Part shown: piece by piece, positions 1-64,000 of the stretch | Numbering within the stretch: position 1 is the first letter of the stretch | Layout: every line of letters begins with the position of its first letter | Sequence record: NZ_CP044080.1 | From: a plasmid | Length of the DNA: 64,000 nucleotides | Reading direction: 5' to 3' (one strand) | Notes under the pieces: generated by a model | Told to the model about the DNA's origin: nothing | The model's input: the letters and a program-made list of their open reading frames with translations, nothing else | Databases searched by the model: none | Program-made: the position numbers and the translations under genes

Positions 1-2
1 AT

Positions 3-377
3 CTTGCGGCGAAAGCCTGCGGCGTCAGCGCCGAGACGCTGCTTGCGCAATGGAAGCAGCTGGATACCCAGACATCGACGATGGCGAACACCTCGGTCGC
101 CGCCGATGCCGCCGATCTTGCGCCCGTGGCGGCGCCGGACGATACCCAGAAGCAGGCGGGCGTCGGTGCCGATGCGGCGGAAACAAAGGATGCCGCCCAT
201 GGCGACGGCAACCCGGTCGCCGCCGCTGCCGCGCCCCAGGCCAGCGCGGCGGCCAACCCCCAGGACGCGCTGGACGGGTCCGCCGCCCCGACCGAAGGCA
301 CCGCGCTCTCCAAGGCCGCCGTCTGCGAAATCGACGCGCAAAAGGCCGGCGCGCTTGGCATCAAGGTGCCCGGCTGA
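3..377 (+). CDS. 3' end of a gene running in from before the window; Ala/Pro/Asp-rich low-complexity C-terminal tail; function unknown
   Basis: Frame 3 is open from position 3 (LAAKACGVSAETLLAQWKQLDTQTSTMANTSVAADAADLAPVAAPDD...) and stops at the TGA at 375-377. The tail is low-complexity. No family recognised. Confidence 0.3.
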   Translation, partial: LAAKACGVSAETLLAQWKQLDTQTSTMANTSVAADAADLAPVAAPDDTQKQAGVGADAAETKDAAHGDGNPVAAAAAPQASAAANPQDALDGSAAPTEGTALSKAAVCEIDAQKAGALGIKVPG

Positions 378-381
378 CGTG

Positions 382-2070
382 TCAGGGCCGGGGCGTGCCG
401 CCGATCCCCGGGTTGAACCGCGCCAGCGGGTCCAGGCTTTCGTAAAAGGCGGCAAGCTGGGGCTTGGCGTGATACAGATGGCCGACGTTGTGTTCGGCCG
501 GGTATTCGGCGCCCTCGGCGTCGAGCATCGCCAGCATGGCCTTTTTGAACGCCAGGGGGTCGGCGCCCTTTTTCAGCACATAGTCCAGATGAAAGACGTG
601 GCACAGGAAATGGCCATAGGCCAGCGTCGCCGCGACCTGCCCCGCCTGGGCCGGCGGGACGGGCTTGATCCAGTCGCGGTCGTTGCGCCGCAGCGCCACG
701 TCCAGCGCCACCAGCCCGCCGGTGCGGCGGCGGTTCATCGCCTCGTAGCGGACGGCGGCGCCGGCCACGGCAAAGCGATGCAGCAGCGCCTTGGACCCCT
801 CGGCCGGGGTGCAGCGGAACCAGCCGTCGGGGCCGACCGTCTCGTCCAGGATGCGCTCGGCCAGGTCGGCAGGCGTTTCCACCTTCAGGATCAGGTGATG
901 TTCGAACCGGTCGCGGAAATCGCGCATCCGCCGGGGCAACCGGCCCGGCGCCAGCTGCCCCGCAAGCTGCAGAAAGCGGTCGCTGAGATCAGATGTCATC
1001 GGGACCCGCCGCAGGCGCGCGTCGGCCCAGCCCTTCAGCGCGAACAGCGCGGGCATCCGGGCGGTGCCGAACCATTCGATGAACAGGCGGGTGTCGCGGC
1101 CAAAGCGGGCAGCCATGTCCCAGGCCTCGCGGTGGATGTATTCGCCGACGATCGGCAGCGGGTCCAGTTCGGTCAGCAGCCGCCGGCGCAGCGTGGCCAG
1201 AGCCTCGGGGCTGTTGGTGCCGACATACAGCACCTCGGTCGCGGCCGGGCGGGCAAAGGTGTCCAGCCGCACCGCAAAGACGGCCAGCCGCCCGGCGCAA
1301 CCCGATGCCTCGTGCAGGCGGCCCGGATCGGCGTTGAAGCGGCCGGGCGTTAGCGCATCGACATCGCGCACGCGCGCGGCATAATCGTGGTCCGACGCCG
1401 CCCCTGCCCGGGCCTCCACGTCATCCGGCCCGATCTTGCCTGCGTCCAGGCGGCGCAGGATGGTTTCGGGGTCGTCGCCCAGCCGCAGGCCCAGGTTGTT
1501 CACCAGCCGCAGGGTGCCGTCCGCGTCCAGCCGGGCGAACAGCGCAAGCTCGGTATAGGCGGGGCCGCGCCGGACCAGCGCCCCGCCCGAATTGTTGCAG
1601 ACCCCGCCCACGACCGAGGCGCCGATGCAGCTTGACCCGATCACCGAATGCGGATCGCGCCCCAGGGGTGCAAGCGCCTGCTCCAGCCCATAAAGCGTCG
1701 CGCCGGCGTGGCAGACGACCTGGGTGCCGTCCAGGATCAGGTGGATCTGCGCCAGCCGCAGCGTGCTGACGATCACCACGGACTGGCCGTAGCTGCCCTT
1801 GGGGGTCGAGCCTTCGGTCAGCCCGGTGTTCGCGGCCTGGACGATCACGATCCGTCCCGCCTGCACGCAAAGCTGCAGCACGCGCCACATGTCCAGCAGG
1901 GTGCCGGGGCGCACGACCGCCTCGGCCTCGCCGCCGCCCGAGCGGTATCCGGTGCGGAACCGTTCGGTGTCCTGGGGACGGGTCAGCACATGCGGGGCCC
2001 CGACAACGGCGCGCAGCGCATCAAGAAAGGCGGCGGCGGGCGAAACATCCGTCCCGGATCGCTGTGTCAT
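382..2070 (-). CDS. dld: FAD-binding, quinone-dependent D-lactate dehydrogenase
   Basis: Protein-level similarity along its length to E. coli Dld, including motifs QAANTGLTEGSTP, VIGSSCIGASVVGG, CNNSGGALVRRGPAYTE and NVGHLYHAKP. Start chosen at the internal Met MTQRSG (2068-2070); the ORF upstream of that is GC-rich read-through. Confidence 0.75.
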   Translation of the reverse strand: MTQRSGTDVSPAAAFLDALRAVVGAPHVLTRPQDTERFRTGYRSGGGEAEAVVRPGTLLDMWRVLQLCVQAGRIVIVQAANTGLTEGSTPKGSYGQSVVIVSTLRLAQIHLILDGTQVVCHAGATLYGLEQALAPLGRDPHSVIGSSCIGASVVGGVCNNSGGALVRRGPAYTELALFARLDADGTLRLVNNLGLRLGDDPETILRRLDAGKIGPDDVEARAGAASDHDYAARVRDVDALTPGRFNADPGRLHEASGCAGRLAVFAVRLDTFARPAATEVLYVGTNSPEALATLRRRLLTELDPLPIVGEYIHREAWDMAARFGRDTRLFIEWFGTARMPALFALKGWADARLRRVPMTSDLSDRFLQLAGQLAPGRLPRRMRDFRDRFEHHLILKVETPADLAERILDETVGPDGWFRCTPAEGSKALLHRFAVAGAAVRYEAMNRRRTGGLVALDVALRRNDRDWIKPVPPAQAGQVAATLAYGHFLCHVFHLDYVLKKGADPLAFKKAMLAMLDAEGAEYPAEHNVGHLYHAKPQLAAFYESLDPLARFNPGIGGTPRP

Positions 2071-2197
2071 CGGCCAGGCCCCCCTGTCTTGGCCAGCAGG
2101 ACGGTGCCCTGCCCGTTGTCCCTGAGCCAAGAATACCATGCCCGGCGATCGCCCGTCCACTTCCGCGCCCCGCCCCGGCGGCCGCGCGGGCCCCCGG

Positions 2198-3229
2198 TCA
2201 GGAAGCCGCCTGCCGGTCGGGCCGGGACAGTTTCTCGAACCGCGCCTGGCTGCGTATCTCGCTGGGGCGCAGCTTATAGAATTCCTTGAACCATTTCGAG
2301 AAATGCGAGGTCGAGGCGAAACCCACGGCGACCGCGATGTCGATGACGGGCTGTTCGGAATAAAGCAGCATCTCGCGCGCGCGGTCGATGCGCAGCGACA
2401 GGTAATAGCGCGCCGGGTTCATGCCCAGATGGCTGCGGAACTGCCGTTCGAGCTGGCGCGCGCTGATCCCGGCGGTCGCGGCCAGATCCTCGATCTGCAG
2501 GGGCGTTTCCATGTTGGCTTGCATCAGGCGGATGACGCGCTGCATGGTCAGCGGCAGGGCGCCGATCTGCTGCAGCCGACCGCCCTGCTGGTCCTCGTGG
2601 GCGTCGCGGATGCGTTCGTGGTGGAACTGGTTGGCGACACCCCGCGCCAGGTCCATGCCGTGCCGGTCCGCGATGATGTGCAGCATCAGGTCCATCGCCG
2701 CCGTCCCGCCCGAACAGGTCAGCCGGTTGCGGTCGATTTCGTAAAGCGTGCCGGTGATGGTCAGATGCGGGAAATCCTCTTCGAAGGCGGCGCGGTTTTC
2801 CCAGTGGATGGTGCAGCGATAGCCGTCGAGCAGCCCGGCCCGCGCCAGCAGATAGCTTGCCGTGGACAGCGCGCCGATGGCGCGTCCGCGATGGGCGGCG
2901 CGGCGCAAGGCGCCCAGATAGGGGCGTTCGTGCCGGGGGTTCACGCGCACGCCGCCGCAGACGAACAGCGCGTGGCAATCCTCGAGCGCCTGATCGACGG
3001 GGCGCGCGGAAAACGGCATCCCGTTCGAGGCGATCACCGGCGCGCCGTCCAGGCTGCACAGGTCCCAGCGAAAGGCCTCGCGCCCCAGGAGCCGGTTGGC
3101 CGAACGCAGCGGCTCGGTGGCCGAGGCCAGGCTCATCATTGACATGTCGTCGATCATCAGAAAGGCGAAGCGCAGGGGTTCGCCGACATTATGGTAGAAC
3201 ATCACAGGGTCCTGCTTGCGATGTGCCAT
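2198..3229 (-). CDS. GlxA/GbdR-family transcriptional regulator (N-terminal DJ-1/PfpI-like domain plus C-terminal AraC-type HTH)
   Basis: N-terminal half matches a class-I glutamine amidotransferase-like/DJ-1 fold (LFVCGG, ALSTASYLLARAGLLDG). C-terminal half carries an AraC HTH signature (IEDLAATAGISARQLERQFR...ASTSHFSKWFKEFYKLRP). Start at MAHRKQDPVMFYH. Confidence 0.75.
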   Translation of the reverse strand: MAHRKQDPVMFYHNVGEPLRFAFLMIDDMSMMSLASATEPLRSANRLLGREAFRWDLCSLDGAPVIASNGMPFSARPVDQALEDCHALFVCGGVRVNPRHERPYLGALRRAAHRGRAIGALSTASYLLARAGLLDGYRCTIHWENRAAFEEDFPHLTITGTLYEIDRNRLTCSGGTAAMDLMLHIIADRHGMDLARGVANQFHHERIRDAHEDQQGGRLQQIGALPLTMQRVIRLMQANMETPLQIEDLAATAGISARQLERQFRSHLGMNPARYYLSLRIDRAREMLLYSEQPVIDIAVAVGFASTSHFSKWFKEFYKLRPSEIRSQARFEKLSRPDRQAAS

Positions 3230-3266
3230 GATGGGCCGCCCCGCGCGCGCGCCGCAAGACGGATCG

Positions 3267-4424
3267 TCAGACGGTCGCAAGGCCGCCCGGCAGCCAGCCC
3301 TGCAATGCCGCCCAATCGGGCTCCAGCCGGCTGAAGCGGTCCAGCCGCAATGATCCGAGGTCGGCAAAATCGCAGGCGCCGTCAGTCACCAGCTGCGCCA
3401 GCGCCCGCCCGCTGGCCGGCGACAGGCCGAAGCCCACGCCCGACAGCGTCCCGACCGTCAGGTTCGCCCAAGGGGCGGGGCGGTCCAGCACGGGGCGGCC
3501 GTCGGGCGTGTTCTCGATGATGCCGGCCCAGCTGCGGATCACGCGGGCATGGGCGGCCTTTGGCAAAAGCTGCGCCAGCCGCCGGGCGATGCTGCCTGCC
3601 AGCGGGGTCGAGGGGCGGGGACCGCCGGGCACGTCCTCGGTTTCCACCCATTCGTGCGGGCCGCCGCCATAGGCCAGGTTGCCGCGCAGGGTCTGGCGGC
3701 CGTAAAGCCCGTTGCCGTCGATGCCGCCCAGGGGCATCGGCGGCAGCGGTTCGGTCACGATCATCTCGGCCCGCGCGGCGCGCATGGGAATGTCCACGTC
3801 CAGCAGCGCGGCCAGCCGGCTGGTCTGCGGGCCGGCGGCGATGACCAGATGGTCGCAACCGAAGCTGCCCTGGTCGGTCTGGACCGCCGTCACCCGGTCG
3901 CCCGAGCGGGCAAAGCCGGTGACGGTGACGTGCTGGCGCACCCGGCCGCCACGGTCGCGGATCGCCCAGGCATAGGCCTGCACGGTGCGATGCGGGTTCG
4001 CATGGCCGCCGAAGTGATAATAGTGCCCGGCATGGACGTTGTCGCCGGCCAGCGGCACCAGCTCGCGCACCTGCCGTGCGTCCAGTTCGTCGGCGCGAAA
4101 GCCCTGCCTGCGGGCGTTGGTCACGGCGCGGCTGTAAAGCGTGTACTGTTCGGGCGACAGCGCGATGCGGATGCGGTTCGGCACGAATTCCGTTGGATAG
4201 CCCAGCAACTGGTCCATCATCGGCCACAGCCGCTGCTCCTCGGCGAACAGCGGGCTGTGGTGGTGCGAGCAGCCCCCGCCATTGCGGCCCGACGCCTCCC
4301 ATCCGACGATGCCGCGTTCCAGCACCAGGACGTCGACGCCGGCCTCGGCCAGCCAGAAGGCAGTGGAAAGCCCGGTGACCCCGCCGCCGATGACGACGAC
4401 CGAGGCGCCCTTATTCGCTGACAT
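3267..4424 (-). CDS. FAD-dependent oxidoreductase, beta subunit-like (opine oxidase OoxB / HcnC / sarcosine-oxidase-beta family)
   Basis: N-terminal GxGxxG dinucleotide fold ([21 protein letters not shown]) and DAO-family architecture. Overlaps the upstream alpha-like gene by 14 nt. Start at MSANKGAS. Confidence 0.75.
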
Positions 4425-5997
4425 GTTCTTTCTCCGTGGCAAGGGCTGCGACCGTGTATTGCGGCTCGACATCCCAGAAGGGCACCCATTGGCGCGGCAT
4501 CCCGAACCAGCTGTCCCAGACTTCGGCGATGGCGGGGTCCTCGGGCGCGGTCGCCTCGGCCAGGGTCATCGGCCGCACCGGGCTGCGATAGCCGGCCAGG
4601 GGCACCGCCCCCAGCGCCAGGTCCTCTTGCAGCGCCAACAGGGCCTGGATCTGTTCGCGGCAGCGCCGGCCCTGGCACGGGCCCATGCCGGCCCGGGTCA
4701 GGCGCTTGACCTGGTCGGGATCGGGCGGGCCGTCGCCCAGGATCTGCACGAGGCTGCGGGTTTCGTTCGCGATGGGCGGCGTCTTCAGATAGCGCGGCGG
4801 ACGAACCTCGAGGATCTCGCGCGCCGTCACCTCCTCGCACTGGCAGACGGGCATCTCGGCGATGGCCTCGACGACCGAGGCGCGGACCCAGTCCTTGCGA
4901 TACTGGCCCAGGTCGGGGGCAACCGGCGGACTGGACAGGACGGCCGGGTCCGCATCCGCCGCACCCAGCCCCAGCGCGGCCAAGGCGGCGGCGGCGGCGG
5001 TCTCGCCTTCGGCGCGGGCGATGGCCTCGTCGGCGGATTTCGTCGCCCAGATGCCCGCGCAATCGCCTGCCGCGCGGATGCCTTGCAGCGTGCTCTGCAT
5101 GGCCGCGTCCAGCACCGGAACAAAGCCGCTGCGGTCGTTGTCAAAGGCGCAGCGCGCCCCGGCGGCCTGGATCAGGTCGATCATCGGCACCGCCCCCACG
5201 CCCAGCAGGACGCAATCGCAGGCGATCTGCCGGTCGCGCAGGGTCAGTCCCGTGACCCCTGCCGCGTCGGACAGGATGCCGCGCGGCGCGTTGGAGCAGA
5301 GGACCTCGACACCCCGCGCCTGCAGTTCGGCGGCAAGCGCGGGGTCCAGCGGCGTTGCCGCCTGTTCGACCACCGCCGCGATCTCGACCCCCGCCGCGAT
5401 CAGGTCCTGCGCGGCCAGCAGCGCCTCGGCGCCCGACCCCAGCATCACCGCGCGCCGGCCCTCGAAGGCGCCGTAAAACCCCGCCAGCACCACCGCGGCC
5501 GAGGCGCCCAGCACGCCGGGCAGATCCCAGCCCGGAAAGGCCAGTCCCATGTCGCGCCGGCCCGCCGCGACGATGACCTGCTCGGCGCGGACCAGATGGC
5601 TGCCCTGGTCGTCGTCGATCAGCCCGGCCACCAGCCCCGGCATCCAGCCCAGGTTCGGCTGATTGGCGAACAGACCCCAGCAGGCTGTGCCCAGGCGCAC
5701 GTCCACGCCTTTCTCGAACAGATCGGCCAGATCGGGCCGCGCCTCGAGCATCCGTTCCATCATGGCGTTGCGGTTGCGGATCTCGGCACCCATGCGGCCG
5801 CCCCAGATCTGCGGAACGCTTTCGCTCATCACCTCGAAGGGCACGGGGTTTTCGTCGACCAGCATTACTTGCGCGCCGCCCGCATGCGCGCGGCGCGCGG
5901 CGGCAATGCCTGCCGGGCCGGCGCCGACGACCAGAACCTGCGTCTGATGCGCGATTTCAAGGCGCTTGCCGGCAACCGAGTGCGGGTCAATCGTCAT
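4411..5997 (-). CDS. FAD/NAD(P)-binding oxidoreductase, alpha subunit-like (OoxA / HcnB family)
   Basis: Two Rossmann-type motifs ([14 protein letters not shown]; [14 protein letters not shown]), a Cys cluster (CQCEEV...CQGRRC) and a pyridine-nucleotide-disulfide-oxidoreductase-like layout. Forms an operon pair with the beta-like gene. Confidence 0.7.
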
Positions 5998-6460
5998 CGG
6001 TGATCCTTTCCTTGGCTAAGGCGGCGCATGGCGCGTGCCCGACGGCTTTGGCCCAATCCTTGACGAGGCCGCGCTGCGCCAAGGCTAGGCTTCCGACCTT
6101 GGACGCAAGAAAAGCGACATTGCGCAGCGTCGGGAAATTGATGTCGCACATTCCCCGTCCTGCTGCCTCTACAGGCCGGCACCGAACAGGCGCCCGGGAA
6201 AGCGCGGGGCCTTGCCACATACCGACGTATTATCAATGGATTGATCATGCTCTCACGCTGCGGCAAGCGCCCCCGGTCGCCGCGAATCCGCCTCCGACCC
6301 CCGGTTTTCGACGGTTTTCGGGCGATGTCGAAAAGCTTTCTCTGCGTGTCGGAAATCGGTAGAGCGTCGCGGGGCATCTGTGGCTGTAATCGGGTTGTGG
6401 GTGCCCCTGACCCATCCATTCGCCACCGGCCAACCGCCCCGGAAGCTTTCGGAGAGACTG

Positions 6461-7117
6461 ATGGAGACGCTTCGGTTCGCGCTCGACAACCTGCCGCAGA
6501 TCATGGACCGCACCGTCGAGCACGTCTCGCTGGTGGGCGCGGCCATCCTGATCGCGATCGCGACAGGCGTGCCCATCAGCATCGCCATCACCCAGAACGC
6601 AACCGTCGCCCGACGCGTGCTTTACGTCGCGGCGATCATCATGACGATCCCGTCCATCGCCTTCTTCGGCATCCTGATCCCGATTCTGTCGCCCTTTGGC
6701 CATGGCATCGGCTATCTGCCGGCGCTGATCGCGCTGGTGTTCTATTCGCAGCTGCCGATCATCCGCAACACCTACACGGCGATCATGAACATTGACCCGG
6801 CGCTGCGCGACGCGGCGCGCGGCATGGGCATGACCGCCCTGCAACGGCTGTGGCAGGTCGAGATTCCGATGGCCATGCCCGTGATCCTGAACGGGGTGCG
6901 CAACGCGGTCGTGCTGACCATCGCCATCGCCGCCATCGCGACCTATATCGGCGCAGGCGGGCTTGGCACCTTCATCTCGCGCGGGATTTCCCAGACCGAC
7001 AGCCGCCAGCTGATCACCGGCGCGGTCGCGGTCAGCCTGCTAGCCATTACCGCCGATCTTTTCCTTTTGCTGCTGCAACGGCTGCTGACCTCGCCCGGTC
7101 TGCGCACCCGCCACTGA
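6461..7117 (+). CDS. ABC transporter permease (OpuCB/ProW-like, glycine betaine/choline/carnitine type)
   Basis: Multi-TM protein with the EAA-like loop of betaine ABC permeases (NIDPALRDAARGMGMTALQRLWQVEIP). Start at METLRF. Confidence 0.8.
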   Translation: METLRFALDNLPQIMDRTVEHVSLVGAAILIAIATGVPISIAITQNATVARRVLYVAAIIMTIPSIAFFGILIPILSPFGHGIGYLPALIALVFYSQLPIIRNTYTAIMNIDPALRDAARGMGMTALQRLWQVEIPMAMPVILNGVRNAVVLTIAIAAIATYIGAGGLGTFISRGISQTDSRQLITGAVAVSLLAITADLFLLLLQRLLTSPGLRTRH

Positions 7118-7133
7118 ACCACAGGACAAACGC

Positions 7134-8240
7134 ATGATCCGTCTGGAAAACGTCACCAAGACCTTCGAGACCTATCTGGCCGTGGACAATGTCAGCTTCG
7201 AGGTCCCCGAGGGCGAGATCTGCGTGCTGCTGGGCCCATCGGGCTGCGGCAAGACCACGACCATGCGCATGATCAACCGCCTGACCGAACTCAGCTCGGG
7301 CCGCATCCTGATCGGCGGCCGCGACATCATGGAGGTCGGCGCGACCCAGCTGCGACGGGGCATCGGCTATGTCATCCAGCAGATCGGCCTGTTCCCCAAC
7401 AAGACGATCGAGGACAACATCTGCACCGTGCCCGACCTGCTGGGCATGGACCGCAAGGCCTCGCGCAAGCGCGCGCACGATCTGCTGGAGATGGTGGCGC
7501 TGGACCCCGCCGTGTTTGCCCGGCGCTATCCCAAGCAGCTGTCGGGCGGCCAGCAACAGCGCGTCGGCGTGATTCGGGCCCTGGCCGCCGATCCGCCGGT
7601 CCTGCTGATGGACGAGCCTTTCGGCGCCATCGACCCGATCAACCGCGCCGTGATCCAGGACGAGTTCCTGAAGTTGCAATCGACGCTGAAAAAGACGGTG
7701 ATCTTTGTCAGCCACGACATCGACGAGGCGGTCAAGATGGCCTCGCGCATCGCCATCTTCAAAAGCGGCCGGCTGGTGCAATACGACACGCCCGACAATA
7801 TCCTGGCCCATCCGGTGGACGATTTCGTGGCCGATTTCGTCGGCGGGGACCGCACACTGAAACGGCTGCAACTGGTCAGGGTGGCCGATGCCATGCAGCC
7901 CGACCCGCCCCGCGTGCTGGCCGAAACCCCGGTGGCCGAGGCGCTGACCCTGATGCAGCGCAACGACCATCAGTCGGTGGTGATGACCGGGCCGCGCGGC
8001 CGGGTGCGCGGGCTGGTCCGGCGGGCGCAGCTGCAGGGCGCGGCGGGCACGGTGGGCGATCACTACGAACGCATTCCCTGCACCATCCATGTCGACGACA
8101 CGCTGCGCAACGCCGTATCCTTGATGTTTTCCAACGACCAGACCTGGCTCGCTTGTGTGGACCGGGACGGGTTCTATCGCGGCTACCTGACCCAGCGCGG
8201 CATCACGCACCTGCTGGGTGCGACCTATCGAGACGCATGA
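7134..8240 (+). CDS. ABC transporter ATP-binding protein with C-terminal tandem CBS domains (OpuCA/ProV-like)
   Basis: Walker A (GPSGCGKTT), ABC signature (LSGGQQQRV) and Walker B (LLMDEPFGAIDP), followed by a CBS-pair region. Confidence 0.85.
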   Translation: MIRLENVTKTFETYLAVDNVSFEVPEGEICVLLGPSGCGKTTTMRMINRLTELSSGRILIGGRDIMEVGATQLRRGIGYVIQQIGLFPNKTIEDNICTVPDLLGMDRKASRKRAHDLLEMVALDPAVFARRYPKQLSGGQQQRVGVIRALAADPPVLLMDEPFGAIDPINRAVIQDEFLKLQSTLKKTVIFVSHDIDEAVKMASRIAIFKSGRLVQYDTPDNILAHPVDDFVADFVGGDRTLKRLQLVRVADAMQPDPPRVLAETPVAEALTLMQRNDHQSVVMTGPRGRVRGLVRRAQLQGAAGTVGDHYERIPCTIHVDDTLRNAVSLMFSNDQTWLACVDRDGFYRGYLTQRGITHLLGATYRDA

Positions 8241-8983
8241 CGATGACGGGCGCGCATCTGTCGAATGTCGTCATGCAGGCGCTGCGGCTTGCGGGCTACG
8301 CGCTGATCTTCCTGGCCGGCATCTGGTTCCACTCCAGTGGCGCCATGGCCGCGATGGGCGAATATGCCGAGGACATCCGCTATCTGACCGTCCAGCACCT
8401 GCAGCTGACCGCGATCTCGGGGGCGCTGGCGATCCTGATCGGGATCCCCATCGGCGTGCTGCTGGCGCGCCGGTCGCTGGGCATCCTGGGGCCGGTGGTG
8501 GCGCAGGTGGTGAACCTGGGCACGACGATCCCGACGCTGGCGATCCTAGCGCTGGCCATGACGGTGATGGGCCTTGGCACGCCGCCCGCGATCTTTGGCC
8601 TGACGGTGCTGACGCTGCTGCCCATCGTCCTGAACACCATCGCGGGCATCAAAAGCGTGCCGCCCGCGCTGATCGACGCGGCGCGCGGCATGGGCATGAC
8701 CGGCTGGCAGATCCTGTGGAAGGTGGAACTGCCCTATGCGCTGTTCGTAATCTTCGCCGGCATCCGCACGGCGCTGGCGATCAACATCGGCACCGTGCCG
8801 CTGGCCTTCCTGATCGGCGGCGGGGGCCTGGGTGAGCTGATCTTTACCGGCATCGACCTGATGGAGCCGGGCCTGCTGCTGGCCGGCGCGATCCCGACCG
8901 CGGCGCTGGCCGTCGCCGTCGACCTGCTGGGCGCGCAGGCCCAGTACTGGCTGGTGCCCAAGGGCATCAACCCGCTGCGCTGA
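8237..8983 (+). CDS. ABC transporter permease (OpuCD-like)
   Basis: Second permease, paralogous to 6461-7117 (IDAARGMGMTGWQILWKVELP). ATGA overlap with the ATPase stop. Confidence 0.8.
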   Translation: MTMTGAHLSNVVMQALRLAGYALIFLAGIWFHSSGAMAAMGEYAEDIRYLTVQHLQLTAISGALAILIGIPIGVLLARRSLGILGPVVAQVVNLGTTIPTLAILALAMTVMGLGTPPAIFGLTVLTLLPIVLNTIAGIKSVPPALIDAARGMGMTGWQILWKVELPYALFVIFAGIRTALAINIGTVPLAFLIGGGGLGELIFTGIDLMEPGLLLAGAIPTAALAVAVDLLGAQAQYWLVPKGINPLR

Positions 8984-9011
8984 AACCATAAAACCAACAG
9001 TGGAGAGAAGC

Positions 9012-9893
9012 ATGACCCTGAAACGCCTTTTCGCCAGCGCCCTTGTCGCGCTTGGCCTGGCCCTTCCTGCCGCCGCGGCGCCCCTGGTCGTGGGCGGCAA
9101 AAACTTCACCGAACAGCAGCTGATCGCCGAGATCACCACCCAGCTCTTGAAATCCAAGGGCTTCGAGGTCGACAAGCGTGCAGGCCTTGGCACCGCGCCG
9201 CTGCGCCAGGCGCTCGAGGCCGGGCAGATCGACCTTTACTGGGAATATACCGGCACCTCGCTCATCACCTTCAACAAGATCGAAGAGAAGATGGACGCCG
9301 ACCAGACCTATGCCAAGGTCAAGGAGCTTGACGGCGAAAAGGGCCTGGTCTGGCTGAACCCGTCCAAGGTGAACTCGACCTATGCCATCGCCATGCGCGC
9401 GGCAGATGCCAAGGAAAGGGGCATCGCCACGATCTCGGATCTGGCGGCCAAGATCAACGGTGGCGAGGCGCTGACCTTCGGCAGCAACGCCGAATTCTAC
9501 GCCCGGCCGGACGGGCTGAAGCCGCTGGAAAAGCTGTATGGCTTTGAATACGGCCGCGCCAACGTTAAGCGCATGGACACCGGACTGGTCTATCAGGCGC
9601 TCAAGGACGGGCAGGTCGACAGCGGGCAGGTCTTTGCCACCGACGGACGCATCCCGGCCTTCGACTTCGTGGTCCTCAAGGACGACAAGGGGTATTTCCC
9701 CAGCTATGCAATGACCCCGGTCGTGCGCAAGGACATCCTGGACGCCAACCCGCAGTTGGCCGACCTGCTGAACGACCTGTCGGGCCGCCTGGACGACGCG
9801 GCGATGATGGCGCTGAACAGCCAGGTGGACGTGGACAAGAAATCGGTCGAAGCGGTGGCCTCGGACTTCCTCAAGGCCCAAGGCATGATCTGA
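9012..9893 (+). CDS. Osmoprotectant/quaternary-amine ABC substrate-binding protein (OpuCC/OsmX family) with signal peptide
   Basis: Signal peptide MTLKRLFASALVALGLALPAAAAP. Conserved betaine-binding-protein blocks (LVVGGKNFTEQQLIAE; DLYWEYTGT). Confidence 0.8.
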   Translation: MTLKRLFASALVALGLALPAAAAPLVVGGKNFTEQQLIAEITTQLLKSKGFEVDKRAGLGTAPLRQALEAGQIDLYWEYTGTSLITFNKIEEKMDADQTYAKVKELDGEKGLVWLNPSKVNSTYAIAMRAADAKERGIATISDLAAKINGGEALTFGSNAEFYARPDGLKPLEKLYGFEYGRANVKRMDTGLVYQALKDGQVDSGQVFATDGRIPAFDFVVLKDDKGYFPSYAMTPVVRKDILDANPQLADLLNDLSGRLDDAAMMALNSQVDVDKKSVEAVASDFLKAQGMI

Positions 9894-9954
9894 TCCCGCT
9901 TCGGGGCCTGCGTTTCGTCGCACAGGCCCCCTCTTTTTTGCCGAAAGTCCCGCC

Positions 9955-10788
9955 ATGTCCTGCCTGACCGTCGCCGCCGCGCAGATCGCCTGCGAACCGG
10001 GCGATATTGCCGCGAACCTTTCCCTGCATCTTGATGCCATCTCGGACGCCCGGCGGCGCGGGGTGGGGCTGCTGGTTTTCCCGGAACTGTCGCTGACCGA
10101 CTACCTGTCGCGGCCCGACACGGGCCGGCTGGCCCGGCGGCTGGACGATGCCGAGCCTGCCGCCATCGCCCGCGCGGCCGGCGACATGGCGGTGTCCTTC
10201 GGCATGATCCTGGCCGAGCATGGGGCCGTCTTCAATGCACAGGTGCTGGTTGGCACCGGCGCCGCGCCTGCGGTCCATCGCAAGCTGAACCTGCCGCATT
10301 ACGGCAATCTTTACGAGGCAGATCATTATGATGCAGGCCAAAAGCTTGATGTTTTCGAGACCTGCGTCGGGCGCCTTTCGACGCTGATCTGTGCCGACAG
10401 CTGGAACCCGGCGCTGGTCTGGCTGGCCGCGCATCAGGCGCCGGACCTGTTGGCGCAGCCCATCGCCTCGGCCCGCAGCGCGGTGGGGGGCGAGTTCGAC
10501 AACCCCGCCGGCTGGCGCATCAACCTGCGCCATACGGCGATGACCTATGGCCTGCCGACGATCATGTGCAACCATTGCGGCACACGCGGCGGGCTGGAGT
10601 TCTGGGGCGGCTCGCGCGTCCTCGATCCCTTCGGGCGCGAGCTTGTCGAACTGGACGATGGCCCTGGGCTGGCGGTGGCCGAGGTCGATGCCGCAGCGAT
10701 GGCCCGCGCCCGCGCGCTGCTGCCGACGGTGCGCGACGCGAACCCGGCGCTGATCGCCACGCTGATGCGGGCTGGCGGGCTGACCTAG
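9955..10788 (+). CDS. Carbon-nitrogen hydrolase (nitrilase-superfamily amidohydrolase)
   Basis: Catalytic-triad context of the CN-hydrolase fold (VFPELSLTDY Glu; LSTLICADSWNP Cys). Confidence 0.7.
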   Translation: MSCLTVAAAQIACEPGDIAANLSLHLDAISDARRRGVGLLVFPELSLTDYLSRPDTGRLARRLDDAEPAAIARAAGDMAVSFGMILAEHGAVFNAQVLVGTGAAPAVHRKLNLPHYGNLYEADHYDAGQKLDVFETCVGRLSTLICADSWNPALVWLAAHQAPDLLAQPIASARSAVGGEFDNPAGWRINLRHTAMTYGLPTIMCNHCGTRGGLEFWGGSRVLDPFGRELVELDDGPGLAVAEVDAAAMARARALLPTVRDANPALIATLMRAGGLT

Positions 10789-11807
10789 GCCAGCACCACC
10801 GCGATATCCGACAGGGCGCGGCTGGAGCAGGCAAGGATATAGCCCTGGGCTTGCTCCTCGGGCGTGATGCCGCCATTCGCAGCCATCACTACCTGGCCCG
10901 AGACCAGCTTGACCATGCAGGTGCCGCACATGCCTTCGCCGCAGCCGCAGGGGATGATGACGCCGTGGCGCAGGCTGGCTTGCAGCACGCTTTCGTCGGG
11001 GCGGATCGCCACGTCGCGGCCGGCGACCGTCATCGCGAAAGCCGGGCCGTCTTGGGCCACGGGGGCCGGGGCCGCCACGGGAACCGGCGCCCCGCCAAAG
11101 CTTTCGGTATGGAACTGTGCCTTGTCGCCGCCCTCGGCCGCGTGGATCAGCTGCGCCTCGGTCATGAAGCCCTGGGGCCCGCAGCAGAACACCTCGCGCC
11201 GCCCCAGATCGGGCAGGGCAGCGGCCAGCAGGGTGCGCGAGATGCGGCCGCGATAGCCGAACCAGCCGGGCGCCGGTCGGGTGACGCTGACCGCCACGCT
11301 GAGGTTTGGCATCCGCGCCTGCAATTCGGCCAGTTCGGCGGCGAACAGCACCTCGGCCGGCGCGCGGGCGGCGTGGAACCAGGCCACATCGGCCAGCGGC
11401 TCGGTCGCCGCAAGATGGCGCAGCATGGCGATCATCGGCGTCGCCCCCGACCCGCCCGAGACGAAGGCCAGCCGGTCATGGCATCGCAGCGCCAGCGTGA
11501 AATGGCCGCGCGGGCTGCGCGCCTGGACCCGCGCGCCGGGGGTCAGGTTCGCGTGCAGCCAGCGCGTCGCGCCGCCCTCGGCCTGCGCCTTGATCGTCAG
11601 TGCCAGGTCGCCATCCGTCCCGCCCGAGATGGTGAAGCTCCGCCAGACCGGCCCGCCGGGCAGCGGCACCCGCAGCACCAGCGCCTGGCCGGGGACAAAG
11701 CCCACCGGCGCCGCGCCGCGCAGCCGAAAGCTGCGGATCGTCGGGGTTTCATCCGCCACGCCGACACAGGTCAGCTCCAGCAGTCCGGCGTCGCCTGGCA
11801 TGGTCAT
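10785..11807 (-). CDS. Oxygenase reductase component: FNR-like FAD/NAD(P)-binding domain plus C-terminal plant-type 2Fe-2S ferredoxin (GbcB-like)
   Basis: RxFS flavin-binding motif (RSFTIS), NAD-binding region (AFVSGGSGATPM) and a C-terminal 2Fe-2S Cys cluster (CGCGEGMCGTCMV...C). 4-nt overlap with the upstream Rieske gene. Confidence 0.75.
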   Translation of the reverse strand: MTMPGDAGLLELTCVGVADETPTIRSFRLRGAAPVGFVPGQALVLRVPLPGGPVWRSFTISGGTDGDLALTIKAQAEGGATRWLHANLTPGARVQARSPRGHFTLALRCHDRLAFVSGGSGATPMIAMLRHLAATEPLADVAWFHAARAPAEVLFAAELAELQARMPNLSVAVSVTRPAPGWFGYRGRISRTLLAAALPDLGRREVFCCGPQGFMTEAQLIHAAEGGDKAQFHTESFGGAPVPVAAPAPVAQDGPAFAMTVAGRDVAIRPDESVLQASLRHGVIIPCGCGEGMCGTCMVKLVSGQVVMAANGGITPEEQAQGYILACSSRALSDIAVVLA

Positions 11808-13036
11808 TCCGCCGCCATCCGCGCCGCCGGTCCGCCGATGTGATCGGCCATCTTGCCCGCATACCAGTCCGAGAAGTTCCGCAGCATGAATTCGGAGGGC
11901 GCATAGGGGCCGGGCTTGTAGGCGCGGGACAGGATGCCGCGATGGTTGTTCTCGGCCAGGATCCGGTCCTCGTCATTGGTGGCGGTCCAGACCTCGGTCA
12001 GGCGCTGGATGTCGTAATCGACGCCCTCGACGGCGTCTTCGTGGACCAGCCAGGTCGTCCTGACGGCGGTGCGGTTGGCCGACAGCGGCAGGACGCGGAA
12101 GTGGATGATGTGGTCGGACAGGAAATGGTTCCAGTTGTTCGGCACGCGGAACATCCGCACCGAGCCAAGGTCGGGTTCGGTGAAGTCGGCGAGCAGCTTG
12201 TTGCAGGCGAGCCCCCCGTCCATGGTGAAGGACAGGCAGTTTTCGTTGAAGGGCAGACGGATGCAGCGGAACTCCAGCCCGCCGTCGGCCGGCTTGTGCG
12301 GCAGGCCCAGCCGGTCCCAGCGGTCGGTCGAACGGCCCATCAGCCCTTGGAACTGCGCCGCCACCAGCGGGTCGTCGGGCAGCGCGAATTCGACCAGCGT
12401 GACCAGCAGTTCCGGGTGGTTGCCCGCGCAATGATAACATTCGCGGTTGTTTTCGATCACCAACTTCCAGTTCGCTTCCTCGACGATAGTGGTCGAAAAG
12501 GCGACCTTGGTGCGATCGGGCCTGTGCGGTTCGATATAGGGCGTGACGCCCGCGCGGAACGCGGCCAGCGACGGCGGCTGGTCGGCGATGCAGACATAGA
12601 CCATGCCGCAGATCACCTCGACATGGACCGGGGCAAGACCATGCGCGGCCTTGTCGAAACCCTCGGGCATCTGGCGGGCGTTGATCAGCCTGCCGTCCAG
12701 TTCATAGACCCACTGGTGATAGGGGCAGACCAGCCGGTTCGCGCGACCCTGTTCCTTCTGGCAGATCAGCGATCCGCGATGGCGGCAGGTGTTGTGGAAT
12801 GCCGCCACCGCGCCGTCGCGGTTGCGCAGCACAACGATGGGATTGTCGCCGATCTGCAGGGTGACATAGTCGCCCGGGCGCGGGATCTCGGCCAGGTTGC
12901 AGGCGAACAGCCAGTCGGTTTCGAACACCGCCTTCATGTCGGCCCGAAAGATCTCCTCATCGACATAGAAGTCGCGCGGCAGCGAATGGCCGGGTTTGCG
13001 GTCCTGCAAGAGCTGGGCGATCCTGTCGTTCAGCAT
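11804..13036 (-). CDS. Rieske 2Fe-2S non-heme iron oxygenase, quaternary-amine N-demethylase family (GbcA / Stc2 / CntA-like)
   Basis: Rieske motif CRHRGSLIC...CPYHQW and a mononuclear iron site (NNRECYHCAGNHPEL). Lies beside a betaine-type ABC transporter and a GbdR-like regulator. Confidence 0.8.
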   Translation of the reverse strand: MLNDRIAQLLQDRKPGHSLPRDFYVDEEIFRADMKAVFETDWLFACNLAEIPRPGDYVTLQIGDNPIVVLRNRDGAVAAFHNTCRHRGSLICQKEQGRANRLVCPYHQWVYELDGRLINARQMPEGFDKAAHGLAPVHVEVICGMVYVCIADQPPSLAAFRAGVTPYIEPHRPDRTKVAFSTTIVEEANWKLVIENNRECYHCAGNHPELLVTLVEFALPDDPLVAAQFQGLMGRSTDRWDRLGLPHKPADGGLEFRCIRLPFNENCLSFTMDGGLACNKLLADFTEPDLGSVRMFRVPNNWNHFLSDHIIHFRVLPLSANRTAVRTTWLVHEDAVEGVDYDIQRLTEVWTATNDEDRILAENNHRGILSRAYKPGPYAPSEFMLRNFSDWYAGKMADHIGGPAARMAAE

Positions 13037-13316
13037 GTCGATGTCCTTCGCGTGGGCCTGTCGGGCGGATGGGCGCGTATCCCCCGATCTTGCATCCGGG
13101 CCCGCCCGGCGCAGGGCAGGAAACCGTCATTTCGGGTCAGGAAGCCGTCGCGGGCCGCTTGGCCAGGTCACGAAAGAAATGCAAAAGAAATGAAAATTGC
13201 ACGCAATACCCTGTGTTTTCAGTCAGGTCCGGCGGAAAAGAGGCTTGACCCACGGCGCCGTCGCTCCAAACTTTGATGATGGAGATGCGAATTTCGATCA
13301 ACCCGACGTCGATGGT

Positions 13317-13700
13317 TTCATGATGGACACCTATCTCTCTGCCGCGCGCGATCTGGTGGTCGAGGGGATGCGCGAAAGCCAGGTCGCCTTGTCGTCCGAC
13401 CTTGAATTCCACCTGGCGGCGACGCTGGCGCGCTATATGCACCGGCCGATCGCGCCGGACCAGTTGACGGTTCGGCTGATGGATGCCGCCCAAAGACAGG
13501 CCCGCAGGGGCGAGTCGCGCCAGATCGGCGATGCCTGCCTGATATCCTGCGCCTTTTTCGCGGCGCGGCTGACGCGGACGGGCGGCAGCGTCGTCCACTA
13601 CGCCGGGCTTGGGCAGACGGCCTATGAAATCGCGGGCATGCCGGAGGTGGCCCACGGCTTTCCCGACATGCTGGACGTCCTGCAAGCCAGCAGCCCGTAG
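13317..13700 (+). CDS. Hypothetical protein
   Basis: Open frame with plausible start MMDTYLSAARD. No recognisable motifs. Convergent with the RiPP-like operon. Confidence 0.3.
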   Translation, partial: FMMDTYLSAARDLVVEGMRESQVALSSDLEFHLAATLARYMHRPIAPDQLTVRLMDAAQRQARRGESRQIGDACLISCAFFAARLTRTGGSVVHYAGLGQTAYEIAGMPEVAHGFPDMLDVLQASSP

Positions 13701-13789
13701 ATCGAGGAACGGACCCTGCCCCACCGCGAGGCGCCGCAGGCCGAGGGCAGCGACGGAAAGTTCCTGTTCATCTCGTCCCGCTTCAGGCA

Positions 13790-14377
13790 CTAGCGAGATC
13801 GCTCCAGCCGGCGCAGCATGTCGTGCGACCAGGCATAGGCCGGATCAAGGCTCAGGGCGTGGCGAAAGGCGGCGCGGGCCTCGTTCCGGCGCCCCAGCGC
13901 GGTCAGGCACATGCCCAGGTTGTGGTGCACGACCGCCCGCCTGGCATCCAGCGCCAGCGCACGGCGGTAAAGCGGCAGCGCCTTGGCAGGGCGGTCCATG
14001 TCGTAAAGGACGTTCGCGGCCTCGTTCCATGCGGGTTCATAGGCCGGGTCAAGTCCCAGTGCCACGTCGAAGGCCGCCAAGGCCGGCACGAACCGCCGCA
14101 GGTCGCGTAGCACCAGGCCCAGATTGCCCCAGTTCATCGCACGGCGCGGCCCCAGCCGGATGGCGGCGGCAAAGGCCTCGTGCGCCTCGGCCATCCGGCC
14201 CTGGGTCCACAGCACCGAACCCAGGCCACGCCAAGCGTCCTCGCCCGCCAGTTGCGCACGAAATGCCGCCTCGGCCGCGTCCAGCCGGCCCGCCCGCCAC
14301 AGATCGAAGGCGTGGGCCAGGCCGGGGTCGGCGGGGCGCCAGCCCTCCCACGCCGTGGGCGGTCCGTCAGCCGGCAA
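13790..14377 (-). CDS. Tetratricopeptide-repeat protein (last gene of the RiPP-like operon)
   Basis: Several 34-residue TPR-like units (W/LG/Y spacing, AxxAFxxALxLDPxY). 11-nt overlap with the upstream gene. Confidence 0.6.
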   Translation of the reverse strand: MPADGPPTAWEGWRPADPGLAHAFDLWRAGRLDAAEAAFRAQLAGEDAWRGLGSVLWTQGRMAEAHEAFAAAIRLGPRRAMNWGNLGLVLRDLRRFVPALAAFDVALGLDPAYEPAWNEAANVLYDMDRPAKALPLYRRALALDARRAVVHHNLGMCLTALGRRNEARAAFRHALSLDPAYAWSHDMLRRLERSR

Positions 14378-15005
14378 CGTGAAAGCACCCCGCCAGCATC
14401 ACCAGCCGTTCCCCGGCGGCCAGCGGCGGACGCAGATGCGCATGGCGCGAACCGAAGATCGCCGCCGCGCGATTGCTGCGCGCGGTCAGCCGCATCGCCA
14501 GTCCCGTGGCCGAGTTGTCGCCCCGAAAGATGAACAGCTGCATGCCGGGGCTGGGCTCGACCCCGTCGGGCCAGGCCGCGTCCAGATAGGTCAGCAGGTT
14601 GTATTTGCAGCTGTCGGCCTTGTCGCAATGCTCGCCCATGTGTTCGGAGGGGCCGGTGTATCGCGTGTAGCAGGTCGCGCTCCAGGACGGGGCGAGGCGT
14701 TCGCCGGTCAGCGCGTGCAGCCAGGCCACGACGGCGTCCGAGGACAGATAGCCCCGCGCGACGGGGCCCAGATGGGCGCGGCGGTTGTCCTGCGCGATCT
14801 CGCCCCGGTCGCGGCTGCCGGTCAGCTGCCAGCTTTCGGCATCAAGCTGACCCAGCGCTTCCTCCAGCAGGGCGCGGTGCAAGGCGGCGTTCAGCGCAGG
14901 GGGCCCAAGGACCGTGACGCCGGTGGCGCGGAAGGCGTCGACATGCGCCGGCCCAAGCGCGGAGGGGTCGGCGAAGACGGCGTCGGCAATGGGGGCGTCA
15001 GGCAT
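14367..15005 (-). CDS. Hypothetical protein, possibly a 2OG-Fe(II)-oxygenase-like (HxD...H) tailoring enzyme
   Basis: Candidate facial-triad residues (GEHCD...FGSRHAH). Translationally coupled to its neighbours by 8-nt and 11-nt overlaps. Confidence 0.4.
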   Translation of the reverse strand: MPDAPIADAVFADPSALGPAHVDAFRATGVTVLGPPALNAALHRALLEEALGQLDAESWQLTGSRDRGEIAQDNRRAHLGPVARGYLSSDAVVAWLHALTGERLAPSWSATCYTRYTGPSEHMGEHCDKADSCKYNLLTYLDAAWPDGVEPSPGMQLFIFRGDNSATGLAMRLTARSNRAAAIFGSRHAHLRPPLAAGERLVMLAGCFHVAG

Positions 15006-16194
15006 GGGCGGTCTCCTTCGGCAGGGCCTCGACGGCTTGGCGCAGGTCCTCCATCAGCCCGGCGCCGGCCGGGGTGGCGGTGCCGTTGTCGGACAGCACC
15101 CGCCAGCCCTGGCGCGTGTTCGCCGCCTGCCGGGCCAGCACCCCGCGCGCGAAGCGGGCCGAGGCCCCGCCCCGCGCCGCAAGCCGGTCATACCAGGCGC
15201 AGACGTTCAGAAAGGCGTGCACGCCCAGCAGCAGCCCGTCCAGCGGGCGCTTGTCGCTGCGCCAGGGGCTGTCAAAGCCCGCTGCCTCGGCTGCAGGGTC
15301 GGTCGCAACCACCAGCGGATCGACGGCCTTGGCCCAATGCATCCGCACATGGCTGGATTCGTGGCACAGGAGGTCGCCCACCGTTTCCGGCGCCCCCGCC
15401 GTCATCATGATCGTGCCGCAGAGCGATTGCGGCGAATGGCTGCGCTCATAGCCGCGCGGCGCCAGCAGGACCAGGCCCCGGACATGCCGCGCCAGCGTCT
15501 CGGCCGCCGCGGGCCAGACCTGCGCCATCAGCGCAAGGCCAGTCGCGATGCGGGCCATGGCGGCATGCAGCACCTCGCCCTCTGCCAGAGCGAAGGGCGC
15601 CAAGGCCGCCCGCACCGCAGGGTCGGCGTTCAGCACGTCAAGGCCGCCGATCCGGGGGGCTGCGTGGAACAGGGCGTTCCCGGTTCCGGGCGGTGCGGGG
15701 ATGCCGGTCGCGAAGGTTGCCGATACGCCGTCGTCGCGCATCAGCCCGACGCGGCCGCCGCTTTGGCGCAGGGCGATGACCCGCGCGCCGGGGGCGTGCA
15801 GGACGATGCGCAGATGCGGCAGCATCAGATCCGCCGCCAGATCGCCGCCGGTGAACACAAGGGTCAGATCCTCGATATCCGGGGCGCCGATCAGGTGGCG
15901 GGCCAGGGCTGCGCGTCGCTCGGCCAGGCTGCGCGGGTCCTTGACCCCGTCCGGCGCCGTGACCCCGGTATCGAGCGAGGCGAGCGGATGGCCAAAGACC
16001 CGCAGCCGCGCCGGTTCGGGGCAGGCCTTCAGGGCGCGCGCGACCTCGACCGCGCAGGGCTCGTCCGCGCCCTCCAGCATGTCCGCCGCGCGGCGCGCGC
16101 AATCCCGGGCCCAGAGCGCCTGCAGGTGGTCGATGCCCTGGCCGGGGGGGCCTGGAAAGACCAGCCCTGTCAGGTCGGATACCGGGCCGGTCAT
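14998..16194 (-). CDS. HExxH-motif peptide-modification protein (family that co-occurs with FxsB-type radical SAM/SPASM maturases; alphaKG-HExxH beta-hydroxylase-like)
   Basis: Single HExxH (LLCHESSHVRMHW). About 400 aa. ATGA overlap with the radical SAM gene stop. Confidence 0.65.
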   Translation of the reverse strand: MTGPVSDLTGLVFPGPPGQGIDHLQALWARDCARRAADMLEGADEPCAVEVARALKACPEPARLRVFGHPLASLDTGVTAPDGVKDPRSLAERRAALARHLIGAPDIEDLTLVFTGGDLAADLMLPHLRIVLHAPGARVIALRQSGGRVGLMRDDGVSATFATGIPAPPGTGNALFHAAPRIGGLDVLNADPAVRAALAPFALAEGEVLHAAMARIATGLALMAQVWPAAAETLARHVRGLVLLAPRGYERSHSPQSLCGTIMMTAGAPETVGDLLCHESSHVRMHWAKAVDPLVVATDPAAEAAGFDSPWRSDKRPLDGLLLGVHAFLNVCAWYDRLAARGGASARFARGVLARQAANTRQGWRVLSDNGTATPAGAGLMEDLRQAVEALPKETAHA

Positions 16195-17759
16195 GCCGCC
16201 ACCCGCGCGGGCGTGAAATCGTGCTGGAACCGCACGCCGCCCCCTTCGAAATAGGAACAGCGGTTCAGGTGGTCGAACGCCGCCGCGTCAAAGGACAGAA
16301 GATGCATCAGCCAGGGATAAAGCGTCTTGTAGAACGCACATTCCGGCGTCTTGTGGCGCACGGTCCCATAGCTTTCCCAGGCCTGCGCCGAACAGCCCGA
16401 CTGGCAGAGCTGCCGATAGGGGCAGACCGCACAATCGTCGAAATCCGCCGGCCGGCGGGACCGGATCTCGGCGATGCGGGCAGAGCGGCGGGCCGGCTGG
16501 GACAGGCTCTCGATGCCGTCGTCGAAGATGTTGCCCAGCCGCAAGCCCGGCGATTGCGTGGCCCGCCCGCAGGGATAGATATCGCCGTTCGCCGCGACGG
16601 ATTGAAAGCTGTCGCCCGCCCCGCACTCGGCCCGCATGCAGCGGGTGCGGCGCTGCTTGCTGGTCAGAAAGCGGCACATGGAATGGATGTTATCCTCAAG
16701 CAGCAGGTCGCGCCGTGCGATGACGCCGCGCAGCAGGGCCTGGAAGAACGCGATGATCTGGTCCTGGGTCAGCCCCACCCGGTCCCAGTTCTTGCGCGCG
16801 TCGCCCAGATAGGCGACCGGGTTCACCCGAAAGCCGTGGATCGCGTGCCCCAGCATAAAGGACACCAGCCCGTCGGGATCGCCGATGTTCATGCGGTTCA
16901 GCACCACGAGGCCCCCGAAGGGGACGCCGCCCTGCTGAAGCAGCTCGATCCCACGCATCAGCGCCGGAAAGCTGGCCTTGCCGTTCACCATGGGCCGCCC
17001 GCTGTTCTGCGCCTGCGCGCCCCCGTCCAGCGAGATGCCCACGCGGATGTCATTGTCGCGCAGCCAGTCCACGCGTTCGGGCGTCAGCAGCGTGGCATTG
17101 GTCTGGATCGACAGGAACACCGTCCGCCCGCTGGCCCCCGGGTGGTTGCGGATATGATCCACCAGCCGCTGCATGATCGCGAATTTCAGGAACGGCTCGC
17201 CCCCGGCGAATTCGAATGCCAGCACCCGCGCCTCGGTCATGGCAAAGGCCAGGTCGACCGAACGCAAAGCGATGGTTTCGTCCATCGCGGGCATCTTCTG
17301 GTTCGCGCCCGCCAGGCAATAGGGACAGGCGAGATTGCATTTCTCGGTCAGCAAAAGCTCGACCAGGTGGCCCTCGTCATAGTTCGGCCCGTCGGCGAAC
17401 ATCCCGGCATCGACCGCGCGGGCACCGTTCAGCGCGATCAGCCCGCGCCGCCACAGATGCGCCGCGAAATCCAGCGCGGCGTCGGCGCTGTCCATCCGGG
17501 CCGCCAGGGCGCCGAAATCCCGCCCGTCCATCCAGCGGTGCAACGCGGCCTCGTCCGGGTTCAGGAACGCCCATGAGGCGCTTTCGGGATGGATCGCCAG
17601 GGTCTCGCCCTGGACCCGGACCTGATCGACGCCCTCGGTCGACAGTCTTGTGTCAGGACGCAGCGTGACCTGGCCGAAGGGGGCATAGGTCTTGCCCTGG
17701 GTCGCGCCCAGCCAAGGCGCCTCGGCCGCGTCGCGAGAGGGACAAAAGACATAGCGCAT
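16191..17759 (-). CDS. Radical SAM/SPASM-domain peptide maturase (FxsB / three-residue-cyclophane-forming-enzyme-like) with a ~130-aa N-terminal extension
   Basis: CxxxCxxC (CNLACPYC), a G-rich SAM motif (FEFAGGEPF) and a C-terminal SPASM Cys cluster (CGAGDSFQ...YPCG...CAVCPYRQLCQSGCSAQ). Start MRYVF at 17757-17759 overlaps the stop of the upstream gene by 1 nt. Confidence 0.85.
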   Translation of the reverse strand: MRYVFCPSRDAAEAPWLGATQGKTYAPFGQVTLRPDTRLSTEGVDQVRVQGETLAIHPESASWAFLNPDEAALHRWMDGRDFGALAARMDSADAALDFAAHLWRRGLIALNGARAVDAGMFADGPNYDEGHLVELLLTEKCNLACPYCLAGANQKMPAMDETIALRSVDLAFAMTEARVLAFEFAGGEPFLKFAIMQRLVDHIRNHPGASGRTVFLSIQTNATLLTPERVDWLRDNDIRVGISLDGGAQAQNSGRPMVNGKASFPALMRGIELLQQGGVPFGGLVVLNRMNIGDPDGLVSFMLGHAIHGFRVNPVAYLGDARKNWDRVGLTQDQIIAFFQALLRGVIARRDLLLEDNIHSMCRFLTSKQRRTRCMRAECGAGDSFQSVAANGDIYPCGRATQSPGLRLGNIFDDGIESLSQPARRSARIAEIRSRRPADFDDCAVCPYRQLCQSGCSAQAWESYGTVRHKTPECAFYKTLYPWLMHLLSFDAAAFDHLNRCSYFEGGGVRFQHDFTPARVAA

Positions 17760-18622
17760 CAGGAGCTTCCTTGTAGAACAGGGACGAGGATGCGAACGCG
17801 GTCGCCATCGTGCCGAGGGCCGGGATGCCATCCGTCGGGGCCCAGGGCGATGTCGCGGCGCATCCGCGCCTCGATCCCGGCCAAAAGCGCGGGGGCCGTC
17901 CGCGCCAGCCCCCCGGCCAGACGCCGCGCGCGGGCAAGGCTGGTGGCGCAGGTCCAGGAACAGGGGAAATGTTCGGTCAGGACGGGACCGGCGTAGCGGG
18001 CAAAGACGTTCAACTCCCACGGCATCTCTGCCCCCTCCGGCCCCAGCCGCATCCGGCCCAGATCGCCCGCGCAATGCGTCACTGCCTGCGGCCAGTCGCG
18101 CAGGAACGCCTCGATGCAGCAGGGCGGATATCCCAGCGCAAGGCCCATGACCCGGTCCCAGCCCCGCGCCTCGGCCAGCCACAGCAGCCAGGCCAACGAC
18201 GCTGAGGCCGAGACGGCGACCGCCCGCCATTCCCCCGCCGCGCCGCTTGCCGGCACCCGCGCCGCGGCAAGGTTCGCATAGCCCCCCAGGCCCGCGTCCC
18301 GCTGGGGCAGGAAGGCCCAGGCCGAGGGCATGGCGGTCAGCGACCGCCGCCGCGCCCAGTCGCAGACGCCGGCGATCCAGGGCTCGGGCCCGTGCAGCAG
18401 GACTGCCGGCCGCAAGCCGGCGGCCAGCATCTCAAGCTCAGCCACGGTGCCGATGGGGGCGCCGGGCCCGGCCGCGGGGATGGCCGGGCCCGGCAGCTCG
18501 TCCTCGGGCCCATCCGGGATCGCGGCCAGCAGCGCGTCGGGCAGTCCCAGGGCCTGGGCACGGGCGCGCACCGACAGTCCCCCTTCGCCGGACCTTGGCG
18601 AGGGCGCTTTGGCGCGGTGCAT
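17759..18622 (-). CDS. Conserved hypothetical Cys-rich protein in the RiPP-like operon (candidate partner/peptidase/scaffold)
   Basis: Open frame between the precursor stop (7-nt gap) and the radical SAM start (1-nt overlap). Motifs GYPPCCIEAF, HCAGD and FPCSWTCATS. Confidence 0.5.
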   Translation of the reverse strand: MHRAKAPSPRSGEGGLSVRARAQALGLPDALLAAIPDGPEDELPGPAIPAAGPGAPIGTVAELEMLAAGLRPAVLLHGPEPWIAGVCDWARRRSLTAMPSAWAFLPQRDAGLGGYANLAAARVPASGAAGEWRAVAVSASASLAWLLWLAEARGWDRVMGLALGYPPCCIEAFLRDWPQAVTHCAGDLGRMRLGPEGAEMPWELNVFARYAGPVLTEHFPCSWTCATSLARARRLAGGLARTAPALLAGIEARMRRDIALGPDGWHPGPRHDGDRVRILVPVLQGSS

Positions 18623-18629
18623 GGGCGGC

Positions 18630-19256
18630 CTAGCGCCGGATGCGGGTGCCGCGCACCGTCATGTCAAAGGCCCCGGTCGCGGGCACATCGACGCGCAACC
18701 CGCCCGGCAGCGTGACCCGGGTCAGATCGCGGCCGGGGTTGAGGACCGTCGAGGGGTCGAAATTGGCATGCCCGCCCCCGTTCACGAAGCCCGGCGGCCC
18801 CGAGTTCACATGCGAGCCCGCAATCGAGCCGGGGTCGAAATTCGCGTGCCCGCCGCCGTTCACGAAACCGGGTGGGCCGGAATTCACATGCGTTCCCGTG
18901 CCCCCCGAGGGGTCGAAGTTCGCATGGCCCCCGCCGTTCACGAAGCCCGGAGGCCCCGAGTTGACATGCACCCCGGCAATCGAGCCGGGATCGAAGTTCG
19001 CGTGCCCGCCGCCGTTCACGAAACCGGGTGGGCCCGAATTGACATGCGCCCCCGAGATGCCGCCCGGATTGCGGATCGCGCCGATGGCGCTGGCCACCTC
19101 GGTGCGCAGGATCGCGGTCAGGTCCTTGAGCGAAAGATCCGCCAGCTTGGTCTCGGGCGCAAGCGACCTGCCTTGGGATGCAGGGCGGTCGGCCTCGGGA
19201 TCACTGCCTGGGGTCGTCGATTGGCCTTCCTTGGAACCCTTGGGTTCTTGTGCCAT
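18630..19256 (-). CDS. Putative multi-core RiPP precursor: ~68-aa leader, four tandem 26-aa core repeats (HVNSGPPGFVNGGGHANFDP) and a ~40-aa C-terminal tail
   Basis: GGAGA Shine-Dalgarno 8 nt upstream of the ATG. Four ~78-bp DNA repeats (18750-19052) differ mainly at synonymous positions, so the peptide repeat is conserved. Immediately upstream of the maturase genes. Confidence 0.6.
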   Translation of the reverse strand: MAQEPKGSKEGQSTTPGSDPEADRPASQGRSLAPETKLADLSLKDLTAILRTEVASAIGAIRNPGGISGAHVNSGPPGFVNGGGHANFDPGSIAGVHVNSGPPGFVNGGGHANFDPSGGTGTHVNSGPPGFVNGGGHANFDPGSIAGSHVNSGPPGFVNGGGHANFDPSTVLNPGRDLTRVTLPGGLRVDVPATGAFDMTVRGTRIRR

Positions 19257-19416
19257 GACTGAGTCTCCGTTTGCTTCAATAGAAAGTCCCAGATGTCGGA
19301 TGGATCTGGGCAGAGTCTTCCAGTCGAAAAATCACTGCAAACAGTTCGTTCAGATTACCCCAGAACAGGGATTCGAACAATCCCGCATCGCAGGCGCAAA
19401 GGCTTGCGCAGCGCCC

Positions 19417-20616
19417 CTATTGCCCGGCCGGGATCAGGGACGGATCGGCGGCCAGCGTCGTTCCGGGACTGGGCTGGGGCTCGGCGCCCTCTTCGAGTAC
19501 GCGGGCCGGCGCCGTCACCACGGCGCCCAGCGTGTGCAGCGTGCCGGCCGCGACCATGAAGATGCTGCCTCCAGAGCCGTTGTCGCTGGTCAGCCGCTGG
19601 CCCTGTGCCAGCTTGCGCCCGATCAGCCGCACGATGTCGGGGCTTTCGGCAAAGCGCGAATGGTGCGTGCCGCCCGGCACGTCGATCTGGCTCAGGTCGA
19701 TGGCGTCGATCCCCGCCTGCAGCAGGGCGGTGCGATAGGGTTCGCGCGAGGGGTCGATTTCGCCCACGCGCTCGACCCGACCCGCGATCAGCCGCGACAG
19801 ACCCAGTGCGCGGTCGTCCTTGGCCATGAAGATGGTGAAATGCGGGCGCGGGGCGGCCATTTCAATGAACTGGCGGGAAAACACCTCGATGTCGATATCG
19901 GGCGAGGCGAGGACCACGTCACGGATCTTGGGATTCACGGGGCCGCTGCGGATGCTCATCTGGCGCAGCGATTCCATGGTCAGGAAGGCGCCCATGGAAT
20001 GGGCCAGGATGGTGATCTGCGTGACCGAGGAGTCGTCCGCCAGGATTCGCAGCGACTGTTCCAGCGCGGTGCGGGAATAAAGCGCGCTTTCGCGGTCATA
20101 GTTATAGCCGACGGGGCTTCCACGCGACGGCCAGGTGAACAGGATCGGTGTCGCCGCCACATCGCCGTCATGCGCGATCTGGGCCAGCCGATAGACCGCC
20201 TCGCCATAGGTCGTGTTGAACCCGTGAACGAACAGCAGCACATGGCCGCCGACGCGGTGCTGGCGCATCCAGGCCCGGCCCTGCGCCACCGAACTGATGT
20301 CCTGCACCTGGCGGACGTGGAAATCGGTCGTCGGCTGGGGCGGACGGGTGCGCGGCCACTGGATCGTGCCACTGGGGCGGTTCGCGGGGATCCCCACCTT
20401 GACCGCGTCGAGATGCAACTGCGGGTCGCGCCGGCCGCCGTAACGCTCGGCCCGGTCGGTCAACATCTGGCGGTTGGTGGCCACCAGAACATCGACCGCA
20501 GGGCCGGTCTCGACCGGGGCCACGACCGGCTGCATCAGCCCGGTCGGCCGGGGCGAGCAGGCCGACAGCATTCCCGTCAGCAGGACCAGAAGGATCGCCA
20601 GCCGCACCGGCATCAA
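19417..20616 (-). CDS. Alpha/beta-hydrolase-fold lipoprotein (DUF900-type serine hydrolase)
   Basis: Lipobox (LLTGMLSAC), nucleophile elbow (LAHSMGAF) and the alpha/beta hydrolase order. Confidence 0.65.
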   Translation of the reverse strand: MMPVRLAILLVLLTGMLSACSPRPTGLMQPVVAPVETGPAVDVLVATNRQMLTDRAERYGGRRDPQLHLDAVKVGIPANRPSGTIQWPRTRPPQPTTDFHVRQVQDISSVAQGRAWMRQHRVGGHVLLFVHGFNTTYGEAVYRLAQIAHDGDVAATPILFTWPSRGSPVGYNYDRESALYSRTALEQSLRILADDSSVTQITILAHSMGAFLTMESLRQMSIRSGPVNPKIRDVVLASPDIDIEVFSRQFIEMAAPRPHFTIFMAKDDRALGLSRLIAGRVERVGEIDPSREPYRTALLQAGIDAIDLSQIDVPGGTHHSRFAESPDIVRLIGRKLAQGQRLTSDNGSGGSIFMVAAGTLHTLGAVVTAPARVLEEGAEPQPSPGTTLAADPSLIPAGQ

Positions 20617-20889
20617 GGCGACCCTGGTGGCAGCGGGGCGCAGCCGTGAAAGGTAAGGAAGGCGCGCCGGGGATGTGGGCCGCCAGGGGAAGCGGCCAGG
20701 GGGAGATCGCAGGGATGGCTGGTCACGGGCCGCCTCGAAATGGAAACAGTTGCCGGTGCTGTGGCCGGTCGCGGGGTCTTGCGCCCGGAGGTTACGTCAG
20801 GCTCGGCCGGTCCGTCCAGTCCCGGCGTGCTTGCGGGAACCGCGGTCCCGGACCCGGTTTTCGCTGCGACGCGCGTCCAGGCCCGCCGA

Positions 20890-21300
20890 TCAGACGGCGG
20901 CCTGCCGCGCGCTGTCCCGCGCGCGCCCTTGGCTGACCGCAAAGACCAGCATCGCGAGGGCCGATACGGCAGCCGGAATCGCGAAGATCAGGAAGTTCTG
21001 GCCCAGCGGCATTCCCCAGGCCAGCAGCACGCCCCCGAAGGTCGGCCCGGCGACGGCGCCGATCCGACCCACCCCAAGGCCCAGCCCAGGCCCGCCCCGC
21101 GTACCGACAGGGTGTAAAGCTGCGCCACGCTGGCATAAAGCAGGATCTGCGTGCCGATGCTGGTGGCGCCCGCCACGAAGACCAGGGCGAACAGCAGCCA
21201 CGGCGAAGGGTTGGCGCCGATCAGCGCGATGGCCAGCGCGGCGGCGGCGAAGAAGCCCACGACGACCCTGGGCAGGCCAAAGCCTCCCTGTTGTCGTCAA
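20890..21300 (-). pseudogene. MFS transporter remnant: C-terminal ~4 TM helices only, internally frameshifted
   Basis: Two overlapping minus-strand frames carry an MFS C-terminus (LLFALVFVAGATSIGTQILLYASVAQLY... and ...PTFGGVLLAWGMPLGQNFLIFAIPAAVSALAMLVFAVSQ) with a frame switch near 21075. No N-terminal half is present. Confidence 0.45.
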
Positions 21301-21305
21301 TGCCG

Positions 21306-21670
21306 TCAGCCCAGATCGTCGCCCGCCACGGGCAGGCCCGAGCCGGTGATGTAGGACGCCTCGTCCGAGGCCAGGCATAGGATCGGCGCGGCCTGTTCCC
21401 GAATGCCGCCATAGCGGCGCATGAAGGCCGAATGCTTGACCTGTGCGACCACCTCGGCCATCCAGCGTTGCTCGTCGGAGCTGCCGCCCTCGGCGTTTCG
21501 GGAGACGCGGCGGGGCGGGGCCTCGGTCCCGCCCGAAGACACGTTGACGATGGTCCCGCCGCCCCGGGCCGTCAGATGCGGCAGGACCGCCCGGCAGCAA
21601 CGATCTGGGCGGGTTCGAATTTGGCGAAGGGCCTCATTCGGATCGCGCCGCGGACATTATTGATGAGGGC
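21306..21670 (-). pseudogene. Short-chain dehydrogenase/reductase remnant: 5'-truncated and frameshifted
   Basis: SDR C-terminal motifs lie in two different frames (NALINNVRGA...; GTIVNVSSGG...; CLASDEASYITGSGLPV). No N-terminal Rossmann region, because the next gene ends at 21723. Confidence 0.45.
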
Positions 21671-21722
21671 GTTCGGACCTGCGTTGCCGGGTGATCGACG
21701 ACGACCCGGCGGCATCGCCCGG

Positions 21723-22958
21723 TCAGGACGGGCCGGCCGGTGCGAGCTGCCGGGCAATCTGCGCGCCCGCCGCGCCCCAGCGGGCATGCAGGGCCGGGGC
21801 GCCGCCCTGCTGCCAGGACCGCCAGGCCTCGGCCGCCGGGATGCTGCCGAACCAGCCGATGCCCTGCGGCGCGGCGGGGGTATGCAGCACCTCGCGCTCG
21901 ACCAAAAGGCCGTCCTCGACCAGGATGGTGCGAGCGATGCGCGGGCGCTCGGGCGGTGGCAAGGCGGGCAGGTCGTCGGGAAAGTCCCGCCGCGCTGCCC
22001 AGAAGGGCTCGGCGCGAAAGCGTGGCTCGGCACGCAGGAAATCACGTCCGATCCGCGCCTGGTGCAGGCTGGTCTGCAGCGCCCGTTGCGTAAGGAAGCG
22101 GCGGCAAAGGGATTGCGCGCCGGGCCGGGCCGCCAGCGTGCGGCGCACGGCCGCGACGGCAAGCGCACTCGACACCGCCCAGAACTGGCCGTGGCCCGAA
22201 AGCGGGTCCATGGCAGCCAGGGCATCGCCGACGCGCAGCAGGTCCAATGCCCCGACCGGCCCGGGCAGGCGCGGCGCCGCCTCGCGCACCAGAGGCTGGC
22301 CGGAAAGCGGCGCATGAGCCAGCGCCGGCTCGGCCGCGGCCATGGCGGCTTGCAGCCGGCCAGCCGGGCTGCCGTCGCCGGCGGCGTCCAGCACCGCCTG
22401 GATCCAGACCCGTCCATCGGGCAACGCCACCCGCCACAGCCAGCCCTGCGGCAGCGCCACCAGCCGAATGCCGGGAGGCAGGTTGGCCCGCACCCAGCCG
22501 GACAGCGCCACCGTGGCCGGCGCCTTGCCGATGCTTGCACGCGCGCGGCGACCTCGCGCGTCGATGACCATGGGCGCGCGCAGTCTGTCGCTGCCCAGCC
22601 ACACGCCGCCCGGCTCGGGCCGGCCGCTGCCGATGGCCAGCCGAGCGCCAGCAGCCTGGGCGCAGCGGCGCAGATGGGCGTCCAGCGCAGCGCGCTCAAC
22701 CACATGTTCGGCATTGCTTTCGCTGACGCCCGCCCAGTCCACCTGCCGCCTGAACGGGCCGAAAATGCCGGCAAACCCGTCGATCAGCCCCTGGCCCGCC
22801 AGCCAACGGTGCAGGCGCGGGCTGAGCCCCTCGAGCCTCGGCCGGTCACGGGCGGGATCGATCAGCAGCACGCGCAGCCCGTCGCGCGCCGCAAGCCAGG
22901 CCGAAACCGCGCCTGCCGGCCCACCTCCCAGCACGATCAGATCGGCATCCGCGCCCAT
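21723..22958 (-). CDS. FAD-dependent oxidoreductase/monooxygenase (flavin halogenase / geranylgeranyl-reductase-like fold; QhpG-like candidate)
   Basis: N-terminal GxGxxG (DLIVLGGGPAGAVSAWLAARDG). About 411 aa. Divergent from the cytochrome/radical SAM pair. Start at MGADADLIV. Confidence 0.6.
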   Translation of the reverse strand: MGADADLIVLGGGPAGAVSAWLAARDGLRVLLIDPARDRPRLEGLSPRLHRWLAGQGLIDGFAGIFGPFRRQVDWAGVSESNAEHVVERAALDAHLRRCAQAAGARLAIGSGRPEPGGVWLGSDRLRAPMVIDARGRRARASIGKAPATVALSGWVRANLPPGIRLVALPQGWLWRVALPDGRVWIQAVLDAAGDGSPAGRLQAAMAAAEPALAHAPLSGQPLVREAAPRLPGPVGALDLLRVGDALAAMDPLSGHGQFWAVSSALAVAAVRRTLAARPGAQSLCRRFLTQRALQTSLHQARIGRDFLRAEPRFRAEPFWAARRDFPDDLPALPPPERPRIARTILVEDGLLVEREVLHTPAAPQGIGWFGSIPAAEAWRSWQQGGAPALHARWGAAGAQIARQLAPAGPS

Positions 22959-23160
22959 GCGCCGTTCCCTTTCCTTACCCTGCCTTGCCTGAATGAAAGG
23001 CACCTTGCGCCGGATTGCCGCCCGCGAACCTGACATTTGCGGCCAAAGCCACAGGGCGCGCGACGATGCGTCGCGACTCTGGCCGGGAATGACAAGAACC
23101 TGCCCGCCGCTGGCGCTTTTCTGGACCTCATCGCGATCGGGCCATTCCCGACAAGCCACA

Positions 23161-24129
23161 GGAAGCCGCCAGATGAAGCCACTGACCCGAACCGCCCTGG
23201 TCTCTGCCGCCGCCCTTGCCGCCGCCCCGGCGCTGGCGGTCAGCGGCGAGGACGTCCTGCAAAACGCCTGCGCCGCCTGCCACGTCAAGCACGAAGACGG
23301 CCGGTGGGAACGCATCGACGCCGTCCGCAAGACGCCCGAGGGCTGGGACATGACGGTGACGCGGATGATGCGCAATCACGGCGTCGCGCTGGAACCGCAA
23401 GAGCGGGCGGCTGTGGTCCGCTACCTGTCCGACACCCGCGGTCTGACGCCCGAAGAAGCCGAGGGGCGCCGCTATATCCTGGAACGCGAACCAGTGGCCT
23501 TCGACGAGGGTCCCGATACGCTGATGACCCAAACCTGCGGCCGATGCCATTCCTATGCCCGCGTCGCCCTGCAACGCCGCACGCCCGAGGATTGGGCGCA
23601 TCTGGTGAACTTCCACCTGGGCCAGTTCCCGACGCTGGAATACCAGGCGCTGGCGCGGGATCGCGACTGGTGGGGCATCGCCCAGGCCGAGATCATTCCC
23701 TTCCTCGCCAAGACCTATCCGCTGGGCGAGGCGCCGCCCGCCTTTGCCGGCGACGCTTCGGGCGACTACGTCCTGGCTGGGCGCCAGCCGGGGCGTGGCG
23801 ACTATACCGGACGGCTGGCGCTGACGAAAGCGGGTGACGATTACGCCGTGACCATGACGCTGGACTTCGCCGACGGCAGCGCAAGCTACAAGGGCACCGG
23901 CCGCATCCTGGGCGCCGGCGAATGGCGCGCGACGCTGAGCGACGGCAAGACCGGGATCCGCCAGGTCCTTGTTTTTCACGACGGCCGCTTCGACGGGCGC
24001 TGGTACCACGCCGACAGCGACGTGATCGGCGGCAGACTGGCGGCGGTGACGATGCGGGGCTTTTTACGCCAGGCGACGCCGGGCCGAACCCGGAACGCCC
24101 GATGCAGACCAACAACGCGGGCAACCTGA
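23161..24129 (+). CDS. Diheme c-type cytochrome with signal peptide (QhpA-like alpha subunit of quinohemoprotein amine dehydrogenase; probably frameshifted near the 3' end)
   Basis: Signal peptide MKPLTRTALVSAAALAAAPALA. Two CxxCH motifs (CAACH, CGRCH) about 90 residues apart. The apparent authentic C-terminus continues in another frame to 24227. Confidence 0.55.
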   Translation, partial: GSRQMKPLTRTALVSAAALAAAPALAVSGEDVLQNACAACHVKHEDGRWERIDAVRKTPEGWDMTVTRMMRNHGVALEPQERAAVVRYLSDTRGLTPEEAEGRRYILEREPVAFDEGPDTLMTQTCGRCHSYARVALQRRTPEDWAHLVNFHLGQFPTLEYQALARDRDWWGIAQAEIIPFLAKTYPLGEAPPAFAGDASGDYVLAGRQPGRGDYTGRLALTKAGDDYAVTMTLDFADGSASYKGTGRILGAGEWRATLSDGKTGIRQVLVFHDGRFDGRWYHADSDVIGGRLAAVTMRGFLRQATPGRTRNARCRPTTRAT

Positions 24130-24204
24130 AGGTCATCGCCACCGTGGACACGGGTGGCGTGCCGCTGACCGCCGAGGCGCATCTTTACGCCACGGTTCAG
24201 CGCT

Positions 24205-25584
24205 TTGTCGACGCGCCGATCCGGTGACGCCATGGGAGCCCTGACCCTGATCCGCCACAATGCCCGCCGGGTCGATGTCGACGGCCATGCCATGCTGATG
24301 TATGTGCCGACGACCAGCCTGTTCGAGCTCGACGGCGTGGCGCGCGACGTCTATGACCTGTTCCGCAGCGCGCCCGCCGTAGACCCAGACCTGATGCGGG
24401 CGCGGCTGGGCCGGCACAGCCCGGACACGCTGGCCGACTGCCTGCACAGCTTCCTGGCGCTCGACATCCTGCGTGACGCCGATGCGGCGGATACCCCCCG
24501 CCCGATCACGAAGGTCGAGGGGATTCCGCTGTCCACGATCATCCTGAACGTGAACACCGGCTGCAACCTGGCCTGCACCTATTGCTACAAGGAGGACCTG
24601 ACCACCCCCGCCAAGGGCCAGAAGATGGGCTTTCACACGGCGCGCGCCAGTTTCGAGCTGCTGCCGAAGCAGGCCCATGCCCGCGACCGGGTGAACGTGG
24701 TGTTCTTTGGCGGCGAGCCGCTGTCGAACATGCCGCTGATCCGCGAAGTGGTGGCCTATGCCCTGCCGCGCGCGGCGGAGCTGGGCAAGACGGTCGATTT
24801 CTCGCTGACCACCAATGCGACTCTGCTAATGCCCGACCTGGTCGACTGGTTCGACGCGCATCGCTTCGCGCTGACGGTCAGCATGGACGGGCCCAAGGTG
24901 CTGCACGACCAGAACCGCAAGACGGTGGGCGGCAAGGGCACCTATGACCTGGTGGCGCGCAATGTGCGCATGCTGCTCGCGCGCTATCGTTCGCGACCGG
25001 TCGGCGTACGGGTGACGCTGACGCGCGGCGTGACCGACGTCATCGGCATCCACGACCACCTGAAGAACGATCTCGGCTTCCACGAGGTCGGCTTCGGCCC
25101 GGCGACCTCGGGGCCGATCGCGGTATTCAACCTGGATCAGCAGGCGCTGCAAGCCGCCTTCGAGGACATGAAGACCCTGGGCCGACGCTATGTCGAGGCC
25201 GCCTGCCGGGGCGAGAATATCGGTTTTTCCAACATGCACCAGTTGCTGACCGACATCGCCCAAGGCACCAAGAAGGCCGTGCCCTGCGGCGCCGGGCTGG
25301 GAATGCTTGCCGTGGACAAGGAGGGCGATCTGCACCTCTGCCACCGCTTCGTCGGCTCGAACCAGCCGACCTATGGCAATGTCGCGCAGGGCATCGACGT
25401 GCCGGGGTCGTCGTATCGCGCCTTGGCCCGGCTATTCCCTGTTGCTGCCGACTTTAGCACAGGCGGGCCGCGACCTCTCAAAAAGCTGCGCCTTGGCGGC
25501 CCGGCCGGTGCGACGTCGCGAAGCCCTTGCGAATACGACAGTTTTGCGACGGATCGCGGCGATGGACGCCCGAGACGAACCTGA
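24205..25584 (+). CDS. Radical SAM protein, anSME/QhpD-like; the distal SPASM half appears degenerate
   Basis: CxxxCxxC (CNLACTYC), GGEP motif and the start of a SPASM domain (PCGAGLG...GDLHLCHRF). No further Cys cluster follows in any frame. Alternative start MGALT at 24232. Confidence 0.6.
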   Translation: MSTRRSGDAMGALTLIRHNARRVDVDGHAMLMYVPTTSLFELDGVARDVYDLFRSAPAVDPDLMRARLGRHSPDTLADCLHSFLALDILRDADAADTPRPITKVEGIPLSTIILNVNTGCNLACTYCYKEDLTTPAKGQKMGFHTARASFELLPKQAHARDRVNVVFFGGEPLSNMPLIREVVAYALPRAAELGKTVDFSLTTNATLLMPDLVDWFDAHRFALTVSMDGPKVLHDQNRKTVGGKGTYDLVARNVRMLLARYRSRPVGVRVTLTRGVTDVIGIHDHLKNDLGFHEVGFGPATSGPIAVFNLDQQALQAAFEDMKTLGRRYVEAACRGENIGFSNMHQLLTDIAQGTKKAVPCGAGLGMLAVDKEGDLHLCHRFVGSNQPTYGNVAQGIDVPGSSYRALARLFPVAADFSTGGPRPLKKLRLGGPAGATSRSPCEYDSFATDRGDGRPRRT

Positions 25585-25646
25585 CATTTCCGGCCAGATT
25601 TCCGGCCCCTGTCCCAGACTCGCCAGAAGGGTCCAGGAGGGGTGAG

Positions 25647-27050
25647 ATGACCGAATACAGACTGCTGATCGATGGAAAGCTGGTGCACGGCGACATGACC
25701 ATGGCGGTCGTTAACCCCGCCACCGAACAGGTGCTGGCCCGGGCGCCGCGCGCGTCCAGGGGGCAGCTCGACACCGCGGTGGCCGCGGCCAAGGCAGCCT
25801 TTCCGGCTTGGGCCGCACGCCCGATCAATGATCGGCGCGCGCTGATCCTGCGGATCGCCGACCAGCTTGAGGCACGGGCCGAGGAATTCGCCCGGCTGCT
25901 GACGCAGGAACAGGGCAAGCCCCTGCCCGAGGCGCAGGCCGAGATTGCCTACACCTGCGCCTTCATCCGCCACCTTGCGGGCTACGACCTGCCTGTGAAG
26001 GTGATCGAGGACAATGACAACCGGCTTGTCCGGCAGTTCCGCAAGCCGCTGGGGGTGGTGGGGGCGATCATCCCGTGGAACTTCCCGGTGCTGATTGTGG
26101 CCTTCAAGCTGCCGCTGGCACTGCTTGCCGGCAATACGATGGTGGTGAAGCCCGCACCGACCACGCCGCTGACCACGCTGAAGCTGGGCGAGATCATCGC
26201 CGAGATCCTGCCGCCGGGCGTGGTCAACATCGTCACCGACCAGAACGACCTGGGCCCGGCGCTGACGGCACACCCCGACGTTGCCAAGATCAGCTTCACC
26301 GGCTCGACCGCGACGGGGCAAAAGATCATGGCCAGCGCGGCATCAACCATCAAGCGGCTGACGCTGGAACTGGGCGGCAACGACGCGGCCATCGTGTTGC
26401 CGGGCGCCGATCCGGCCAAGGTTGCGCCGGGACTGTTCGCGGGCGCCTTCATGAATGCCGGACAGGTCTGCCTGGCGATCAAGCGCGCCTATGTCCACGG
26501 CTCGATCTATGACGAGGTCTGCGCCCGGCTGGCCGAACTGGCCGAAGCCGCCGTGGTCGGCGACGGCCTGCAGCAGGGCACCACCATCGGCCCGCTGCAA
26601 AACCGCATGCAGTTCGACAAGGTCAAGGCTCTGCTCGACTCGGCCCGCGCTGACGGTCGCATCATCGCGGGTGGCACACTGCCCGACGGGCCAGGCTATT
26701 TCATCCGCCCCACCATCGTCGCAGACGTCGCGGACGGCCATCGCATCGTGGACGAGGAACAGTTCGGTCCGATCCTGCCGGTGATCCGCTTCGACGATGT
26801 CGAGGCGGCCGTCGCCAGCGCCAACGGGCTGGACCTTGGCCTTGGCGGCTCGGTCTGGGGCGAGGACCATGACCTGGCCCGGAGCGTGGCCGAGCGCATC
26901 GACAGCGGCACGGTCTGGATCAACAAGCACCTGGATTTCGGACCGAACATCCCGTTCGGGGGTGCCAAGCAATCAGGGCTTGGCGTCGAGTTCGCCGAGG
27001 AGGGCCTGGCCGAGTTCACCCAGGTCCGCATCGTCAACGAGGCGCGCTGA
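25647..27050 (+). CDS. NAD(P)-dependent aldehyde dehydrogenase
   Basis: ALDH motifs (ELGGNDAAIV catalytic Glu; FMNAGQVCLAIKR catalytic Cys). AGGAGG-like RBS before the ATG at 25647. Confidence 0.85.
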   Translation: MTEYRLLIDGKLVHGDMTMAVVNPATEQVLARAPRASRGQLDTAVAAAKAAFPAWAARPINDRRALILRIADQLEARAEEFARLLTQEQGKPLPEAQAEIAYTCAFIRHLAGYDLPVKVIEDNDNRLVRQFRKPLGVVGAIIPWNFPVLIVAFKLPLALLAGNTMVVKPAPTTPLTTLKLGEIIAEILPPGVVNIVTDQNDLGPALTAHPDVAKISFTGSTATGQKIMASAASTIKRLTLELGGNDAAIVLPGADPAKVAPGLFAGAFMNAGQVCLAIKRAYVHGSIYDEVCARLAELAEAAVVGDGLQQGTTIGPLQNRMQFDKVKALLDSARADGRIIAGGTLPDGPGYFIRPTIVADVADGHRIVDEEQFGPILPVIRFDDVEAAVASANGLDLGLGGSVWGEDHDLARSVAERIDSGTVWINKHLDFGPNIPFGGAKQSGLGVEFAEEGLAEFTQVRIVNEAR

Positions 27051-27088
27051 GCGCCGGGGATAGGCGCAAGGCACCAGAGGCCTGCCCC

Positions 27089-27565
27089 TTATACCCGCGC
27101 CGGCACCACGCCGCCTTCGTCCTTGAGCGTTTTCAGCACGATTTCCGAGCGGACCTGCGACACCTGGGGGTGCGGCAACAGATGGCGATGGACGAAATCG
27201 GCAAAGGCCTCAAGGTCGCGGACCCGCACGTCCAGGATGTAGTCTGCATCCCCCGACACCGAGAAGGCCGAGCGGATCTGCGCATGGCTGGCGACGAAGC
27301 GGGCGAAGTCCTGTTCGTTCGTCTGGCCATGGGCGGACAGGTTCACCCGGATGATGGCCCGCATCCCGACGCCCAGCTTGGCGGCGCTGAGCCGGGCCGA
27401 ATAGCCCTCGATCACGCCCGCCTCTTCCAGCGCCGCGCGCCGGCGCGAGCATTGCGAGGCCGACAGGTTCACCAGCCCGGACAGCGCGGCGTTGGTCAGC
27501 GCACCGTCTCGCTGCAACGCGGCAAGAATCGCAATATCGAAACGATCCAGTTCCATTTCGTGCAT
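27089..27565 (-). CDS. Lrp/AsnC-family transcriptional regulator
   Basis: N-terminal HTH (LDRFDIAILAALQRDGALTNAALSGLVNLSASQCSRR) and a C-terminal RAM domain. Divergent from hppD. Confidence 0.8.
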   Translation of the reverse strand: MHEMELDRFDIAILAALQRDGALTNAALSGLVNLSASQCSRRRAALEEAGVIEGYSARLSAAKLGVGMRAIIRVNLSAHGQTNEQDFARFVASHAQIRSAFSVSGDADYILDVRVRDLEAFADFVHRHLLPHPQVSQVRSEIVLKTLKDEGGVVPARV

Positions 27566-27683
27566 CTCTCGGCTGAACACGCATGAATCGTGCACAGACT
27601 GGGCAGATCGCTGCCGTTTCGCAAGCTCCGTGCATGGGCTGCGTGGCAATCTTGGCCAAGACGCCCGCGAACAGGAGGAGCCC

Positions 27684-28793
27684 ATGGGTCCGTTCCCGCA
27701 CGATGCCCCGAAGGCCACGATCAGCCCGGCAAACCCCGCCGGCACCGACGGCTTCGAATTCGTCGAATTCGCCCATCCCAACTCTGCGGTTCTGGACCGG
27801 GTCTTTCGCCAGATGGGCTTTGTTCCGGTCGCCCGGCACCGGACCAAGGACATCACGCTGTATCGCCAAGGCGACATCAACTATCTGCTGAACGCCGACC
27901 CGGACAGCCATGCGGCCGGCTTCGTCGGGGAACACGGGCCCTGCGCGCCGGCCATGGCCTGGCGGGTGGTCGATGCGCAGGTCGCGTTGAAACGCGCGCT
28001 GGACCTGGGCGCCACCGAATACACCGGCCCCGGCAAATCCATTGGGGCGCCCGCCGTCTACGGCATCGGCGGCTCGCTTCTGTATTTCATCGACAAATAT
28101 GGCGCCGAAGGCAGTGCCTATGAGGCCGATTACGCCTGGCTGGACGAGGTGAACCCCCGCCCCGAAGGCTTTGGCTTCTACTACCTCGACCACCTGACGC
28201 ACAATGTCATCCGCGGCAACATGGACACCTGGTACAGGTTCTACCACGACACGTTCAACTTCCGCGAGATCAAGTATTTCGATATCAGGGGCAGGCAGAC
28301 CGGCCTGGTCAGCCGGGCGCTGACCTCGCCCGACGGCAAGATCCGCATCCCGATCAACGAATCCACCGACGACCGCAGCCAGATCGAGGAGTACCTGCGC
28401 AGGTACAAGGGCGAGGGCATCCAGCACATCGCCATCGCAACCGAGGACATCTATGCCGGCACCGACCGTATCGCCGAAGCCGGCATGACGTTCATGCCCG
28501 GCCCGCCCGACACCTATTACGAAATGTCGCACAAGCGGGTGAGGGACCATCAGGAACCCGTCGAGCGCATGAGGAAGCACGGCATCCTGATCGACGGCGA
28601 AGGTGTGGTCGGCGGCGGCGAAACCCGCATCCTGCTGCAGATCTTCTCGAAGACGGTGATCGGCCCGATCTTCTTCGAGTTCATCCAGCGCAAGGGCGAC
28701 GATGGCTTCGGCGAGGGCAACTTCCGCGCGCTTTTCGAATCGATCGAGGAGGACCAGATCCGTCGCGGGGTCCTGAAGGCCACCACTGCGTGA
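27684..28793 (+). CDS. hppD: 4-hydroxyphenylpyruvate dioxygenase
   Basis: HPPD hallmarks (GFEFVEFAHP; HIAIATEDIY; IFFEFIQRKGDDGFGEGNFRALFESIE). AGGAGG RBS at 27673-27678. Confidence 0.85.
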   Translation: MGPFPHDAPKATISPANPAGTDGFEFVEFAHPNSAVLDRVFRQMGFVPVARHRTKDITLYRQGDINYLLNADPDSHAAGFVGEHGPCAPAMAWRVVDAQVALKRALDLGATEYTGPGKSIGAPAVYGIGGSLLYFIDKYGAEGSAYEADYAWLDEVNPRPEGFGFYYLDHLTHNVIRGNMDTWYRFYHDTFNFREIKYFDIRGRQTGLVSRALTSPDGKIRIPINESTDDRSQIEEYLRRYKGEGIQHIAIATEDIYAGTDRIAEAGMTFMPGPPDTYYEMSHKRVRDHQEPVERMRKHGILIDGEGVVGGGETRILLQIFSKTVIGPIFFEFIQRKGDDGFGEGNFRALFESIEEDQIRRGVLKATTA

Positions 28794-28865
28794 TACGTGT
28801 AGAGCCCAAGAAGCCTTTATAGGCGCCCTTCAGCGCATCAGCAATCAGCGGTCGGTATCGGACGC

Positions 28866-30161
28866 TCAGCACGTATCGCGCAGATGGCACTGCAACTGAT
28901 CGGCGAACCAGATGTTTCGCATGGGGTTCATACCCCATGATTGCATGTAGAAATGCGCGATATGGGACGGAATCCGGGTCCCGTCGCTGACCACAAGTTG
29001 CGCGGCCAGGGCACCCCCGGGGCTAAGCTGGTCCGCATAGGCAAGGCTGTCGCGCAGATAATCCATATCGCTGTCGGAGCGGCCATCGGGAAGGTTTCCC
29101 TTGCCGATCTGCGCCCGCTGGCAGGCTTCGCTAAGCGGCTTGCCACCTCGAACATAGGGAAGAAAGGCGATATCTGGCCGAGGTTCTCGTTTGAGGCAGG
29201 CGTTGACATAGGAAAGGCTGTTGGTGATGTAGCCGAATTGAGGCCCTTCCGCTCCTGAACCGTTGATGGTGCGGGTCGCATTCCAGAGGTGCCTGCTGCG
29301 ATCACGAAACAGCGCGGGGTCCTCTGCAACAAGCGCATAAGGATAATCGATCACGATTTCCGATATGGTGACAGAGTCCGGGCTGTCGGTCTGCAGCTTG
29401 GAAAAGGCAGTTAGGACGTCGACAAGATCCACGCTTGTGCCGCCGCCGCGTCTGGGCAGGCCTCGCAGTCGCCAGTTTGGAAGATTGACCACAAGCCGCA
29501 ATTGCGGAGGGGTGCCGTTATTTGCCTTGGTCACCAACTCGCGCATTTCGACCAGGTAAGAATGAACCGTCCGTACCGTCGTGTCGATATCGAAGCTTTT
29601 CTTGACCTTCAAACAACCGGCCTGCTTCGTTGATCCTTCGATCAAACGCAGGAAAGGGCCATCGACGTTCAGCGCAAGGATAGAAATCCCGGCGTTGGAC
29701 AGGCGCTGCAAGGATTGGTCGAACTCTTGCCGAGCCGCATGCCGACCCCGTTCCTCGGGCGAGAAACCCTGCCTGCACGCATCACCAGACAGGCCCGCCC
29801 CCGCCTCGTAACTGATCGAAAAGCCAAGATCGCGCTGCAGCCGGGCCAAGGCATCAAGATCGGCCTGCCGCAGGTAAGTCTCCTCTGGGCGGGAAATATA
29901 GGTCCCGTTCTCATTCCTGCCAAACCGCAGTTCGCTTTTCATCAGGAACGTGCCATTCAGTAGGATTTCCTGGACCCCAGCCTCATGCAGGTTCCTCCAT
30001 ACCGGTACTGTGTCGGCGCCAAACAGCGTCTGATTGTCAAGCGCGCGCGGACTCGGGCCAAACACGATGTCGGCTTCCGCCCGCGCTGGCACTGCCGACA
30101 GCACCGCCAGTGACAGGGAAAGAGCCAGCGACTTTGCCCAAGTCCGCACGGGAGCCATCAT
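28866..30161 (-). CDS. Secreted hypothetical protein (signal peptide) in a lower-GC polysaccharide-related island
   Basis: Signal peptide MMAPVRTWAKSLALSLSLAVLSAVPARA. 4-nt overlap with the upstream glycosyltransferase. GC is lower than the genome background. Confidence 0.5.
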   Translation of the reverse strand: MMAPVRTWAKSLALSLSLAVLSAVPARAEADIVFGPSPRALDNQTLFGADTVPVWRNLHEAGVQEILLNGTFLMKSELRFGRNENGTYISRPEETYLRQADLDALARLQRDLGFSISYEAGAGLSGDACRQGFSPEERGRHAARQEFDQSLQRLSNAGISILALNVDGPFLRLIEGSTKQAGCLKVKKSFDIDTTVRTVHSYLVEMRELVTKANNGTPPQLRLVVNLPNWRLRGLPRRGGGTSVDLVDVLTAFSKLQTDSPDSVTISEIVIDYPYALVAEDPALFRDRSRHLWNATRTINGSGAEGPQFGYITNSLSYVNACLKREPRPDIAFLPYVRGGKPLSEACQRAQIGKGNLPDGRSDSDMDYLRDSLAYADQLSPGGALAAQLVVSDGTRIPSHIAHFYMQSWGMNPMRNIWFADQLQCHLRDTC

Positions 30162-32443
30162 GAAATGGGCTCATCTTGCTTGCCGCAATGACGCGACAGC
30201 ACAGTCAGGTACAGGTCCTCATATTTCATGCTTGGTTCCAGCATAGCCTTTTCGGCCCATTCGTTCCAAGCGTTGATGAACAGTTCGTGCCGATAGGATT
30301 GAGCCAAGGCTTTTTCCCGGAGCGTCCGGAGCCAGAGGTTAAAGGACGCGGGGTTCGCTCCCAAGGCGATATGTGCGTCTTTCCCGCGTCGTGCGGTATT
30401 GTCCCAGGACGGCATCACCCCCCGGATGGTATTGGGCGGAAGAGCCCTTGAATATTTGTCCGAGACGGACGTCTGGGCAATCCTGTTGTAATCGTAAACA
30501 AGGCCCGAGAACTCGCCCTGCATCCCGCGCTCCAGAACGTTCCCCTTGGGTCCGCCAAACAGATAGTCGTCCCCTTGGACCAGACCATGCGGAGGCATTT
30601 CGATCCAGAAATCGAAGCAGTCCTGGCGGTGATCCTTGTCGCGGTCCAGATGGAACAGGACGGCACCGATTTCGACCTCGCCTACGCCATTGCGCCTCCA
30701 GGCCTGCCGAAGTCTCTCGACCGACGCCGCGGCATCGGGCAAATCGCTCGGCCGATAGATGACGAACCGCGGCCGGACGCCATCGGGGCGCTGATATCTT
30801 TCGTCGCGCATATAGGGCGCGCAATCGTCGGCAAAGGCGGTTTCAAATCCTTCCAGGTAGCTTTGCTCCAGAAGAACCGTGCCCGACATGCCATCCCAGT
30901 TCCGGCGCCAGCTTTCGTTCGCCCAGCACAGATAGAAGGGAAAGTCGATATCAGGACGCTTCAACAGATTATCCAGCGGCTGTTCCAATATCCGGCGGCC
31001 GTTGAACCAGTAGTGATAGACGCAAAAGGCATCGATCCCCGCCTTCCGCGCAAGCTCTGCCTGACTGCCCATCACCTCGGGCAGGCGCAGGTCGTAAAAT
31101 CCCAGATCCAAGGGAAGCATGGGTTGGGTGTGCCCTTCGAAGGAAGGCTTCGCAGTCACCACATTCCGCCACTCGGTGAAACCCTTGCCCCACCAGCGGT
31201 CATTTTCCTTGGTGGGATGGAATTGAGGCAGGTAGAAAGCACTGACATAGCGCGGCTTTCTGGACGACGTGGTTTCGTGGCCAGCAGTCTCCAACTCGGA
31301 CGTCTGGACGATCCTGTTGCCGAAAGCCTTGCACAGCGGCCCCATAGCCCGTTCAAAGCCATGAGCCACCGTCCCGTCGACCTGGCCATATTCGATGTCA
31401 AAATCGTTGGCGTTCAGCTGCAGCGCCTTGATCATGGCGATCATGTCGGATTTCAGCCAGTACATCGAGCCTGCGGGAAAGCCGCAATTCGCCCGGTCCA
31501 GCTCGATTTCCACCCTGTGCAGGATCTGCCGGGTTATTTCATAATTCGAACCCCACCATTTCGTGTCTTCATAGTGCTGTCCGTCGGACACCCAAACGGA
31601 CGCCCTGTCGTCGCACATGAAATTGTCGAGCCGATCGGGAAGGCTTTCTGGAGACAACAAGCCTTCGATCAGGTGCCGCCTCCAGATATCGCCGTCCAGT
31701 CGGTGGGGCGACTTCTTGGTGTGGATCTTGCAGATCGCCTTGTATTTTGACAGAAGCCCAGCATTCACCAAGCTGACGAAGGGCAGAATATCGCGGCCAC
31801 GGTTTTCCATCTGAACCACCACGGCATCGGGGAACGCTTCGGACACAAGGCGCTGACATTCGTTGGTAGCCTTTCCCCGATAGGTCAGGGTGACATACAG
31901 GTCAAAGTCGATGGTCAGGCTTTTCAGGATCTGTTCAAATTCGGGCCATAGCTCCGGATAATAGACGTGAACTACAACGGCATAGGGATTGACCGCTTCC
32001 TTTTTCAGCGCACCGATGTTCGGCGTCTTTTCAGGCGGTATCCGCTCGACCTCTGGCAGATCCTTGTAGAGTCGGTTCTCAAATCGGCCGGTCTTTGCAT
32101 AATGCAGAAGGGGAGAAATCCCCGCCGCGCGCACATCGGCATTGTACTTCAAGTAGGCGAACGGGGAAAAGTCCGGATTTGGCCGGAAACCACTGCTCTC
32201 GCCATAAACCGCGTAATGCCTGAGCGGGAACTTCTTGAACAGAGGATGAATATGGGGATAAGCGCCAAGGTAATATGTCTTGTCGAACAGATTTTCCGCC
32301 TTCGCGGCGCGGATCAGGGCCTTCTCCGAACTGCGAAGATTGAAGATCCGGAGAAATCTGAAAGCCCGTTGAGTGGTGGAAGCGGTTTGCTGGACCGAAC
32401 TCTTATACATTCTTGCAGTCCTGACTTCAAATTTTGTCGACAA
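30158..32443 (-). CDS. Two-domain glycosyltransferase: rhamnan-synthesis RgpF-like N-terminus fused to a WbsX-like (AFYLPQFHP) C-terminus
   Basis: N-terminal region has RgpF-type features (VVHVYYPELWPEF). C-terminal half opens with the WbsX signature (YVSAFYLPQFHPTKENDRWWGKGFTEW). 761 aa. Confidence 0.6.
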   Translation of the reverse strand: MSTKFEVRTARMYKSSVQQTASTTQRAFRFLRIFNLRSSEKALIRAAKAENLFDKTYYLGAYPHIHPLFKKFPLRHYAVYGESSGFRPNPDFSPFAYLKYNADVRAAGISPLLHYAKTGRFENRLYKDLPEVERIPPEKTPNIGALKKEAVNPYAVVVHVYYPELWPEFEQILKSLTIDFDLYVTLTYRGKATNECQRLVSEAFPDAVVVQMENRGRDILPFVSLVNAGLLSKYKAICKIHTKKSPHRLDGDIWRRHLIEGLLSPESLPDRLDNFMCDDRASVWVSDGQHYEDTKWWGSNYEITRQILHRVEIELDRANCGFPAGSMYWLKSDMIAMIKALQLNANDFDIEYGQVDGTVAHGFERAMGPLCKAFGNRIVQTSELETAGHETTSSRKPRYVSAFYLPQFHPTKENDRWWGKGFTEWRNVVTAKPSFEGHTQPMLPLDLGFYDLRLPEVMGSQAELARKAGIDAFCVYHYWFNGRRILEQPLDNLLKRPDIDFPFYLCWANESWRRNWDGMSGTVLLEQSYLEGFETAFADDCAPYMRDERYQRPDGVRPRFVIYRPSDLPDAAASVERLRQAWRRNGVGEVEIGAVLFHLDRDKDHRQDCFDFWIEMPPHGLVQGDDYLFGGPKGNVLERGMQGEFSGLVYDYNRIAQTSVSDKYSRALPPNTIRGVMPSWDNTARRGKDAHIALGANPASFNLWLRTLREKALAQSYRHELFINAWNEWAEKAMLEPSMKYEDLYLTVLSRHCGKQDEPIS

Positions 32444-33401
32444 GGCGGCGCGACAGTTGGACCCAGTACGCCGGAGTCAGTGAATCTCTGAAGACCACGT
32501 TATTTTCCTTCGGAAAAGCGCCGATTTCCACTCCACCACTCCTATCCTGGAACTGCCTGTTCAGGGGGCCGAATACATCTTTGAGCCGTTGATATTCGTC
32601 CTTGGTGAAGATGGTTGTTTTCATCCCGTCCTTGCCAATGTCGTCCAGCGCAACCCTTGCTGTTTCCAGAAGCCATGACTTGAACGGCCTGCCTCCAAGG
32701 ACATGCGCCACAACCCATGTTCCCAGCGGATCGGGAGAGACGTTGCTGTTTCCGGCAGGCAGGTCTTTCAGCGCACCGGCAAACTGGGGTAAGCCACATT
32801 CCGTCATCATGCGGCCGATGATGCCGTGACTTTCGCGCGCCTCGCGCTCGTATGAGAAAAAGGAAATTTCTTCTGGCGAGAAGGCAGTTTCCAGATAGTC
32901 TTTCAGATCGTTGTAATCCAGAAACAAGCCCGTGGCCATCTTGGAGGAAGCCGCGCCTTCAAAGAAGTTTCCCCAATGAATATTCACGCCGCTCTTGACG
33001 ACCTGCAGATATATGGATTGCAGGAATGAAATCTGGTTCCGCAGAAAGCAGACGACCTTTACTTCGTCAAAGTCAGACAGCATGTCTCGCAGTTTTCGCA
33101 TGTCGACCCGCGAATTCGGGTTTCCGCGCGAGAGTTCCTCGGTGCTGATCAGAACCGTGCGATCCGATTTCGCGTGGTCCCTTGCCAGCTTGGCCCATGC
33201 CGCTTGCGCGGTGGTGTCCAGATGGTAGGCTTCGGGCAGCTTTATCCAGTCCATTACCAAACCGTGCTGCCCACTCGCCTTTCCTATTTCCGGGAAGACA
33301 AGACCTTTTTCGGAAAGAAAACTCCTGTTCAATGCAAAGGTGTCTTGGATCGTCGTTGTGCCGGTTTTATGGGTACCGATATGCAGGATCACCTTGGACA
33401 T
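32427..33401 (-). CDS. Sulfotransferase-family protein (putative PAPS-dependent)
   Basis: N-terminal 5'-phosphosulfate-binding-like loop (ILHIGTHKTGTTTIQ). Operon with the glycosyltransferase via a 17-nt overlap. Start at MSKVILH. Confidence 0.5.
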   Translation of the reverse strand: MSKVILHIGTHKTGTTTIQDTFALNRSFLSEKGLVFPEIGKASGQHGLVMDWIKLPEAYHLDTTAQAAWAKLARDHAKSDRTVLISTEELSRGNPNSRVDMRKLRDMLSDFDEVKVVCFLRNQISFLQSIYLQVVKSGVNIHWGNFFEGAASSKMATGLFLDYNDLKDYLETAFSPEEISFFSYEREARESHGIIGRMMTECGLPQFAGALKDLPAGNSNVSPDPLGTWVVAHVLGGRPFKSWLLETARVALDDIGKDGMKTTIFTKDEYQRLKDVFGPLNRQFQDRSGGVEIGAFPKENNVVFRDSLTPAYWVQLSRRLVDKI

Positions 33402-33834
33402 TGCAGCTCTTGTTTTCTTGTGGCGTTTTGGGGCTCTTATCATGCGGGGACGGCGCTACACAACTGCGGTTCTGGCGCGCCAGATGGCGGCCGGCTGCAA
33501 CCCGCCCGGGCTTGACCGGAGCGTGAGTGCAAAGCTTTGTAATCAAGCTTCTGACAATGACGGATTCCCAAATTTTCCTTTAAACCCATAGTTGAAGCTT
33601 GAGGGCTGCGTGCAATGAAAAGCCTGCTGGATCAGCCTCTCACTTGGCCCGGAAGGCCGCGCCGCGTCAGCGGCGGCCTGTCGGGACCGGGGGTTGCCGT
33701 TGCAATGACCACGTTCACATAGTTGTGGACGTCATTTCTGGCCCGGCGGATCGGGCGGCGTGAACGGTGTCCTGGTTCAGCAAACGACATGGCGGACGAT
33801 CCCTCCATGCAGCCCAGACAAACGCGCAGAAAGC

Positions 33835-33862
33835 AAAGGCTGGCCCCGAAAGGCCAGCCTGC
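33835..33862 (-). terminator. Candidate stem-loop terminator downstream of terC
   Basis: Inverted repeat AGGCTGGCC-ccgaa-GGCCAGCCT about 30 nt past the terC stop. The minus-strand trailing sequence is only partly T-rich (TTTGCTTTCT). Confidence 0.3.
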
Positions 33863-33891
33863 AGCACCCGCGATCAAATCGGAACGAACGA

Positions 33892-34512
33892 TCAATGCGC
33901 CATGCAGAGCGCGGGAAGGATGCCGGCGCAGGCGACTTCTTCGCTGCCTTCATAGATCATGCGCAGCGCGACGAACAGGATCACGGCAAGGCCGATCCAG
34001 GCGATGAAGCGATACTTGTTCAGCACCCGCGCGATCAGCGTGGCGGCCGCCCCCATCAGCACGACCGAGATGAGCAGCCCGATCACCAGCACGCCCACAT
34101 GTTCGCGCGCCGCACCGGCCACCGCCAGGACGTTGTCGAGCGACATCGACACATCCGCGATGATGATCTGGATCATCGCCTGCCAGAAGCCCTTCTTGGG
34201 CGCGCGCTCGGCGTCGGACAAGGCGTCGTCGGCGTTGTTATGTTCGCGGATCTCGCGATACATCTTCCAGCAGACCCACAGCAGCAGGATCCCGCCGGCC
34301 AGTGTCAGGCCGACGATGGCCAGCAGTTGCACGGCGATCAGAGCGAACAGGATGCGCAGGACGACGGCGCCGCCGATGCCCCAGAAGATGACGCGGCGGC
34401 GGATCGACGGATCGACCCCCGCGGCCGCCATGCCGACGACGACGGCATTGTCGCCAGCCAGGACGACGTCGATGAAGAGCACTTGCAGCAAGGCATAGAA
34501 CTCTGCGGCCAT
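33892..34512 (-). CDS. TerC/YjbE-family integral membrane protein (putative Mn2+/metal efflux)
   Basis: TerC-family repeat motifs (LAGDNAVVV...; SLDNVLAVAGAA). Start at MAAEFYALL. Confidence 0.8.
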   Translation of the reverse strand: MAAEFYALLQVLFIDVVLAGDNAVVVGMAAAGVDPSIRRRVIFWGIGGAVVLRILFALIAVQLLAIVGLTLAGGILLLWVCWKMYREIREHNNADDALSDAERAPKKGFWQAMIQIIIADVSMSLDNVLAVAGAAREHVGVLVIGLLISVVLMGAAATLIARVLNKYRFIAWIGLAVILFVALRMIYEGSEEVACAGILPALCMAH

Positions 34513-34766
34513 AAAGGATTCGGTCAAGGCGAGCACCCGTCGTTATCAAGGACAAGACATCCGCAGACTGAGCCTGCTGCGCACACCCTGTCGAGCGATT
34601 TCCTGCGACGGGGCGCCGCACCTGCCGACCAGCGCGGGAACGTGGCGGGGATGAGCCAAGATCCCGTGAAGGTCAAGGTCCGCCGTGCGCGTCAGCCGGA
34701 ATGGGACGCGCGGCCGTCCGCCGAATCGGGGCGGCAACTGCCCCCTGCTGACAGCAAGGGCCGCGC

Positions 34767-35321
34767 TCAGGACGCGAAACCCAGCCAGCCCTCCAAGGCC
34801 TCCCAGCTTTGATCCATGGGCCATGCCGCGGTATGGGGAATGGCGATATGGCCGTAACGGAACGAGATCTGGCGTTCCGCCGCCTTTTCATCGTGGTCCA
34901 GGTCGGCCAGCAGCAGGGCGGAGGCCAGCCCGGTACGGTCCGCCCCCGACAGGCAGTGGATCAGGACCGGCTTGGGCACGGAGCGCATCAACGCGACCAG
35001 GGCGGCCGCGTGGTCGCGGTCCAGTTGCCGCCCGGCCGACATGCCGAAGTCGCGGTGCATGATGCCAAGCGCGCGCGAGGCGGCGATCTCGGCGTCGTAC
35101 CAGGCCGCGCCGTCGTGGCGCCCGCGCAGGTTGATGACGCTGCGGATGCCGTGGTCCGCGACCCATCGCGCCAGATCGTCGGCACTGGGCTGGGCGGAGC
35201 GATAGGCGATGCCTTCGACCACCGTGTGAAAGTTTCCGCGCAGTTGCAGGGTGGCGAGATATCCCCCCGGCAGGGCAAGGCAGGCGAAGGCGGCAAGGAC
35301 AAGGCGAAGAAGGGTTTTCAT
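34767..35321 (-). CDS. Secreted protein-tyrosine/dual-specificity phosphatase-like protein
   Basis: Signal peptide MKTLLRLVLAAFACLA and a CX5R P-loop (HCLSGADRTG). Confidence 0.6.
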   Translation of the reverse strand: MKTLLRLVLAAFACLALPGGYLATLQLRGNFHTVVEGIAYRSAQPSADDLARWVADHGIRSVINLRGRHDGAAWYDAEIAASRALGIMHRDFGMSAGRQLDRDHAAALVALMRSVPKPVLIHCLSGADRTGLASALLLADLDHDEKAAERQISFRYGHIAIPHTAAWPMDQSWEALEGWLGFAS

Positions 35322-35518
35322 GGGCAACCGTGGCAGTGGATCTGCCCACCCGTCGCGCCCCAACCTGACGCCAACCTGAGCATTGGCGGAAGGCGTGCAG
35401 TCTCTAAGCCTCGGCCCGGGGGCCGGTGCGGATAATGGTAACCAAGGATGATGCATCGCGGGACCGGTCCGCGATGCGGATGGTCAGCACAGGTCCATAC
35501 GCCCGGGTCGTGCGCCGG

Positions 35519-36160
35519 TCAAAGCCCCAGGTCGCGCGCTTTCAGGGCGGCCTCGACGCGGTTTCGGACCTGCAGCTTTTGTAGGATATTGGTCATGTAG
35601 TGCTTGATGGTCTTTTCCTGCAGATCCAGTTCGCGCGCGACCTCCTTGTTGCTGAGGCCGGTGGCGACCAGCCGCAGGATGGCGGCCTCGCGCTGGGTCA
35701 GGTCCTCGCTGGCAGCCTGCATGCCTTGGGCCGGGCGCGCCTGCATCGCCGCCAGAACCCGCGCGGCCAGCGAAGGCGAGACATAGGATGCGCCGCCTGC
35801 CACGCTTTGCAGAACCTCGACCAAGTGCGGGGCGGACACGCCCTTCAGCACATAGCCCCGCGCGCCCGCCTTCAGCGCGGCCATCAGGTCGTCGTCGGAT
35901 TCCGACACCGTCAGCATCACGATCGCCACAGCCGGAAAGCGCCGCGCGATTTCCGCTGCTGCGTTCAGCCCCGATCCGGGCATCGAGATGTCCAGCAGCG
36001 CCAGGTCGGGCAGGTGCGTTTCGACCGCCGCGACCGCTTCGGCGGCGGTGCCGACCTGCGCCAGCACGTCGAAACGGCCGTGTTCCTGCAAGGACAGCAC
36101 CACGCCGCCGCGCAGCAGCGGGTGGTCGTCGGCGACAATGATCTGGATCCGGTCGGTCAT
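35519..36160 (-). CDS. NarL/FixJ-family response regulator (REC plus LuxR-type HTH)
   Basis: Receiver Asp context (IVADDHPL...LALLDISMPG) and a LuxR HTH (LTQREAAILRLVATGLSNKEVARELDLQEKTIKHY). Confidence 0.85.
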   Translation of the reverse strand: MTDRIQIIVADDHPLLRGGVVLSLQEHGRFDVLAQVGTAAEAVAAVETHLPDLALLDISMPGSGLNAAAEIARRFPAVAIVMLTVSESDDDLMAALKAGARGYVLKGVSAPHLVEVLQSVAGGASYVSPSLAARVLAAMQARPAQGMQAASEDLTQREAAILRLVATGLSNKEVARELDLQEKTIKHYMTNILQKLQVRNRVEAALKARDLGL

Positions 36161-37575
36161 GCAAAGGCCTCGGCGGCAAGGGTGATGGTCAGGCGGATGC
36201 CCTGCCCGGGGGCGGTGCGGATGTCGAATTCGCCGCCGATGCTTTCGACCCGTTCGCGCAGGCCGGGCAAGCCAAGGCCCTGCCCGTTCAGCGCGGCGGG
36301 GTCAAAGCCCGGGCCCTTGTCTTCGATCGCGACCTGCAAGCGCCCGTCGGCGGTCAGTTCGCAGGACATGGTGACGGGCGCGCCCGGGGCATGGCGCCAT
36401 GCGTTCATCAGGGCCTCCTGGGTAAAGCGATAGGCGCAGATCAGGATGGGGTGCGGTGCGGCGCGGTCAAGGCGAATGTCGCCCGAAAACCGCCGCTGGA
36501 CCGCGCTGCCGGTGCGGCGTTCGTGCGCGCCGATGGCCATGTCCAGCGTATCGGCCACGCTGCGCCCTTCCAGCGCGGGCAGCGTCAGGCCCCGGCACAG
36601 GTCGCGCACATCGACCATCGCCTCGTCCAGCGACGCGCGCAGGTCGCGCGCCTCGGGGCATCGGGCGCGACGCCGGCCCGGCACATCAGTGCATCCAAGC
36701 CGCAGCGAGGTCAGCGCCTGCGCCTGCGCGGGGCCGTCATGCAGTTCCGCGCTGATGCGGCGCATATAGCGTTCGTTCGTCTCGCTGACCCCGCGCGAGG
36801 CGGCCTGCACCCGTTCCCGCAAGGCCTTGTTCTGGCCCGAGACGCGCGCCAGTTCCGCGATGCGCCCAGTCAGTTCGCGGTTCTGCGCGTCGATGGTGCG
36901 GCTGCCCGCGCGCACGATCCCGAACAGTGCGGCAAAGGTCAGCGCCATGACCGATGCGACCGCTATCCAGGCGCGGGCGTGGGCCGCGCGCAGGTCGGCC
37001 CGCAGTTCAGAGGCTTCCAGATAGAACTCGGCGACCGCGATGACCTTGCCGGTGACGATCGAATGGATGGGATTATAGACCTCCAGCAGCGGCACGCCGG
37101 TCATGCGCTCGCGCAGGTTCTCGTCGTCGTCCAGGTCGTCGAACGAGGCGCTGAGTTCGCCCGCCCAAGCGCGCCGCAGCTTGTCGCCGGGTTCGAGCAT
37201 CTTGCCGATCAGGTCGGCATCGCTGCTGAAGGCGATCAGCCCGCCCTGGCGCCAGATCTTGGCGGACAGGATGCGCTCGGACAGGGGCGGTTCGTCCAGC
37301 AGGGCGCGCATCCGGTCGATGCTGGCGGGCGACAGAGTGCGGCTGTCAGCCAGTTCCTGCGACATCGGTGCGACGAAGCTTTCCATATAGACGGTGCTGG
37401 ACAGGGCCGCGTTACGCACCACGCTGTTTTCGATGCTGTCGCTGACCAGGCTGCCCACGACCAGCATGCCCGGCAAGGTGACCAGGCTGCCCGCCAAGGC
37501 AAAGCGGTGGTGCAGGGGCATTGCCGCCATGCGCCGGCGCCAGGCCGCCAGTCGCGTTTCGGATTTGGCCGTCAT
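36157..37575 (-). CDS. Sensor histidine kinase (NarX/UhpB-type HisKA_3 plus HATPase)
   Basis: H-box (RISAELHDGPAQ) and ATPase G-boxes (DKGPGF; GQGLGLPGLRERVESIGG). 4-nt overlap with the response regulator. Start at MTAKSE. Confidence 0.8.
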   Translation of the reverse strand: MTAKSETRLAAWRRRMAAMPLHHRFALAGSLVTLPGMLVVGSLVSDSIENSVVRNAALSSTVYMESFVAPMSQELADSRTLSPASIDRMRALLDEPPLSERILSAKIWRQGGLIAFSSDADLIGKMLEPGDKLRRAWAGELSASFDDLDDDENLRERMTGVPLLEVYNPIHSIVTGKVIAVAEFYLEASELRADLRAAHARAWIAVASVMALTFAALFGIVRAGSRTIDAQNRELTGRIAELARVSGQNKALRERVQAASRGVSETNERYMRRISAELHDGPAQAQALTSLRLGCTDVPGRRRARCPEARDLRASLDEAMVDVRDLCRGLTLPALEGRSVADTLDMAIGAHERRTGSAVQRRFSGDIRLDRAAPHPILICAYRFTQEALMNAWRHAPGAPVTMSCELTADGRLQVAIEDKGPGFDPAALNGQGLGLPGLRERVESIGGEFDIRTAPGQGIRLTITLAAEAFA

Positions 37576-38022
37576 GCTGTCATCCCGATTTGGGCGGATT
37601 GTTGCTGAACAAGCCGCCGCCGCCAAGGCCGGAACGGAGTTTCGGACCTTGGTCCGAGGCGCTGTCGGACCCCCGGGGCAAGGGCCGCGCCCTTCAGGCC
37701 CGATGCCCCGCCGCAAGGGTCGGGCCGGGCTGGAGCAACGGCAGGACAGGGTGTCAGATGATCCTGCCCGAGCCAAAGACGCCCGCAACCCGGAGGAGAT
37801 CATCATGAAGACCCTGACCTGCCTGCCCTTGATCGCCGCACTGTCGCTACCGGCTTCGCGCCCGGCATCGCCGCCGCCGCGCTCTCGCCCGCCGACACCC
37901 GGCCCGCGGCGACCGCGGTGGCACCGAAACCCATCTTACTGGCCCGCCATGGCCACCGCGGCGGGAAGGGCCGGGGTCGGGGCCGCGATGACGGCCCGCG
38001 CCACGGGTGATCGGAGGGGGCC

Positions 38023-38574
38023 ATGAAAACGCTGACGACGCTTGCCGCGCTGGCACTGTCCGCCACCTCGGCCTTCGCCCAACCCGCGATGGTCGCCAAG
38101 ACCGACAAGGGTGAGGTGCTGGTCGATGGCCGGGGCATGTCGCTTTACACCTTCGACAAGGACAGCGACGGGAAATCGGTTTGCGAGGGCAAATGCGCCG
38201 CGAACTGGCCGCCGCTGGCCGCCAAGGCCGGCGACACGCCCCAGGGCGGCTTCGCGCCCATCTCCCGGCCCGACGGCTCAGCCCAATGGAGCTACAAGGG
38301 ACAGCCGCTTTATGGCTGGGTCAAGGACCACAGGCCCGGCGATGTGACGGGCGACGGGGTGAACGGGGTCTGGCATCTCGCCCGCCCTGAACCGCAAAGG
38401 CCGGCCCGTTCCGGAAAATGGACAGGCCTTTGCGTCAGACCGCAATGCCGGCAAGGGGCAGCCTCGGATCCAAAGCACATGATGCAGGGGGAATTTCCAG
38501 CCGAGCGGCAGAACTCGGAAACACAATACAGGGCCGCTCGGCTGATGGGCTTATCTAGCGGAATGTTGACGTGA
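38023..38574 (+). CDS. Secreted/lipoprotein of the COG4315 family; C-terminal ~60 aa look non-native (possible lost stop)
   Basis: Signal peptide MKTLTTLAALALSATSAFA. Repeats of the DGxxLYxF/KD and WP(P)L type (MSLYTFDKDSDGKSVCEGKCAANWPPL...GQPLYGW). Confidence 0.55.
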   Translation: MKTLTTLAALALSATSAFAQPAMVAKTDKGEVLVDGRGMSLYTFDKDSDGKSVCEGKCAANWPPLAAKAGDTPQGGFAPISRPDGSAQWSYKGQPLYGWVKDHRPGDVTGDGVNGVWHLARPEPQRPARSGKWTGLCVRPQCRQGAASDPKHMMQGEFPAERQNSETQYRAARLMGLSSGMLT

Positions 38575-38693
38575 ACGGCAACTTGTCCTTTTGGTCAGTT
38601 CGTCGCCTTCGCGGGTTGGACGCAGCCTTGCGCGATCCCGGGACGAACGCCTCTCAGCCCTTGTCCGCTGTCGCTTGGCGCTGCGTCTTCCCC

Positions 38694-41057
38694 TCATTCC
38701 AGCGCATAGGCGATGAAATAATCCCCGATCGGCGTCTCCATGAAGTCATGGCCTCCTGCGTTGATGACCAGGAACTGCCGGCCCCCCGCCTCATAGACCA
38801 TGGGCCCGGCCTGGCCGCCGGCGGGCAGCACGTCCTGCCACAGGACCTTGCCGCTGCGGATGTCGATGGCGCGGATCAGGTCGTCGGTGGCGGCGGCGAC
38901 AAAGACCAGCCCGCTTGCGGTCACGACCGAGCCGCCGTTGTTCGGCGTCCCGATGTCAAAGGGCAGCATCGAGGGCAGGCCGAAGGGTCCGTTGCGGCGC
39001 GCCGTGCCCAACGGCCGGTCCCACAGGACCTGGCGCGTCCGCAGGTCGATCGCCGTGATCCCGCCATAGGGCGGCTGGGTACACAGCACGCCGGTCAGCG
39101 GCGCGCGCCAGCCCGGGTTCAGTCGGATGGCCCAGGGGGTGTCGCCCTGGGGGTTGATGTTCTCGGGCGTTTCCTGCCCCGGCTCCAGCTGGTCGATGGG
39201 CGCGGCCCCCAGGGCGTCGGCCTTTTCGCGCGGTATCAGCTGGTTGCGATTGGCGGTGATGTTGTAGTTCGCGACCATGATGCCGCGCGCCGGATCGACC
39301 GCAACCCCGCCCCAGTCCGAGCCGCCGTTGTAGCCCGGGAACTGGATCCAGGGGCGCTCGGCCGAGGGCGGCGTATACATGCCGCGATAGTCCGAGCGGC
39401 GGAACTCGATGCGGCACCAAAGCTGGTCCAGGGGCGTCGTGCCCCACATGTGGCGCTCTTGCAGGTCGGGCTTCAGCACATTCGGGAAATCGGTGACGAA
39501 GGGTTGGGTCGGGGACAGGCGGTCCGGCTCGACCCCGCCCTGGGGAACCGGGCGCTCCTCGGTTTCGACCAGCAGGGCGCCGGTGCGGCGGTCGAAGATC
39601 CAGAACATGCCCTGCTTCGTCGGCAGGATCAGCGCCGGCACTGGCCCGTCCTGGGTCGGAAAATCGACCAGCGTCCCTTGGGAGCCCAGGTCATAGTCCC
39701 AGACGTCATAATGCACGGTCTGGTAATGCCAGACCACATCGCCGGTCGTCACGTCCAGCGCCACCAGCGCGGTGGAATAGGTGTTCTCGGCCTCGGACCG
39801 CAGGCTGCCCCAGTAGTCCACCGCCGAATTGCCCAGGGGCAGATAGACCTGTCCCAGCGCGTCGTCGCCCGAGGCGATGGTCCAGATATTCGGCGTGCCG
39901 CGGGTATAGGTCTCGCCCTCGGGCGGCAGGCCCTTTTCTCCGGGCCGGCCCATGTCCCAGGCCCAAAGCAGCGCCCCGCTTTGCACGTCATAGCCACGCA
40001 CCACGCCCGAGGGCGCGTCGCGGCGCTGGTTGTCGCGCACCTGGGAATGGACGACCGCGACATTGCGCACCACCGTCGGCGGAGAGGTCGGCGCGTACCA
40101 GCCGGGCACGGTATGCCCGATGCCCTGGGTCAGATCGACGCTGCCCCCCTGGCCGAAATCGGCGCAGGGCTGGCCGGTGCGGACGTCCAGCGCGATCAGC
40201 CGCGCATCCAGCGTGTTCATCAGGACCCGCTGGGCGCAGACGCCATCGGCCTGGGGCGCCGCGTGATAGGCGAGCCCCCGGCAGGTGGCGTTATAGGGGA
40301 TGGCGTCGGTCGAGACCTGCGGATCATGGCGCCAGTTCTCGCGCCCGGTGGCGGCATCCAGGGCGATGACCTTGTTCATCGCCGAGCAGATCAGCAGCTG
40401 GTCGCCGATCTTCAGCGGCGTGTTCTGGTTGGAAAAGCGCTCGTCCCCGGCAGGCATGTCGCCGGTGCGGAAGGTCCAGACCGGCCTGAGGCCCGCGACA
40501 TTCTCGGGGGTGATCTGGCTCAGGGTGGAATAGCGCCGCGCCTGGTGCGTGCCGCCATAGGCGGGCCAATCCGCCCCGGCGTCCGGTGCCGATTGCGGGG
40601 CAAGGGGCTCGGGTTCGACCGCCGCAACGGCGTCGCCGCGCCCGCCGGCAAGATAGGCAAGCGCACCTCCGCCCAGCAGCGCCAGAGCGATCCCCGCAAG
40701 CCACGTTCCGCGCCGGCGCAAGCCCGGCGCGGCCAGGATCACCAGCACCAGGACGACCGTCGGCGCGACCAGCCGGGGCACCTGCGCCCAGCCGTTCAAC
40801 CCCGCCTCCCACAGGGCCCAAAGGACCGTCGCCCCATAGACCAGCAGATAGACCCACAGCGCGCCGCCCCGTCCCCGGAACAGCAGCCAGGCCGTGACGA
40901 TCAGCCCGATCCCCGCCGGCAAATAGTACCATGAGCCTCCAAGCAGGATCAGCCACAGCCCGCCCGCGGCAATGGCCGCGCCGAACACCCCGATCAGCGC
41001 CGCGACAAAGGCCTGCCACCAGAACCATGATCCTCTTGCAACCTGTCCTTGCGGCAT
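38694..41057 (-). CDS. gcd: Membrane-bound PQQ-dependent glucose (aldose) dehydrogenase
   Basis: Five N-terminal TM helices, then an 8-blade PQQ beta-propeller with W-motif repeats. 787 aa, colinear with E. coli Gcd. Confidence 0.85.
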   Translation of the reverse strand: MPQGQVARGSWFWWQAFVAALIGVFGAAIAAGGLWLILLGGSWYYLPAGIGLIVTAWLLFRGRGGALWVYLLVYGATVLWALWEAGLNGWAQVPRLVAPTVVLVLVILAAPGLRRRGTWLAGIALALLGGGALAYLAGGRGDAVAAVEPEPLAPQSAPDAGADWPAYGGTHQARRYSTLSQITPENVAGLRPVWTFRTGDMPAGDERFSNQNTPLKIGDQLLICSAMNKVIALDAATGRENWRHDPQVSTDAIPYNATCRGLAYHAAPQADGVCAQRVLMNTLDARLIALDVRTGQPCADFGQGGSVDLTQGIGHTVPGWYAPTSPPTVVRNVAVVHSQVRDNQRRDAPSGVVRGYDVQSGALLWAWDMGRPGEKGLPPEGETYTRGTPNIWTIASGDDALGQVYLPLGNSAVDYWGSLRSEAENTYSTALVALDVTTGDVVWHYQTVHYDVWDYDLGSQGTLVDFPTQDGPVPALILPTKQGMFWIFDRRTGALLVETEERPVPQGGVEPDRLSPTQPFVTDFPNVLKPDLQERHMWGTTPLDQLWCRIEFRRSDYRGMYTPPSAERPWIQFPGYNGGSDWGGVAVDPARGIMVANYNITANRNQLIPREKADALGAAPIDQLEPGQETPENINPQGDTPWAIRLNPGWRAPLTGVLCTQPPYGGITAIDLRTRQVLWDRPLGTARRNGPFGLPSMLPFDIGTPNNGGSVVTASGLVFVAAATDDLIRAIDIRSGKVLWQDVLPAGGQAGPMVYEAGGRQFLVINAGGHDFMETPIGDYFIAYALE

Positions 41058-41212
41058 CGGCTTTCCTTTCGCGATTTCGGTGGCTGTTCCATCGGAACAG
41101 CCCCTGGCCGGGATGGTTCCGACCGAACGTCATTCCTTAGCCTGTCGCAGGGCCCGCGCATGGAACCATCCGCCCCCGCAAGTCATTCATCCCCCAGAAC
41201 AAAGGGCGGACC

Positions 41213-41920
41213 ATGCAGCAAGGCCAGATAACGTATTGCGGTCCCGCGCCGCTGCCGGGGGAACTCTGGACGGCGTGGAACGGCGATCCGTGGCTGATCG
41301 CGGCGCTGGTCCTGGCGGCGCTGGCGGGCTGGCGGGTGCCGTCGCGGGCGGCATGGCTCGCGGGCGTGGCGGTGCTGGCGGTCGCCTTCATCTCTCCGCT
41401 TTGCGCCTTGGCCAGCGCGCTTTTTTCGGCCCGGGTGCTGCACCATGTCCTGATCGTCGCCGTCGCGGCGCCCTTGCTGGCCCGGGGCGCGGGCTGGCAG
41501 GCGCGGGCCGGGGGCGCCGCCTTCCTGGCCCATCTGGGCGCCGTCTGGCTGTGGCATCTGCCCCAGCCCTATGCGGCGGCGCTGGCCTCGGTCCCGGTCT
41601 ATTGGCTGATGGAGATCACGTTGCTGGCCAGCGCCCTGTGGCTGTGGTCCGCGATGCTGCATGCCGCGCGCGCGGGCCAGGCGGTGGCGCTGGCCCTGGG
41701 AACGCTGCTGCAGATGGGCATGCTGGGCGCGCTTCTGACCTTTGCCCGCCGCCCGCTGTATGAGGCGCATTTCGCCACCACCCAGCCCTTCGGCCTGACC
41801 GCGCTGGCCGACCAGCAGCTTGCCGGCCTGATGATGTGGGTGCCGGCGGCGCTGCCTTATCTGGGGCTCGCGCTCTGGCGCCTGACGGGGCATCTGCTGC
41901 CCGCCGGCGAGCGCGCATGA
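41213..41920 (+). CDS. ctaG: Cytochrome c oxidase assembly factor CtaG (caa3-type, PF09678-like) membrane protein
   Basis: Polytopic membrane protein with the conserved WLW/HLP core (LAHLGAVWLWHLPQPY). Immediately upstream of the coxB/coxA genes. Confidence 0.6.
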   Translation: MQQGQITYCGPAPLPGELWTAWNGDPWLIAALVLAALAGWRVPSRAAWLAGVAVLAVAFISPLCALASALFSARVLHHVLIVAVAAPLLARGAGWQARAGGAAFLAHLGAVWLWHLPQPYAAALASVPVYWLMEITLLASALWLWSAMLHAARAGQAVALALGTLLQMGMLGALLTFARRPLYEAHFATTQPFGLTALADQQLAGLMMWVPAALPYLGLALWRLTGHLLPAGERA

Positions 41921-42414
41921 TCGAGATCCTCAAGGCCCTGCACATCGCCGCCATTGCCGGATGGAGCGCGGGCCTGCTGTGCCTGCCGTCGCTTTACGTC
42001 CAGCGTTGCCACGTCGGCAGCCGGGACGAACTGCACCGCCTGCAGGCACTGGTCCGCTTTGCCTATATCAACCTGGTCTCGCCCCTGGCCTTCGTCGCCG
42101 TCGCCAGCGGCACGGCGCTGATCTTCGCCCGCTCGGTCGTGGCGCCCTGGTTCGCGCTCAAGCTGGCGCTGGTGCTGGGCATGAGCTTTCTGCACGTCCT
42201 GACCGGCCTTGTGGTGATCCGCCTGTTCCGCGAGGGCGAGCGTTACCCCACCTGGCGCTTCGTGCTGGCCACACTGGTCGCGGCGGCGCTGGTCCTGGGC
42301 ATCCTGTGGCTGGTGCTGGCCAAGCCCGCCCTGCCCCCGGCACCGGCCGCGTTCTTTCGGCCCGGCGCGCTGCAGGATCTGCTGGCCCCCCTCAATCCTT
42401 GGGCGACACCATGA
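41917..42414 (+). CDS. HemJ/CopD-family membrane protein
   Basis: N-terminus MIEILKALHIAAIAGWSAGLLCLPSLYV resembles the HemJ signature (KA-H-I...W-AGL..LP-L). ATGA overlap with ctaG. Confidence 0.5.
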   Translation: MIEILKALHIAAIAGWSAGLLCLPSLYVQRCHVGSRDELHRLQALVRFAYINLVSPLAFVAVASGTALIFARSVVAPWFALKLALVLGMSFLHVLTGLVVIRLFREGERYPTWRFVLATLVAAALVLGILWLVLAKPALPPAPAAFFRPGALQDLLAPLNPWATP

Positions 42415-42955
42415 GGCCGATGCCGTGATCGAAGATCAGCTTGCCGCCATGCCAGCCCGCGATGGCCGTCGTCAGCACCCCCACGACCGACAGGGCCAGC
42501 CCCTGGGGCAGCACCGCCTGCGGATCGGCCAGCCGCAGGCCCCAGTTCGCTCCCGCGATGGCGACCAGGGTCATGCCGGCGATGCCATGGGCCCAGCTGG
42601 CCGCGCGCGCCCGGATGCCGGGCACGGCCAGCAGCTCGACCGTGCCGACCACCGCCGCCCCCGCCCCGGCCACGAAGGTTCCGCCCGAGGACCACAGCCC
42701 CACCCGCAGCCAGAACGGATCGCCCCCCCACCAATAGATCAGGTCGACCCCCAGGGTGCAGATCATCAGCGCGATGGGGAAATGCACGGCCATGGCGTGC
42801 AGCGGATGGCCGGCGACCGCGATGGCCGAGTCGGTGGACTTTTCCTCGACCTTGGCGATCACCGGGTTTTCGTCGCTGCCATGGGTCTCGTCCGCGATGT
42901 CGCCAAGGGTGCTCCCGCGTTCCTCGTCGGTGTTCCCGGTCGTCTCGCGGCTCAT
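42392..42955 (-). CDS. DUF2231-like membrane protein
   Basis: Acidic N-terminal segment followed by about 4 TM helices. Start at MSRETTGN. Antisense to a spurious long plus-strand ORF. Confidence 0.5.
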   Translation of the reverse strand: MSRETTGNTDEERGSTLGDIADETHGSDENPVIAKVEEKSTDSAIAVAGHPLHAMAVHFPIALMICTLGVDLIYWWGGDPFWLRVGLWSSGGTFVAGAGAAVVGTVELLAVPGIRARAASWAHGIAGMTLVAIAGANWGLRLADPQAVLPQGLALSVVGVLTTAIAGWHGGKLIFDHGIGLMVSPKD

Positions 42956-43006
42956 GGCGGCCCCCTTGTTGGCAGATGCGTTCCCCTGACAAGGCCGGGC
43001 CGGGCG

Positions 43007-43660
43007 TTGGGGTTCCTTGGGCTGCTGCTGGCCCCGAACCTTGCGGGCGCGGCCGACCTGTCTGTGCTGGCCCCCGCAGGCCCCGCGGCACGGGGCATCG
43101 CGACGCTCTGGTGGTGGATGTTCTGGGGCGCGGCGGCAATCTTTGCCGGGGTGATGGCGCTGTTCCTGCTGCTGCTGTCCCGCCCCGAGGCGCTGCGCCG
43201 CACCAGCCCGCGCCTGTGGCTGCTGGGCGGCGGTGTGGTCTTTCCGTTGCCCGTCGTCACCGTGCTGACCCTTGCCGCGCTGGTCCAGGGCGGCACCCTG
43301 CTGGGCGACAGCCTGACCGGCGCCACCCCCCTGCGCATCGAGGCCGAGGCCCGCATGTGGGAATGGCGCTTCCGCTATCCCGACACCGACATGCCCGAGA
43401 CGGTGAACCGCCTGCACCTGCCCGTCGGCCGCGATGTCGAGATCCGGGTGACCAGCCTCGACGTCATCCACAGCTTCTGGATTCCGCGCCTGGGCGGCAA
43501 GATCGACGCCATTCCGGGCCATGACAACCGCATCCTGCTGCATGCCGACCAGGCGGGGGAATTCGGCGGCGTCTGTTCGGAATACTGCGGCATCGGCCAT
43601 GCCGAGATGCTGTTCACCGCCCAGGCGCATGACGCATGGCCGGCGGACCTGCCCCAATGA
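43007..43660 (+). CDS. coxB: Cytochrome c oxidase subunit II (short form; CuA cupredoxin domain)
   Basis: CuA site (HSFWIPRLGGKIDAIPG...CSEYCGIGHAEM). Two TM helices. No in-frame ATG; TTG at 43007 is the proposed start, so the start is uncertain. Confidence 0.6.
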   Translation: MGFLGLLLAPNLAGAADLSVLAPAGPAARGIATLWWWMFWGAAAIFAGVMALFLLLLSRPEALRRTSPRLWLLGGGVVFPLPVVTVLTLAALVQGGTLLGDSLTGATPLRIEAEARMWEWRFRYPDTDMPETVNRLHLPVGRDVEIRVTSLDVIHSFWIPRLGGKIDAIPGHDNRILLHADQAGEFGGVCSEYCGIGHAEMLFTAQAHDAWPADLPQ

Positions 43661-46095
43661 CGGAACGCCCCATGACCCCTGCGCCGCCACCCCTGTCCCC
43701 CATCCGCCGCCACAAGCAGCTGGAACGCATCTGGGCGACGGCGCCCGGCTGGGGGCGACTGGCGGCGGTGAACCATACCGTGATCGGTCGGCGCTTCATG
43801 GCGGTGGCGCTGGTCTTTTTCACCATCGGCGGGCTTCTGGCGATGCTTCTGCGCACGCAGCTTGCCTCGCGCGCCAGCCCCTTCATGGAGCCGGGGACCT
43901 ATGCGCAGGTCTTTACCATGCACGGGACGGTGATGATGTTCCTGTTCGCCATCCCGTTCTTCGAGGGGCTGGCGATGTATTTGCTGCCAAAGATGCTGGG
44001 CACCCGCGACATGGCCTTTCCGCGGCTCTCGGCCTATGGCTTCTGGTGTTACCTGTTCGGCGGCCTCATCCTGATCGCGGCCCTGCTTCTGGGCGTCGCG
44101 CCCGACGCGGGCTGGTTCATGTACACGCCGCTGTCCTCGGGCACCTACAGCCCCGGGATCAACGCGGATGTCTGGCTGCTGGGCATCACCTTCGTCGAGA
44201 TCTCGGCCCTGTCCGCCGCCATCGAGCTGATCGTGACCATCCTCAAGTCCCGCGCCGCGGGCATGTCGCTGGACCGGATGCCGATCCTGGCCTGGGCGAT
44301 GCTGGTCGTGGGCGGCATGATGCTGCTGGGCTTTCCGCCGCTGATCCTGGGCTCGATCCTGCTCGAGGTCGAACGCGCCTTCGGCCTGCCCTTCTTCGAC
44401 CCGACGCGCGGGGGCGATCCGCTGCTGTGGCAGCACCTGTTCTGGCTGTTCGGCCACCCCGAGGTCTATATCATCTTCCTGCCCGCCGCCGGGGTGCTCT
44501 CGACCGTCATCCCGGTGTTCTCGGCCCCACCGGGGGCACGCCAGCCGCTGGTTGGATACCGGGCGGTGGTGGCCGCGATGGTGGCCACGGGCTTTCTGTC
44601 CTTCGGCCTGTGGGTGCACCACATGTTCGCCACCGGCATCCCGCATCTGGGACTGGCAGTGTTCTCGATCGCCAGCGCCCTGATCGCCGTGCCGACGGCG
44701 GTGCAGCTTTTCGCCTGGCTTGCGACCATGGCGGCGGGGCGGCCGCGCTTTTCCATTCCGATGCTGCATGTCGGCGGCTTCATGGCCGTCTTTGTCTGCG
44801 GCGGGCTGACCGGGGTGATGCTGGCCATGGTGCCCTTCGATCTGCAGGCGCACGATACCCATTTCGTGGTCGCGCATCTGCATTACGTCCTGATCGGAGG
44901 CTTCGTCTTTCCGATGATGGCCGCAGCCTATTACTGGCTGCCGCACCTCAGCGGCCGCCAGCCCATCTGGCACCTGTCCCATGCCGCCTTCTGGACCGTC
45001 TTTGCCGGAATCAACATCACATTCCTGGGGATGCACCTGACCGGGCTCTGGGGCATGACGCGGCGGCTTGACCGCTATACCGACCCGGGGTGGGAGGTGC
45101 TGAACTTCATCTCGTCGATGGGCGGCTTCGTCACCACCATCGGTTTCGCGCTGGTGGCGCTGGACCTGATCCTGCTGGCGCGCTTCGGCCGCCCCTTCCG
45201 CCGCGATCCCTGGGGCGCGGGGACGCTGGAATGGGCGATGCCAACGCCGCCGCCCTCCTATGCCTTCGCCGCGGTGCCCGTGCTGGGGCCGAACGGCGCG
45301 CTGCCCTCGGGCCGGGCACTGGCGGCCGGCCAGGGCCTGCTGGCCCAGCCGCGCGGCGAGATGGAGATCCTGGGCGTCGACCCGCTGTCCGGGGCACCGC
45401 GCCAGATCATCATCCTGCCGAAGCCCACCTTCCTGCCGCTCTGGACCGCGCTCGCGACCGGGGGGTTCTTCCTGTGCCTGCTTTTCAAGATCTACGCTCT
45501 TGCGCCGCTGATGGTGCTGGCGGTGACGGCGCTGTTCCTGCGGTGGACCCGGACCACGCCCGCGCCCGCGACGCTGGACGCGGGCGGCGGGCTGATGCTG
45601 CCGAACCACGTCGCCAGCGGCGATGCCCCCTCGCTTTGGGCCATGCGGCTGGCGATCGCGGCGGATGCGACGGCCTTTGCCTCGCTGGTCTTCGGGGCGG
45701 CCTTCCTGGCGCTGTCCGCCCCCGGCTGGCCGCCGCCCGCATGGCCCCAGCCGGGCTGGCCGGCGCTGCTGCCGGGCGCGCTTGCCCTGCTGGTCCTTCT
45801 TCTGCCGGCCGAGCGCGTGGCGATCCCCGCCCAGGCCCTGATCCTGGCGCTGTTCGCCTGGGTGCTGTGGCAGACCACCGGCACGACCCGGCACGCCGCG
45901 CCGGCGGCGCTGGCGGCGGTCTGGGCCTATGCCGCGATCCATGCGGGCCTGGGCCTGGTCCTTGCCGGCTGGGCCAGCCGCGTGCCCCCGGACCAGCGCC
46001 ACCTGTCCCGCCTCTGGCAACGCTACGCCGCGCTTCTGACCCTGGCGGCGGCGGGTTTTCCCACGGCGCTGCGCCTGCTGGCCGAGGTCGCCTGA
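43657..46095 (+). CDS. coxA: Cytochrome c oxidase subunit I fused to a subunit-III-like C-terminal domain
   Basis: Heme-copper oxidase subunit I motifs (GHPEVYIIFLP; WVHHMF; HDTHFVVAHLHYVL), followed by ~280 aa of additional TM helices. ATGA overlap with coxB. Confidence 0.8.
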   Translation: MTERPMTPAPPPLSPIRRHKQLERIWATAPGWGRLAAVNHTVIGRRFMAVALVFFTIGGLLAMLLRTQLASRASPFMEPGTYAQVFTMHGTVMMFLFAIPFFEGLAMYLLPKMLGTRDMAFPRLSAYGFWCYLFGGLILIAALLLGVAPDAGWFMYTPLSSGTYSPGINADVWLLGITFVEISALSAAIELIVTILKSRAAGMSLDRMPILAWAMLVVGGMMLLGFPPLILGSILLEVERAFGLPFFDPTRGGDPLLWQHLFWLFGHPEVYIIFLPAAGVLSTVIPVFSAPPGARQPLVGYRAVVAAMVATGFLSFGLWVHHMFATGIPHLGLAVFSIASALIAVPTAVQLFAWLATMAAGRPRFSIPMLHVGGFMAVFVCGGLTGVMLAMVPFDLQAHDTHFVVAHLHYVLIGGFVFPMMAAAYYWLPHLSGRQPIWHLSHAAFWTVFAGINITFLGMHLTGLWGMTRRLDRYTDPGWEVLNFISSMGGFVTTIGFALVALDLILLARFGRPFRRDPWGAGTLEWAMPTPPPSYAFAAVPVLGPNGALPSGRALAAGQGLLAQPRGEMEILGVDPLSGAPRQIIILPKPTFLPLWTALATGGFFLCLLFKIYALAPLMVLAVTALFLRWTRTTPAPATLDAGGGLMLPNHVASGDAPSLWAMRLAIAADATAFASLVFGAAFLALSAPGWPPPAWPQPGWPALLPGALALLVLLLPAERVAIPAQALILALFAWVLWQTTGTTRHAAPAALAAVWAYAAIHAGLGLVLAGWASRVPPDQRHLSRLWQRYAALLTLAAAGFPTALRLLAEVA

Positions 46096-46161
46096 CGCCG
46101 GCCATGGAAAAAGGGGCGCGACCCGCCGGCCGCGCCCCCTTGTTCGTCACCGCACCCTGCC

Positions 46162-48521
<2,360 letters not shown>

Positions 48522-49460
48522 ATGATGAACATTACCCTCAGGCAGTTGCGCTATTTCGATGCGCTGGCGCGGCACGGCCATTTCGGACGCGCCGCCGACG
48601 ACTGCGCGATTTCCCAGCCGGCCCTGTCCATGCAGATCAAGGAGCTTGAGGAATCCGTCGGCGTACCCCTGTTCGAACGCGGCGGCCGCCGGCTGCGGAT
48701 GACGGCCTTTGGCGAGCTTTTCGCCGAACGCGCCCGCGACATCCTGCGCGGCATGGACGAATTGCACGACCTGGCCCGGACCGCGCGCGTCCACCTGACG
48801 GGGCGGCTGCGCATCGGCATCATTCCGACCATCGCCCCCTATCTGCTGCCCGGGATCATCGCCAAGCTGACGGCGCGCTTCCCCTATCTGGAACTCGGCC
48901 TGCGCGAGGCGGTGACGACCCGCCTGCTGGACGAACTGCGCGAGGGGCAGCTTGACGCGGTGATCCTGGCGCTGCCCATCTCGGACCCGGGCCTGACCGA
49001 AGTGCCGCTGTTTGCCGAACGCTTCGTCCTGGTGCGCCCCGACAGCGACCGCGACAAGCCGGTTCCCAGTCGCGACAAGCTGCACGAGATGCGGCTTTTG
49101 CTGCTTGAGGAGGGGCACTGCTTTCGCGATCAGGCGCTGTCCTTTTGCAACATGCGCCCGGCCCGCCCGCGCGAACTGCTGGACGGCAGTTCGCTGTCCA
49201 CGCTGGTCCAGATGGTCGGCGCGGGCATCGGCGTGACCCTGATCCCGGAAATGGCGGTTCCGGTCGAAACCCATTCGGCCCCGGTGTCGGTCGCCCGCTT
49301 CCCCGATCCCCAGCCCGCGCGGACCATCGGGCTGATCTGGCGCAAGACGAACCCGTTGGCCGGACGGCTGGCGGAACTGGCCGAGGTGGTGCGCGAGGCG
49401 GCCGAGGCGCAGGGCCTGGCGGCGCGCGGTCCCGTCCGGGACCCGGCGGACACGCCCTAG
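48522..49460 (+). CDS. oxyR: LysR-family hydrogen-peroxide-responsive regulator OxyR
   Basis: LysR HTH (LRQLRYFDALARHGHFGRAADDCAISQPALSMQIKELEE) and the redox Cys pair (EEGHCFRDQALSFC). Divergent from katG. Confidence 0.85.
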   Translation: MMNITLRQLRYFDALARHGHFGRAADDCAISQPALSMQIKELEESVGVPLFERGGRRLRMTAFGELFAERARDILRGMDELHDLARTARVHLTGRLRIGIIPTIAPYLLPGIIAKLTARFPYLELGLREAVTTRLLDELREGQLDAVILALPISDPGLTEVPLFAERFVLVRPDSDRDKPVPSRDKLHEMRLLLLEEGHCFRDQALSFCNMRPARPRELLDGSSLSTLVQMVGAGIGVTLIPEMAVPVETHSAPVSVARFPDPQPARTIGLIWRKTNPLAGRLAELAEVVREAAEAQGLAARGPVRDPADTP

Positions 49461-50182
49461 CGGGCCAGCCAGCCCCCGTCCACGTTCAGGACCGCGCCGT
49501 TGACATAATCCGAGGCGGGGGCCGCCAGATAGACGGCGCTTTGACCGATATCCTCGGGCCGGCCCCAGCGGCCGGCGGGGATGCGGTCGAGGATGGCGCG
49601 CGACCGATCCGGGTCGGCGCGCAGGGCCTCGGTGTTGTTCGTCTCGATATAGCCGGGGGCGATGGCGTTCACGTTCAGCCCCTTTGCGGCCCATTCGTTG
49701 GCCAGCAGCTTGGTCAGCCCGGCCACGCCATGCTTGCTGGCGGTATAGGACGGCACCCGGATGCCGCCCTGGAACGACAGAAGGCTGGCGATGTTGACGA
49801 TCTTGCCACGCCCGCGCGGGATCGCAGCGCGGGCGAAGGCCTGGCAGGTGAAGAACACCGCCTTCAGGTTCACGTCCATCACCGCGTCCCAGTCGGCCTC
49901 GGTGAAATCCACCGCATCGTCGCGGCGGATGATGCCGGCGTTGTTGACCAGGATGTCGATGCGTTCGGCGGCAAAGACATCCCGCGCCGCCATCGGGTCG
50001 CTGAAATCCAGCCGCAAGCCGCGCCCGGACCCCATCAGCGCCAGCGTCTGATCGCAGTCGCGGCGGCCTGCGGCGATGACCTCGGCGCCGGCCTGGGCCA
50101 TGGCGACGGCGATGGCCTGGCCGATCCCGGTGTTCGCGCCCGTGACCAGCGCCACCTGCCCCTGCAGCGAAAACGGGTTCAT
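49457..50182 (-). CDS. kduD: 2-dehydro-3-deoxy-D-gluconate 5-dehydrogenase-type SDR (KduD-like)
   Basis: TGANTGIG Rossmann motif, NNAG, and the YxxxK catalytic pair (SYTASKHGV). Sits in the uronate operon. Confidence 0.8.
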   Translation of the reverse strand: MNPFSLQGQVALVTGANTGIGQAIAVAMAQAGAEVIAAGRRDCDQTLALMGSGRGLRLDFSDPMAARDVFAAERIDILVNNAGIIRRDDAVDFTEADWDAVMDVNLKAVFFTCQAFARAAIPRGRGKIVNIASLLSFQGGIRVPSYTASKHGVAGLTKLLANEWAAKGLNVNAIAPGYIETNNTEALRADPDRSRAILDRIPAGRWGRPEDIGQSAVYLAAPASDYVNGAVLNVDGGWLAR

Positions 50183-51003
50183 CGCAGATCCTCCGGCTGG
50201 ACGAAGTCCATGTCCGTGTAATCCACGTTGTCGCCCGCCATCGCCCAGATGAAGGTATAGCCGCCGATCCCCGCCCCCGCATGGATCGACCAGGGCGGAG
50301 AGATCACCGCCTGTTCATTGGCGACGAAGACGTGGCGCGTCTCCTGCGGCTCGCCCATCAGGTGCAGGACGCGGGCCTGCGGCTCCATGCCGTGGTAAAG
50401 ATAGGCCTCCATCCGCCGGTCGTGGACATGGGCCGGCATGGTGTTCCAGACCGACCCATCCTCAAGCGTGGTATAGCCCAGGACCAGCTGGCAGCTTTCC
50501 ATGACCAGCGGATGGATGAACTGGCGGATCGTGCGCTTGTTCGAGGTCTCGACCGCGCCGGTCTTCATCTCCTTGGCATCGGCCACGGTCACCAGCCGCG
50601 CGGGCAGCGCCCGATGCGCCGGGCAGGAGGTGATGTAGAACCGCCCCTGCCCCGAGAACGTCACCGGCCCCGCGCCCATGCCCAGGTAAAGCACGTCGCC
50701 CTGCGCCATGTCCCAGCCCTGTCCCCCGGCCTCGACCCGGCCGGGGCCGCCGATGTTGACGACGCCCATCTCGCGCCGCTCCAGGAAGGTGGCGGTCTTC
50801 GTCTCGGCGATCCGATCCAGCACCAGGGCCGCGCCGTCCGGCACCGCGGCCCCGACGACGAAACGGTCGTAATGGGTATAGACCAGCCGGATCTCGCCGG
50901 GGGCAAAGATGCCCTCGGCCAGGAAATGGCGGCGCAGGGCGGCGGTGTCCATCGCGCGGGCATGATCGGGATGGACCGCCTGGCGGGTTTCGACATGGAT
51001 CAT
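50179..51003 (-). CDS. kduI: 5-dehydro-4-deoxy-D-glucuronate isomerase (KduI)
   Basis: KduI-family bicupin, 274 aa, N-terminus MIHVETRQAVHPD. Confidence 0.8.
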   Translation of the reverse strand: MIHVETRQAVHPDHARAMDTAALRRHFLAEGIFAPGEIRLVYTHYDRFVVGAAVPDGAALVLDRIAETKTATFLERREMGVVNIGGPGRVEAGGQGWDMAQGDVLYLGMGAGPVTFSGQGRFYITSCPAHRALPARLVTVADAKEMKTGAVETSNKRTIRQFIHPLVMESCQLVLGYTTLEDGSVWNTMPAHVHDRRMEAYLYHGMEPQARVLHLMGEPQETRHVFVANEQAVISPPWSIHAGAGIGGYTFIWAMAGDNVDYTDMDFVQPEDLR

Positions 51004-51014
51004 CTTGGGGCCTT

Positions 51015-51296
51015 TCACAGGAAATCGTCGCGGCGGGGCGTGAAGCTGTCGATCAGCGTCCCGGCCTCCAGGCATTCGCAGCCATGTTCGGCGCCCGAGA
51101 GGATGACGAACGCATCCCCCGGGCCCACCTCAAGGCTGCGGCCGTCCACCGAAAAGCGGTAGCGCCCGGATTGCACATAGGTCGATTGCACATGCGGGTG
51201 GCTGTGCAGATCGCCCCGGTCGCCGGTCCGGAAATCAAAGCGGACGACCATCAGGTCTGGCGCGTGGGCCAGCACGGTGCGGACAGGCGCGCTCAT
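51015..51296 (-). CDS. Small cupin (KdgF-like candidate) in the uronate operon
   Basis: Cupin metal-site motifs (HSHPHVQSTYVQSG...GAEHG). 93 aa. ATGA overlap with the dctM stop. Confidence 0.55.
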   Translation of the reverse strand: MSAPVRTVLAHAPDLMVVRFDFRTGDRGDLHSHPHVQSTYVQSGRYRFSVDGRSLEVGPGDAFVILSGAEHGCECLEAGTLIDSFTPRRDDFL

Positions 51297-52573
51297 CGGA
51301 ACACCCCCGGCAGCCACAGCGACAGGGCGGGGATATAGGTCACCATCAGCAGCACGACCAGCCCGGCGGCATAGAACGGCCAGACGCTGCGCATCGCCTC
51401 CCAGATCGAGATGCGGGCGACGGCGGCGGCGACGAACTGCACCGGACCCAGCGGCGGAGTGTTCAGCCCGATCCCCAGATTCAGGATCATGATGACGCCG
51501 AAATGCACCGGATCGACGCCGAAGGCGCTGACGACGGGCAGGAAGATCGGCGTGGTGATGATGATCAGCGGGCTCATGTCCATGAAGGTGCCCAGGACCA
51601 GTAGCACGATGTTGATCATCAGCAGGATCACGAAGGGATTGTCCGAAACCGACTGCATCCAGTTCAGCGAGATCTGCGCGACGTGCAGATAGGCCATCAG
51701 CCAGCCGAAGGCCCCGGCCATGCCGATGATCAGCAGGACCATGGCGGTGGTGCGCACCGCCTGCTGGGTGGCGTGGACGAAATCGCGCCAGGACATGCTG
51801 CGATAGACCAGCGCCGTGACAAGCAGCGCATAGACCACCGCCACGCAGGAGCTTTCCGTCGCCGTGAACATGCCCGAACGCACGCCGCCGAAGATGATGG
51901 CGATCAGCAGCATCCCGGGCAGCGATTGCAGCAGGTAATAGCCGACGCGGCCGAAACCCGGAAACGGCTCGGTCGGATAGCCGCGCTTGCGGGCGACCAG
52001 CCAGGCGGTGATCGACAGCGCCAGCGCCAGCAGCAGGCCCGGGATGATCCCCGCCGTGAACAGGTCGGCAATCGAGATCCGCCCCCCGCCCGAGATCGAA
52101 TAGATGATCATATTGTGGCTGGGCGGCAGCAGCAGCGCGATCAGCGCCGCCATCGATGTCACGTTGACCGCGTAATCGGCGCCATAGCCGCGCGCCTTCA
52201 TCTGCGGGATCATGATGCCGCCGACCGCCGCCGCCTCGGCCACGGCGGATCCCGAAATGCCGCCGAACAGGGTTGATGCGGCGATGTTGACCTGCCCCAG
52301 CCCGCCCCGGACATGCCCGATCAGCGAGCCGGCAAAGGCCACGATCTTGGCCGCGATGCCTCCGCGCACCATCAGGTCGCCCGCGAAGATGAAGAAGGGG
52401 ATCGCCATCAGCGTAAAGACCGAGATCCCGGCCGACACGCGCTGGAACACCACCAGGGGCGGCAGGCCCAGCCAGGCCACGGTCGCGAGGCTCGAGATGC
52501 CGAGGCAAAAGGCGATCGGCGTGCCGATCAGCATGAGCGCGGTGAAGACGCCGAACAGGATCAGGTATTCCAT
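51293..52573 (-). CDS. dctM: TRAP transporter large permease DctM
   Basis: 426-aa polytopic DctM-family protein. Confidence 0.85.
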   Translation of the reverse strand: MEYLILFGVFTALMLIGTPIAFCLGISSLATVAWLGLPPLVVFQRVSAGISVFTLMAIPFFIFAGDLMVRGGIAAKIVAFAGSLIGHVRGGLGQVNIAASTLFGGISGSAVAEAAAVGGIMIPQMKARGYGADYAVNVTSMAALIALLLPPSHNMIIYSISGGGRISIADLFTAGIIPGLLLALALSITAWLVARKRGYPTEPFPGFGRVGYYLLQSLPGMLLIAIIFGGVRSGMFTATESSCVAVVYALLVTALVYRSMSWRDFVHATQQAVRTTAMVLLIIGMAGAFGWLMAYLHVAQISLNWMQSVSDNPFVILLMINIVLLVLGTFMDMSPLIIITTPIFLPVVSAFGVDPVHFGVIMILNLGIGLNTPPLGPVQFVAAAVARISIWEAMRSVWPFYAAGLVVLLMVTYIPALSLWLPGVFR

Positions 52574-52576
52574 GGT

Positions 52577-53113
52577 TCAGGCCTCGCTCATCAGGACGTC
52601 TTCGGCGTCGGGGGCTTCGTCGGCGCGCGCCCGCCCGGTCAGCCTGTTCAGGACATGTTCGGTGATGAACAGGGTGATCAGCACGCCGCCCACGAACAGC
52701 GGCATGTAGCCGAAGCCCCCGGGCAGGCGGATCACCGGCAGGGTCGTGCCCCAGGTCCTGGACATCAGCTGCCAGCCATAGACCGTCATGCCGACGCCAA
52801 AGACCAGCACGGCCAAGTCCGAGCCGAGGCGCAGCCATTTTCCCGCCCCCTCGGGCAGGAAATGCAGCAGCACGTCGAAGCCCATGTGGAAATTCTCGTG
52901 CACGCCGACGGCCGAACCCAGGAAGATGAACCAGCTCATCAACAGGATGGCGGTGGGCTCGACCCACAGCAGGCTGTGGTTCAGCACATAGCGCGCAAAG
53001 ACCTGCGCAAAGACGATGACGGTCATGGCGATCAGCCCGGACCCGGCCAGCCACAGGCTGGCGCGGGACAGCAGGCGGTTCAGCCGGGACAATGCGGCAA
53101 TGCTGCGACGCAT
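52577..53113 (-). CDS. dctQ: TRAP transporter small permease DctQ
   Basis: 178 aa with four TM helices, located between dctP and dctM. Confidence 0.75.
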   Translation of the reverse strand: MRRSIAALSRLNRLLSRASLWLAGSGLIAMTVIVFAQVFARYVLNHSLLWVEPTAILLMSWFIFLGSAVGVHENFHMGFDVLLHFLPEGAGKWLRLGSDLAVLVFGVGMTVYGWQLMSRTWGTTLPVIRLPGGFGYMPLFVGGVLITLFITEHVLNRLTGRARADEAPDAEDVLMSEA

Positions 53114-53177
53114 GGCGGCGCCCCCTCCTTTTGTCTCAAGGAACCAAGGCCCGCGGACGATGCCGCGGGCCGGGCGA

Positions 53178-54161
53178 TCACTGGGTTTCCTGGATGCGCT
53201 TGACCAGGTCGCGCGCCTCGGGGGTGGTCACGTATTTCTCATAGACCGGGGCCATCGCCTCGATGAAGGCGGTCTTGTCCACGTCCTTGATGATTTCCGC
53301 GCCGGCGGCGGCAACCTTGTCCTCGCTGGCCTTTTCCTGCTCCGCCCAGAGCCTGCGTTGCAGCGTGGCCGAGTTCTGCGCCGCTTCGCGCATGATGGCC
53401 TGATCCTCGGGGGAAAGCTTCTCCCAGCTGGTCTTGGCCACGGCGACCAGCTCGGGCACCATCAGGTGCTGGTCCAGCGTGAAATACTTGGCGACCTCGG
53501 CGTGACCCGAGCTGTCGTAGCTGGGAAAGTTGTTTTCCGCCCCGTCGATCACGCCGGTCTGGATCGAGGAATAGACCTCGCCATAGGGCATTGGCGTCGC
53601 CGTGGCGCCAAGCGCCGTCATCATGTCCACGAAAACGTCGTTCTGCATGACGCGGAACTTCAGGCCCTTGAGGTCCTCGACCGTCTTGATCGGCTTCTTG
53701 GCGTTGTAGAAGCTGCGCGCGCCGCCGTCGTAATAGGCCAGCGGCACCAGCCCGTGCTCCTCGAAGCCCTTGGCGATTTCCTGCCCGATGGGGCCGTCCA
53801 TCACCTTGTGCAGGTGCTCGTCGGATTTGTACAGATAGGGCAGCGACACCGTCTGCGTAATCGGCACGATATCGTTGAACGACCCGAAGCTGGCGCGGAT
53901 CATGTCGATCACGCCGAACTGGGTCTGTTCGATGGTGTCCTTTTCCTCGCCCAGCTGGGACGACGGAAAGACCTCGATGCAGATGCGACCCTGGGTCTTT
54001 TCCTTGACCTCGGCTGCCATCGCCTTGACGCCCTCGACGGTCGGATAGCCGTCGGGGTGGGTGTCCGAGGACCGCAGCGTGATTTCGCATTCCGCGCTGG
54101 CGGCACCGGCCAGCGCGGCGGTGGCCAGCAGGGCGGCAAGGGTGGTCTTCAGCACTCTCAT
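53178..54161 (-). CDS. dctP: TRAP transporter solute receptor DctP (uronate-type)
   Basis: Signal peptide and the DctP-family fold. The carboxylate-binding Arg context is conserved. Confidence 0.85.
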
Positions 54162-54182
54162 TTCATCCTCCCCGATGAAAGT

Positions 54183-55583
54183 TCAAAGGTTATAGGCCCT
54201 CTTGACGAGGCCGTAGGTGAGTTCGTGGGCCAGTTCGGGCGCCTCGTCCGCGTCCAGCCGGCCAGTGGCGACCAGCGTGGCGAGAAAGGCGCAGTCCACC
54301 CGCCGCGCCACGTCATGGCGCGCCGGAATCGAGCAGAAGGCGCGGGTGTCGTCGTTGAAGCCGACGGTGTTGTAGAAGCCCGCCGTCTCGGTCGTCATCT
54401 CGCGGAACCGGCGCATGCCCTCGGGGCTGTCGTAAAACCACCAGGGCGGCCCCAGCCGCAGGCAGGGATAGACCCCGGCCAGCGGCGCCAGTTCGCGGGC
54501 ATAGGATGTCTCGTCCAGCGTGAACAGGATCACGGTCAGGTCGGGCCGCATGCCCACCGCGTTCAGCAGCGGGCGCAGCGCCGCGACGTAATCGGTGGGG
54601 CCCGGGATGTCGAAGCCCTTGTCGCGGCCGAACATCGCCATGACCGGGTCCGAATGGTTGCGCCGCGCGCCGGGATGGATCTGCAGGACCAGCCCGTCCT
54701 CCAGGCTCATCCGCGCCATCTCGGTCAGCATCTGGCCGCGAAACGCGTCCGCTTCGCCAGGCGAGCAGGCACCGCGCAAGGCCTTCTGGAACAGCGCCGC
54801 CGCCTCGGCCTGCGGCAGGTCTTCGGTCCGGGCGCTGGGGTGGCCGTGGTCGCTGGAGGTCGCGCCGAACTCTTTGAAATACGCCCGCCGCGCCCGATGC
54901 CCGTCCAGATAGCCCGCCCAGGTCGCGGTGTCGAACCCGGTCTGCTGGCCCATCAGGGCGACGTTCCCGGCAAAGCCCGCCATCTCGGGGTCGATCACCC
55001 CGTCGGGGCGATAGGCCGTCACCACCCGGCCCCGCCAGCCGCTGTCGCGGATCATCCGGTGCCAGCGCAGGTCGTCGGTGGCGGGTTCGGTGGTGGCGAT
55101 GACCTCGATGTTGAAGCGTTCGTAAAGCGCCCGGGGCCGGAACTCGGGCCGCGACAGGCAGTCGGCGATGTGGTCGTAATACCAGTCCGCCGTATCCGGC
55201 CCCAGCCGGCGGTCGATGCCGAAGACGTGGTGAAAGCTGTGGTCCAGCCACAACCGCGAGGGCGTCCCCCGCAGCAGGTGGTAATGCCGCGCGAACAGGC
55301 GCCAGATCCTGCGCCCGTCCGTCTCGGACGGCCCGCCGTCGGCGCGCGGCACGCCCAGATCCGCCAGCGCCACGCCCTGCGAACACAGCATCCGAAAGAC
55401 ATAATGATCCGGCGTCACGAACAGCTGCGCGGGGTCGGGAAACGGCTGGTCCTCGGCGAACCAGCGCGGGTCGGTGTGGCCGTGCGGGCTGACGATCGGC
55501 AGGTCGCGGACGCCGTCGTAAAGGCCCCGCGCCAGATCGCGCAGGGCAGGTTCGACGGGAAACAGCCGGTCCTGGTCCAACAT
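54183..55583 (-). CDS. uxaC: Glucuronate isomerase (uronate isomerase)
   Basis: UxaC motifs (IVSPHGHTDP; amidohydrolase-like fold). 466 aa. Confidence 0.85.
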   Translation of the reverse strand: MLDQDRLFPVEPALRDLARGLYDGVRDLPIVSPHGHTDPRWFAEDQPFPDPAQLFVTPDHYVFRMLCSQGVALADLGVPRADGGPSETDGRRIWRLFARHYHLLRGTPSRLWLDHSFHHVFGIDRRLGPDTADWYYDHIADCLSRPEFRPRALYERFNIEVIATTEPATDDLRWHRMIRDSGWRGRVVTAYRPDGVIDPEMAGFAGNVALMGQQTGFDTATWAGYLDGHRARRAYFKEFGATSSDHGHPSARTEDLPQAEAAALFQKALRGACSPGEADAFRGQMLTEMARMSLEDGLVLQIHPGARRNHSDPVMAMFGRDKGFDIPGPTDYVAALRPLLNAVGMRPDLTVILFTLDETSYARELAPLAGVYPCLRLGPPWWFYDSPEGMRRFREMTTETAGFYNTVGFNDDTRAFCSIPARHDVARRVDCAFLATLVATGRLDADEAPELAHELTYGLVKRAYNL

Positions 55584-55668
55584 GCGTCGCCCCTCCCCGA
55601 ATCGCGCTTGTCACGTTGCTGATGATCTAATATGCTAGATTACTAGCTTGTCAACGCAAAGGTGAACC

Positions 55669-56364
55669 ATGATCCCGACCCCCGCGATTTTGCCGACGCT
55701 TGACGATGCCCGCCCGCCCAGCATCACCGATCAGGTCTATGAGGCGCTTTACGACCGGGTGGTGAACCTGACCCTGCCACCCGGCGCCCGCCTGTCCGAG
55801 GCCGAGGTCGCGGCCCAGATGGGCGTGTCGCGCCAGCCGGTGCGCGACGCCTTCTATCGCCTGTCGCAGATGGGATTCGTGCTGATCCGGCCGCAGCGCG
55901 CCACCACGGTCACGCCGATTTCCGAACAGGCGGTGCTGCAGGCCTATTTCATCCGCTGCGCGCTTGAGGAACGCTGCCTGCGCCACGCCACCCACCGTCT
56001 GTCGGACCAGCACCTGGACGCGCTGGATGCGCTGATCGCGCGCCAGGACCAGGCGGTTCGGGCCGATGACCGCAGCCTGTTCCACGCGCTGGACGACCAG
56101 TTCCACCACGACATCTGCCATTATGCGGGGCTGGGCTTCGTCTGGGCCCTGGTCAAGGAAAACAAGGGCCACATGGACCGCGCCCGGTTCCTCAGCCTCA
56201 GCTATAACGGGGCCAGCGCGGTGCGCGAGCATCGCCAGATCCTGCTGGCGCTGCGCCAGCGTGACAGCGATGCGGCCGTGGCCGCGATCCGCCACCACCT
56301 GGCCCAGATCGAGGGGATCATCGCCCGCGTCCGCCAGGAGCGGCCGGGCCTGTTCGGCGAATAG
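55669..56364 (+). CDS. GntR-family (FadR/FCD subfamily) transcriptional regulator; candidate uronate regulator
   Basis: N-terminal winged HTH (LSEAEVAAQMGVSRQPVRDAFYRLSQMGFV) and an FCD domain. Divergent from uxaC. Confidence 0.8.
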   Translation: MIPTPAILPTLDDARPPSITDQVYEALYDRVVNLTLPPGARLSEAEVAAQMGVSRQPVRDAFYRLSQMGFVLIRPQRATTVTPISEQAVLQAYFIRCALEERCLRHATHRLSDQHLDALDALIARQDQAVRADDRSLFHALDDQFHHDICHYAGLGFVWALVKENKGHMDRARFLSLSYNGASAVREHRQILLALRQRDSDAAVAAIRHHLAQIEGIIARVRQERPGLFGE

Positions 56365-56448
56365 CCGGGTTTGAAAGCAAGCGGCGGAGTGCGGACACCC
56401 CAGGTTCGCGCCATAATGGCGGGGCGAACCAGCGAAAGGGCCGGACCG

Positions 56449-57495
56449 ATGCCGCAGACCACCGCACTTGACCCCCGCTGGCAGGCCGTGCTGGACCGCA
56501 GCCCGGCGGCGGATTTCGTCTTTGCCGTCCGCACCACCGGCATCTATTGCCGCCCGTCCTGTCCGGCACGCCGGCCTCGGCCCGAAAACGTCAGCTTCCA
56601 CGCCAATGCGGCCGAGGCCGAGGCACAGGGCTATCGCCCCTGCCTGCGCTGCCATCCGACAGGGATCGCGCCCGCGCAGGCCAATGCCGATCTGGTGGCG
56701 GCGGCCTGCCGCATCCTCGACAGCGCCGATCCGGTCCCGACCCTGCCCGAACTGGCCCGCCGCATCGGGCTGAGCCCGTCGCATCTGCACCGGCAGTTCC
56801 GCGCCGCAACCGGCCTGACGCCGGCCGGCTGGGCCAGGGCCGCGCGCGCCCGGCGGCTGCGGGCCGGCCTGGGCGACGGGGCTTCGGTCACCCAGGCCAT
56901 GCATCAGGCGGGCTATGGATCGTCCAGCCGGTTCTATGAGCGCGCGGACGAGGTGCTGGGCATGGCCCCCCGCGCCTATCGCGACGGCGGACGCGGAATG
57001 GTGATCCGCCATGCGCTGGACCGCTGCTCGCTGGGGCTGGTTCTGGTCGCCCAAAGCAAACGCGGCATCTGCGCCATTGCCCTGGGGGACGATCCACAGG
57101 CGCTGGTCCGTGACCTGCAGGCGCGCTTTCCCCAGGCTACCCTGATCGCCGAGGACGCAGCCCTGGCCGCCGTCCTGGGCCAGGTGGTCGCCCTGATCGA
57201 AGCGCCGGGCGCGGGCCTGGACCTGCCGCTGGACCTGCGCGGCACCGGATTCCAGCAGCGCGTCTGGCAGGCGCTGCGCGGCATTCGTCCGGGGCAGACG
57301 GTCAGCTATGCCGAGCTCGCCCGCCGGATCGGCGCACCGGGGTCGGCCCGGGCGGTGGCCGGGGCCTGCGCGGCGAACCCCGTGGCGGTCGCCGTGCCCT
57401 GCCACCGCGTCCTGCGCGGCGACGGCAGCCTGTCGGGCTATCGCTGGGGCGTGACGCGCAAGCGTGCGCTGCTGGATCGCGAATCCCAGGATTAG
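56449..57495 (+). CDS. ada: Bifunctional Ada regulator / O6-methylguanine-DNA methyltransferase
   Basis: N-terminal Ada zinc domain (FVFAVRTTGIYCRPSCP...CLRCHP), an AraC HTH and a C-terminal MGMT active site (PCHRVL). Confidence 0.8.
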   Translation: MPQTTALDPRWQAVLDRSPAADFVFAVRTTGIYCRPSCPARRPRPENVSFHANAAEAEAQGYRPCLRCHPTGIAPAQANADLVAAACRILDSADPVPTLPELARRIGLSPSHLHRQFRAATGLTPAGWARAARARRLRAGLGDGASVTQAMHQAGYGSSSRFYERADEVLGMAPRAYRDGGRGMVIRHALDRCSLGLVLVAQSKRGICAIALGDDPQALVRDLQARFPQATLIAEDAALAAVLGQVVALIEAPGAGLDLPLDLRGTGFQQRVWQALRGIRPGQTVSYAELARRIGAPGSARAVAGACAANPVAVAVPCHRVLRGDGSLSGYRWGVTRKRALLDRESQD

Positions 57496-57513
57496 ACTTG
57501 CAGATACAGTATA

Positions 57514-58329
57514 TTAATAAGACTTCCCAGATTTCCTCGAGGTTCGAAAATACTGCGAGCCTGCGGCGGCCTCGGCCAATTCCGCCGCCGCGGCCTGAAG
57601 CAGAGGGGCCAGGTCCCGCATCCGCGCCGGTGTCAGGCGCACGGCAGGCCCCGCGATCGACAGGCACCCCAGCGCGGCACCCCCGTCCGGCGGACACAGT
57701 GGAACTGCCATCGCCGCCATGCCGGGGATATAGCTGTCCACGGCCAGCGCGTAGCCGCGGTCCCGCGCCTCGGCCAGCACCTGGGGCAGGCCGGTCAGGG
57801 AAACGGGCGCCGCCCCGGGACGCGCCTCTTGCCCGGTTTCGTCCCGTTGCTGGGCGGCGGCCAGCGCCAGGGCGCGGTCGTCGTCCAGGCTGGAGAGCCA
57901 GGCCAGCCCGCTGGCGGAACTCGCCAGCCCCGCCACCACGCCCTGCTCCTGCCCGGGATCATAGCGCAGCCCGCCCCTGGCCCCCTGCGCCACCGCGACC
58001 CAGACCAGCGTGTCGCCATCGGCCACCGACAGCCGCACCAGCTCGCCGGTGTCGGCGGCCAGCCGGTCCAGCACCGGCTGAGCGACGTCGGTGATCCCGG
58101 CCCGGCCCAGAAAGCCCAGGCCCATCGCAGGCAGCTTGATGGTCAGCCTGTAGTCGCCCTGCGCCTGGACCTGCCGGACATAGCCCAGCCGCGCCAGTTC
58201 CCGCAGCAGGCGGTGCACGCCGCTGGCCGGCTGGCCCAGCCGTCCGGCAAGGGTCGACACCGACAACCCTTCGGGGTGCCGGGCCAGCAAGGCGATGACG
58301 GCAAGGGATTTCTCCAGAAGGCTGCTCAT
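57514..58329 (-). CDS. IclR-family transcriptional regulator
   Basis: N-terminal IclR HTH (LEKSLAVIALLARHPEGLSVSTLAGRLGQPASGVHRLLRELARLGYV) and a C-terminal effector domain. Confidence 0.8.
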   Translation of the reverse strand: MSSLLEKSLAVIALLARHPEGLSVSTLAGRLGQPASGVHRLLRELARLGYVRQVQAQGDYRLTIKLPAMGLGFLGRAGITDVAQPVLDRLAADTGELVRLSVADGDTLVWVAVAQGARGGLRYDPGQEQGVVAGLASSASGLAWLSSLDDDRALALAAAQQRDETGQEARPGAAPVSLTGLPQVLAEARDRGYALAVDSYIPGMAAMAVPLCPPDGGAALGCLSIAGPAVRLTPARMRDLAPLLQAAAAELAEAAAGSQYFRTSRKSGKSY

Positions 58330-58401
58330 GGTCCGGGCTCCGTGACGGCACACCCAGATGCCGCGACGAGGGACCAAAGGTCAACAGCGACGGACCCTGC
58401 C

Positions 58402-60756
58402 TTACTTCGGCACCGGCTGCGCGGTCGTCGCCGAATTCTCCTCGGTCTCGCTTTCCTCGGGATGCTCGGCCGCGTCCTCGCCGGTGATCAGGGCGGCCAC
58501 GTCGTCGGCCATGTCGCGCAGCAACTCCATCTCTTCCTCCTCGAGCGCGCGGGGCTGGGTGTCGAGCAGGCACAGAGCCCCCAGCACCAACCCGTCGGCC
58601 GTGCGCAGCGGCGCGCCGGCATAGAACCGGGTGCGCCACATGGTGATCGCGGGCAGATCGGCAAAGCGCGGGTCGCGGCGCGTGTCCTTGATGACCAGCG
58701 TGCTGTCGGTCGAAATGACATGGTCGCAGACCGCGTCCTCGCGCGGCAGGGTGATCATGTTGGTGCCGTCCTGGGTCACCTCTCCCGGCAGCTCCATGCT
58801 TTGGCCGATGATGAATTCATGGTCGGCATCGATGGCGGTGATGACGGCGAATTCGACGTCGAAGACCTCGGCGGCGCGGGCGGCAAGGGCATCCAGTTCC
58901 TCGCGCGCGTGGCCGTCCAGCACATTCGTGGCCTCGAGCGCGGCCACGCGTTCGGCGTCGTTTTCCGGGCGCGGCGCGGTCTGGCGTTCGCGGGCAAGGT
59001 CGGGGGTCAGCATCTGTTCGATGCGCTGCACCGCCTCGGACATCGAGGCCACGACGGCATCGGCCCCCCATTCGCGTGCCTTGTCGTTCCCGGTCAGGTC
59101 GTCCGGCGCGTTCCACAATGCCAGCACGATCTTCACCTCGGGCCAGCGGTTGCGCAGCCGGCGGCAGAAGGATCGCGCCGACAGCATCGGCTCGCGGCTG
59201 AAATAGCTCAGGCAGACCAGTTCGACCCCCTCGAGATCCAGCTTGTCCACATAGCGCGCGGTCAGCACGCCGGCCGGGCGCTGGCTGGCCGCGATGCCGC
59301 CAAAGGCCAGGGCATGGACCATCATCTCGCAGGCGACGTTGTCGATTTCCCACTTGCCGCCGATGCAGGCCACGCGCGGCGGGCCCTGGGGCGGATCGGG
59401 CGGGGTGTAATCCTCGCGCAGGTCGTCCAGCAGCACGTCCATGCCGTTGACCACGCGCAGCCGATGTTCGGCCCGCGCCTGGGTCAGGAAGTCGACGCTG
59501 GCCTGGCGCAGCACCTCGATGCCGTGGCTGTCATAGAATTCGATCACCGAACTGTCGTCGATGGCTTCGCTGGCGATCTCGATCGCTTCCTGAGGATCGT
59601 CCGCGATCAGCCGCTGGTAGATGCGCGTCGGCACGTCCAGGACCGGGGTCGAGCCGAGCAGCGTGTCCAGAAACTGCAACTGCGGCAGGTTGCGCCCGAT
59701 GACCAGCAGGCAGACGGTCAGGGGCGTGGACAGGATCAGCCCCACCGGACCCCAGAGCGCGGTCCAGAAGGTCGCGGCCGCGATCAGCGACAGGGCTGAA
59801 AGACCCGTCGAGGTGCCGTAAAGCACGGGCTCGACGATATTGCTGCTGATAAGTTCCAGGATGACGACCAATGCCAGGGTCAGCAGGACCATGTTCCAGC
59901 CCGGATCGACCGCAAAGGCCAGCGCCAGCGGAAAGACCGCCGACAGGACCGGCCCGACATAGGGGATGAAGCGCATGACCGCGGCCAGCGTCCCCCACAG
60001 GATCCAGCCCGGCACGCCGATCAGCCACAGGCCCGCAGCCATCGGGATGGCATAGGTCACGTTCACGACCAGCTGCATCAGCAGATATTTCGAGATGCGG
60101 CTGCCCGCCTCTTCCATGGCATCGGTCGAGCGGTGCAGGTTGCCGCCCAGCATGCGGATCAGCCGGTCGCGCAGGTCGCCCCGGTCGAGCAGCGCCAGAA
60201 ACACAAAGACCAGCACAATGCCCGCGGTGGCCACCGGCGCCAGCACCGGGACCAGCCAGGCCACCGCCGTGCGGAACGGGCTTTCGGGCTGGGCCACGAC
60301 CTGCACGCGTTCGGCGGGCAGGCTTTCCTCGTTCTGGGCAATGGCCTTCTCGACCTCTTCCTGGACGGTCGTGACCATCTGCCAGGCGCCGTCGAAGATG
60401 CCCGGGCCGCGCATCGAATCGCCCAAGGCATCGATCTTGTCGCGCACCGTGCTTTGATAGGTCGGCAGCTGCACCGCCAGCAGCCTGACCTGGGACCCGA
60501 CCAGAACGCCAAGCCCCAGGATCACCGTCACGACCGTCGCCATGACGACGATCACGGACAGGACCCGGGGCAGGCCGCGCCGGCACAGCCAGACGACCAG
60601 CGGGCTCAGCGCAAAGCTGATGAGGAAGGCGATGGCCAGCGGGATCAGGACGTCCTGGCCCAGGTAAAGACCCGACAGGATGGCGGCCGCCGTGACGAAC
60701 CACGCGGCCAGCCGGACGATATCGGGCTGCGGCCCCGGCGTAACCGGACTTTCCAT
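58402..60756 (-). CDS. AI-2E-family (PerM-like) transporter fused to a long cytoplasmic C-terminal region ending in a GAF domain
   Basis: N-terminal ~360 aa with 7-8 TM helices typical of AI-2E transporters. C-terminal GAF-like module (VITAIDADHEFIIGQ...FYAGAPLRTADGLVLGALCLLD). Confidence 0.65.
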   Translation of the reverse strand: MESPVTPGPQPDIVRLAAWFVTAAAILSGLYLGQDVLIPLAIAFLISFALSPLVVWLCRRGLPRVLSVIVVMATVVTVILGLGVLVGSQVRLLAVQLPTYQSTVRDKIDALGDSMRGPGIFDGAWQMVTTVQEEVEKAIAQNEESLPAERVQVVAQPESPFRTAVAWLVPVLAPVATAGIVLVFVFLALLDRGDLRDRLIRMLGGNLHRSTDAMEEAGSRISKYLLMQLVVNVTYAIPMAAGLWLIGVPGWILWGTLAAVMRFIPYVGPVLSAVFPLALAFAVDPGWNMVLLTLALVVILELISSNIVEPVLYGTSTGLSALSLIAAATFWTALWGPVGLILSTPLTVCLLVIGRNLPQLQFLDTLLGSTPVLDVPTRIYQRLIADDPQEAIEIASEAIDDSSVIEFYDSHGIEVLRQASVDFLTQARAEHRLRVVNGMDVLLDDLREDYTPPDPPQGPPRVACIGGKWEIDNVACEMMVHALAFGGIAASQRPAGVLTARYVDKLDLEGVELVCLSYFSREPMLSARSFCRRLRNRWPEVKIVLALWNAPDDLTGNDKAREWGADAVVASMSEAVQRIEQMLTPDLARERQTAPRPENDAERVAALEATNVLDGHAREELDALAARAAEVFDVEFAVITAIDADHEFIIGQSMELPGEVTQDGTNMITLPREDAVCDHVISTDSTLVIKDTRRDPRFADLPAITMWRTRFYAGAPLRTADGLVLGALCLLDTQPRALEEEEMELLRDMADDVAALITGEDAAEHPEESETEENSATTAQPVPK

Positions 60757-60837
60757 CACGTTCCCCCTGACACGCGATCCGGCCTTGGCGCCGCACGGCA
60801 AGGGAACGCGGCGCGGCGGGGGCGGTTCCGGGGGAAC

Positions 60838-61980
60838 CTAGCCCCAGCGCCAGTCGCCCGCGCCCAGGGCCGGGGCGGCGCGGGCCGTGTCCAGCGTGCT
60901 GCGCGAGAACAGGATCGGCGTGCGCAGGCCCGCGATGCCTTCGGGCGCGATGCGCAGGCCGCGGGCGGCGATCTGCGGATCGGCCAGACCTTCGGCCACG
61001 TCGTTGACGGGTCCGACCGGCACCCCGGCCGCGTCCAGCGCGGCGATCAGCGCGGCTCGGGTCATCCGGCCCGTGGCCTGGGCCAGCAGCGGCACCAGCG
61101 CCGCGCGATTGGCGACGCGGGCGGGGTTCGTGGCGTAATCGGGGTCCTGCGCCAGCCCGTCCAGCCCCAACACCCGGCAGAGCGCCGCGAATTGCCGGTC
61201 GTTGCCGCAGGCGATGATCGCGTGCCCGTCGGCGGTGGGAAACAGCTGATAGGGGACGATATTGGGATGCGCATTGCCCAGCCGGTGCGGCACCGTCCCG
61301 CCCAGCAGATAGTTCGTCGCCTGGTTCGCCAGCACCGCCGTGCCGCAATCCAGCAGCGACAGGTCCAGGTGCTGGCCGCGGCCCGAACGCGCACGCTCGG
61401 CCAGCGCTGCCTGCACGGCGATGGTGCCGTAAAGCCCGGTGAAGATGTCGATCCAGGCCACGCCGACCTTCTGCGGCTCGCCGGACGGGTCGCCGGTCAG
61501 GTCCATGATGCCGCACATGCCCTGGATCAGGAAATCGTATCCGGGCTGGCTGGCGCGCGGCCCGTCCTGGCCGAAGCCCGTGATCGAGGCGTAGACCAGC
61601 CCCGGATTGTCCGCCGCCAGCGTCGGATAGTCCAGCCCGAAGCGGGCCAGCCCCCCGACCTTGAAATTCTCGATCACCACATCCGCGTCGCCGACCAACG
61701 CGCGCAGCCGTGCCAGATCCTTGGCATCGTTGAAATCGCAGGTGACCGAGGTCTTGCCCCGATTGGCCGCGTGGAAATAGGCGGCGACGCGCTCGGCCGT
61801 GCCGTCTGGCCGGGGCCGGTCGATGAAGGGCGGGCCCCAGCGGCGGGTGTCGTCGCCCTCGGGCGCCTCGACCTTGATGACCTGGGCGCCAAGGTCGGCC
61901 AGGGTCTGGCCGATCCAGGGCCCGGCCAGGATGCGGGCCAGTTCGACCACCCGCAGCCCCTTCAGCGGCGGCTCAGCCAA
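60838..61980 (-). CDS. CaiB/BaiF family-III CoA transferase (candidate glutarate/succinyl-CoA transferase)
   Basis: Family-III CoA-transferase motifs ([31 protein letters not shown]; catalytic Asp context). Confidence 0.8.
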
Positions 61981-63172
61981 AGGCCTGGTGCCCGGTCTGC
62001 GCGCGGCCCAGGATCAGGGCGTGCACGTCATGGGTTCCTTCGTAGGTGTTCACCGTCTCCAGGTTCTGGGCGTGGCGCATGACGTGGTATTCGATGGAGA
62101 TCCCGTTGCCGCCGTGCATGTCGCGGGCCATGCGGGCGATCTCCAGCGCCTTGCCGCAGTTGTTGCGCTTGACGATGGAAATCATCTCGGGCGCGAAGCG
62201 CCCTTCGTCCAGCAGCCGCCCGACGCGGAGGGAGGCTTGCAGGCCAAGCGCGATTTCGGTCTGCATGTCGGCCAGTTTCTTCTGGAACAGCTGTGTCGCG
62301 GCCAGCGGGCGGCCGAACTGCTGGCGGTCCAGCCCGTATTGGCGGGCGCGGAACCAGCAATCCTCGGCCGCGCCCATCGCGCCCCAGCTGATGCCATAGC
62401 GCGCGCGGTTCAGGCAGCCAAAGGGACCGCCCATGCCCTCGACGCCAGGCAGGATCGCATCCTCGGGGAGTTCGACATCCTCCATCACGATCCCACCCGT
62501 GACCGAGGCGCGCAGGCTCAGCTTGCCCTCGATCCTGGGGGCGCTGAGGCCGGGCGTGCCCTTGTCCAGCACAAAGCCGCGGACCTTGCCGCCATGCGCG
62601 TCCGATTTTGCCCAGACCACGAATACATCGGCGATGGGGGCGTTGGTGATCCAGGTCTTGGTGCCCGACAGCACATAACCGCCATCGACCTTGCGGGCCC
62701 GCGTCCGCATCCCGGCCGGGTCGGAGCCGGCATCTGGCTCGGTCAGGCCGAAACAGCCGATCCATTCGCCGCTGGCCAGCCGGGGCAGATAGCGGCGCTT
62801 CTGCGCCTCGCTCCCATAGGCTTCGATCGGGAACATCACCAGCGACGACTGGACCGAGGCCATGCTGCGATACCCGCTGTCGATGCGTTCGATTTCGCGC
62901 GCGACCAGCCCGTAGGCCACATAGGACGCGCCCGCGCCGCCATGTTCGTCGGCCACGGTGACGCCCAGCAGCCCCGCCTGTCCCATTTCGGGAAAGATCG
63001 CGGGGTCGGTCGTTTCGTGCAGATAGGCGTCCTTGATGCGCGGGGCCAGCCGCTCGGCGGCAAAGGCGGCCGCGCTGTCGCGGATCATCCGCTCTTCCTC
63101 GGTCAGCTGATCCTCAAGCAGAAACGGGTCGGCCCATGAAAACGGCGCGCCCTTGTATGATCCGGTCGCCAT
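61973..63172 (-). CDS. gcdH: Glutaryl-CoA dehydrogenase
   Basis: Acyl-CoA dehydrogenase fold with GcdH-like N-terminus ([24 protein letters not shown]) and catalytic Glu context (YEGTHDVH). Confidence 0.85.
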
Positions 63173-63270
63173 CGCGGCCTCCCTTCCTGTCCTGTGCTCG
63201 GGTCATGCAATACCAGCTTTCCCTTGCCCCGAAAAAGCGGATAATCCGCATGACTTGATGCATAGGATGC

Positions 63271-64000
63271 ATGAACATGCGGCAACGGCGCTACCTGCCG
63301 GGCCTTGGCCTGCTGACGGCCTTCGACGCGGTGATGCGCACCGGATCGGTGACGCGGGCGGCCCAGGACCTGGCGCTGACGCAAAGCACGGTCAGCCGTC
63401 TGGTCCAGACGCTCGAGGCACAGTTGGGCCAGCCCCTGTTCCTTCGCCGCCGCAAGCGCCTGCACCCGACCGAGGCCGCGCTGCGCTATCATCGCGACAT
63501 CGCGGCGGCGCTGGACAGTATCCAGCGCGCGACCATGGCGCTGGTCGCCAATCCCGACGGCGGGACGCTGGATCTGGCCGTCCTGCCGACCTTCGGCACG
63601 CGCTGGCTGGCGCCGCGGCTGCCCGATTTCCTGTCGGCCAATCCGGGCGTCACGGTGAACCTGACGACCCGCTTCACCCGCTTCGACTTTGCCACGGAAC
63701 GCTTTGACGCGATGATCTATTATGGCAGCGACGACTGGCCGGGGGCGGCGCATCTGAAACTGTTCGACGAACGCCTGACGGCCTGCGCCAGCCCCGCGCT
63801 GCTGATGGCCCATCCCGTCGCGGGCCCCGCCGACCTGCACGGCATGGTGCTGCTGCAACTCGCGACCCGGTCCGATGCCTGGGCGGCCTGGTTCCGGGGA
63901 CAAGGGGCGGCGCCCCCCGCCCGGATCGACGGGATGGTGATGGACCAGTTTTCCATGATGGTGCAGGCGGCGATCTCGGGGCTGGGGGTGGCGTTGCTGC
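63271..64000 (+). CDS. LysR-family transcriptional regulator (GcdR-like), 3' end beyond the window
   Basis: LysR HTH (LLTAFDAVMRTGSVTRAAQDLALTQSTVSRLVQTLE). Divergent from gcdH. Frame still open at 64000. Confidence 0.7.
   Translation, partial: MNMRQRRYLPGLGLLTAFDAVMRTGSVTRAAQDLALTQSTVSRLVQTLEAQLGQPLFLRRRKRLHPTEAALRYHRDIAAALDSIQRATMALVANPDGGTLDLAVLPTFGTRWLAPRLPDFLSANPGVTVNLTTRFTRFDFATERFDAMIYYGSDDWPGAAHLKLFDERLTACASPALLMAHPVAGPADLHGMVLLQLATRSDAWAAWFRGQGAAPPARIDGMVMDQFSMMVQAAISGLGVALL

Follow-up and report, generated by a model that had tools for sequence, protein, structure and literature searches.

A putative RiPP-type maturation cassette with a tandem-core precursor, a radical SAM/SPASM enzyme and two candidate hydroxylases on a Paracoccus yeei plasmid

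Triceptides carry aromatic-X-X motifs cross-linked to a C-beta; their known His rings are HAA (HaaB), HNR (YhhB) and HTK (HtkB), in which His is the donor via C2, while Asn acts as C-beta acceptor in the xenorceptide WVN ring (XyeB/XncB) (PMC11499958; bioRxiv 10.1101/2024.12.16.628070). Hydroxylation by aKG-HExxH enzymes targets Asp and His once the cyclophane has formed, or else Gln and Asn (PMC12636437). According to the account of Morishita et al. 2024 given in PMC12636437, the ChlBH system combines a radical SAM (rSAM)/SPASM enzyme, an aKG-HExxH hydroxylase and a precursor with several aromatic-X-X motifs, and hydroxylation follows cyclophane formation. PflC and PosC are stand-alone aKG-HExxH enzymes of RiPP clusters, which beta-hydroxylate Gln, as well as Asn in a mutant substrate, and can cut the backbone oxidatively (PMC12636437). 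Further relatives are the FXS system (FxsA/FxsB/HExxH, TIGR04267-04269) and DynA (NF041298), an rSAM/SPASM enzyme making cyclophane rings of a Gram-negative RiPP.

Here we describe six minus-strand ORFs within positions 13790-19256 of a 64,000-nucleotide stretch (the window) of the Paracoccus yeei plasmid NZ_CP044080.1, which probably encode an uncharacterised RiPP-type pathway that introduces triceptide-like His/Phe-to-Asn cross-links and hydroxylations into a repeated core (Table 1). The ORFs lie where a preliminary description of this DNA had placed them, and its abutting or overlapping six-gene layout is confirmed; RefSeq gene calls in P. yeei plasmids agree with it. In transcription order, the junctions are a 7-nt gap followed by overlaps of 1, 4, 8 and 11 nt (from coordinates; identical at locus L001), and the NCBI annotation of three P. 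yeei plasmids (98% identical) holds the identical six genes at equal lengths. A Shine-Dalgarno sequence, GGAG, is read 8 nt before the precursor ATG; the promoter location is assumed only, since a consensus scan of the upstream intergenic region gave no sigma-70-like promoter. The six genes may form a self-contained maturation cassette of the RiPP type, which would be transcribed as a single, translationally coupled operon.

Table 1. Features of the cassette, in transcription order; the rSAM length is counted from the ATG at 17759, and the mechanical ORF extends up to 18230.
Feature	Position	Strand	Basis
Presumed promoter region of operon	19257..19416	-	upstream intergenic sequence; promoter assumed
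Precursor gene, 208 aa	18630..19256	-	ORF call; 85 homologous clusters with same leader/core/follower plan
Core repeat 1, HVNSGPPGFVNGGGHANFDP	18987..19046	-	
Core repeat 2, peptide identical to HVNSGPPGFVNGGGHANFDP	18909..18968	-	
Core repeat 3, peptide identical to HVNSGPPGFVNGGGHANFDP	18831..18890	-	
Core repeat 4, peptide identical to HVNSGPPGFVNGGGHANFDP	18753..18812	-	
Cys-rich protein X, 287 aa	17759..18622	-	DUF483 relative, sub-threshold
Radical SAM/SPASM peptide maturase, 522 aa	16191..17759	-	Pfam PF04055, PF13353, PF13186
aKG-HExxH-type peptide beta-hydroxylase, 398 aa	14998..16194	-	TIGR04267
Fe(II)/2-oxoglutarate oxygenase, prolyl-hydroxylase-like class, 212 aa	14367..15005	-	
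TPR protein, 195 aa, TTG start	13790..14377	-	TPR Pfam families

The gene order A-X-B-H-O-T is kept in 22 loci of at least eight bacterial phyla or classes, with hosts among the Alpha-, Beta- and Gammaproteobacteria, Nitrospira, Acidobacteria, Cyanobacteria, Myxococcales and Longimicrobiales; in this count genes are missing only at contig ends (L009, L010), and the L013 precursor is cut by a contig end. This comparison of genome neighbourhoods strongly reinforces the earlier proposal of an undescribed RiPP-type cluster combining rSAM/SPASM and HExxH proteins, for which neither a paper nor a curated family was found. The enzyme types are known; the peptide family, the product and two cassette proteins are uncharacterised. 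At the loci compared, no further conserved gene recurs beside the cassette, including any transporter or peptidase, neither of which had been visible in the window, and any copper or metal-homeostasis gene. The idea that unrelated functions became neighbours by chance, next to a repeat ORF that is no genuine gene, could invoke a single observation, namely that a Pfam family above threshold is missing for four of the six proteins. It is exceedingly improbable in view of the same gene order in 22 distant loci, the overlapping stops and starts, oxygenase-TPR gene fusions at some loci and the annotation of the genes by NCBI, and it is refuted by this synteny together with the purely synonymous variation of the repeats.

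The precursor belongs to a family of 85 database clusters, every one annotated “hypothetical”, and has no match among the NCBIfam models, which sets it apart from the FXS system. It is devoid of Cys, Trp and Tyr and comprises a leader (aa 1-70) whose conserved helix motif is K-L-A-D-L-S-L-K-D-L-T-A-I-L-R-T-E, the repeats and a conserved C-terminal follower (aa 169-208, RVTLPGGLRVDVPATGAFDMTVRGTRIRR), which resembles a small folded domain. This tandem multi-core plan with a follower differs from the ChlBH precursor; moreover, the Gln run and ARMD tail of the PflC/PosC precursors are absent, and the precursor of the DynA system is unrelated, as Trp and Tyr are lacking here. The four-fold tandem core of the preliminary description was borne out by four exact copies of HVNSGPPGFVNGGGHANFDP, repeated with a period of 78 in the gene. 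At the DNA level, any two copies differ at 4-11 of 60 positions, all of them third-codon and synonymous, and 14 of 20 codons vary. Such synonymous-only variation is far from chance and reflects selection on the peptide; within the species, relative to the CCUG 46822 plasmid, the precursor likewise differs synonymously at 12 codons and non-synonymously at 0.

Across the loci, the core reads H-x-N-S-G-P-x-x-(F/H)-x-N-x-x-G-H-A-(N/D)-F and holds three aromatic-X-Asn triads, which in the P. yeei plasmid are H-V-N, F-V-N and H-A-N. Conservation was computed over 351 repeat units (38 distinct sequences) located by their NSGP anchor; H1, N11, H15 and F18 are invariant, as is N3, which sits within the search anchor and is therefore invariant by construction. 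Position 17 is restricted to N or D and position 9 to H or F, bar one V, and hence an aromatic ring is retained at the latter site. The triads are three-residue aromatic-X-X motifs like those of the characterised triceptides (WVN, HAA, HNR, HTK). The core motif is absent from the papers that could be searched, where we found neither an H-x-N or F-x-N ring combination of this kind nor an 18-residue unit with three aromatic-X-Asn triads repeated 3-8 times. The triceptide reading has the three conserved triads as its only basis here, and the cross-link chemistry is what we infer from them. Since the cores lack Cys, Trp and Tyr, and contain these triads, a triceptide-type C-C bond appears to be the likeliest outcome. 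Thioether chemistry is excluded, given that 82 of the 85 precursor clusters are Cys-free and the remaining 3 have no Cys inside any core. Antibiotic-like RiPPs do not usually have cores that stay invariant across phyla, a point against a triceptide RiPP.

The rSAM assignment holds, with Pfam radical SAM and SPASM domains, the motif C141-x3-C145-x2-C148 (alignment) and a full SPASM cysteine set (C374, C379, C397, C443, C446, C452, C456, C474). The enzyme has more than 515 homologues and differs from its counterpart on the CCUG 46822 plasmid by 22 synonymous and 0 non-synonymous codons. Its N-terminal domain of about 130 aa is conserved, and domain searches detected no PqqD/RRE in it; this, together with the lack of a conserved peptidase or exporter, speaks against a triceptide RiPP. 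In contrast to the preliminary description, the maturase is not of the FxsB type: FxsB (TIGR04269) and XyeB are outside its 25 best NCBIfam families, which puts FxsB below 69 bits (cut-off 370). The best scores are DynA with 151 bits, one third of the cut-off of 450, PapB with 150 (cut-off 340) and anSME with 135; the cyclophane-synthase models AmcB (94; cut-off 425), GrrM (86; 310) and YhhB (74; 445) score lower. Membership in any named NCBIfam maturase family, DynA included, is accordingly rejected, and the enzyme falls below the cut-off of every characterised triceptide family. That it lies outside these families, with best matches spanning different chemistries (DynA, the thioether enzyme PapB, anSME), is a further point against a triceptide RiPP.

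The maturase might instead perform another reaction on the precursor, i.e., a C-N or C-O cross-link such as those of dynobactin and darobactin, an epimerisation or an anSME-like C-alpha/C-beta oxidation, with the triads kept for recognition or as hydroxylase substrates. The top matches indeed outrank the triceptide synthases, and among solved structures CteB and anSME come closest, along with ChlB (a weak match of 35 bits). Furthermore, Asn and Asp, the residues allowed at position 17, are classical beta-hydroxylase substrates, and so the core Asn might be kept solely for the two oxygenases. However, all scores are far under the family cut-offs and reflect only the common rSAM/SPASM scaffold, a thioether is impossible without Cys, and the Phe/His restriction of position 9 is predicted for an aromatic cross-link donor but unneeded at a hydroxylase site. 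On balance, we judge another reaction to be unlikely, though not negligible.

Both oxygenases are consistent with a cross-linked and hydroxylated core. The HExxH protein passes TIGR04267 (89.6 bits, cut-off 40), a profile proposed earlier for checking and the model that ChlH also passes, and it adjoins the rSAM/SPASM maturase in the FXS-type arrangement cited by the preliminary description. Its invariant residues are H278-E-x-x-H282, P-W311-R312-x-D314-x-R316-P and H326; it aligns with solved aKG-HExxH proteins across the HExxH and PWRxDxRP motifs and matches the PDB sequences 22nu (E 1.6e-9) and, weakly, ChlH 8s5f (E 0.009). Like PflC/PosC it stands alone, whereas their clusters contain an MNIO-nitroreductase and no rSAM; unlike in ChlBH, rSAM and HExxH are separate proteins. 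Relative to the ChlBH inventory, the cassette has three additional proteins, namely a canonical 2OG oxygenase, a TPR protein and a DUF483-like one, and its accessory genes are not those of the DynA system. The HxD...H protein shows a 2OG-oxygenase fold with facial triad (H126, D128, H190 and R192 invariant), and the TPR assignment was upheld by Pfam. In contrast to AspH (PMC6817910) and collagen prolyl 4-hydroxylase, the oxygenase has no detectable sequence family (no Pfam match), and it precedes the TPR domain in oxygenase-TPR fusions (L015, L017, L018, L019, L021 and the database proteins P0228 and P0231). The TPR protein is presumably the peptide-binding partner of the oxygenase. Protein X, as noted earlier a Cys-rich hypothetical, has no family above threshold in Pfam or NCBIfam and no structural match; its invariant residues include H77, N117, R133, G-Y-P-x-C168-C169 and H218-F-P-C221...C225.

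In the pathway that we propose, the N-terminal helix of the precursor, and perhaps also the follower, would dock it to the enzymes. The rSAM/SPASM enzyme may then cross-link every 18-20-residue core, most likely by C-C bonds from the His/Phe ring to the Asn beta-carbon, which would give a maximum of three small cyclophanes in each core and twelve in each precursor. The aKG-HExxH enzyme would beta-hydroxylate residues of the cross-linked core, and the TPR-guided oxygenase could add another hydroxyl, with the invariant Pro of N-S-G-P or an Asn as candidate sites. The DUF483-like protein X is presumably obligatory, perhaps as a metal-binding scaffold or processing enzyme. Finally, the product might be released and exported by functions encoded elsewhere, or remain one multi-module polypeptide.

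The latter outcome leads to a different view of the same enzymes, in which the polypeptide would stay uncut and might serve as an exported multi-module metal-binding protein, e.g., for copper, or as source of a peptide-derived cofactor, and the His/Asn-rich cross-linked modules would be functional sites. Precursors of PQQ and mycofactocin are near-invariant across phyla, as is this core; neither a protease nor a transporter is conserved with the cassette, and the follower with its resemblance to a folded domain would suit such a protein. Gammaproteobacteria-type precursors (L017-L019, L021, P0083) moreover bear N-terminal Sec-like signal peptides, three His per core and spacers with 14-16% Met, whereas the P. 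yeei plasmid precursor lacks a signal peptide and has only two His in each core and Met-free spacers. Copper enzymes are essential to nitrifiers, and this group (Nitrosospira, Nitrosovibrio, Nitrospira) accounts for 8 of the 22 genome loci; yet, this excess may merely mirror vertical inheritance within one genus, and neither copper nor metal-homeostasis genes recur beside the cassette. We hold an uncut polypeptide to be unlikely, though not negligible, compared with a triceptide-like, hydroxylated RiPP. As an observation against the latter, an exported modified protein accounts better for the Sec-type signal peptides than a small excised peptide does. The near-invariance of the core across phyla, and these signal peptides found in one sub-group, point to a conserved physiological function, an option that the preliminary description had not considered, more than to a typical variable antibiotic.

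ORF calling in the window returned the six minus-strand genes of the cassette at the positions that the preliminary description had assigned to them, and their coordinates reproduce the junctions proposed there, with 7 nt between the first two genes and overlaps of 1, 4, 8 and 11 nt at the next four junctions. The ORF of the radical SAM (rSAM) enzyme, as called mechanically, extends further upstream, as far as 18230. The ATG at 17759 overlaps the preceding gene's stop codon by one base, and homologues begin at the same MRYVF... sequence. By sequence comparison the window matches Paracoccus yeei plasmids, and the rSAM protein is 100% identical to its counterpart on plasmid pYEE46822P13 of strain CCUG 46822; the cassette DNA shows 101 differences from that plasmid over 5467 positions. 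It is 98% identical to three further P. yeei plasmids, all typed as non-mobilizable, and in P. yeei FDAARGOS_252 RefSeq annotates the same six genes, each of unchanged length. Codon differences between strains are exclusively silent in the precursor (12 silent, 0 replacement) and rSAM genes (22 silent, 0 replacement), and each of the remaining four has 8-12 silent and 5-9 replacement changes. A promoter and terminator scan yielded nothing above background.

Coordinates of the cassette genes and of further features in the window and in loci carrying the cassette (L numbers)
Record	Coordinates	Strand	Feature	RefSeq name in P. yeei FDAARGOS_252, or remark
Window	11804-13036	-	Rieske ring-hydroxylating oxygenase alpha subunit	Just past the TPR gene
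Window	13790-14377	-	TPR protein (gene 6)	TPR protein
Window	14367-15005	-	Oxygenase (gene 5)	Hypothetical
Window	14998-16194	-	HExxH protein (gene 4)	HEXXH motif-containing putative peptide modification protein
Window	16191-17759	-	rSAM/SPASM enzyme (gene 3)	Radical SAM protein
Window	17759-18622	-	Cys-rich protein X (gene 2)	Hypothetical
Window	18630-19256	-	Precursor (gene 1)	Hypothetical
Window	19417-20616	-	DUF900 alpha/beta hydrolase	Lipoprotein-like N-terminus (LLTGMLSAC)
Window	22993-27050	+	Second rSAM system	About 4 kb from the cassette
Window	22993-24129	+	Quinohemoprotein amine dehydrogenase alpha subunit match	Model positions 6-288 of 510 only
Window	24205-25584	+	QhpD-type rSAM/SPASM maturase	TIGR03906, 600 bits, model positions 1-384 of 467
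Window	25527-27050	+	Aldehyde dehydrogenase	
Window	28000-34000		Lower G+C	0.55-0.60
Window	28866-30161		Large ORF	No NCBIfam match
Window	30158-32443		Large ORF	No NCBIfam match
Window	32427-33443		Large ORF	No NCBIfam match
Window	42000-46000		Strongly negative AT skew	-0.17 to -0.33
L011	6134-6835		Precursor, Nitrospira MAG	
L017	4890-5576	-	P4H-like oxygenase	
L018	5225-5962	-	P4H-like oxygenase	
L021	5221-6171	-	P4H-like oxygenase	
L021	6198-7184		Precursor	
L031	13896-15047	-	Rieske ring-hydroxylating oxygenase alpha subunit	Unrelated metagenomic locus

The precursor gene holds four exact copies of HVNSGPPGFVNGGGHANFDP, which bears out the four-fold tandem core claimed earlier. Any two repeats differ at 4-11 of 60 nt, always at third positions and always silently, with 14 of the 20 codons varying. 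Silent-only variation, both among the repeats and between strains, shows that the ORF is translated and that its peptide is under strong constraint. Homologues of the precursor form 85 database clusters, none of them named; pooled with the genomic loci they contain 351 repeat units with 38 distinct sequences, at 1-8 copies per precursor. The consensus of these units reads H-(V/A)-N-S-G-P-x-x-(F/H)-x-N-x-(G/P)-G-H-A-(N/D)-F, where H1, N11, H15 and F18 are invariant; N3 is part of the NSGP anchor by which the units were located and is thus invariant by construction. Position 9 is H in 23, F in 14 and V in one of the 38 distinct units, and position 17 is N, replaced by D in a single unit type. 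Most precursors, including that of the window, combine a hydrophilic N-terminus and a conserved amphipathic leader motif, approximately (K/R)-L-x-(D/E)-L-T-(I/L/V)-x-D-L-(T/S/N)-(A/S)-I, with an equally conserved follower at the C-terminus, V-T-L-P-x-G...P-x-x-G...R-G-x-x-I-x-R, which is present in 62 of the 85 clusters. Cys is lacking from 82 of these clusters and from every core, and Trp and Tyr are essentially absent.

The Cys-free cores exclude the thioether chemistry of sactipeptides and ranthipeptides. Triceptides are defined by aromatic-X-X motifs, in which the ring is cross-linked to the C-beta of the third residue; known His rings comprise HAA, HNR and HTK, and Asn serves as the acceptor in the WVN ring of xenorceptide (PMC11499958; bioRxiv 10.1101/2024.12.16.628070). 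The aromatic-X-Asn triads of the core are exactly of this defining type. They occupy positions 1-3, 9-11 and 15-17, with the aromatic residue and the Asn (Asp) invariant over the 351 units, and their aromatic residues are His and Phe only, each placed two residues ahead of the invariant Asn (Asp), thrice per core. Position 9 alternates exclusively between F and H, as would be expected of a ring donor.

The candidate cross-linking enzyme contains a radical SAM domain (PF04055, E 1.9e-15) together with Fer4_12 and SPASM domains in Pfam, and the SPASM assignment holds at 24.4 bits for PF13186 (cut-off 21.5). In an alignment of 12 homologues, the Cx3Cx2C cysteines C141, C145 and C148 and the SPASM cysteines C374, C379, C443, C446, C452, C456 and C474 are invariant, and C397 is conserved in at least 90%. 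More than 500 homologues exist. Although 68 NCBIfam rSAM maturase models match the enzyme, none comes close to its cut-off: DynA (NF041298) scores 151 bits against 450, PapB 150 against 340 and anSME 135 against 349, and the triceptide-synthase models score lower still, with AmcB at 94 against 425, GrrM/OscB at 86 against 310 and YhhB at 74 against 445. FxsB and XyeB are absent from the best 25 NCBIfam families. The proposed Fxs-like nature of the system, with an FxsB-type maturase, was thus not sustained, since TIGR04269 is not among these 25 families and the precursor matches no NCBIfam model. Accordingly, the enzyme falls outside the characterised triceptide-synthase families as modelled by XyeB, GrrM/OscB, FxsB, YhhB and AmcB, and likewise outside the DynA type, whose cut-off is not reached. 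Given that no NCBIfam model lies near its cut-off, we conclude that the enzyme forms a separate clade of SPASM peptide maturases. It may perform a reaction other than ring formation at the triads, as its nearest models are DynA, PapB and anSME, but these similarities are generic. Among solved structures, CteB, anSME and ChlB are the closest. The enzyme also has a conserved N-terminal domain of about 130 residues. An RRE in this region was considered and rejected, as the first 135 residues of eight orthologues gave no match to PqqD or any other Pfam family, even at E<=5.

The HExxH protein scores 89.6 bits against TIGR04267 (cut-off 40; model positions 3-176 of 177), a family currently named aKG-HExxH-type peptide beta-hydroxylase, and the earlier assignment was upheld. 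Its H278-E-x-x-H282 motif, a PWRxDxRP motif and a third His, H326, are invariant in 19 orthologues. Through HExxH and PWRxDxRP it aligns with the solved HExxH-domain protein 22nu (E 1.6e-9), and it matches ChlH (8s5f) weakly over 72 residues (E 0.009). The product of gene 5 has the DSBH fold of Fe(II)/2-oxoglutarate (2OG) oxygenases. Two alignments, of 16 and of 45 sequences, show no variation in the iron triad H126, D128 and H190 or in the basic 2OG-binding residue R192, and PolD (9blq) aligns at the HxD and at the distal His. Compared with Pfam and NCBIfam, the oxygenase belongs to no family at E<=0.01. Genes 5 and 6 are fused into one ORF in five loci, and the same fusion occurs in database proteins, which argues that the oxygenase and the TPR protein act together. 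Collagen P4H, in which the oxygenase receives its peptide from a TPR-type module, offers a parallel to this pair. The pair also recalls AspH, where a TPR-type module has the same presenting function (PMC6817910).

All 17 orthologues of protein X match DUF483 (PF04467) around G-Y-P-x-C-C, each below threshold; the window's protein reaches 16 bits against a gathering threshold of 25, and the best E value among the 17 is 1.1e-4. A 1070-residue database protein with X and oxygenase domains (P0253) was set aside as fusion evidence, because the gene call was judged unreliable, its Ala-rich middle lacking an rSAM or HExxH match.

From these components we infer a reaction order read from sequence. The precursor would be bound through its leader, whereupon the rSAM enzyme would form up to three small cyclophanes per core. 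The HExxH enzyme would then beta-hydroxylate, and the oxygenase-TPR pair would add a further hydroxyl, either to the invariant N-S-G-P proline or to an Asn. ChlH beta-hydroxylates Asp and His after the cyclophane has formed, and PflC/PosC hydroxylate Gln and Asn beta-carbons, oxidative backbone cleavage also being possible (PMC12636437).

One genome per species was scanned for loci encoding an rSAM protein 46-100% identical over its full length. The 22 loci found belong to Paracoccus and a Sphingomonadaceae MAG, to Marinobacter, Chromatiales and other Gammaproteobacteria, to Nitrosospira, Nitrosovibrio and another Betaproteobacterium, and to Nitrospira, Acidobacteria, Bryobacterales, a cyanobacterium, Myxococcales and Longimicrobiales; nitrifiers contribute 8 of the 22. 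In keeping with the cluster first proposed, the order and orientation of the six genes are identical in 22 of 22 loci, with gaps at contig ends only (the precursor is missing from L009 and the last three genes from L010, and in L013 the contig edge cuts the precursor), and X and rSAM overlap by 1-4 nt in many loci. This conserved order, combined with the silent-only repeat variation, excludes a chance neighbourhood. An all-against-all comparison of the flanks revealed no seventh conserved gene, be it a protease, transporter or regulator; no flanking gene is common to different lineages, and metagenomic contexts are likewise heterogeneous. This agrees with the lack of a transporter or leader peptidase noted previously for the window. 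The shared gene order and the absence of a common flanking gene indicate that the cassette is a mobile unit, sufficient in itself and lacking a protease or exporter of its own.

The DUF900 hydrolase gene, the immediate upstream neighbour of the precursor gene and on its strand, is probably unrelated, as no such gene recurs beside the cassette in the other lineages compared. The Rieske gene that the window shares with one metagenomic locus is probably a coincidence. A flavin amine-oxidase-like gene is a lineage-specific addition in Nitrosospira, and loci of the Gammaproteobacteria type carry an extra P4H-like 2OG oxygenase (HxD...H...K, N-terminal CPHC motif), transcribed divergently from the precursor gene and absent from the window. 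A spacer motif, N-x-G-D-V/L-G-R-A-G, is common to the precursors of a Nitrospira MAG (L011) and of Nitrosospira/Nitrosovibrio (L005, L008, L020), and this sharing suggests that the cassette may have been transferred between nitrifiers of different phyla.

A divergent precursor group (L017-L019, L021 and the database protein P0083) starts with a Sec-like signal peptide, lacks the follower and has three His per core, with spacers that are 14-16% Met and about 15% Gln. These features hint that the product of this branch is periplasmic and perhaps related to metals. In L021 the precursor frame shifts after the second core and the third core lies in another frame, which reflects either an assembly error or a decaying gene. 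The end-product could be an exported metal-binding polypeptide or a peptide-derived cofactor rather than an excised small peptide, a reading that we consider rather unlikely. The invariance of the core across phyla, the lack of a protease or exporter conserved with the cassette, the signal peptides and Met-rich linkers of one branch and the share of nitrifiers among the loci speak for it, but the window's precursor has neither a signal peptide nor Met-rich spacers, and no metal-related neighbour recurs. An improbable, more specific proposal is that the cassette makes a hitherto unknown, peptide-derived factor that is physiologically conserved and composed of tandem modules of three His/Phe-Asn cyclophanes plus hydroxyls, which would act as a metal-binding (e.g., copper) module or cofactor precursor and not as an antibiotic, protein X being a new kind of RiPP-pathway enzyme. 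It would explain the near-invariant core from Cyanobacteria to nitrifiers to Paracoccus, as well as the Sec export and Met-rich linkers of one branch.

As a kind of system, an rSAM/SPASM plus aKG-HExxH RiPP cluster with a triceptide-like motif is already known. The precursor family, the rSAM clade, the obligatory DUF483-like protein, the oxygenase-TPR pair and the tandem multi-core plan with leader and follower are not described in NCBIfam, Pfam, RefSeq names or searchable papers. The core strings occur in no paper of the searchable literature, where nothing connects cyclophanes or rSAM precursors with Nitrosospira, and the sole co-mention of Paracoccus is an unrelated paper on a copper-binding lanthipeptide-like compound. 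If the proposed modification pathway is right, the cassette would define a widespread, unexplored RiPP-type family with at least 85 precursor clusters and more than 500 rSAM homologues. It would provide new defined substrates and probably new ring types (His-x-Asn, Phe-x-Asn), packed at three per 18 residues, with two different iron hydroxylases acting afterwards, and would for the first time place the DUF483-like family and an orphan clade of 2OG oxygenase-TPR pairs in a functional context. The unusual degree of core conservation across phyla, together with the frequency of the cassette among oxidisers of ammonia and nitrite, points to a possible physiological role, e.g., metal handling. The host, P. 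yeei, is culturable and an opportunistic human pathogen.

Elsewhere in the window, a second rSAM system is unrelated to the cassette. At the same place P. yeei FDAARGOS_252 has a full peaA-peaB-qhpC-peaD-subtilisin-ABC operon; set against this, the partial model matches make the window's amine dehydrogenase operon look truncated or rearranged, or its ORFs split by frameshifts. A region of lower G+C (against about 0.68-0.71 elsewhere in the window), where three large ORFs are found, may be a foreign insertion, and a further stretch stands out by its AT skew.

Follow-up and report, generated by a model that had tools for sequence, protein, structure and literature searches.

Downstream of a radical SAM (rSAM) peptide maturase gene on a Paracoccus yeei plasmid (sequence record NZ_CP044080.1; the window analyzed is a stretch of 64,000 nucleotides), two adjoining open reading frames encode proteins with an HExxH and an HxD...H motif, respectively. 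Are these two iron/2-oxoglutarate (2OG) oxygenases of different architecture, and do both act on the same peptide? The two minus-strand frames with their motifs, as described from the sequence beforehand, were located at 14998–16194 (398 aa) and 14367–15005 (212 aa), and both motifs are invariant among relatives, beyond what is expected by chance. The genes are part of a minus-strand cassette of six. It begins with a 208-aa precursor (18630–19256) consisting of a leader, four copies of HVNSGPPGFVNGGGHANFDP and a conserved C-terminal follower. Next come a conserved 287-aa protein of unassigned fold with invariant GYPxCC and HFPCxxxC motifs (17759–18622; GYPxCC protein) and a 522-aa rSAM/SPASM peptide maturase (16191–17759), whose start codon is as in PGAP. 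The HExxH and HxD...H genes follow, and the cassette ends with a 195-aa TPR protein (13790–14377), which is recognized by TPR Pfam matches and follows the HxD...H gene in all loci. A 98%-identical P. yeei plasmid, annotated by PGAP, has these six genes too, with boundaries that agree.

Of 13 genome loci, all 11 that are long enough to judge share one gene order, with Paracoccus, Nitrosospira and Nitrospira among the sources; the remaining two end inside the cassette. Close metagenome loci display the identical six-gene order. As read from the sequence, the stop codon of the rSAM gene and the start codon of the HExxH gene overlap as ATGA. In the window the HExxH and HxD...H genes overlap by 8 nt and AAGGAG precedes the ATG by 9 nt; an overlap of 4 nt (ATGA) is retained at this junction in most loci compared; the two genes are translationally coupled. 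The last junction is an 11-nt overlap, in which the TPR gene overlaps the preceding stop codon. Neighborhood comparison across loci revealed no further conserved gene around the cassette, and no conserved protease or transporter was found in or around it. The DUF900 hydrolase at 19417–20616 was rejected as a pathway protease because it is absent from the conserved set in other loci. A promoter and terminator scan performed no better than on shuffled sequences.

The 398-aa protein contains DLLCHESSHVRMHW, with the HESSH motif at residues 278–282 (15349–15363). The preliminary description had placed it in the alphaKG/Fe-dependent beta-hydroxylase class, and this assignment was borne out. In an NCBIfam scan the protein matched TIGR04267 (aKG-HExxH peptide beta-hydroxylase; IPR026337) with 89.6 bits against a cutoff of 40 (E 2.3e-25), residues 218–383 covering profile positions 3–176 of 177. 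A single-sequence query against the PDB retrieved the HExxH domain 22nu_A (1.6e-9); with an orthologue profile, this match became nearly full length (9.4e-14), and ChlH (8s5f) was matched at 4.9e-10 over the catalytic core only. His278, Glu279 and His282 are invariant in 12 orthologues at 27–41% identity, as are R284, D292, the block S309-P-W-R312-x-D314-x-R316-P317, H326 and N330. Positively charged, aKG-binding residues are a requirement of the family (PMC12614342). R251, R284, R312 and R316 are invariant in the orthologues, and R312 and R316 align with the WReDLRP block of ChlH. Judged by these matches, by conservation and by its PGAP name, the protein is a member of the aKG-HExxH beta-hydroxylase family, and this membership suggests that it hydroxylates. 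Characterized members hydroxylate His, Asp, Phe, Gln and Pro in RiPPs (PMC13060819; PMC12636437). Like ChlH/ChlBH, BpmH/BipH, PflC/PosC and PesO, it combines the HExxH motif with the SPWRxDxRP block and conserved Arg residues, its gene lies directly after that of an rSAM/SPASM maturase, and the precursor carries aromatic-X-X motifs. It differs from them in its low identity to solved members and in its presumed substrate, a new invariant 20-mer, and also in being a stand-alone protein that is not fused to the rSAM enzyme.

The 212-aa protein, labelled 'hypothetical' in RefSeq, carries MGEHCDKADSC ... IFGSRHAHLRPP, with HCD (H126-x-D128) at 14622–14630 and HLR (H190-x-R192) at 14430–14438. Pfam (E <= 0.1) and NCBIfam scans gave no match, and neither phmmer nor a 20-sequence profile found a match among PDB sequences. 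The preliminary description had proposed a second Fe(II)/2OG oxygenase and had set a predicted fold outside the cupin/DSBH superfamily for 14367–15005 as its refutation. The structure model, obtained with a pLDDT of 91.4, displays a DSBH 2OG oxygenase fold, and an alignment of 110 family members, some as low as about 20% identity, leaves just three columns invariant: H126, D128 and H190. Only a profile of these 110 sequences reached solved 2OG oxygenases by sequence, matching PolD, HalB/D, P4H, PHD2 and BesD; it aligns the HxD motif and distal His with the HKD/HLD motif and distal His of PolD and Pseudomonas putida P4H. Model, metal triad and profile thus all speak for the proposal, and the protein is predicted to have a DSBH fold. 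The window protein misses the threshold of PF13640 (2OG-FeII_Oxy_3, prolyl-4-hydroxylase type), which matches 11 of 20 orthologues weakly (best 1.8e-5), and the DSBH protein is therefore placed at superfamily level only.

An unusual feature of the DSBH protein concerns the residue that would bind 2OG. In the profile alignment, the canonical beta-VIII Arg of P4H, PHD2 and HalB corresponds to L201. R192 is present in 103 of the 110 family sequences, the remaining seven all have R201, and the two are mutually exclusive. R192 is a candidate 2OG binder replacing the canonical Arg, through which the DSBH protein would use 2OG; the covariation of the two positions may reflect a single evolutionary event. 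A hydrophobic residue at the beta-VIII position with R192 (HxR) instead sets the window protein apart from P. putida P4H (4iw3), PHD2, Tpa1/OGFOD1 and BesD/HalA-D.

The best structural match of the model is HalB, the top structural neighbors are BesD/Hal and PolD, and the nearest peptide-modifying ones are PHD2, P. putida P4H, Tpa1 and OGFOD1. Of these, BesD/Hal and PolD have free amino acids or nucleosides as substrates rather than peptides. A BesD/Hal-type halogenase was rejected because D128 is invariant, the ligand set of a hydroxylase: the motif is HCD, in contrast to the HxG/A of halogenases of the BesD/HalA-D family, where Gly/Ala in place of the carboxylate ligand makes room for a halide. 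The clade is small (about 160 clusters at 50% identity among 1.8 billion proteins), and in its remote relatives, too, the gene comes immediately after one for an rSAM peptide maturase. Clusters of the L032 type, by comparison, have no DSBH gene. Residence in a RiPP cassette likewise distinguishes the window DSBH protein from prolyl hydroxylases and BesD/HalA-D.

The TPR protein of the cassette is a generic consensus-like repeat. In ten relatives (family representatives) it is fused to the DSBH domain, and it probably serves the DSBH oxygenase as a partner for docking the peptide. Collagen prolyl 4-hydroxylase and AspH likewise consist of a TPR peptide-binding domain plus a DSBH catalytic domain. 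The likeness, at superfamily level, serves as a working analogy: the TPR module is tied to the DSBH domain, by neighboring genes here and in a single chain in the ten relatives. The order is DSBH then TPR, however, the reverse of that in collagen P4H and AspH. The core peptide contains G-P-P-G and several Asn/Asp residues, which may be compared with the targets of collagen P4H (X-Pro-Gly) and AspH (Asn/Asp).

The precursor, presumably the substrate of both oxygenases, contains four cores in the window and three to seven across loci. Comparison of 38 core copies from 10 loci revealed that none of the 40 first and second codon positions of the 20-residue core varies, whereas all 20 third positions do; every core residue is under extreme purifying selection. 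H-V-N, F-V-N, H-A-N and F-D-P occur in every repeat; over its whole length the core has three Asn residues and one Asp, along with an S-G-P-P-G segment. The variant cores of three further loci (L028, L038 and L019) retain the three [H/F]-x-[N/D] motifs. Among the target-type residues compared, those shared by all DSBH-containing variants are the three N/D positions and the first Pro, that of S-G-P. Because the variant core HANSGPTKHSNVPGHANFT lacks the second Pro of G-P-P-G, an X-Pro-Gly rule like that of collagen does not apply strictly. A full-text literature search for the core peptide strings gave no match, and literature searches on PasI, on TPR proteins with prolyl hydroxylases in RiPPs and on Nitrosospira RiPPs likewise brought up nothing about the cassette system.

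The maturase comprises an rSAM domain (PF04055) and a SPASM domain (PF13186). Against the PDB it matched CteB (5wgg, 4.9e-17) and ChlB (5.6e-8). It had been called 'FxsB-type', a label that the local enzyme does not support, because no NCBIfam cutoff was reached by any of its matches (DynA, PapB, anSME, HxsB and others; the best, DynA, at 151 bits versus 450) and FxsB (TIGR04269) is not among its 25 best. The core peptide does carry the aromatic-X-X motifs expected of substrates of three-residue cyclophane-forming rSAM enzymes. The rSAM/SPASM enzyme is presumed to be a cross-linker acting before the oxygenases.

Taken together, these data favor, with a probability of roughly 0.7, the reading that both genes encode Fe(II)/2OG-dependent oxygenases of unrelated folds that tailor the repeats of the precursor at 18630–19256. 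The rSAM/SPASM enzyme would first cross-link each 20-mer at its three aromatic-X-Asn motifs (H-V-N, F-V-N and H-A-N). The aKG-HExxH enzyme would then beta-hydroxylate His, Asn, Asp or Phe in or next to the rings, as ChlH does. Finally, the DSBH enzyme, which its TPR partner would keep on the peptide, would add a second, different oxidation, most likely by hydroxylating the conserved Pro of S-G-P, or Asn/Asp. The reaction order, the hydroxylation outcome and the target residues are what we infer only. A bolder version, which we regard as doubtful, makes the DSBH and TPR proteins a RiPP-dedicated bacterial counterpart of collagen prolyl-4-hydroxylase/AspH: a new 2OG-oxygenase clade with a relocated Arg that hydroxylates the invariant Pro or an Asn in each repeat. 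Together with the HExxH and rSAM enzymes, this pair might yield a poly-hydroxylated, triply cross-linked 20-mer, maybe released without a protease.

The preliminary description considered two hydroxylase types on one core unusual. The pairing is indeed rare, but the statement went too far, as biphenomycin provides a precedent: BipG (a JmjC DSBH Orn gamma-hydroxylase) and BipH (an aKG-HExxH beta-hydroxylase) act on one rSAM-crosslinked core (PMC12707348). Biphenomycin biosynthesis combines an rSAM cross-link with subsequent DSBH-type and HExxH-type Fe/2OG oxidation at different residues, as the system here would, and the biphenomycin cluster also has a TPR-annotated gene. The differences are that BipG is of the JmjC type whereas the window DSBH protein is P4H/BesD-like with a relocated 2OG-Arg; that BipD, a B12-rSAM enzyme, makes a biaryl whereas the window has a SPASM enzyme; that the TPR-annotated BipC proved to be an arginase (PMC12707348) and the window core lacks Arg; and that biphenomycin derives from a single 5-residue core with a dedicated protease, in contrast to the multi-core precursor here. 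Because of this characterized precedent the rare HExxH and DSBH pairing is only moderately new. MicC of the minviopeptin triceptide cluster offers a second likeness: it too is a DSBH 2OG enzyme with the annotation 'hypothetical', encoded among the genes of an rSAM cyclophane RiPP, and its homologues co-occur with rSAM and aKG-HExxH genes (PMC12912966). MicC, however, resembles KanJ/KdoO and strictly needs Gly, whereas the core here has no invariant Gly beside it and the clade nearest to the window DSBH protein is that of BesD/Hal and prolyl hydroxylases; the protein was accordingly not counted among the MicC-type cleaving enzymes. SmaO/SmaX (Asp to aminomalonate) was rejected as a model for the oxygenase pair because SmaX is an HD-domain enzyme, not an HExxH protein.

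A simple +16 Da outcome is not assured, because PflC and MicC, relatives of the HExxH and DSBH enzymes, cleave backbones oxidatively. One of the two oxygenases might similarly hydroxylate a C-alpha and cleave the backbone, excising the 20-mers, possibly as C-terminal amides, as do PflC/PosC (HExxH) and MicC (DSBH). Three to seven cores per precursor need release, and the conserved cassette provides neither protease nor transporter. PflC/PosC cut at a small residue (PMC12636437), MicC cuts at Gly (PMC12912966), and each core is mostly preceded by Gly and then one of the small residues A, V, S, T and M. Yet none of the residues flanking the cores is invariant: some repeats have R or P at position -2, and after the core stands one of G, S, V, A, K, R and D; moreover, PflC with Val or Ser at the site gives beta-hydroxylation, not cleavage (PMC12636437). 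We consider such excision unlikely. Quite improbable is a different oxidation of the peptide by the DSBH enzyme, such as desaturation, epimerization or a further cross-link. The chemistry of 2OG oxygenases is versatile, macrocyclization by an aKG-dioxygenase being reported for RiPPs (Xia et al., JACS 2025), and up to three oxygenase genes are stacked in related clusters (L018, L038 and L097), which suggests diversified chemistry. HxD-type enzymes nevertheless hydroxylate by default, as do the nearest peptide-modifying neighbors named above without exception, and no sequence pointer to another outcome was found.

It is still more improbable that the DSBH enzyme acts away from the precursor, on a free amino acid or small molecule like BesD/Hal/PolD or on a cellular protein, as P. 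putida P4H does on EF-Tu. Its best structural and sequence matches are indeed the free-lysine/ornithine halogenase/hydroxylase family and PolD of a nucleoside pathway. Wherever the flanking DNA is long enough, however, its gene lies in rSAM peptide cassettes, only short contigs being without an rSAM gene. The translational coupling to the HExxH gene, the fusions to a peptide-binding TPR domain and a further fusion to the GYPxCC protein of the cassette (in P0064) also argue for a peptide substrate, and the cassette has no NRPS or ligase able to use a modified free amino acid. That the HExxH protein is a hydrolytic zincin-type peptidase trimming the precursor is scarcely credible: HExxH is the classic zincin motif, PflC without leader showed some hydrolytic activity (PMC12636437) and the cassette lacks a protease, but the score lies well above the cutoff of the NCBI 'aKG-HExxH-type peptide beta-hydroxylase' model, the SPWRxDxRP block is common to ChlH and the window protein, and all characterized members of the family are Fe/aKG oxygenases.

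It is very likely, then, that both gene products are iron/2-oxoglutarate oxygenases, unrelated to each other in fold, and that they decorate a repeat peptide cross-linked by the radical SAM enzyme. If confirmed, this would be a second, independent RiPP system recruiting both known Fe/2OG oxygenase architectures. It would also define a small DSBH clade as new, one that serves rSAM-modified peptides, binds 2OG in an unusual arrangement and docks through a TPR module. A gene labelled 'hypothetical' in RefSeq that has no matching Pfam or NCBIfam model would gain a function. The product would be an uncharacterized peptide, all 20 core residues of which are frozen across distant phyla, including Paracoccus and the ammonia- and nitrite-oxidizing bacteria, which implies a precise, conserved target or ligand.

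The window carries six closely packed ORFs, all on the minus strand, encoding a 208-aa precursor (18630-19256), a 287-aa GYPxCC protein (17759-18622), a rSAM/SPASM maturase (16191-17759), a 398-aa HExxH protein (14998-16194), a 212-aa DSBH protein (14367-15005) and a 195-aa TPR protein (13790-14377). Read from the sequence, the rSAM and HExxH genes join at an ATGA overlap, the HExxH and 212-aa genes overlap by 8 nt (the ATG being preceded by AAGGAG), and the 212-aa and TPR genes overlap by 11 nt. Three Paracoccus yeei plasmids are 98% identical to the cassette stretch, and PGAP annotates six genes on them that match those of the window; from the TPR end to the precursor end they are named TPR protein, hypothetical, 'HEXXH motif-containing putative peptide modification protein', radical SAM protein, hypothetical and hypothetical. 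The mechanical rSAM ORF (16191-18230, minus strand; 679 aa) overlaps the upstream gene; the true start is the ATG at 17759 (MRYVFCPS...), in agreement with PGAP and all orthologues.

Several other features of the replicon were recorded. Upstream of the precursor, separated from it by 160 nt and sharing its strand, is a gene for a DUF900 alpha/beta hydrolase (19417-20616, minus strand) whose N-terminus is lipoprotein-like; no conserved counterpart was found at the other cassette loci. About 4 kb off the cassette, mapping from the annotated plasmid places a quinohemoprotein amine dehydrogenase operon (peaA, the maturation rSAM peaB and qhpC; ~23208-26300, plus strand), a second and already known rSAM peptide-cross-linking system. 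GC content falls to 0.55-0.60 at 28001-34000, compared with ~0.68-0.71 elsewhere, and AT skew is as low as -0.33 at 44-46 kb within 42001-46000; both regions possibly represent acquired DNA or strongly strand-biased genes.

The HExxH ORF of the preliminary description was recovered with its motif (DLLCHESSHVRMHW; HESSH at 15349-15363). The protein scored 89.6 bits against NCBIfam TIGR04267 ('aKG-HExxH-type peptide beta-hydroxylase'; curated cutoff 40) and gave no match in a Pfam scan. As a single query against PDB sequences it retrieved 22nu_A at 1.6e-9; a profile of 12 orthologues, which are 27-41% identical to the window protein, matched 22nu_A over nearly the full length (9.4e-14) and ChlH (8s5f) over the catalytic core (4.9e-10). 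Unvarying among the orthologues are H278, E279, H282, R284, D292, the stretch S-P-W-R-x-D-x-R-P, H326 and N330. Members of the family are Fe/aKG oxygenases of zincin-like fold (PMC12636437, PMC13060819, PMC12707348). PflC/PosC hydroxylate Gln and cleave the backbone oxidatively (PMC12636437), PesO hydroxylates Pro, earlier members act on His, Asp, Phe and Gln (PMC13060819), and BipH belongs to biphenomycin biosynthesis (PMC12707348); ChlH beta-hydroxylates His and Asp once the cyclophane has formed. Taken together, the TIGR04267 score, the homology, the invariant residues and the family literature make membership well supported, as first proposed, and the protein, a predicted hydroxylase, adds a member to an established family.

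For the 212-aa protein, Pfam and NCBIfam scans and a PDB search with the single sequence gave no match, a word-indexed search found 24 database relatives, one with a precomputed PF13640 domain, and 11 of 20 orthologues matched PF13640/PF13661 weakly. In a fold search, all 60 matches listed belonged to the cupin/DSBH superfamily, SnoK, Tpa1 and OGFOD1 being among the structural neighbours; Foldseek returned the same superfamily, so that a fold outside it, which would have spoken against the preliminary description, is not the case. The family is small: a profile searched exhaustively against 1.84 billion representatives yielded only 163 clusters at E <= 1e-3. Both motifs noticed earlier are present, within GEHCD (HCD at 14622-14630) and FGSRHAHLR (HLR at 14430-14438), and H126, D128 and H190 are the sole invariant columns when 110 of these relatives, extending to ~20% identity, are aligned. 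The resulting profile matched PolD (5.8e-11), HalD (3.7e-9), P. putida P4H (2.6e-8), HalB (5.5e-8), and PHD2 and BesD (~1e-5), with HxD and distal His aligned to those of the solved enzymes. The invariance of D128 makes the ligand set hydroxylase type rather than halogenase type. Fold and aligned triad thus support the suggested Fe(II)/2OG oxygenase, which belongs to an unnamed, uncharacterised clade within a known superfamily.

In P4H, PHD2 and HalB, an Arg on strand beta-VIII is the ligand of the 2OG C5 carboxylate. This residue aligns with L201 of the DSBH protein, a position that is hydrophobic across the family. R192, two residues beyond the distal His, is kept in 103 of 110 sequences, and the seven that lack it are the same seven with Arg at 201. 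The exchange suggests that R192 may bind 2OG in place of the beta-VIII Arg, a role we infer with caution because the seven Arg-201 sequences may form one clade.

A genome scan with one genome per species found 13 cassette loci: a P. yeei plasmid, seven Nitrosospira/Nitrosovibrio, Marinobacter, and Nitrospira, Sphingomonadaceae, Acidobacteria and Bryobacterales MAGs. The six genes occur in constant order at every genome locus of sufficient length, and at most loci the HExxH stop and DSBH start overlap by 4 nt. Clustering of the flanking ORFs revealed no further conserved gene, and no protease or transporter among them was conserved. At six Nitrosospira/Nitrosovibrio loci, and restricted to this group, a flavin amine oxidase gene immediately follows the TPR gene (681 aa at L010, 10197-12239, and the same placement at five others); it may simply reflect synteny within the lineage or provide an additional tailoring step.

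Searching metagenomes with the HExxH alignment as seed gave 73 loci. Where the HExxH relative is close (E < 1e-86), DSBH and TPR genes or a DSBH-TPR fusion come next, with one exception, L032 (1-8105), a close cassette relative in which tandem HExxH genes occur and the second of them, a 469-aa ORF of unknown function and a carbamoyltransferase replace the pair; its contig stops short of the precursor. Loci of distant HExxH relatives retain the rSAM gene along with one or two GYPxCC copies but lack DSBH/TPR. The pair is therefore a clade-specific addition to a wider rSAM/HExxH/GYPxCC scheme. At three metagenome loci (L076, L080, L085) another multi-core precursor family, with repeats NRVLNEVKNAESNAANTTAHSVYVSGVFEE, adjoins a rSAM gene and two copies each of the HExxH and GYPxCC genes, without DSBH/TPR.

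In ten representatives of the DSBH family, DSBH and TPR form a single chain, its TPR portion matching the window TPR protein at E 1e-28 to 1e-43, and one 1070-aa protein joins a GYPxCC to a DSBH domain. Remote relatives sit immediately after rSAM peptide maturases: a GrrM/OscB-like rSAM and a 51-aa ORF at L096, the order rSAM, HExxH, DSBH, PF13640-TPR fusion at L097, and a 52-aa ORF with a rSAM/SPASM gene on the contig of representative P0074. These fusions and linkages argue that the DSBH family modifies peptides, with the TPR protein as its docking module. An extra PF13640 oxygenase gene at L018, L038 and L097 indicates that oxygenase stacking is recurrent in this group.

The precursor consists of a leader, four copies of HVNSGPPGFVNGGGHANFDP with variable spacers and a conserved C-terminal follower (VTLPDGG.V.IPA.GPVD..VRGF.I.R). 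The 20-mer is unchanged in all repeats of nearly all loci, whereas the enzymes are 35-65% identical; it is the same in Alpha-, Beta- and Gammaproteobacteria and Nitrospira (window and L001-L031). Among 38 copies from 10 loci, first and second codon positions are constant (0 of 40 variable) whereas every third position varies (20 of 20), indicating strong purifying selection on each core residue. Three variant cores, HVNSGPPGFVNEPGHANFDP (L028), HANSGPTKHSNVPGHANFT (L038) and ...HSNVPGHADFT (L019), retain three [H/F]-x-[N/D] motifs as well as S-G-P and the F at the end, plausibly the cross-link and oxidation sites. A full-text literature search for the core sequence found no paper.

The cassette thus holds two oxygenase-type proteins of unrelated folds, with intact and invariant metal sites, obligatorily linked to each other, the rSAM/SPASM maturase, the TPR partner and a multi-core precursor. 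The maturase, which reached no NCBIfam cutoff (FxsB being absent from its best 25 matches) and has CteB, anSME and ChlB as best PDB relatives, would install three-residue cross-links on aromatic-X-Asn motifs. The HExxH enzyme would next beta-hydroxylate ring residues in the manner of ChlH, and the DSBH/TPR pair would add another hydroxyl elsewhere, possibly at the conserved Pro or at an Asn/Asp. The main rival reading, that one of the two oxygenases cleaves the backbone oxidatively, has precedents in PflC/PosC (PMC12636437) and MicC (PMC12912966) and would account for processing of a multi-core precursor without a protease; no residue flanking the core is invariant, however, and we consider it improbable.

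Pairing oxygenases of these two kinds is not unprecedented, and the earlier view that two hydroxylase types would be unusual is overstated. In biphenomycin biosynthesis a single rSAM-cross-linked core is acted on by a JmjC hydroxylase, BipG, and an aKG-HExxH hydroxylase, BipH (PMC12707348); the pathway likewise combines DSBH-type and HExxH-type oxygenases with a rSAM enzyme, its DSBH member being of the JmjC type. MicC homologues adjoin rSAM and aKG-HExxH genes (Guo et al., PMC12912966), and in other HExxH clusters a MNIO hydroxylase partners the HExxH enzyme (PMC12636437, PMC13060819). The most interesting aspects of the system are the lack of a conserved protease, the unchanging 20-mer and a DSBH/TPR unit that carries a candidate relocated Arg.

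Follow-up and report, generated by a model that had tools for sequence, protein, structure and literature searches.

RiPP biosynthesis routinely relies on radical SAM/SPASM enzymes with a fused RiPP recognition element (RRE). RREs are also found as stand-alone proteins, such as PqqD and the lasso-peptide B1 proteins TfuB1 and TbiB1, whereas the RRE described here is fused to the enzyme. The groove between strand 3 and helix 3 of the RRE holds the substrate in CteB and the enzyme's own C-terminal tail in TigE; in published comparisons the binding of peptide or tail differs among TigE, CteB, SkfB and SuiB, and thus an RRE fold does not guarantee its use as an RRE (PMC10878394). Triceptide synthases cross-link aromatic-X2-X3 motifs, His (HAA, HNR, HTK) and Phe included (PMC11499958); the substrates of GrrM/OscB, YhhB, HaaB, HtkB, XyeB and FxsB carry such motifs, often repeated. 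His and Asp of a cyclophane that has already been closed are hydroxylated by an aKG-HExxH enzyme (PMC12636437), and in ChlB/ChlH, as far as the system is described there, the cyclophane-forming radical SAM enzyme is fused to an aKG-HExxH beta-hydroxylase (PDB 9GM3/9GMC; Morishita et al. 2024, via PMC12636437).

The window analysed here comprises 64,000 nucleotides of a plasmid (NZ_CP044080.1). The gene at 16191..17759 on the minus strand encodes a protein of 522 aa (RefSeq WP_028719643.1) and, in our view, it is probably the radical SAM/SPASM maturase of a six-gene RiPP-type cassette, with an RRE that docks a repeat precursor and with a triceptide-like chemistry. The open reading frame and its translation bear out the preliminary description, which had placed a radical SAM/SPASM maturase with an N-terminal extension at this position. 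Pfam Radical_SAM (PF04055) matches residues 137-301 with 57.9 bits (cut-off 29.5), Pfam SPASM (PF13186) matches residues 379-447 with 24.4 bits (cut-off 21.5) and Fer4_12 is above its cut-off as well. The CX3CX2C motif for the radical SAM [4Fe-4S] cluster, CNLACPYC (17316..17339, minus strand), had been described correctly but miscounted slightly: it is found at residues 141-148, not near residue 135, and C141, C145 and C148, the cysteines of the superfamily motif, are invariant in the alignment of homologues. The full cysteine complement claimed for the SPASM region is also there: C374, C379, C397, C443, C446, C452, C456 and C474 (16338..16640, minus strand) are invariant or nearly so in 39 homologues. 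Their spacing, CX4C-X17-C ... CX2CX5CX3C ... C with C379-X12-G-X4-C397, is that of the SPASM subfamily (7-8 Cys; CX9-15GX4C ... CX2CX5CX3C ... C) and agrees with anSME/CteB-type SPASM domains. From this pattern, two auxiliary clusters are predicted, both fully Cys-ligated; C6, C362 and C501 are not conserved. An AF2 model of the whole protein (pLDDT 92.7, pTM 0.92) has a partial TIM barrel with structural matches, and CteB, anSME, TigE and ChlB are its best matches in Foldseek. In an NCBIfam search with the protein, no equivalog was reached.

The N-terminal extension of about 130 residues (17370..17759, minus strand) had been proposed to be an RRE. The fold is indeed predicted, but the extension is not one domain; it consists of an arm (residues 1-37) that probably packs on the catalytic body, the RRE (38-105) and a linker (106-130). 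The check proposed at the time, a wHTH RRE fold in this region, was positive in the predicted structures: residues 38-105 (17445..17648, minus strand) adopt a PqqD-like fold. Both the model of the whole protein and a model of residues 1-128 alone (pLDDT 90.5) have strands at 45-49, 52-57 and 62-66, followed by helices at 68-77, 82-89 and 92-104, which is the RRE topology of three antiparallel strands and then three helices. The extension is kept in 39/39 aligned homologues, with M1, E13, P27, W63, E70, G106 and N126 invariant, and a profile of residues 1-128 picked out 68 cluster representatives from 1.84 billion proteins; in most cases the match is N-terminal in a protein of about 480-540 aa, and shorter fragments occur as well. 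Sequence searches did not connect the domain to Pfam PqqD or to solved RREs. Pfam at E<=10 gave no family for residues 1-135, PqqD included; the PqqD family has no detectable sequence similarity to the domain. The domain profile gave chance-level matches only against all PDB sequences (SunS, E 0.8), and Foldseek with the domain found nothing at E<=0.001, the best match (E 0.015) not being significant alone. One distant relative (P0239) shares this N-terminal domain, and its alignment with the HxsB and SCIFF-maturase models, which starts at about residue 31-34, would provide a transitive sequence link to these maturases. When the domain profile was run locally against the other cassette proteins and against QhpD, which is also encoded within the window, no further RRE-like domain came up.

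The most conserved residues of the domain, W63 and F65 in strand 3 and F98, L102, R104, R105 and G106 in helix 3 or just after it, line up with the groove used in CteB and TigE. This supports the RRE-groove reading, and we infer that the groove binds the precursor. It is possible, although unlikely, that the substrate docks mainly elsewhere and that the domain, though folded like an RRE, has a structural or regulatory role, for example in holding the enzyme's own C-terminal tail, the precursor being recognised by the barrel or presented by protein X or the TPR protein of the cassette. The tail in the groove of the TigE crystal structure (PMC10878394) and a short strand near the C-terminus of our full-length model (residues 508-510) would fit such a role, and the two conserved cassette proteins could be adaptors. 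However, across phyla no part of the domain is better conserved than the groove residues, and the domain is kept in every homologue.

The cassette encodes, in this order, the repeat precursor, a Cys/His-rich, distantly DUF483-like protein X, the radical SAM protein, an aKG-HExxH beta-hydroxylase, a 2OG oxygenase and a TPR protein. Wherever the contig allows, this order (A-X-B-C-D-E) is the same in 22 genomes of several phyla, which include Paracoccus, Marinobacter, Nitrosospira/Nitrosovibrio, Nitrospira and Acidobacteria as well as Cyanobacteria, Myxococcales, Chromatiales and Longimicrobiales. Start and stop codons of cassette genes overlap (TGATG, ATGA, 8 nt), which argues for an operon; a scan of 13.0-19.6 kb for promoters and terminators gave nothing better than shuffled sequence. 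Downstream of the radical SAM gene, and overlapping its stop codon (ATGA), is the gene of the aKG-HExxH-type peptide beta-hydroxylase (14998..16194, minus strand, 398 aa), which has the motif HESSH at residues 278-282 and matches TIGR04267 with 89.6 bits (cut-off 40); the RefSeq name agrees. It is followed by the gene of a probable 2OG-Fe(II) oxygenase (14367..15005, minus strand, 212 aa), conserved in the cassette and labelled '2OG-Fe(II) oxygenase' in UniRef, in which the motif H126-x-D128 ... H190 ... R192 can be read; it has no match in Pfam or NCBIfam. The last gene (13790..14377, minus strand) encodes a TPR-repeat protein of 195 aa (Pfam TPR_1, TPR_2, TPR_8) that is conserved in the cassette as well.

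The candidate precursor, a protein of 208 aa (18630..19256, minus strand), is annotated as 'hypothetical' and is matched by no Pfam or NCBIfam model; homologous repeat proteins are encoded at the same position in 20 loci. It consists of a leader (residues 1-70) with the amphipathic segment LADLSLKDLTAIL, four core repeats HVNSGPPGFVNGGGHANF (residues 71-166; 18759..19046, minus strand) with 8-aa spacers between them, and a conserved C-terminal follower (residues 167-208; 18633..18758, minus strand) that contains the element RVTLPGGLRVDVPATGAFDMTVRGTRIRR. This layout of leader, multiple cores and follower is typical of RiPP precursors. Altogether, 83 such cores were found in 19 precursors, with 2-8 copies each and the consensus H-x-N-S-G-P-x-x-[F/H]-x-N-x-x-G-H-A-[N/D]-F. 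H-x-N, [F/H]-x-N and H-A-[N/D] are present in 83/83 cores, as is expected of aromatic-X2-X3 precursors; Cys is present in none of the cores, and most precursors are devoid of Cys altogether. An element related to that of the follower, TLPDGxxVxIPAxG...RGFxIxR, is found at the end of 15 of the 20 precursors. Gammaproteobacterial precursors, which have a signal-peptide-like N-terminus, carry a similar element (PDGRRVSVDEV...RMRL) before the repeats, and one betaproteobacterial precursor has neither leader nor follower element, so these elements are not universal.

The three aromatic-x-Asn-type triplets in each core, together with the lack of Cys, suggest a triceptide-like cross-linking of an aromatic ring to a beta-carbon. 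The curated models of triceptide enzymes did not reach their cut-offs (GrrM/OscB 86 versus 310, YhhB 74 versus 445, AmcB 94 versus 425), and the 25 best families listed for the radical SAM protein include neither XyeB nor FxsB; as no cyclophane-synthase model was reached, the proposed chemistry comes from the substrate sequence alone. Models of other maturases score higher (DynA 151, PapB 150, anSME 135), and judged by its sequence the protein is no closer to cyclophane synthases than to thioether or sulfatase maturases. In the alignments with the GrrM/OscB, YhhB and AmcB models (362-369 positions), model positions 4-12 correspond to residue ~137 of our protein, so that these models stop short of the N-terminal extension. 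Structurally, the radical SAM domain of ChlB is clearly related (Foldseek E ~1e-15, sequence E 5.6e-8), and the ChlB/ChlH system also pairs a radical SAM/SPASM enzyme with an aKG-HExxH hydroxylase for one precursor with aromatic-x-x triplets. ChlB/ChlH is a fusion, however, whereas the cassette has two separate genes and adds the 2OG oxygenase, the DUF483-like protein and the TPR protein; the core motif differs too. Since the solved ChlB domain chains have about 375 residues and the match starts at ChlB residue 14, compared to residue 137 here, they have no room for an N-terminal domain of ~130 residues. CteB (SCIFF thioether maturase, PDB 5WGG/5WHY) and TigE (methyl-cyclopropylglycine synthase, PDB 8VPO) share only 12-16% identity with our protein, which has an extra arm of 37 residues before the RRE; the SCIFF model gives 95 bits versus a cut-off of 425. 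Thioether (sacti-/ranthipeptide) chemistry of the CteB/PapB type was rejected because there is no Cys in any core. In cyclopropyl synthases (TvgB/TigE) the GYW motif gives a Tyr ligand to auxiliary cluster I (PMC10878394), and this chemistry was rejected because our protein has neither GYW nor G[YF]W.

Taken together, a reaction sequence can be envisaged in which the RRE groove grips a conserved stretch of the precursor, whose gene lies two genes upstream; this stretch would be the amphipathic leader LADLSLKDLTAIL or, which we favour, the C-terminal TLPxG...V.V follower. The four HVNSGPPGFVNGGGHANF cores would thereby be tethered close to the active site, where the 5'-deoxyadenosyl radical may remove hydrogen from a side chain; the C-beta-H of Asn is the likeliest site in each [H/F]-x-N triplet. 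The resulting radical would add to the adjoining His or Phe ring, with the electron passing to an auxiliary cluster, to give three-residue cyclophane (triceptide-like) cross-links. The constrained peptide would then be hydroxylated by the aKG-HExxH enzyme and the 2OG oxygenase. The bound segment, the chemistry and the order of these steps are inferred.

A rather less probable extension of this scheme is that the cassette yields not a variable antibiotic-type peptide but a conserved product with a function of its own, a His-rich module with several cross-links and hydroxyl groups that is either released as many small cofactor or metallophore copies or retained as a repeat protein, the RRE reading a movable, beta-hairpin-like element that follows the cores in most lineages and precedes them in others. 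Paracoccus, Marinobacter, Nitrosospira, Nitrospira and Acidobacteria have virtually the same 18-residue core, with two to three His per copy, no recognisable protease or exporter is encoded in the cassette, gammaproteobacterial precursors have the signal-peptide-like segment and several of the hosts are nitrifiers, all of which points in this direction. For a metallophore, copper would be the obvious guess.

The docking domain as such is ordinary, and the cassette is an apparently undescribed variant of known RiPP-type systems. No curated model was found for the radical SAM enzyme, the precursor or protein X. A full-text literature search with the core peptide strings, whose scope did not extend to the networks and supplements of Morishita 2024, Ruel 2025 and Sugiyama 2022, returned no paper, and nothing relevant was found in literature combining HExxH or SPASM with the host genera. 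The radical SAM gene is of value as the anchor of a compact six-gene cassette that spans phyla and is a sound lead for genome mining; its precursor is unusual in how little the multi-copy core varies. Should the cross-links be triceptide-like, the enzyme would belong to a branch of cyclophane synthases that carries an RRE and works alongside a separate aKG-HExxH hydroxylase and another oxygenase, and it would help in enzyme engineering and in understanding how a single enzyme handles many cores. If the product is a conserved cofactor or binds metal, its physiology would be of interest in nitrifiers and in Paracoccus yeei, an opportunistic pathogen in which the cassette is plasmid-borne.

The gene directly upstream of the radical SAM gene had been noted before as a Cys-rich gene overlapping it. 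The overlap is real, and the gene encodes a conserved cassette protein: protein X (17759..18622, minus strand, 287 aa) is present in 23/23 loci searched, with H77, C168, C169, H218, C221 and C225 invariant. DUF483 is a weak Pfam match in 14/14 members (best E 1.1e-4), and a profile of the family matched nothing in the PDB. Proteins are the substrates of SPASM enzymes such as anSME and QhpD, and it is conceivable, but quite improbable, that the substrate is another protein such as the adjoining protein X, changed in an anSME/QhpD-like manner (thioether, oxidation). The overlap of the two genes, the invariant Cys of protein X and the place of anSME among the better sequence and structure matches of the radical SAM protein are in line with such a reaction. 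However, the members of the protein X family (282-433 aa) have an enzyme-like pattern of invariant His and Cys and no repeats, an RRE implies a peptide-like ligand, and the repeat protein has the layout of a RiPP precursor and is present in every complete locus. The likely substrate is the repeat protein, encoded one gene upstream of protein X.

Although the frame is open up to 18230 and a product of 679 aa (16191..18230), whose N-terminal extension would then have ~290 aa, is annotated in several GenBank records, we rejected this start as extremely improbable, because the start with MRY is at a column common to 38 homologues of many phyla, the 157 added codons overlap the conserved gene X in a different frame, GGAAG stands before the ATG at 17759, RefSeq has 522 aa and long spurious ORFs are expected at a GC content of 68-70%. 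The protein starts with MRYVFCPSRDAAEAPWLGATQGK (translation of the ORF 16191..17759, minus strand). The TGATG noted in the preliminary description proved to be real, with TGA (17761-17759) and ATG (17759-17757) sharing one A, and GGAAG is located 8 nt upstream of this ATG. A start of the type M-[RKN]-[YFW] is found at the same aligned column in 38/38 homologues (45-82% identity). Among the best 120 of 378 homologues most have about 520 aa and a query coverage of at least 93%, a few short fragments excepted, which, together with the matches of the N-terminal profile at the N-terminus of ~480-540-aa proteins, shows that the gene is not a chance reading frame.

All sequence features of the radical SAM/SPASM enzyme B that were named in the preliminary description were confirmed, on the minus strand. 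The ORF (16191..17759) encodes 522 residues with the N-terminus MRYVFCPSRDAAEAPWLGATQGK. CNLACPYC is indeed present, but at residues 141-148 and not near residue 135. The SPASM region has its full complement of cysteines (C374, C379, C397, C443, C446, C452, C456 and C474), all eight fully or almost invariant among 39 aligned homologues, in which C6, C362 and C501 are unconserved. Pfam places Radical_SAM at residues 137-301 (57.9 bits vs. a cut-off of 29.5), Fer4_12 at 135-240 and SPASM at 379-447 (24.4 bits vs. 21.5). The 1-nt overlap with the upstream gene is exact: TGA (17761-17759) and ATG (17759-17757) share one base, and GGAAG lies 8 nt upstream of the ATG. The frame is open as far as 18230, and several GenBank entries for Paracoccus yeei give B 679 aa; RefSeq gives 522 aa. 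The longer version (16191-18230, minus strand) is a mis-called start according to the homologue alignment, since 38 homologues from many phyla (45-82% identity) begin with M-[RKN]-[YFW] at one aligned column and the extra codons overlap the conserved gene X in another frame; at ~69% GC, long spurious ORFs are expected.

B is the third gene of a six-gene run on the minus strand, A-X-B-C-D-E, in which starts and stops overlap or abut. It is preceded by A, a repeat protein of 208 aa and candidate precursor (18630-19256), and X, a Cys/His-rich protein of 287 aa (17759-18622), and followed by C, an aKG-HExxH-type peptide beta-hydroxylase (14998-16194; TIGR04267, 89.6 bits vs. a cut-off of 40), D (212 aa, 14367-15005) and the TPR protein E (13790-14377). 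This order is kept in 22 genomes, wherever the contig is long enough; the hosts are Paracoccus, Marinobacter, Nitrosospira/Nitrosovibrio, Nitrospira, Sphingomonadaceae, Acidobacteria, Bryobacterales, Cyanobacteria, Myxococcales, Chromatiales and other Gammaproteobacteria, and Longimicrobiales. A DUF900 alpha/beta hydrolase gene (19417-20616, minus strand, 271 bits) immediately upstream of A is absent from the conserved cassette in the Nitrosovibrio and cyanobacterial loci. In public annotation A and X are each a "hypothetical protein" and B a generic "radical SAM/SPASM domain-containing protein". The conserved cassette member X, which in RefSeq starts 17 codons later (270 aa), has invariant H77, C168, C169, H218, C221 and C225 (GYPxCC ... 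HFPCxxxC), is weakly similar to DUF483 and gave no solved structural relative; it could harbor a metal site or be a Cys-His peptidase. D matched no Pfam or NCBIfam model, is named 2OG-Fe(II) oxygenase in UniRef, and has an HxD...H...R pattern resembling prolyl-hydroxylase-type 2OG oxygenases. Its target might be S-G-P-x-G, conserved in the cores (18-residue repeats) of A.

The N-terminal extension of B (~130 residues) is no local oddity. The best 120 of 378 homologues (E<=1e-10) are, apart from a few short fragments, mostly ~520 aa long and cover at least 93% of the query. Mean identity to B is 40-43% across residues 2-105, compared with 57-67% in the catalytic domains, and the extension is thus clearly under constraint. 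Searched against 1.84 billion proteins, a profile of residues 1-128 matched no more than 68 cluster representatives; in most of these the domain is N-terminal in proteins of ~480-540 aa, the remainder being shorter fragments. Ten representatives were scanned with NCBIfam; all hit models of radical SAM/SPASM maturases, none above a curated cut-off.

The extension had been suggested to be a RiPP recognition element (RRE), and structure prediction with AlphaFold2 turned out in favor of the winged helix-turn-helix fold, both for whole B (homologue alignment as input; pLDDT 92.7, pTM 0.92; numbered one below the protein because the input lacked Met1) and for residues 1-128 alone (pLDDT 90.5). Both models have a helix (7-21), a short strand (38-40) followed by an extended segment, strands 45-49, 52-57 and 62-66, and helices 68-77, 82-89 and 92-104. 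The three predicted strands and three helices are in the layout of PqqD-like RREs, and the extension very probably has this fold. We conclude that it comprises an arm (1-37), the RRE (38-105) and a linker (106-130). Pfam at E<=10 matched no family on the extension, and its profile gave no relevant match among PDB sequences. Sequence does offer a transitive link: the alignment of P0239, a distant relative sharing the domain, with the HxsB and SCIFF-maturase (CteB family) models starts close to the N-terminus of P0239.

The best-conserved positions of the domain are L54, W63 and F65 on strands 2-3, E70, and F98, L102, R104, R105 and G106 on and just past helix 3. [quoted passage not shown] The pattern in B fits a working peptide groove, short of proof of binding. 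The main rival is that the fold is present but not the main substrate dock, and radical SAM maturases do differ in how they use their RREs in the published comparison (PMC10878394). We consider it fairly likely that the RRE of B docks A. As far as fold and conservation go, the earlier interpretation is supported.

The closest structural neighbors of the B model are CteB (E ~8e-21, 463 aligned columns), anSME, TigE and the radical SAM domain of ChlB. B shares the RRE-rSAM-SPASM architecture of CteB and TigE but differs in substrate and in its extra arm. In pathway logic the cassette resembles ChlB/ChlH and other triceptide clusters, from which it is set apart by its fused RRE, a hydroxylase encoded by a gene of its own, and another three conserved genes. 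The solved chains of the ChlB domain (~375 residues) and the models for GrrM/OscB, YhhB and AmcB (362-369 positions) start within their own first 14 positions and meet B only from residue ~137 onward, so the extension has no counterpart in them. An RRE-type extension is ordinary for the enzyme class of B; more interesting is the cassette with its invariant multi-copy core.

In A, a leader of ~70 residues is followed by four copies of HVNSGPPGFVNGGGHANF with 8-residue spacers between them, and the protein ends in a tail of 42 residues. Its counterparts at 19 other loci have 2-8 copies of the 18-residue unit each. With the pattern H-x-N-S-G-P-x-x-[F/H/Y/W]-x-N-x-x-G-H-A-[N/D]-F, 83 cores were counted in 19 distinct precursors; the invariant positions are set by the pattern itself, although every visible repeat satisfies it and no degenerate extra units were seen in the spacers. 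Position 9 is F in 44 and H in 39 cores, position 17 N in 78 and D in five. The 20-mer HVNSGPPGFVNGGGHANFDP (core plus following DP) recurs unchanged in Alpha-, Beta- and Gammaproteobacteria, Nitrospira and Acidobacteria, while spacer sequences differ freely. No core sequence was found in published papers, in a search that did not reach all key triceptide literature. Most precursors end with a conserved element, TLPDGxxVxIPAxG....RGFxIxR; in gammaproteobacterial precursors it is absent from the C terminus and a similar PDGRRVSVDEV...RMRL precedes the repeats, after a signal-peptide-like N-terminus. Since all groups share the same RRE groove residues, we favor this movable PDG...V.V element as the presumed recognition sequence. 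The amphipathic segment L-x-D-L-[ST]-[IVL]-x-D-L of the leader occurs in only part of the family, and one betaproteobacterial precursor (L019) has eight cores, each after a ~27-residue helical-looking spacer, with neither leader nor follower (C-terminal tail).

The cores are rich in His, Asn and Gly, with 2-3 His and three aromatic-x-Asn triplets each (H-x-N, [F/H]-x-N and H-A-[N/D]). B stayed below every curated NCBIfam cut-off, with top scores of DynA 151 (cut-off 450), PapB 150 (340), anSME 135 (349) and nif11 130, followed among cyclophane synthases by AmcB 94, GrrM/OscB 86 and YhhB 74; its reaction is therefore not assignable from similarity. In aromatic-X2-X3 motifs, triceptide synthases bond the ring of the aromatic first residue to the C-beta of the third, with His-based (HAA, HNR, HTK) and Phe-based examples (PMC11499958). 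The sole aKG-HExxH enzyme with a structural study hydroxylates His and Asp once the cyclophane is in place (PMC12636437). With an HExxH hydroxylase encoded next to a radical SAM/SPASM enzyme, and [H/F]-x-N triplets repeated in A, the most economical proposal is that B would cross-link these triplets in a triceptide-like manner before hydroxylation; that the product contains such rings has roughly an even chance. C-N or C-O links, or another site of hydrogen abstraction, are possible. Cyclopropyl-synthase chemistry is unlikely, the GYW motif being absent, and thioether formation is excluded by the cores, none of the 83 having Cys.

The window is ~98% identical to a plasmid of P. yeei CCUG 46822. 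Just past E, ~11 kb (~2175-13147) are non-collinear with that plasmid and encode a GbcA/GbcB-like Rieske monooxygenase pair (10785-13036, minus strand) and a nitrilase-family protein (9955-10788, plus strand). Upstream of the cassette, at a distance of 4-8 kb, are genes for quinohemoprotein amine dehydrogenase (21723-25584): QhpG (21723-23375, minus), QhpA (22993-24129, plus; profile positions 6-288 of 510 only) and QhpD, a second radical SAM/SPASM enzyme (24205-25584, plus; 1-384 of 467 only), directly followed by an aldehyde dehydrogenase. From the partial coverage and this neighbor, a truncation or frameshift in the operon is possible. The stretch 28000-34000 has a GC content of 55-60% compared with ~69% and encodes polysaccharide-type enzymes, namely a WbsX/RgpF glycosyltransferase (30158-32443, minus) and a sulfotransferase-domain protein (32427-33443, minus); it was probably acquired horizontally, as an island.

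Follow-up and report, generated by a model that had tools for sequence, protein, structure and literature searches.

Triceptide (three-residue cyclophane) systems, represented by XncB, OscB/GrrM, MscB/FxsB, YhhB, HaaB, HtkB, ChlB and MicB, encode a ribosomally made precursor with aromatic-x-X motifs near a radical SAM (rSAM)/SPASM gene. XncB and OscB link Phe-C4 to Asn-C-beta and Trp to Asn- or Asp-C-beta, and HaaB, YhhB and HtkB form His-C2 to C-beta links (PMC11002830, PMC11499958); 3-CyFEs are thus proven to accept both F-x-N and H-x-X. Several motifs may occur in one core, as in MicA, where MicB makes three rings on YSK, HAS and FTK motifs (PMC12912966), and some precursors, of the OscA/GrrA type, are Gly-rich repeat proteins. 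An rSAM/SPASM enzyme is accompanied by an aKG-HExxH hydroxylase in the FxSxx-COOH system (FxsB, an HExxH protein and a TPR protein) and in the Chl pathway, where ChlB is fused to ChlH; the latter hydroxylates His and Asp beta-carbons on the preformed cyclophane (PMC12636437). In the minviopeptin (mic) cluster, which has no protease, the triple-ring core made by MicB is joined by a DSBH Fe/aKG enzyme, MicC, which cuts off a C-terminal follower oxidatively at Gly. Repeat precursors are found in the TvgA/TvgB system, in which an rSAM enzyme modifies every TVGG repeat and an Fe/aKG enzyme is present in the cluster (PMC11002830), and in the HXS antiphage system (HxsA, HxsB, HxsC, HxsD), in which SPASM-type rSAM enzymes modify a His-x-polar repeat protein. 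HxsA is matured in the cytoplasm and exported afterwards (PMC13128918).

We compared these systems with a six-gene cassette in the window, by which we mean the whole 64,000-nucleotide stretch of a Paracoccus yeei plasmid (NZ_CP044080.1) that was analysed. Like the triceptide systems, the cassette has an aromatic-x-X precursor near an rSAM/SPASM gene. Unlike them, its maturase lies outside the curated 3-CyFE families, its precursor is 208 aa long with 20-aa units (one to five in the family), three H/F-x-N triads per unit and a conserved tail, and it includes a DUF483-like protein and a second oxygenase, with no linked protease. The aKG-HExxH hydroxylase is shared with the Chl and FxSxx-COOH systems and the TPR protein with the latter, but the HExxH protein is free-standing and distant from ChlH, the precursor lacks an FxSxx C-terminus and the small TPR protein has only 195 aa. 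The combination of repeat precursor, rSAM enzyme and Fe/aKG enzyme is that of TvgA/TvgB, whereas in the cassette units the Val positions are replaceable and it is His, Phe and Asn that are conserved, and there are no transporters. Full-text literature searches with motif strings, organism names plus RiPP terms, and His/Asn cyclophane repeats returned no paper on the cassette. Its existing annotation consists of hypothetical proteins and a generic radical SAM protein, and the six-gene peptide-modification operon is uncharacterised.

The precursor gene and its operon

Table 1. Features of the cassette in the window
Feature	Coordinates	Strand	Remarks
Precursor/substrate gene	18630..19256	-	208 aa: leader, four 20-aa units, C-terminal tail; no Cys
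RBS GGAGA	19268..19264	-	7 nt 5' of the ATG at 19256; direct sequence reading
Leader, aa 1-70	19047..19256	-	Family sequences and alignment consensus LTxxDLxAxxxxEV
Unit 1, HVNSGPPGFVNGGGHANFDP, aa 71-90	18987..19046	-	
Unit 2, aa 97-116	18909..18968	-	Peptide identical to HVNSGPPGFVNGGGHANFDP
Unit 3, aa 123-142	18831..18890	-	Peptide identical to HVNSGPPGFVNGGGHANFDP
Unit 4, aa 149-168	18753..18812	-	Peptide identical to HVNSGPPGFVNGGGHANFDP
Conserved tail, aa 169-208 (...VTLPGGLRVDVPATGAFDMTVRGTRIRR), and stop codon	18630..18752	-	Family consensus VTLPDGxxVxLPAxGPxDxxVRGFRITR
DUF483-like protein, 287 aa	17759..18622	-	Start 7 nt past precursor stop; syntenic in all loci
Radical SAM/SPASM peptide maturase, 522 aa, start MRYVF	16191..17759	-	TGATG overlap with upstream stop
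aKG-HExxH-type peptide beta-hydroxylase, 398 aa	14998..16194	-	ATGA overlap with rSAM stop; motif HESSH
Fe(II)/2-oxoglutarate oxygenase, 212 aa	14367..15005	-	Double-stranded beta-helix fold, H126-x-D128...H190
TPR protein, 195 aa, last cassette gene	13790..14377	-	Syntenic in all loci

The initial annotation had described a minus-strand precursor with four repeated units, a tail of about 40 aa ending in RIRR and a GGAGA ribosome-binding site ahead of the ATG, and each of these features was recovered (Table 1); the leader, put there at about 68 aa, is 70 aa long. The product begins MAQEPKGSKEGQ..., and in its leader a variable N-terminus, which is probably disordered, precedes a conserved amphipathic helix with the motif K-L-A-D-L-S-L-K-D-L-T-A-I-L-R-T-E. 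The linkers between units are Gly/Ser-rich and 6 aa long, and the protein carries no signal peptide. Tandem repeat analysis with TRF gave a period of 78 (3.9 copies, 75% match) and a stronger period of 156 (90% match), and the array is therefore a duplicated two-unit block, A-B-A'-B'. The same CDS, 627 bp long, is annotated as a hypothetical protein on P. yeei plasmids in RefSeq. Pfam and NCBIfam searches with the precursor, the leader and the tail gave zero matches, including to any curated precursor family, also those of the OscA/GrrA type, and a promoter and terminator scan found no signal exceeding chance.

The evidence supports 18630..19256 as the substrate-type first gene of a six-gene radical SAM/SPASM peptide-modification operon; the initial annotation had called it a multi-core precursor. 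The genes run in the order precursor, DUF483-like Cys/His protein, rSAM/SPASM enzyme, aKG-HExxH hydroxylase, Fe/2OG oxygenase and TPR protein, and are translationally coupled through overlapping (TGATG, ATGA) or 7-nt junctions. The same six genes stand in identical order, between unrelated flanks, at about 17 loci (L002-L011, L013-L015, L017 and L019-L021) from Paracoccus, Marinobacter, Nitrosospira/Nitrosovibrio, Nitrospira, Acidobacteria and metagenomes. The cassette is strictly syntenic across bacterial phyla. It is a compact, defined peptide-modification system and a good lead for genome mining.

A Rieske gene adjoins the TPR gene in the window and in L014. The Rieske oxygenase was rejected as a member of the cassette: the two proteins are 26% identical and their relative strands differ, which points to coincidence.

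Coding strand of the repeats

Pairwise comparison of the four cores gave 51 differences in 14 variable columns, every one of them a synonymous third position. If the three positions changed at equal rates, the chance of 14 third-position columns would be (1/3)^14, or about 2e-7. The repeats do diverge at synonymous sites while keeping the peptide, as described in the initial annotation, which took the third-position pattern to imply purifying selection. That conclusion holds, but the pattern alone is insufficient to reach it. A plus-strand ORF, 18640..20649, has its third codon positions in common with the minus-strand ORF, and codon position alone therefore cannot separate the two frames. In genomes of high GC content, the true gene and an antisense ORF may have third codon positions in common, and divergence at these positions therefore requires a second test.

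The repeats might on this account be untranslated, either as a non-coding tandem repeat or as an antisense shadow of the plus-strand ORF, which is long (669 aa) and which the third-position pattern fits equally well. Within the window repeats, the plus frame contains L/F, C/W and F/L replacements and the minus frame none. Copies of the unit from 13 sources gave the second test. In these, 51 copies of the identical 20-aa peptide are encoded by 50 distinct DNAs, with variation at 20/20 third positions and at 0/40 first and second positions. The antisense frame of the same copies yields 21 different peptides, some interrupted by stop codons, whereas the unit peptide is invariant across phyla at DNA identities of 72-100%. 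GC1 (0.67) exceeds GC2 (0.57) in the minus frame, as in the neighbouring genes, and the order is reversed in the plus frame, which is atypical. The plus-strand ORF also runs antisense through a DUF900 hydrolase gene (strong Pfam match, E 1e-80), and RefSeq places the CDS on the minus strand. By the replacements, the stops in orthologues and the GC1/GC2 order, the earlier judgement that the plus-strand ORF is unlikely to be a real gene is borne out. We give next to no credence to an untranslated array, which the cross-source comparison of unit DNAs already refutes. Taken together, these substitution patterns show that the minus-strand frame 18630..19256 is translated and that purifying selection on its peptide is extreme.

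Triads, enzymes and proposed chemistry

Each His/Phe/Asn-rich unit contains three aromatic-x-Asn triads, H-V-N, F-V-N and H-A-N. Of the triads named in the initial annotation, F-V-N and H-A-N are among these three; F-D-P is not a conserved triad, positions 19-20 varying in the wider family. A search for related precursors with variable repeat number, which had been suggested earlier, returned homologues in 85 clusters, with 1-5 units per precursor in many genomes. In one natural variant, P0001, Val replaces Phe9 in one unit. We counted motifs in 65 distinct units of this wider family, anchored only on positions 4-6, 14 and 18. The first triad was HxN in 61 units; the second was HxN in 47, FxN in 14 and HxD in 1; the third was HxN in 56, HxD in 6 and FxD in 1. 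Residues in the middle of the triads varied freely. As sequence patterns, the triads (H or F at position 1, any residue at 2, N or D at 3) match the triceptide motif, and the likeness to Omega1-x2-x3 cyclophane sites pointed out at the start is upheld.

The rSAM gene lies two genes downstream of the precursor in the same operon. Its product matches PF04055 and PF13186, contains the cluster motif CNLACPYC (CxxxCxxC) and, at the C-terminal end, the SPASM motif CxxCx5Cx3C. Between loci the enzyme shows 47-75% identity. An N-terminal extension of about 135 aa gave zero Pfam or NCBIfam matches, and no RRE-type domain was detected in it. Against curated models, known cyclophane synthases included, every score was below the cut-off. 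The best were DynA (150, cut-off 450), PapB (148.6), anSME (134.5) and HxsB (128.5, cut-off 370). DarW scored 115.6 (cut-off 650), and the 3-CyFE models AmcB, GrrM/OscB and YhhB scored 92.8 (cut-off 425), 85 (310) and 72.9 (445); XyeB and FxsB were absent from the 25 best matches. In the PDB the thioether enzyme CteB (64.8 bits) matched better than the triceptide synthase ChlB (9gm3, 34.9 bits). By these scores the enzyme is placed outside every curated 3-CyFE family. The three-residue cyclophane chemistry to which the initial annotation likened the triads fits their sequence, but the enzyme itself is below the 3-CyFE cut-offs and scores higher with DynA and PapB.

The 287-aa protein encoded next to the precursor contains the invariant residues H77, C168, C169, H218, C221 and C225 (GYPxCC ... 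HFPCxWxC). All eight members tested matched DUF483 weakly (best E 0.00096). There was no match in NCBIfam, no solved relative in a PDB profile search and nothing significant with Foldseek against the PDB, and a literature search for DUF483 returned unrelated DUF483x families. This partner and the absence of a linked protease or exporter point to undescribed maturation steps. The 398-aa protein matches TIGR04267 (IPR026337) with 89.6 bits (cut-off 40), and the HExxH motif is kept in orthologues, for example as HEASH in L003; its PDB matches included 22nu (E 1.6e-9) and ChlH (8s5f, E 0.009). On its modelled fold (pLDDT 91.8), the 212-aa protein is assigned as a DSBH Fe(II)/2OG oxygenase. It was identified by fold search only, Foldseek returning BesD/Hal, Tpa1/OGFOD1, P4H and PHD2 (E 1e-9 to 1e-7, probability 1.0). 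Its H126, D128 and H190, a 2-His-1-carboxylate triad, are invariant, and one homologue is tagged PF13640. The cassette resembles the mic cluster in its predicted rings, its DSBH oxygenase and its lack of a protease. It differs in that the nearest folds of the 212-aa oxygenase are BesD/Hal, Tpa1 and P4H and that its sequence profile has no match in the PDB, a comparison that covers MicC (9VKM) only where the searched copy of the PDB contains it. By analogy alone, one might hypothesise that this oxygenase cleaves as MicC does.

We consider it reasonably probable that 18630..19256 encodes the ribosomally synthesised substrate of a self-contained modification operon acting as follows. The peptide would bind the enzymes through the N-terminal helix of the precursor and possibly through the C-terminal tail. 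The rSAM enzyme would then take a C-beta hydrogen from the invariant Asn 3, 11 and 17 of each unit and bond this carbon to the aromatic residue that stands two places before it (His1, Phe/His9 and His15). Three triceptide-like, three-residue rings per unit would amount to 12 rings and a mass change of -24 Da for the window protein. The HExxH enzyme could next beta-hydroxylate the ring or a neighbouring His, Asn or Asp in the manner of ChlH, and the second oxygenase might add a further hydroxylation or make an oxidative backbone cut. Cyclophane formation by this rSAM enzyme is what we infer from the motif. If the chemistry is true, one enzyme makes up to 12 strained rings per substrate on both His-x-Asn and Phe-x-Asn motifs, and two oxygenases of different folds then act on the ringed product, which would be of use in enzyme discovery and for peptide stapling tools.

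The same units could instead undergo other rSAM chemistry, such as DynA-like C-N links from His-N to C-beta, ether links, epimerisation or another Asn C-H functionalisation. SPASM enzymes are chemically diverse, the enzyme belongs to none of the curated cyclophane families, and its top match, the dynobactin maturase DynA, forms a C-C link as well as one from His-N to C-beta (PMC11002830). We nevertheless hold such chemistry to be rather doubtful: a periodic H/F-x-N/D pattern in which the middle residue is free corresponds exactly to the triceptide motif, and Phe in place of His at position 9 suits an aromatic carbon acceptor there and not an imidazole-nitrogen nucleophile. A Val-directed step (cyclopropylglycine, TvgB) is not conserved either, Val2 and Val10 being replaceable by Ala, Thr, Glu or Asp, and TvgB-like Val cyclopropanation was rejected. 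Thioether chemistry of the sacti- or ranthipeptide type is ruled out by the lack of Cys in the substrate; Cys is absent from the window precursor and from the precursor in 82/85 family clusters. Dynobactin or daropeptide identity was rejected on the DynA and DarW scores and on units without Trp or Tyr, and an aspartate-to-aminomalonate cascade (SmaO/SmaX) because SmaX, an HD-domain protein, resembles neither partner here.

Form of the product

No protease or transporter/exporter was found in or beside the cassette at the approximately 17 loci, and the release of separate cores, which the term multi-core in the initial annotation implies, is therefore hypothetical. The product may instead be a modified repeat protein, with the modified His-rich knots on all or most of the polypeptide, that acts in the periplasm or envelope and is not excised as peptides, with a role in metal binding or as a defence or envelope effector, compare HxsA or signal-peptide RiPP proteins. 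The C-terminal tail shows domain-like conservation. Some relatives carry a Sec-type signal peptide, lack the tail and have long linkers that are basic or rich in Gln, and one, P0045, has an N-terminal LysM peptidoglycan-binding domain. These variants, of a kind also seen in HxsA, suggest a possible role in the cell envelope for the cassette product, as a modified protein. Against this, the window protein has no signal peptide and its short Gly/Ser-rich linkers are like those of multi-core precursors. Oxidative backbone cutters are known in both aKG enzyme families (PMC12636437, PMC12912966) and could stand in for a protease. PADLOC matched only generic rSAM and 2OG models, with no antiphage model and no evidence of defence, and a known antiphage system was rejected. 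The HXS system itself was likewise rejected: the cassette has one rSAM gene and not two, its score with the HxsB model is far below the cut-off, HxsD is absent, and its repeats are H-x-N within a 20-aa unit and not HxS, alongside two oxygenases. On balance we regard an unexcised repeat protein as possible but on the unlikely side.

A broader reading, which we put forward as speculative and somewhat improbable, is that rSAM-modified repeat proteins of the kind encoded by the cassette form a new class. Its units of 20 residues would each carry three His/Phe-Asn macrocycles, oxidised by two different Fe/aKG enzymes, and the DUF483-like Cys/His protein, whose fold is unknown, would be a new maturation component. 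The product would be an envelope-located polypeptide with a physiological role, for example in handling copper or another metal or in envelope protection, and not a diffusible antibiotic. Enrichment in nitrifiers and denitrifiers, together with the signal-peptide and LysM variants, would fit an envelope polypeptide. The distribution is also of ecological interest, as the family is carried by Nitrosospira, Nitrosovibrio and Nitrospira and by the opportunistic pathogen Paracoccus yeei.

Coding strand and repeat structure of the precursor gene

The precursor contains four copies of HVNSGPPGFVNGGGHANFDP, at residues 71–90, 97–116, 123–142 and 149–168, with a period of 26 residues (78 nt). The tandem units of identical 20-aa peptide and the ribosome binding site described in the initial annotation are thus present, GGAGA lying 7 nt upstream of the ATG. 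Tandem Repeats Finder reported the array at 18753..19054 with a period of 78 nt (3.9 copies, 75% matches), and a stronger period of 156 nt (90%), indicating that the array is a duplicated two-unit block. Between the core DNA sequences there are 4 differing sites for units 1 and 3, 7 for units 2 and 4, and 9–11 for each of the remaining pairs. Third-position divergence had been noted earlier, and within the cores all 51 pairwise differences (14 variable columns) are synonymous third-position changes. The window corresponds to a plasmid of Paracoccus yeei. Three further plasmids of this species are 98% identical in this region, and the precursor and radical SAM (rSAM) sequences of P. yeei NZ_CP038055.1 are 100% identical to those of the window. 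The same CDS is labelled 'hypothetical protein' in RefSeq.

Features of the window, with the evidence or remark for each
Feature	Coordinates	Strand	Evidence or remark
Rieske-type oxygenase gene	11804..13036	-	GbcA-like glycine betaine monooxygenase; adjoins TPR gene
TPR protein	13790..14377	-	domain searches
Fe(II)/2-oxoglutarate oxygenase fold, 212 aa	14367..15005	-	structure model
aKG-HExxH peptide beta-hydroxylase	14998..16194	-	TIGR04267
Radical SAM/SPASM enzyme, 522 aa	16191..17759	-	domain searches
287-aa protein	17759..18622	-	distantly DUF483-like
Precursor gene	18630..19256	-	208-aa translation
Antisense ORF, 669 aa	18640..20649	+	spans precursor and DUF900 hydrolase genes
GGAGA	19268..19264	-	7 nt 5′ of precursor ATG
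DUF900 alpha/beta-hydrolase lipoprotein gene	19417..20616	-	directly 5′ of precursor
peaA, quinohemoprotein amine dehydrogenase alpha-subunit gene	23173..24224	+	internal deletion

The long plus-strand frame shares its third codon positions with the precursor frame, so third-position divergence alone cannot choose between the two. The earlier argument for the minus strand was therefore insufficient as proof, although its conclusion stands. Among the four window units the plus frame shows L/F, C/W and F/L replacements and the minus frame none. In a codon test that covered the window and related loci (13 sources in all), the same 20-aa peptide occurred 51 times, encoded by 50 different DNA sequences that were 72–100% identical. 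Variation reached all 20 third positions and no first or second position (0/40), in line with the purifying selection proposed initially. The antisense frame of these copies yielded 21 peptide variants, several of them interrupted by stop codons. GC content by codon position in the precursor frame (0.67/0.57/0.81) follows the pattern of neighbouring genes; in the plus frame GC1 and GC2 are inverted. The plus frame also crosses, in antisense, the DUF900 hydrolase gene, which has a Pfam match of E 1e-80. On these four grounds the plus-strand ORF, already doubted in the initial annotation, was rejected as a gene. It is an antisense artefact, which stays open in 68% GC DNA because its third positions are those of the true minus-strand genes. 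The minus-strand precursor gene is genuine, and the purifying selection on it is very strong.

The repeat unit and the cassette enzymes

An exhaustive profile search gave 54 representatives, and 65 distinct wider-family units were compared with anchoring restricted to positions 4–6, 14 and 18. Positions 1–3 read HxN in 61/65 units; positions 9–11 read HxN in 47, FxN in 14 and HxD in 1; and positions 15–17 read HxN in 56, HxD in 6 and FxD in 1. The middle residues are free (V/A/T/K at position 2; A/S/V/T/E/I/P/D/N at position 10). By its sequence, the unit pattern (aromatic, any residue, Asn/Asp) is that of the triceptide motif. This extends the likeness to cyclophane sites first seen in the window, with the exception of the proposed F-D-P triad, in which F18 is constant and positions 19–20 vary. 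Val-directed chemistry is unlikely as a conserved step, since the Val positions are replaceable, and thioether chemistry is excluded because the precursor contains no Cys.

The precursor and the five genes 3′ of it on the same strand form an operon, with junctions of 7 nt or overlapping (TGATG, ATGA). The 287-aa protein matched no family in Pfam or NCBIfam; 8/8 orthologues tested matched DUF483 weakly, at a GYPxCC motif that is invariant. Its invariant residues are H77, C168, C169, H218, C221 and C225, and its model (pLDDT 79) had no significant match among solved structures. The true start of the rSAM protein, MRYVF, was fixed by aligning orthologues. The aKG-HExxH protein scored 89.6 bits against TIGR04267 (cut-off 40), and ChlH is among its distant PDB relatives. 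No sequence family was found for the 212-aa protein; its confident model (pLDDT 91.8) shows the double-stranded beta-helix of an Fe(II)/2-oxoglutarate oxygenase and is closest in fold to BesD/Hal, Tpa1/OGFOD1, bacterial P4H and PHD2 (E 1e-9 to 1e-7), and H126-x-D128...H190 is invariant.

Proposed modification chemistry

Triceptides are formed by rSAM/SPASM enzymes that bond an aromatic ring at residue i to the beta-carbon at residue i+2. Published links are Phe-C4 to Asn-C-beta and Trp to Asn/Asp-C-beta (PMC11002830), and His-C2 to Ala, Arg or Lys C-beta (PMC11002830, PMC11499958); one core carries three rings, on YSK, HAS and FTK (PMC12912966). The cassette rSAM enzyme would likewise form three H/F-to-Asn-C-beta rings per unit, a total of 12 rings and −24 Da for the precursor. 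It scored below every curated family cut-off, and the DynA (150) and PapB (148.6) models, followed by anSME (134.5) and HxsB (128.5), outscored the cyclophane models AmcB (92.8), GrrM/OscB (85) and YhhB (72.9); in the PDB, CteB is closer than ChlB. It is possible that the product is a carbon–nitrogen link through His, as made by DynA, or arises by other chemistry. The alternation of Phe and His at position 9, however, favours an aromatic carbon acceptor.

After ring formation, the HExxH enzyme would hydroxylate beta-carbons on the ring or on neighbouring residues, by analogy with ChlH, which acts on a preformed cyclophane (PMC12636437). The 212-aa oxygenase could then catalyse further hydroxylation or a backbone cut. 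Oxidative backbone cleavage occurs in aKG enzyme families (PflC, PosC; PMC12636437), and MicC cleaves at Gly (PMC12912966). Since members of both aKG families cut backbones oxidatively, protease-free cleavage is conceivable, and we speculate that it accounts for the missing protease; in ~77% of units a Gly precedes the initial His by two residues.

Distribution of the cassette and fate of the product

Precursor homologues fell into 85 clusters, all unnamed, with 1–5 units each, and 214/272 units were identical to the Paracoccus unit; the search for variable repeat numbers suggested initially was thus productive. Among near-identical homologues close to the window precursor (P0001/P0002), copy number and sequence vary: one version has 2 units (156 aa) on a 726-bp contig, where assembly collapse is possible, and in another, Val replaces Phe at position 9 of unit 1.

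With each species represented by one genome, a scan located the precursor at 13 loci (Paracoccus yeei 1, Marinobacter 2, Nitrospira 1, Nitrosospira/Nitrosovibrio 7, Sphingomonadaceae 1, Acidobacteria 1). Six-gene order is kept, as far as the contig reaches, in related loci L002–L011, L013–L015, L017 and L019–L021, also where the precursors diverge most. Flanking sequence is unrelated from one genome to the next (housekeeping genes in Nitrosospira, IS elements in L015, a plasmid in Paracoccus). Constant order within unrelated flanks argues that the six genes are a functional unit that moves horizontally. IS and transposase genes flank the cassette in L015 (1..17452), and large plasmids, for which the prediction is non-mobilizable, carry it in P. 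yeei (H1–H3); both settings fit horizontal spread of a module. Nitrifiers (Nitrosospira, Nitrosovibrio, Nitrospira; L004–L011, L019) make up 8/13 species-level hits; among the rest are Paracoccus and Marinobacter, both denitrifier genera. Such a distribution may point to a connection with metal-dependent nitrogen metabolism, or reflect sampling bias.

The short Gly/Ser linkers of the window protein look like those of a multi-core precursor. A serious rival is that the product is the whole modified protein instead of released peptides. Across related loci, neither cassette nor flanks consistently include a protease or a transporter, and the 40 C-terminal residues are conserved like a domain. 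In a second architecture (P0080–P0083, P0123, P0126, P0133, P0138, P0139, P0143, P0144, P0149; locus L017), a Sec-like signal peptide and long basic/Gln-rich linkers are found, and both leader helix and tail are absent. In L017 the DUF483-like and rSAM genes come after such a precursor, and the contig breaks off early in an HExxH-like gene. In P0045 (L020, 10001..10885) a LysM peptidoglycan-binding domain replaces the variable N-terminus, and the remaining five cassette genes are kept. As a precedent, the recently described HXS antiphage system matures an exported repeat protein with His-x-Ser motifs by rSAM chemistry (PMC13128918). The present cassette does not qualify as HXS: its rSAM gene is single, HxsD is missing, the HxsB score is far below cut-off, and PADLOC gave only generic domain matches.

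Systems of this kind, with an rSAM-modified ribosomal peptide carrying aromatic-x-X motifs, are already known. A full-text literature search for the motif and related terms found no description of this one. New features are the family of precursors; a maturase that falls in none of the curated families compared; its constant association with a DUF483-like protein, a TPR protein and two oxygenases that differ in fold; and the absence of protease and exporter from the cassette. The cassette is a solid lead for genome mining.

Among the neighbouring genes, the DUF900 hydrolase is probably outside the system, as it is conserved in P. yeei only and not at the other loci. A Rieske-type oxygenase gene likewise adjoins the TPR gene in metagenomic locus L014 (15619..16770); the adjacency is probably coincidental, since the two proteins are just 26% identical and the relative strands differ. 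The window peaA lacks residues 293–452 of the P. yeei FDAARGOS_252 protein, with a frame change at 24048, and the internal deletion of ~480 bp makes it a probable pseudogene in this strain. Beside it lies peaB, another rSAM peptide maturase, of a known system.
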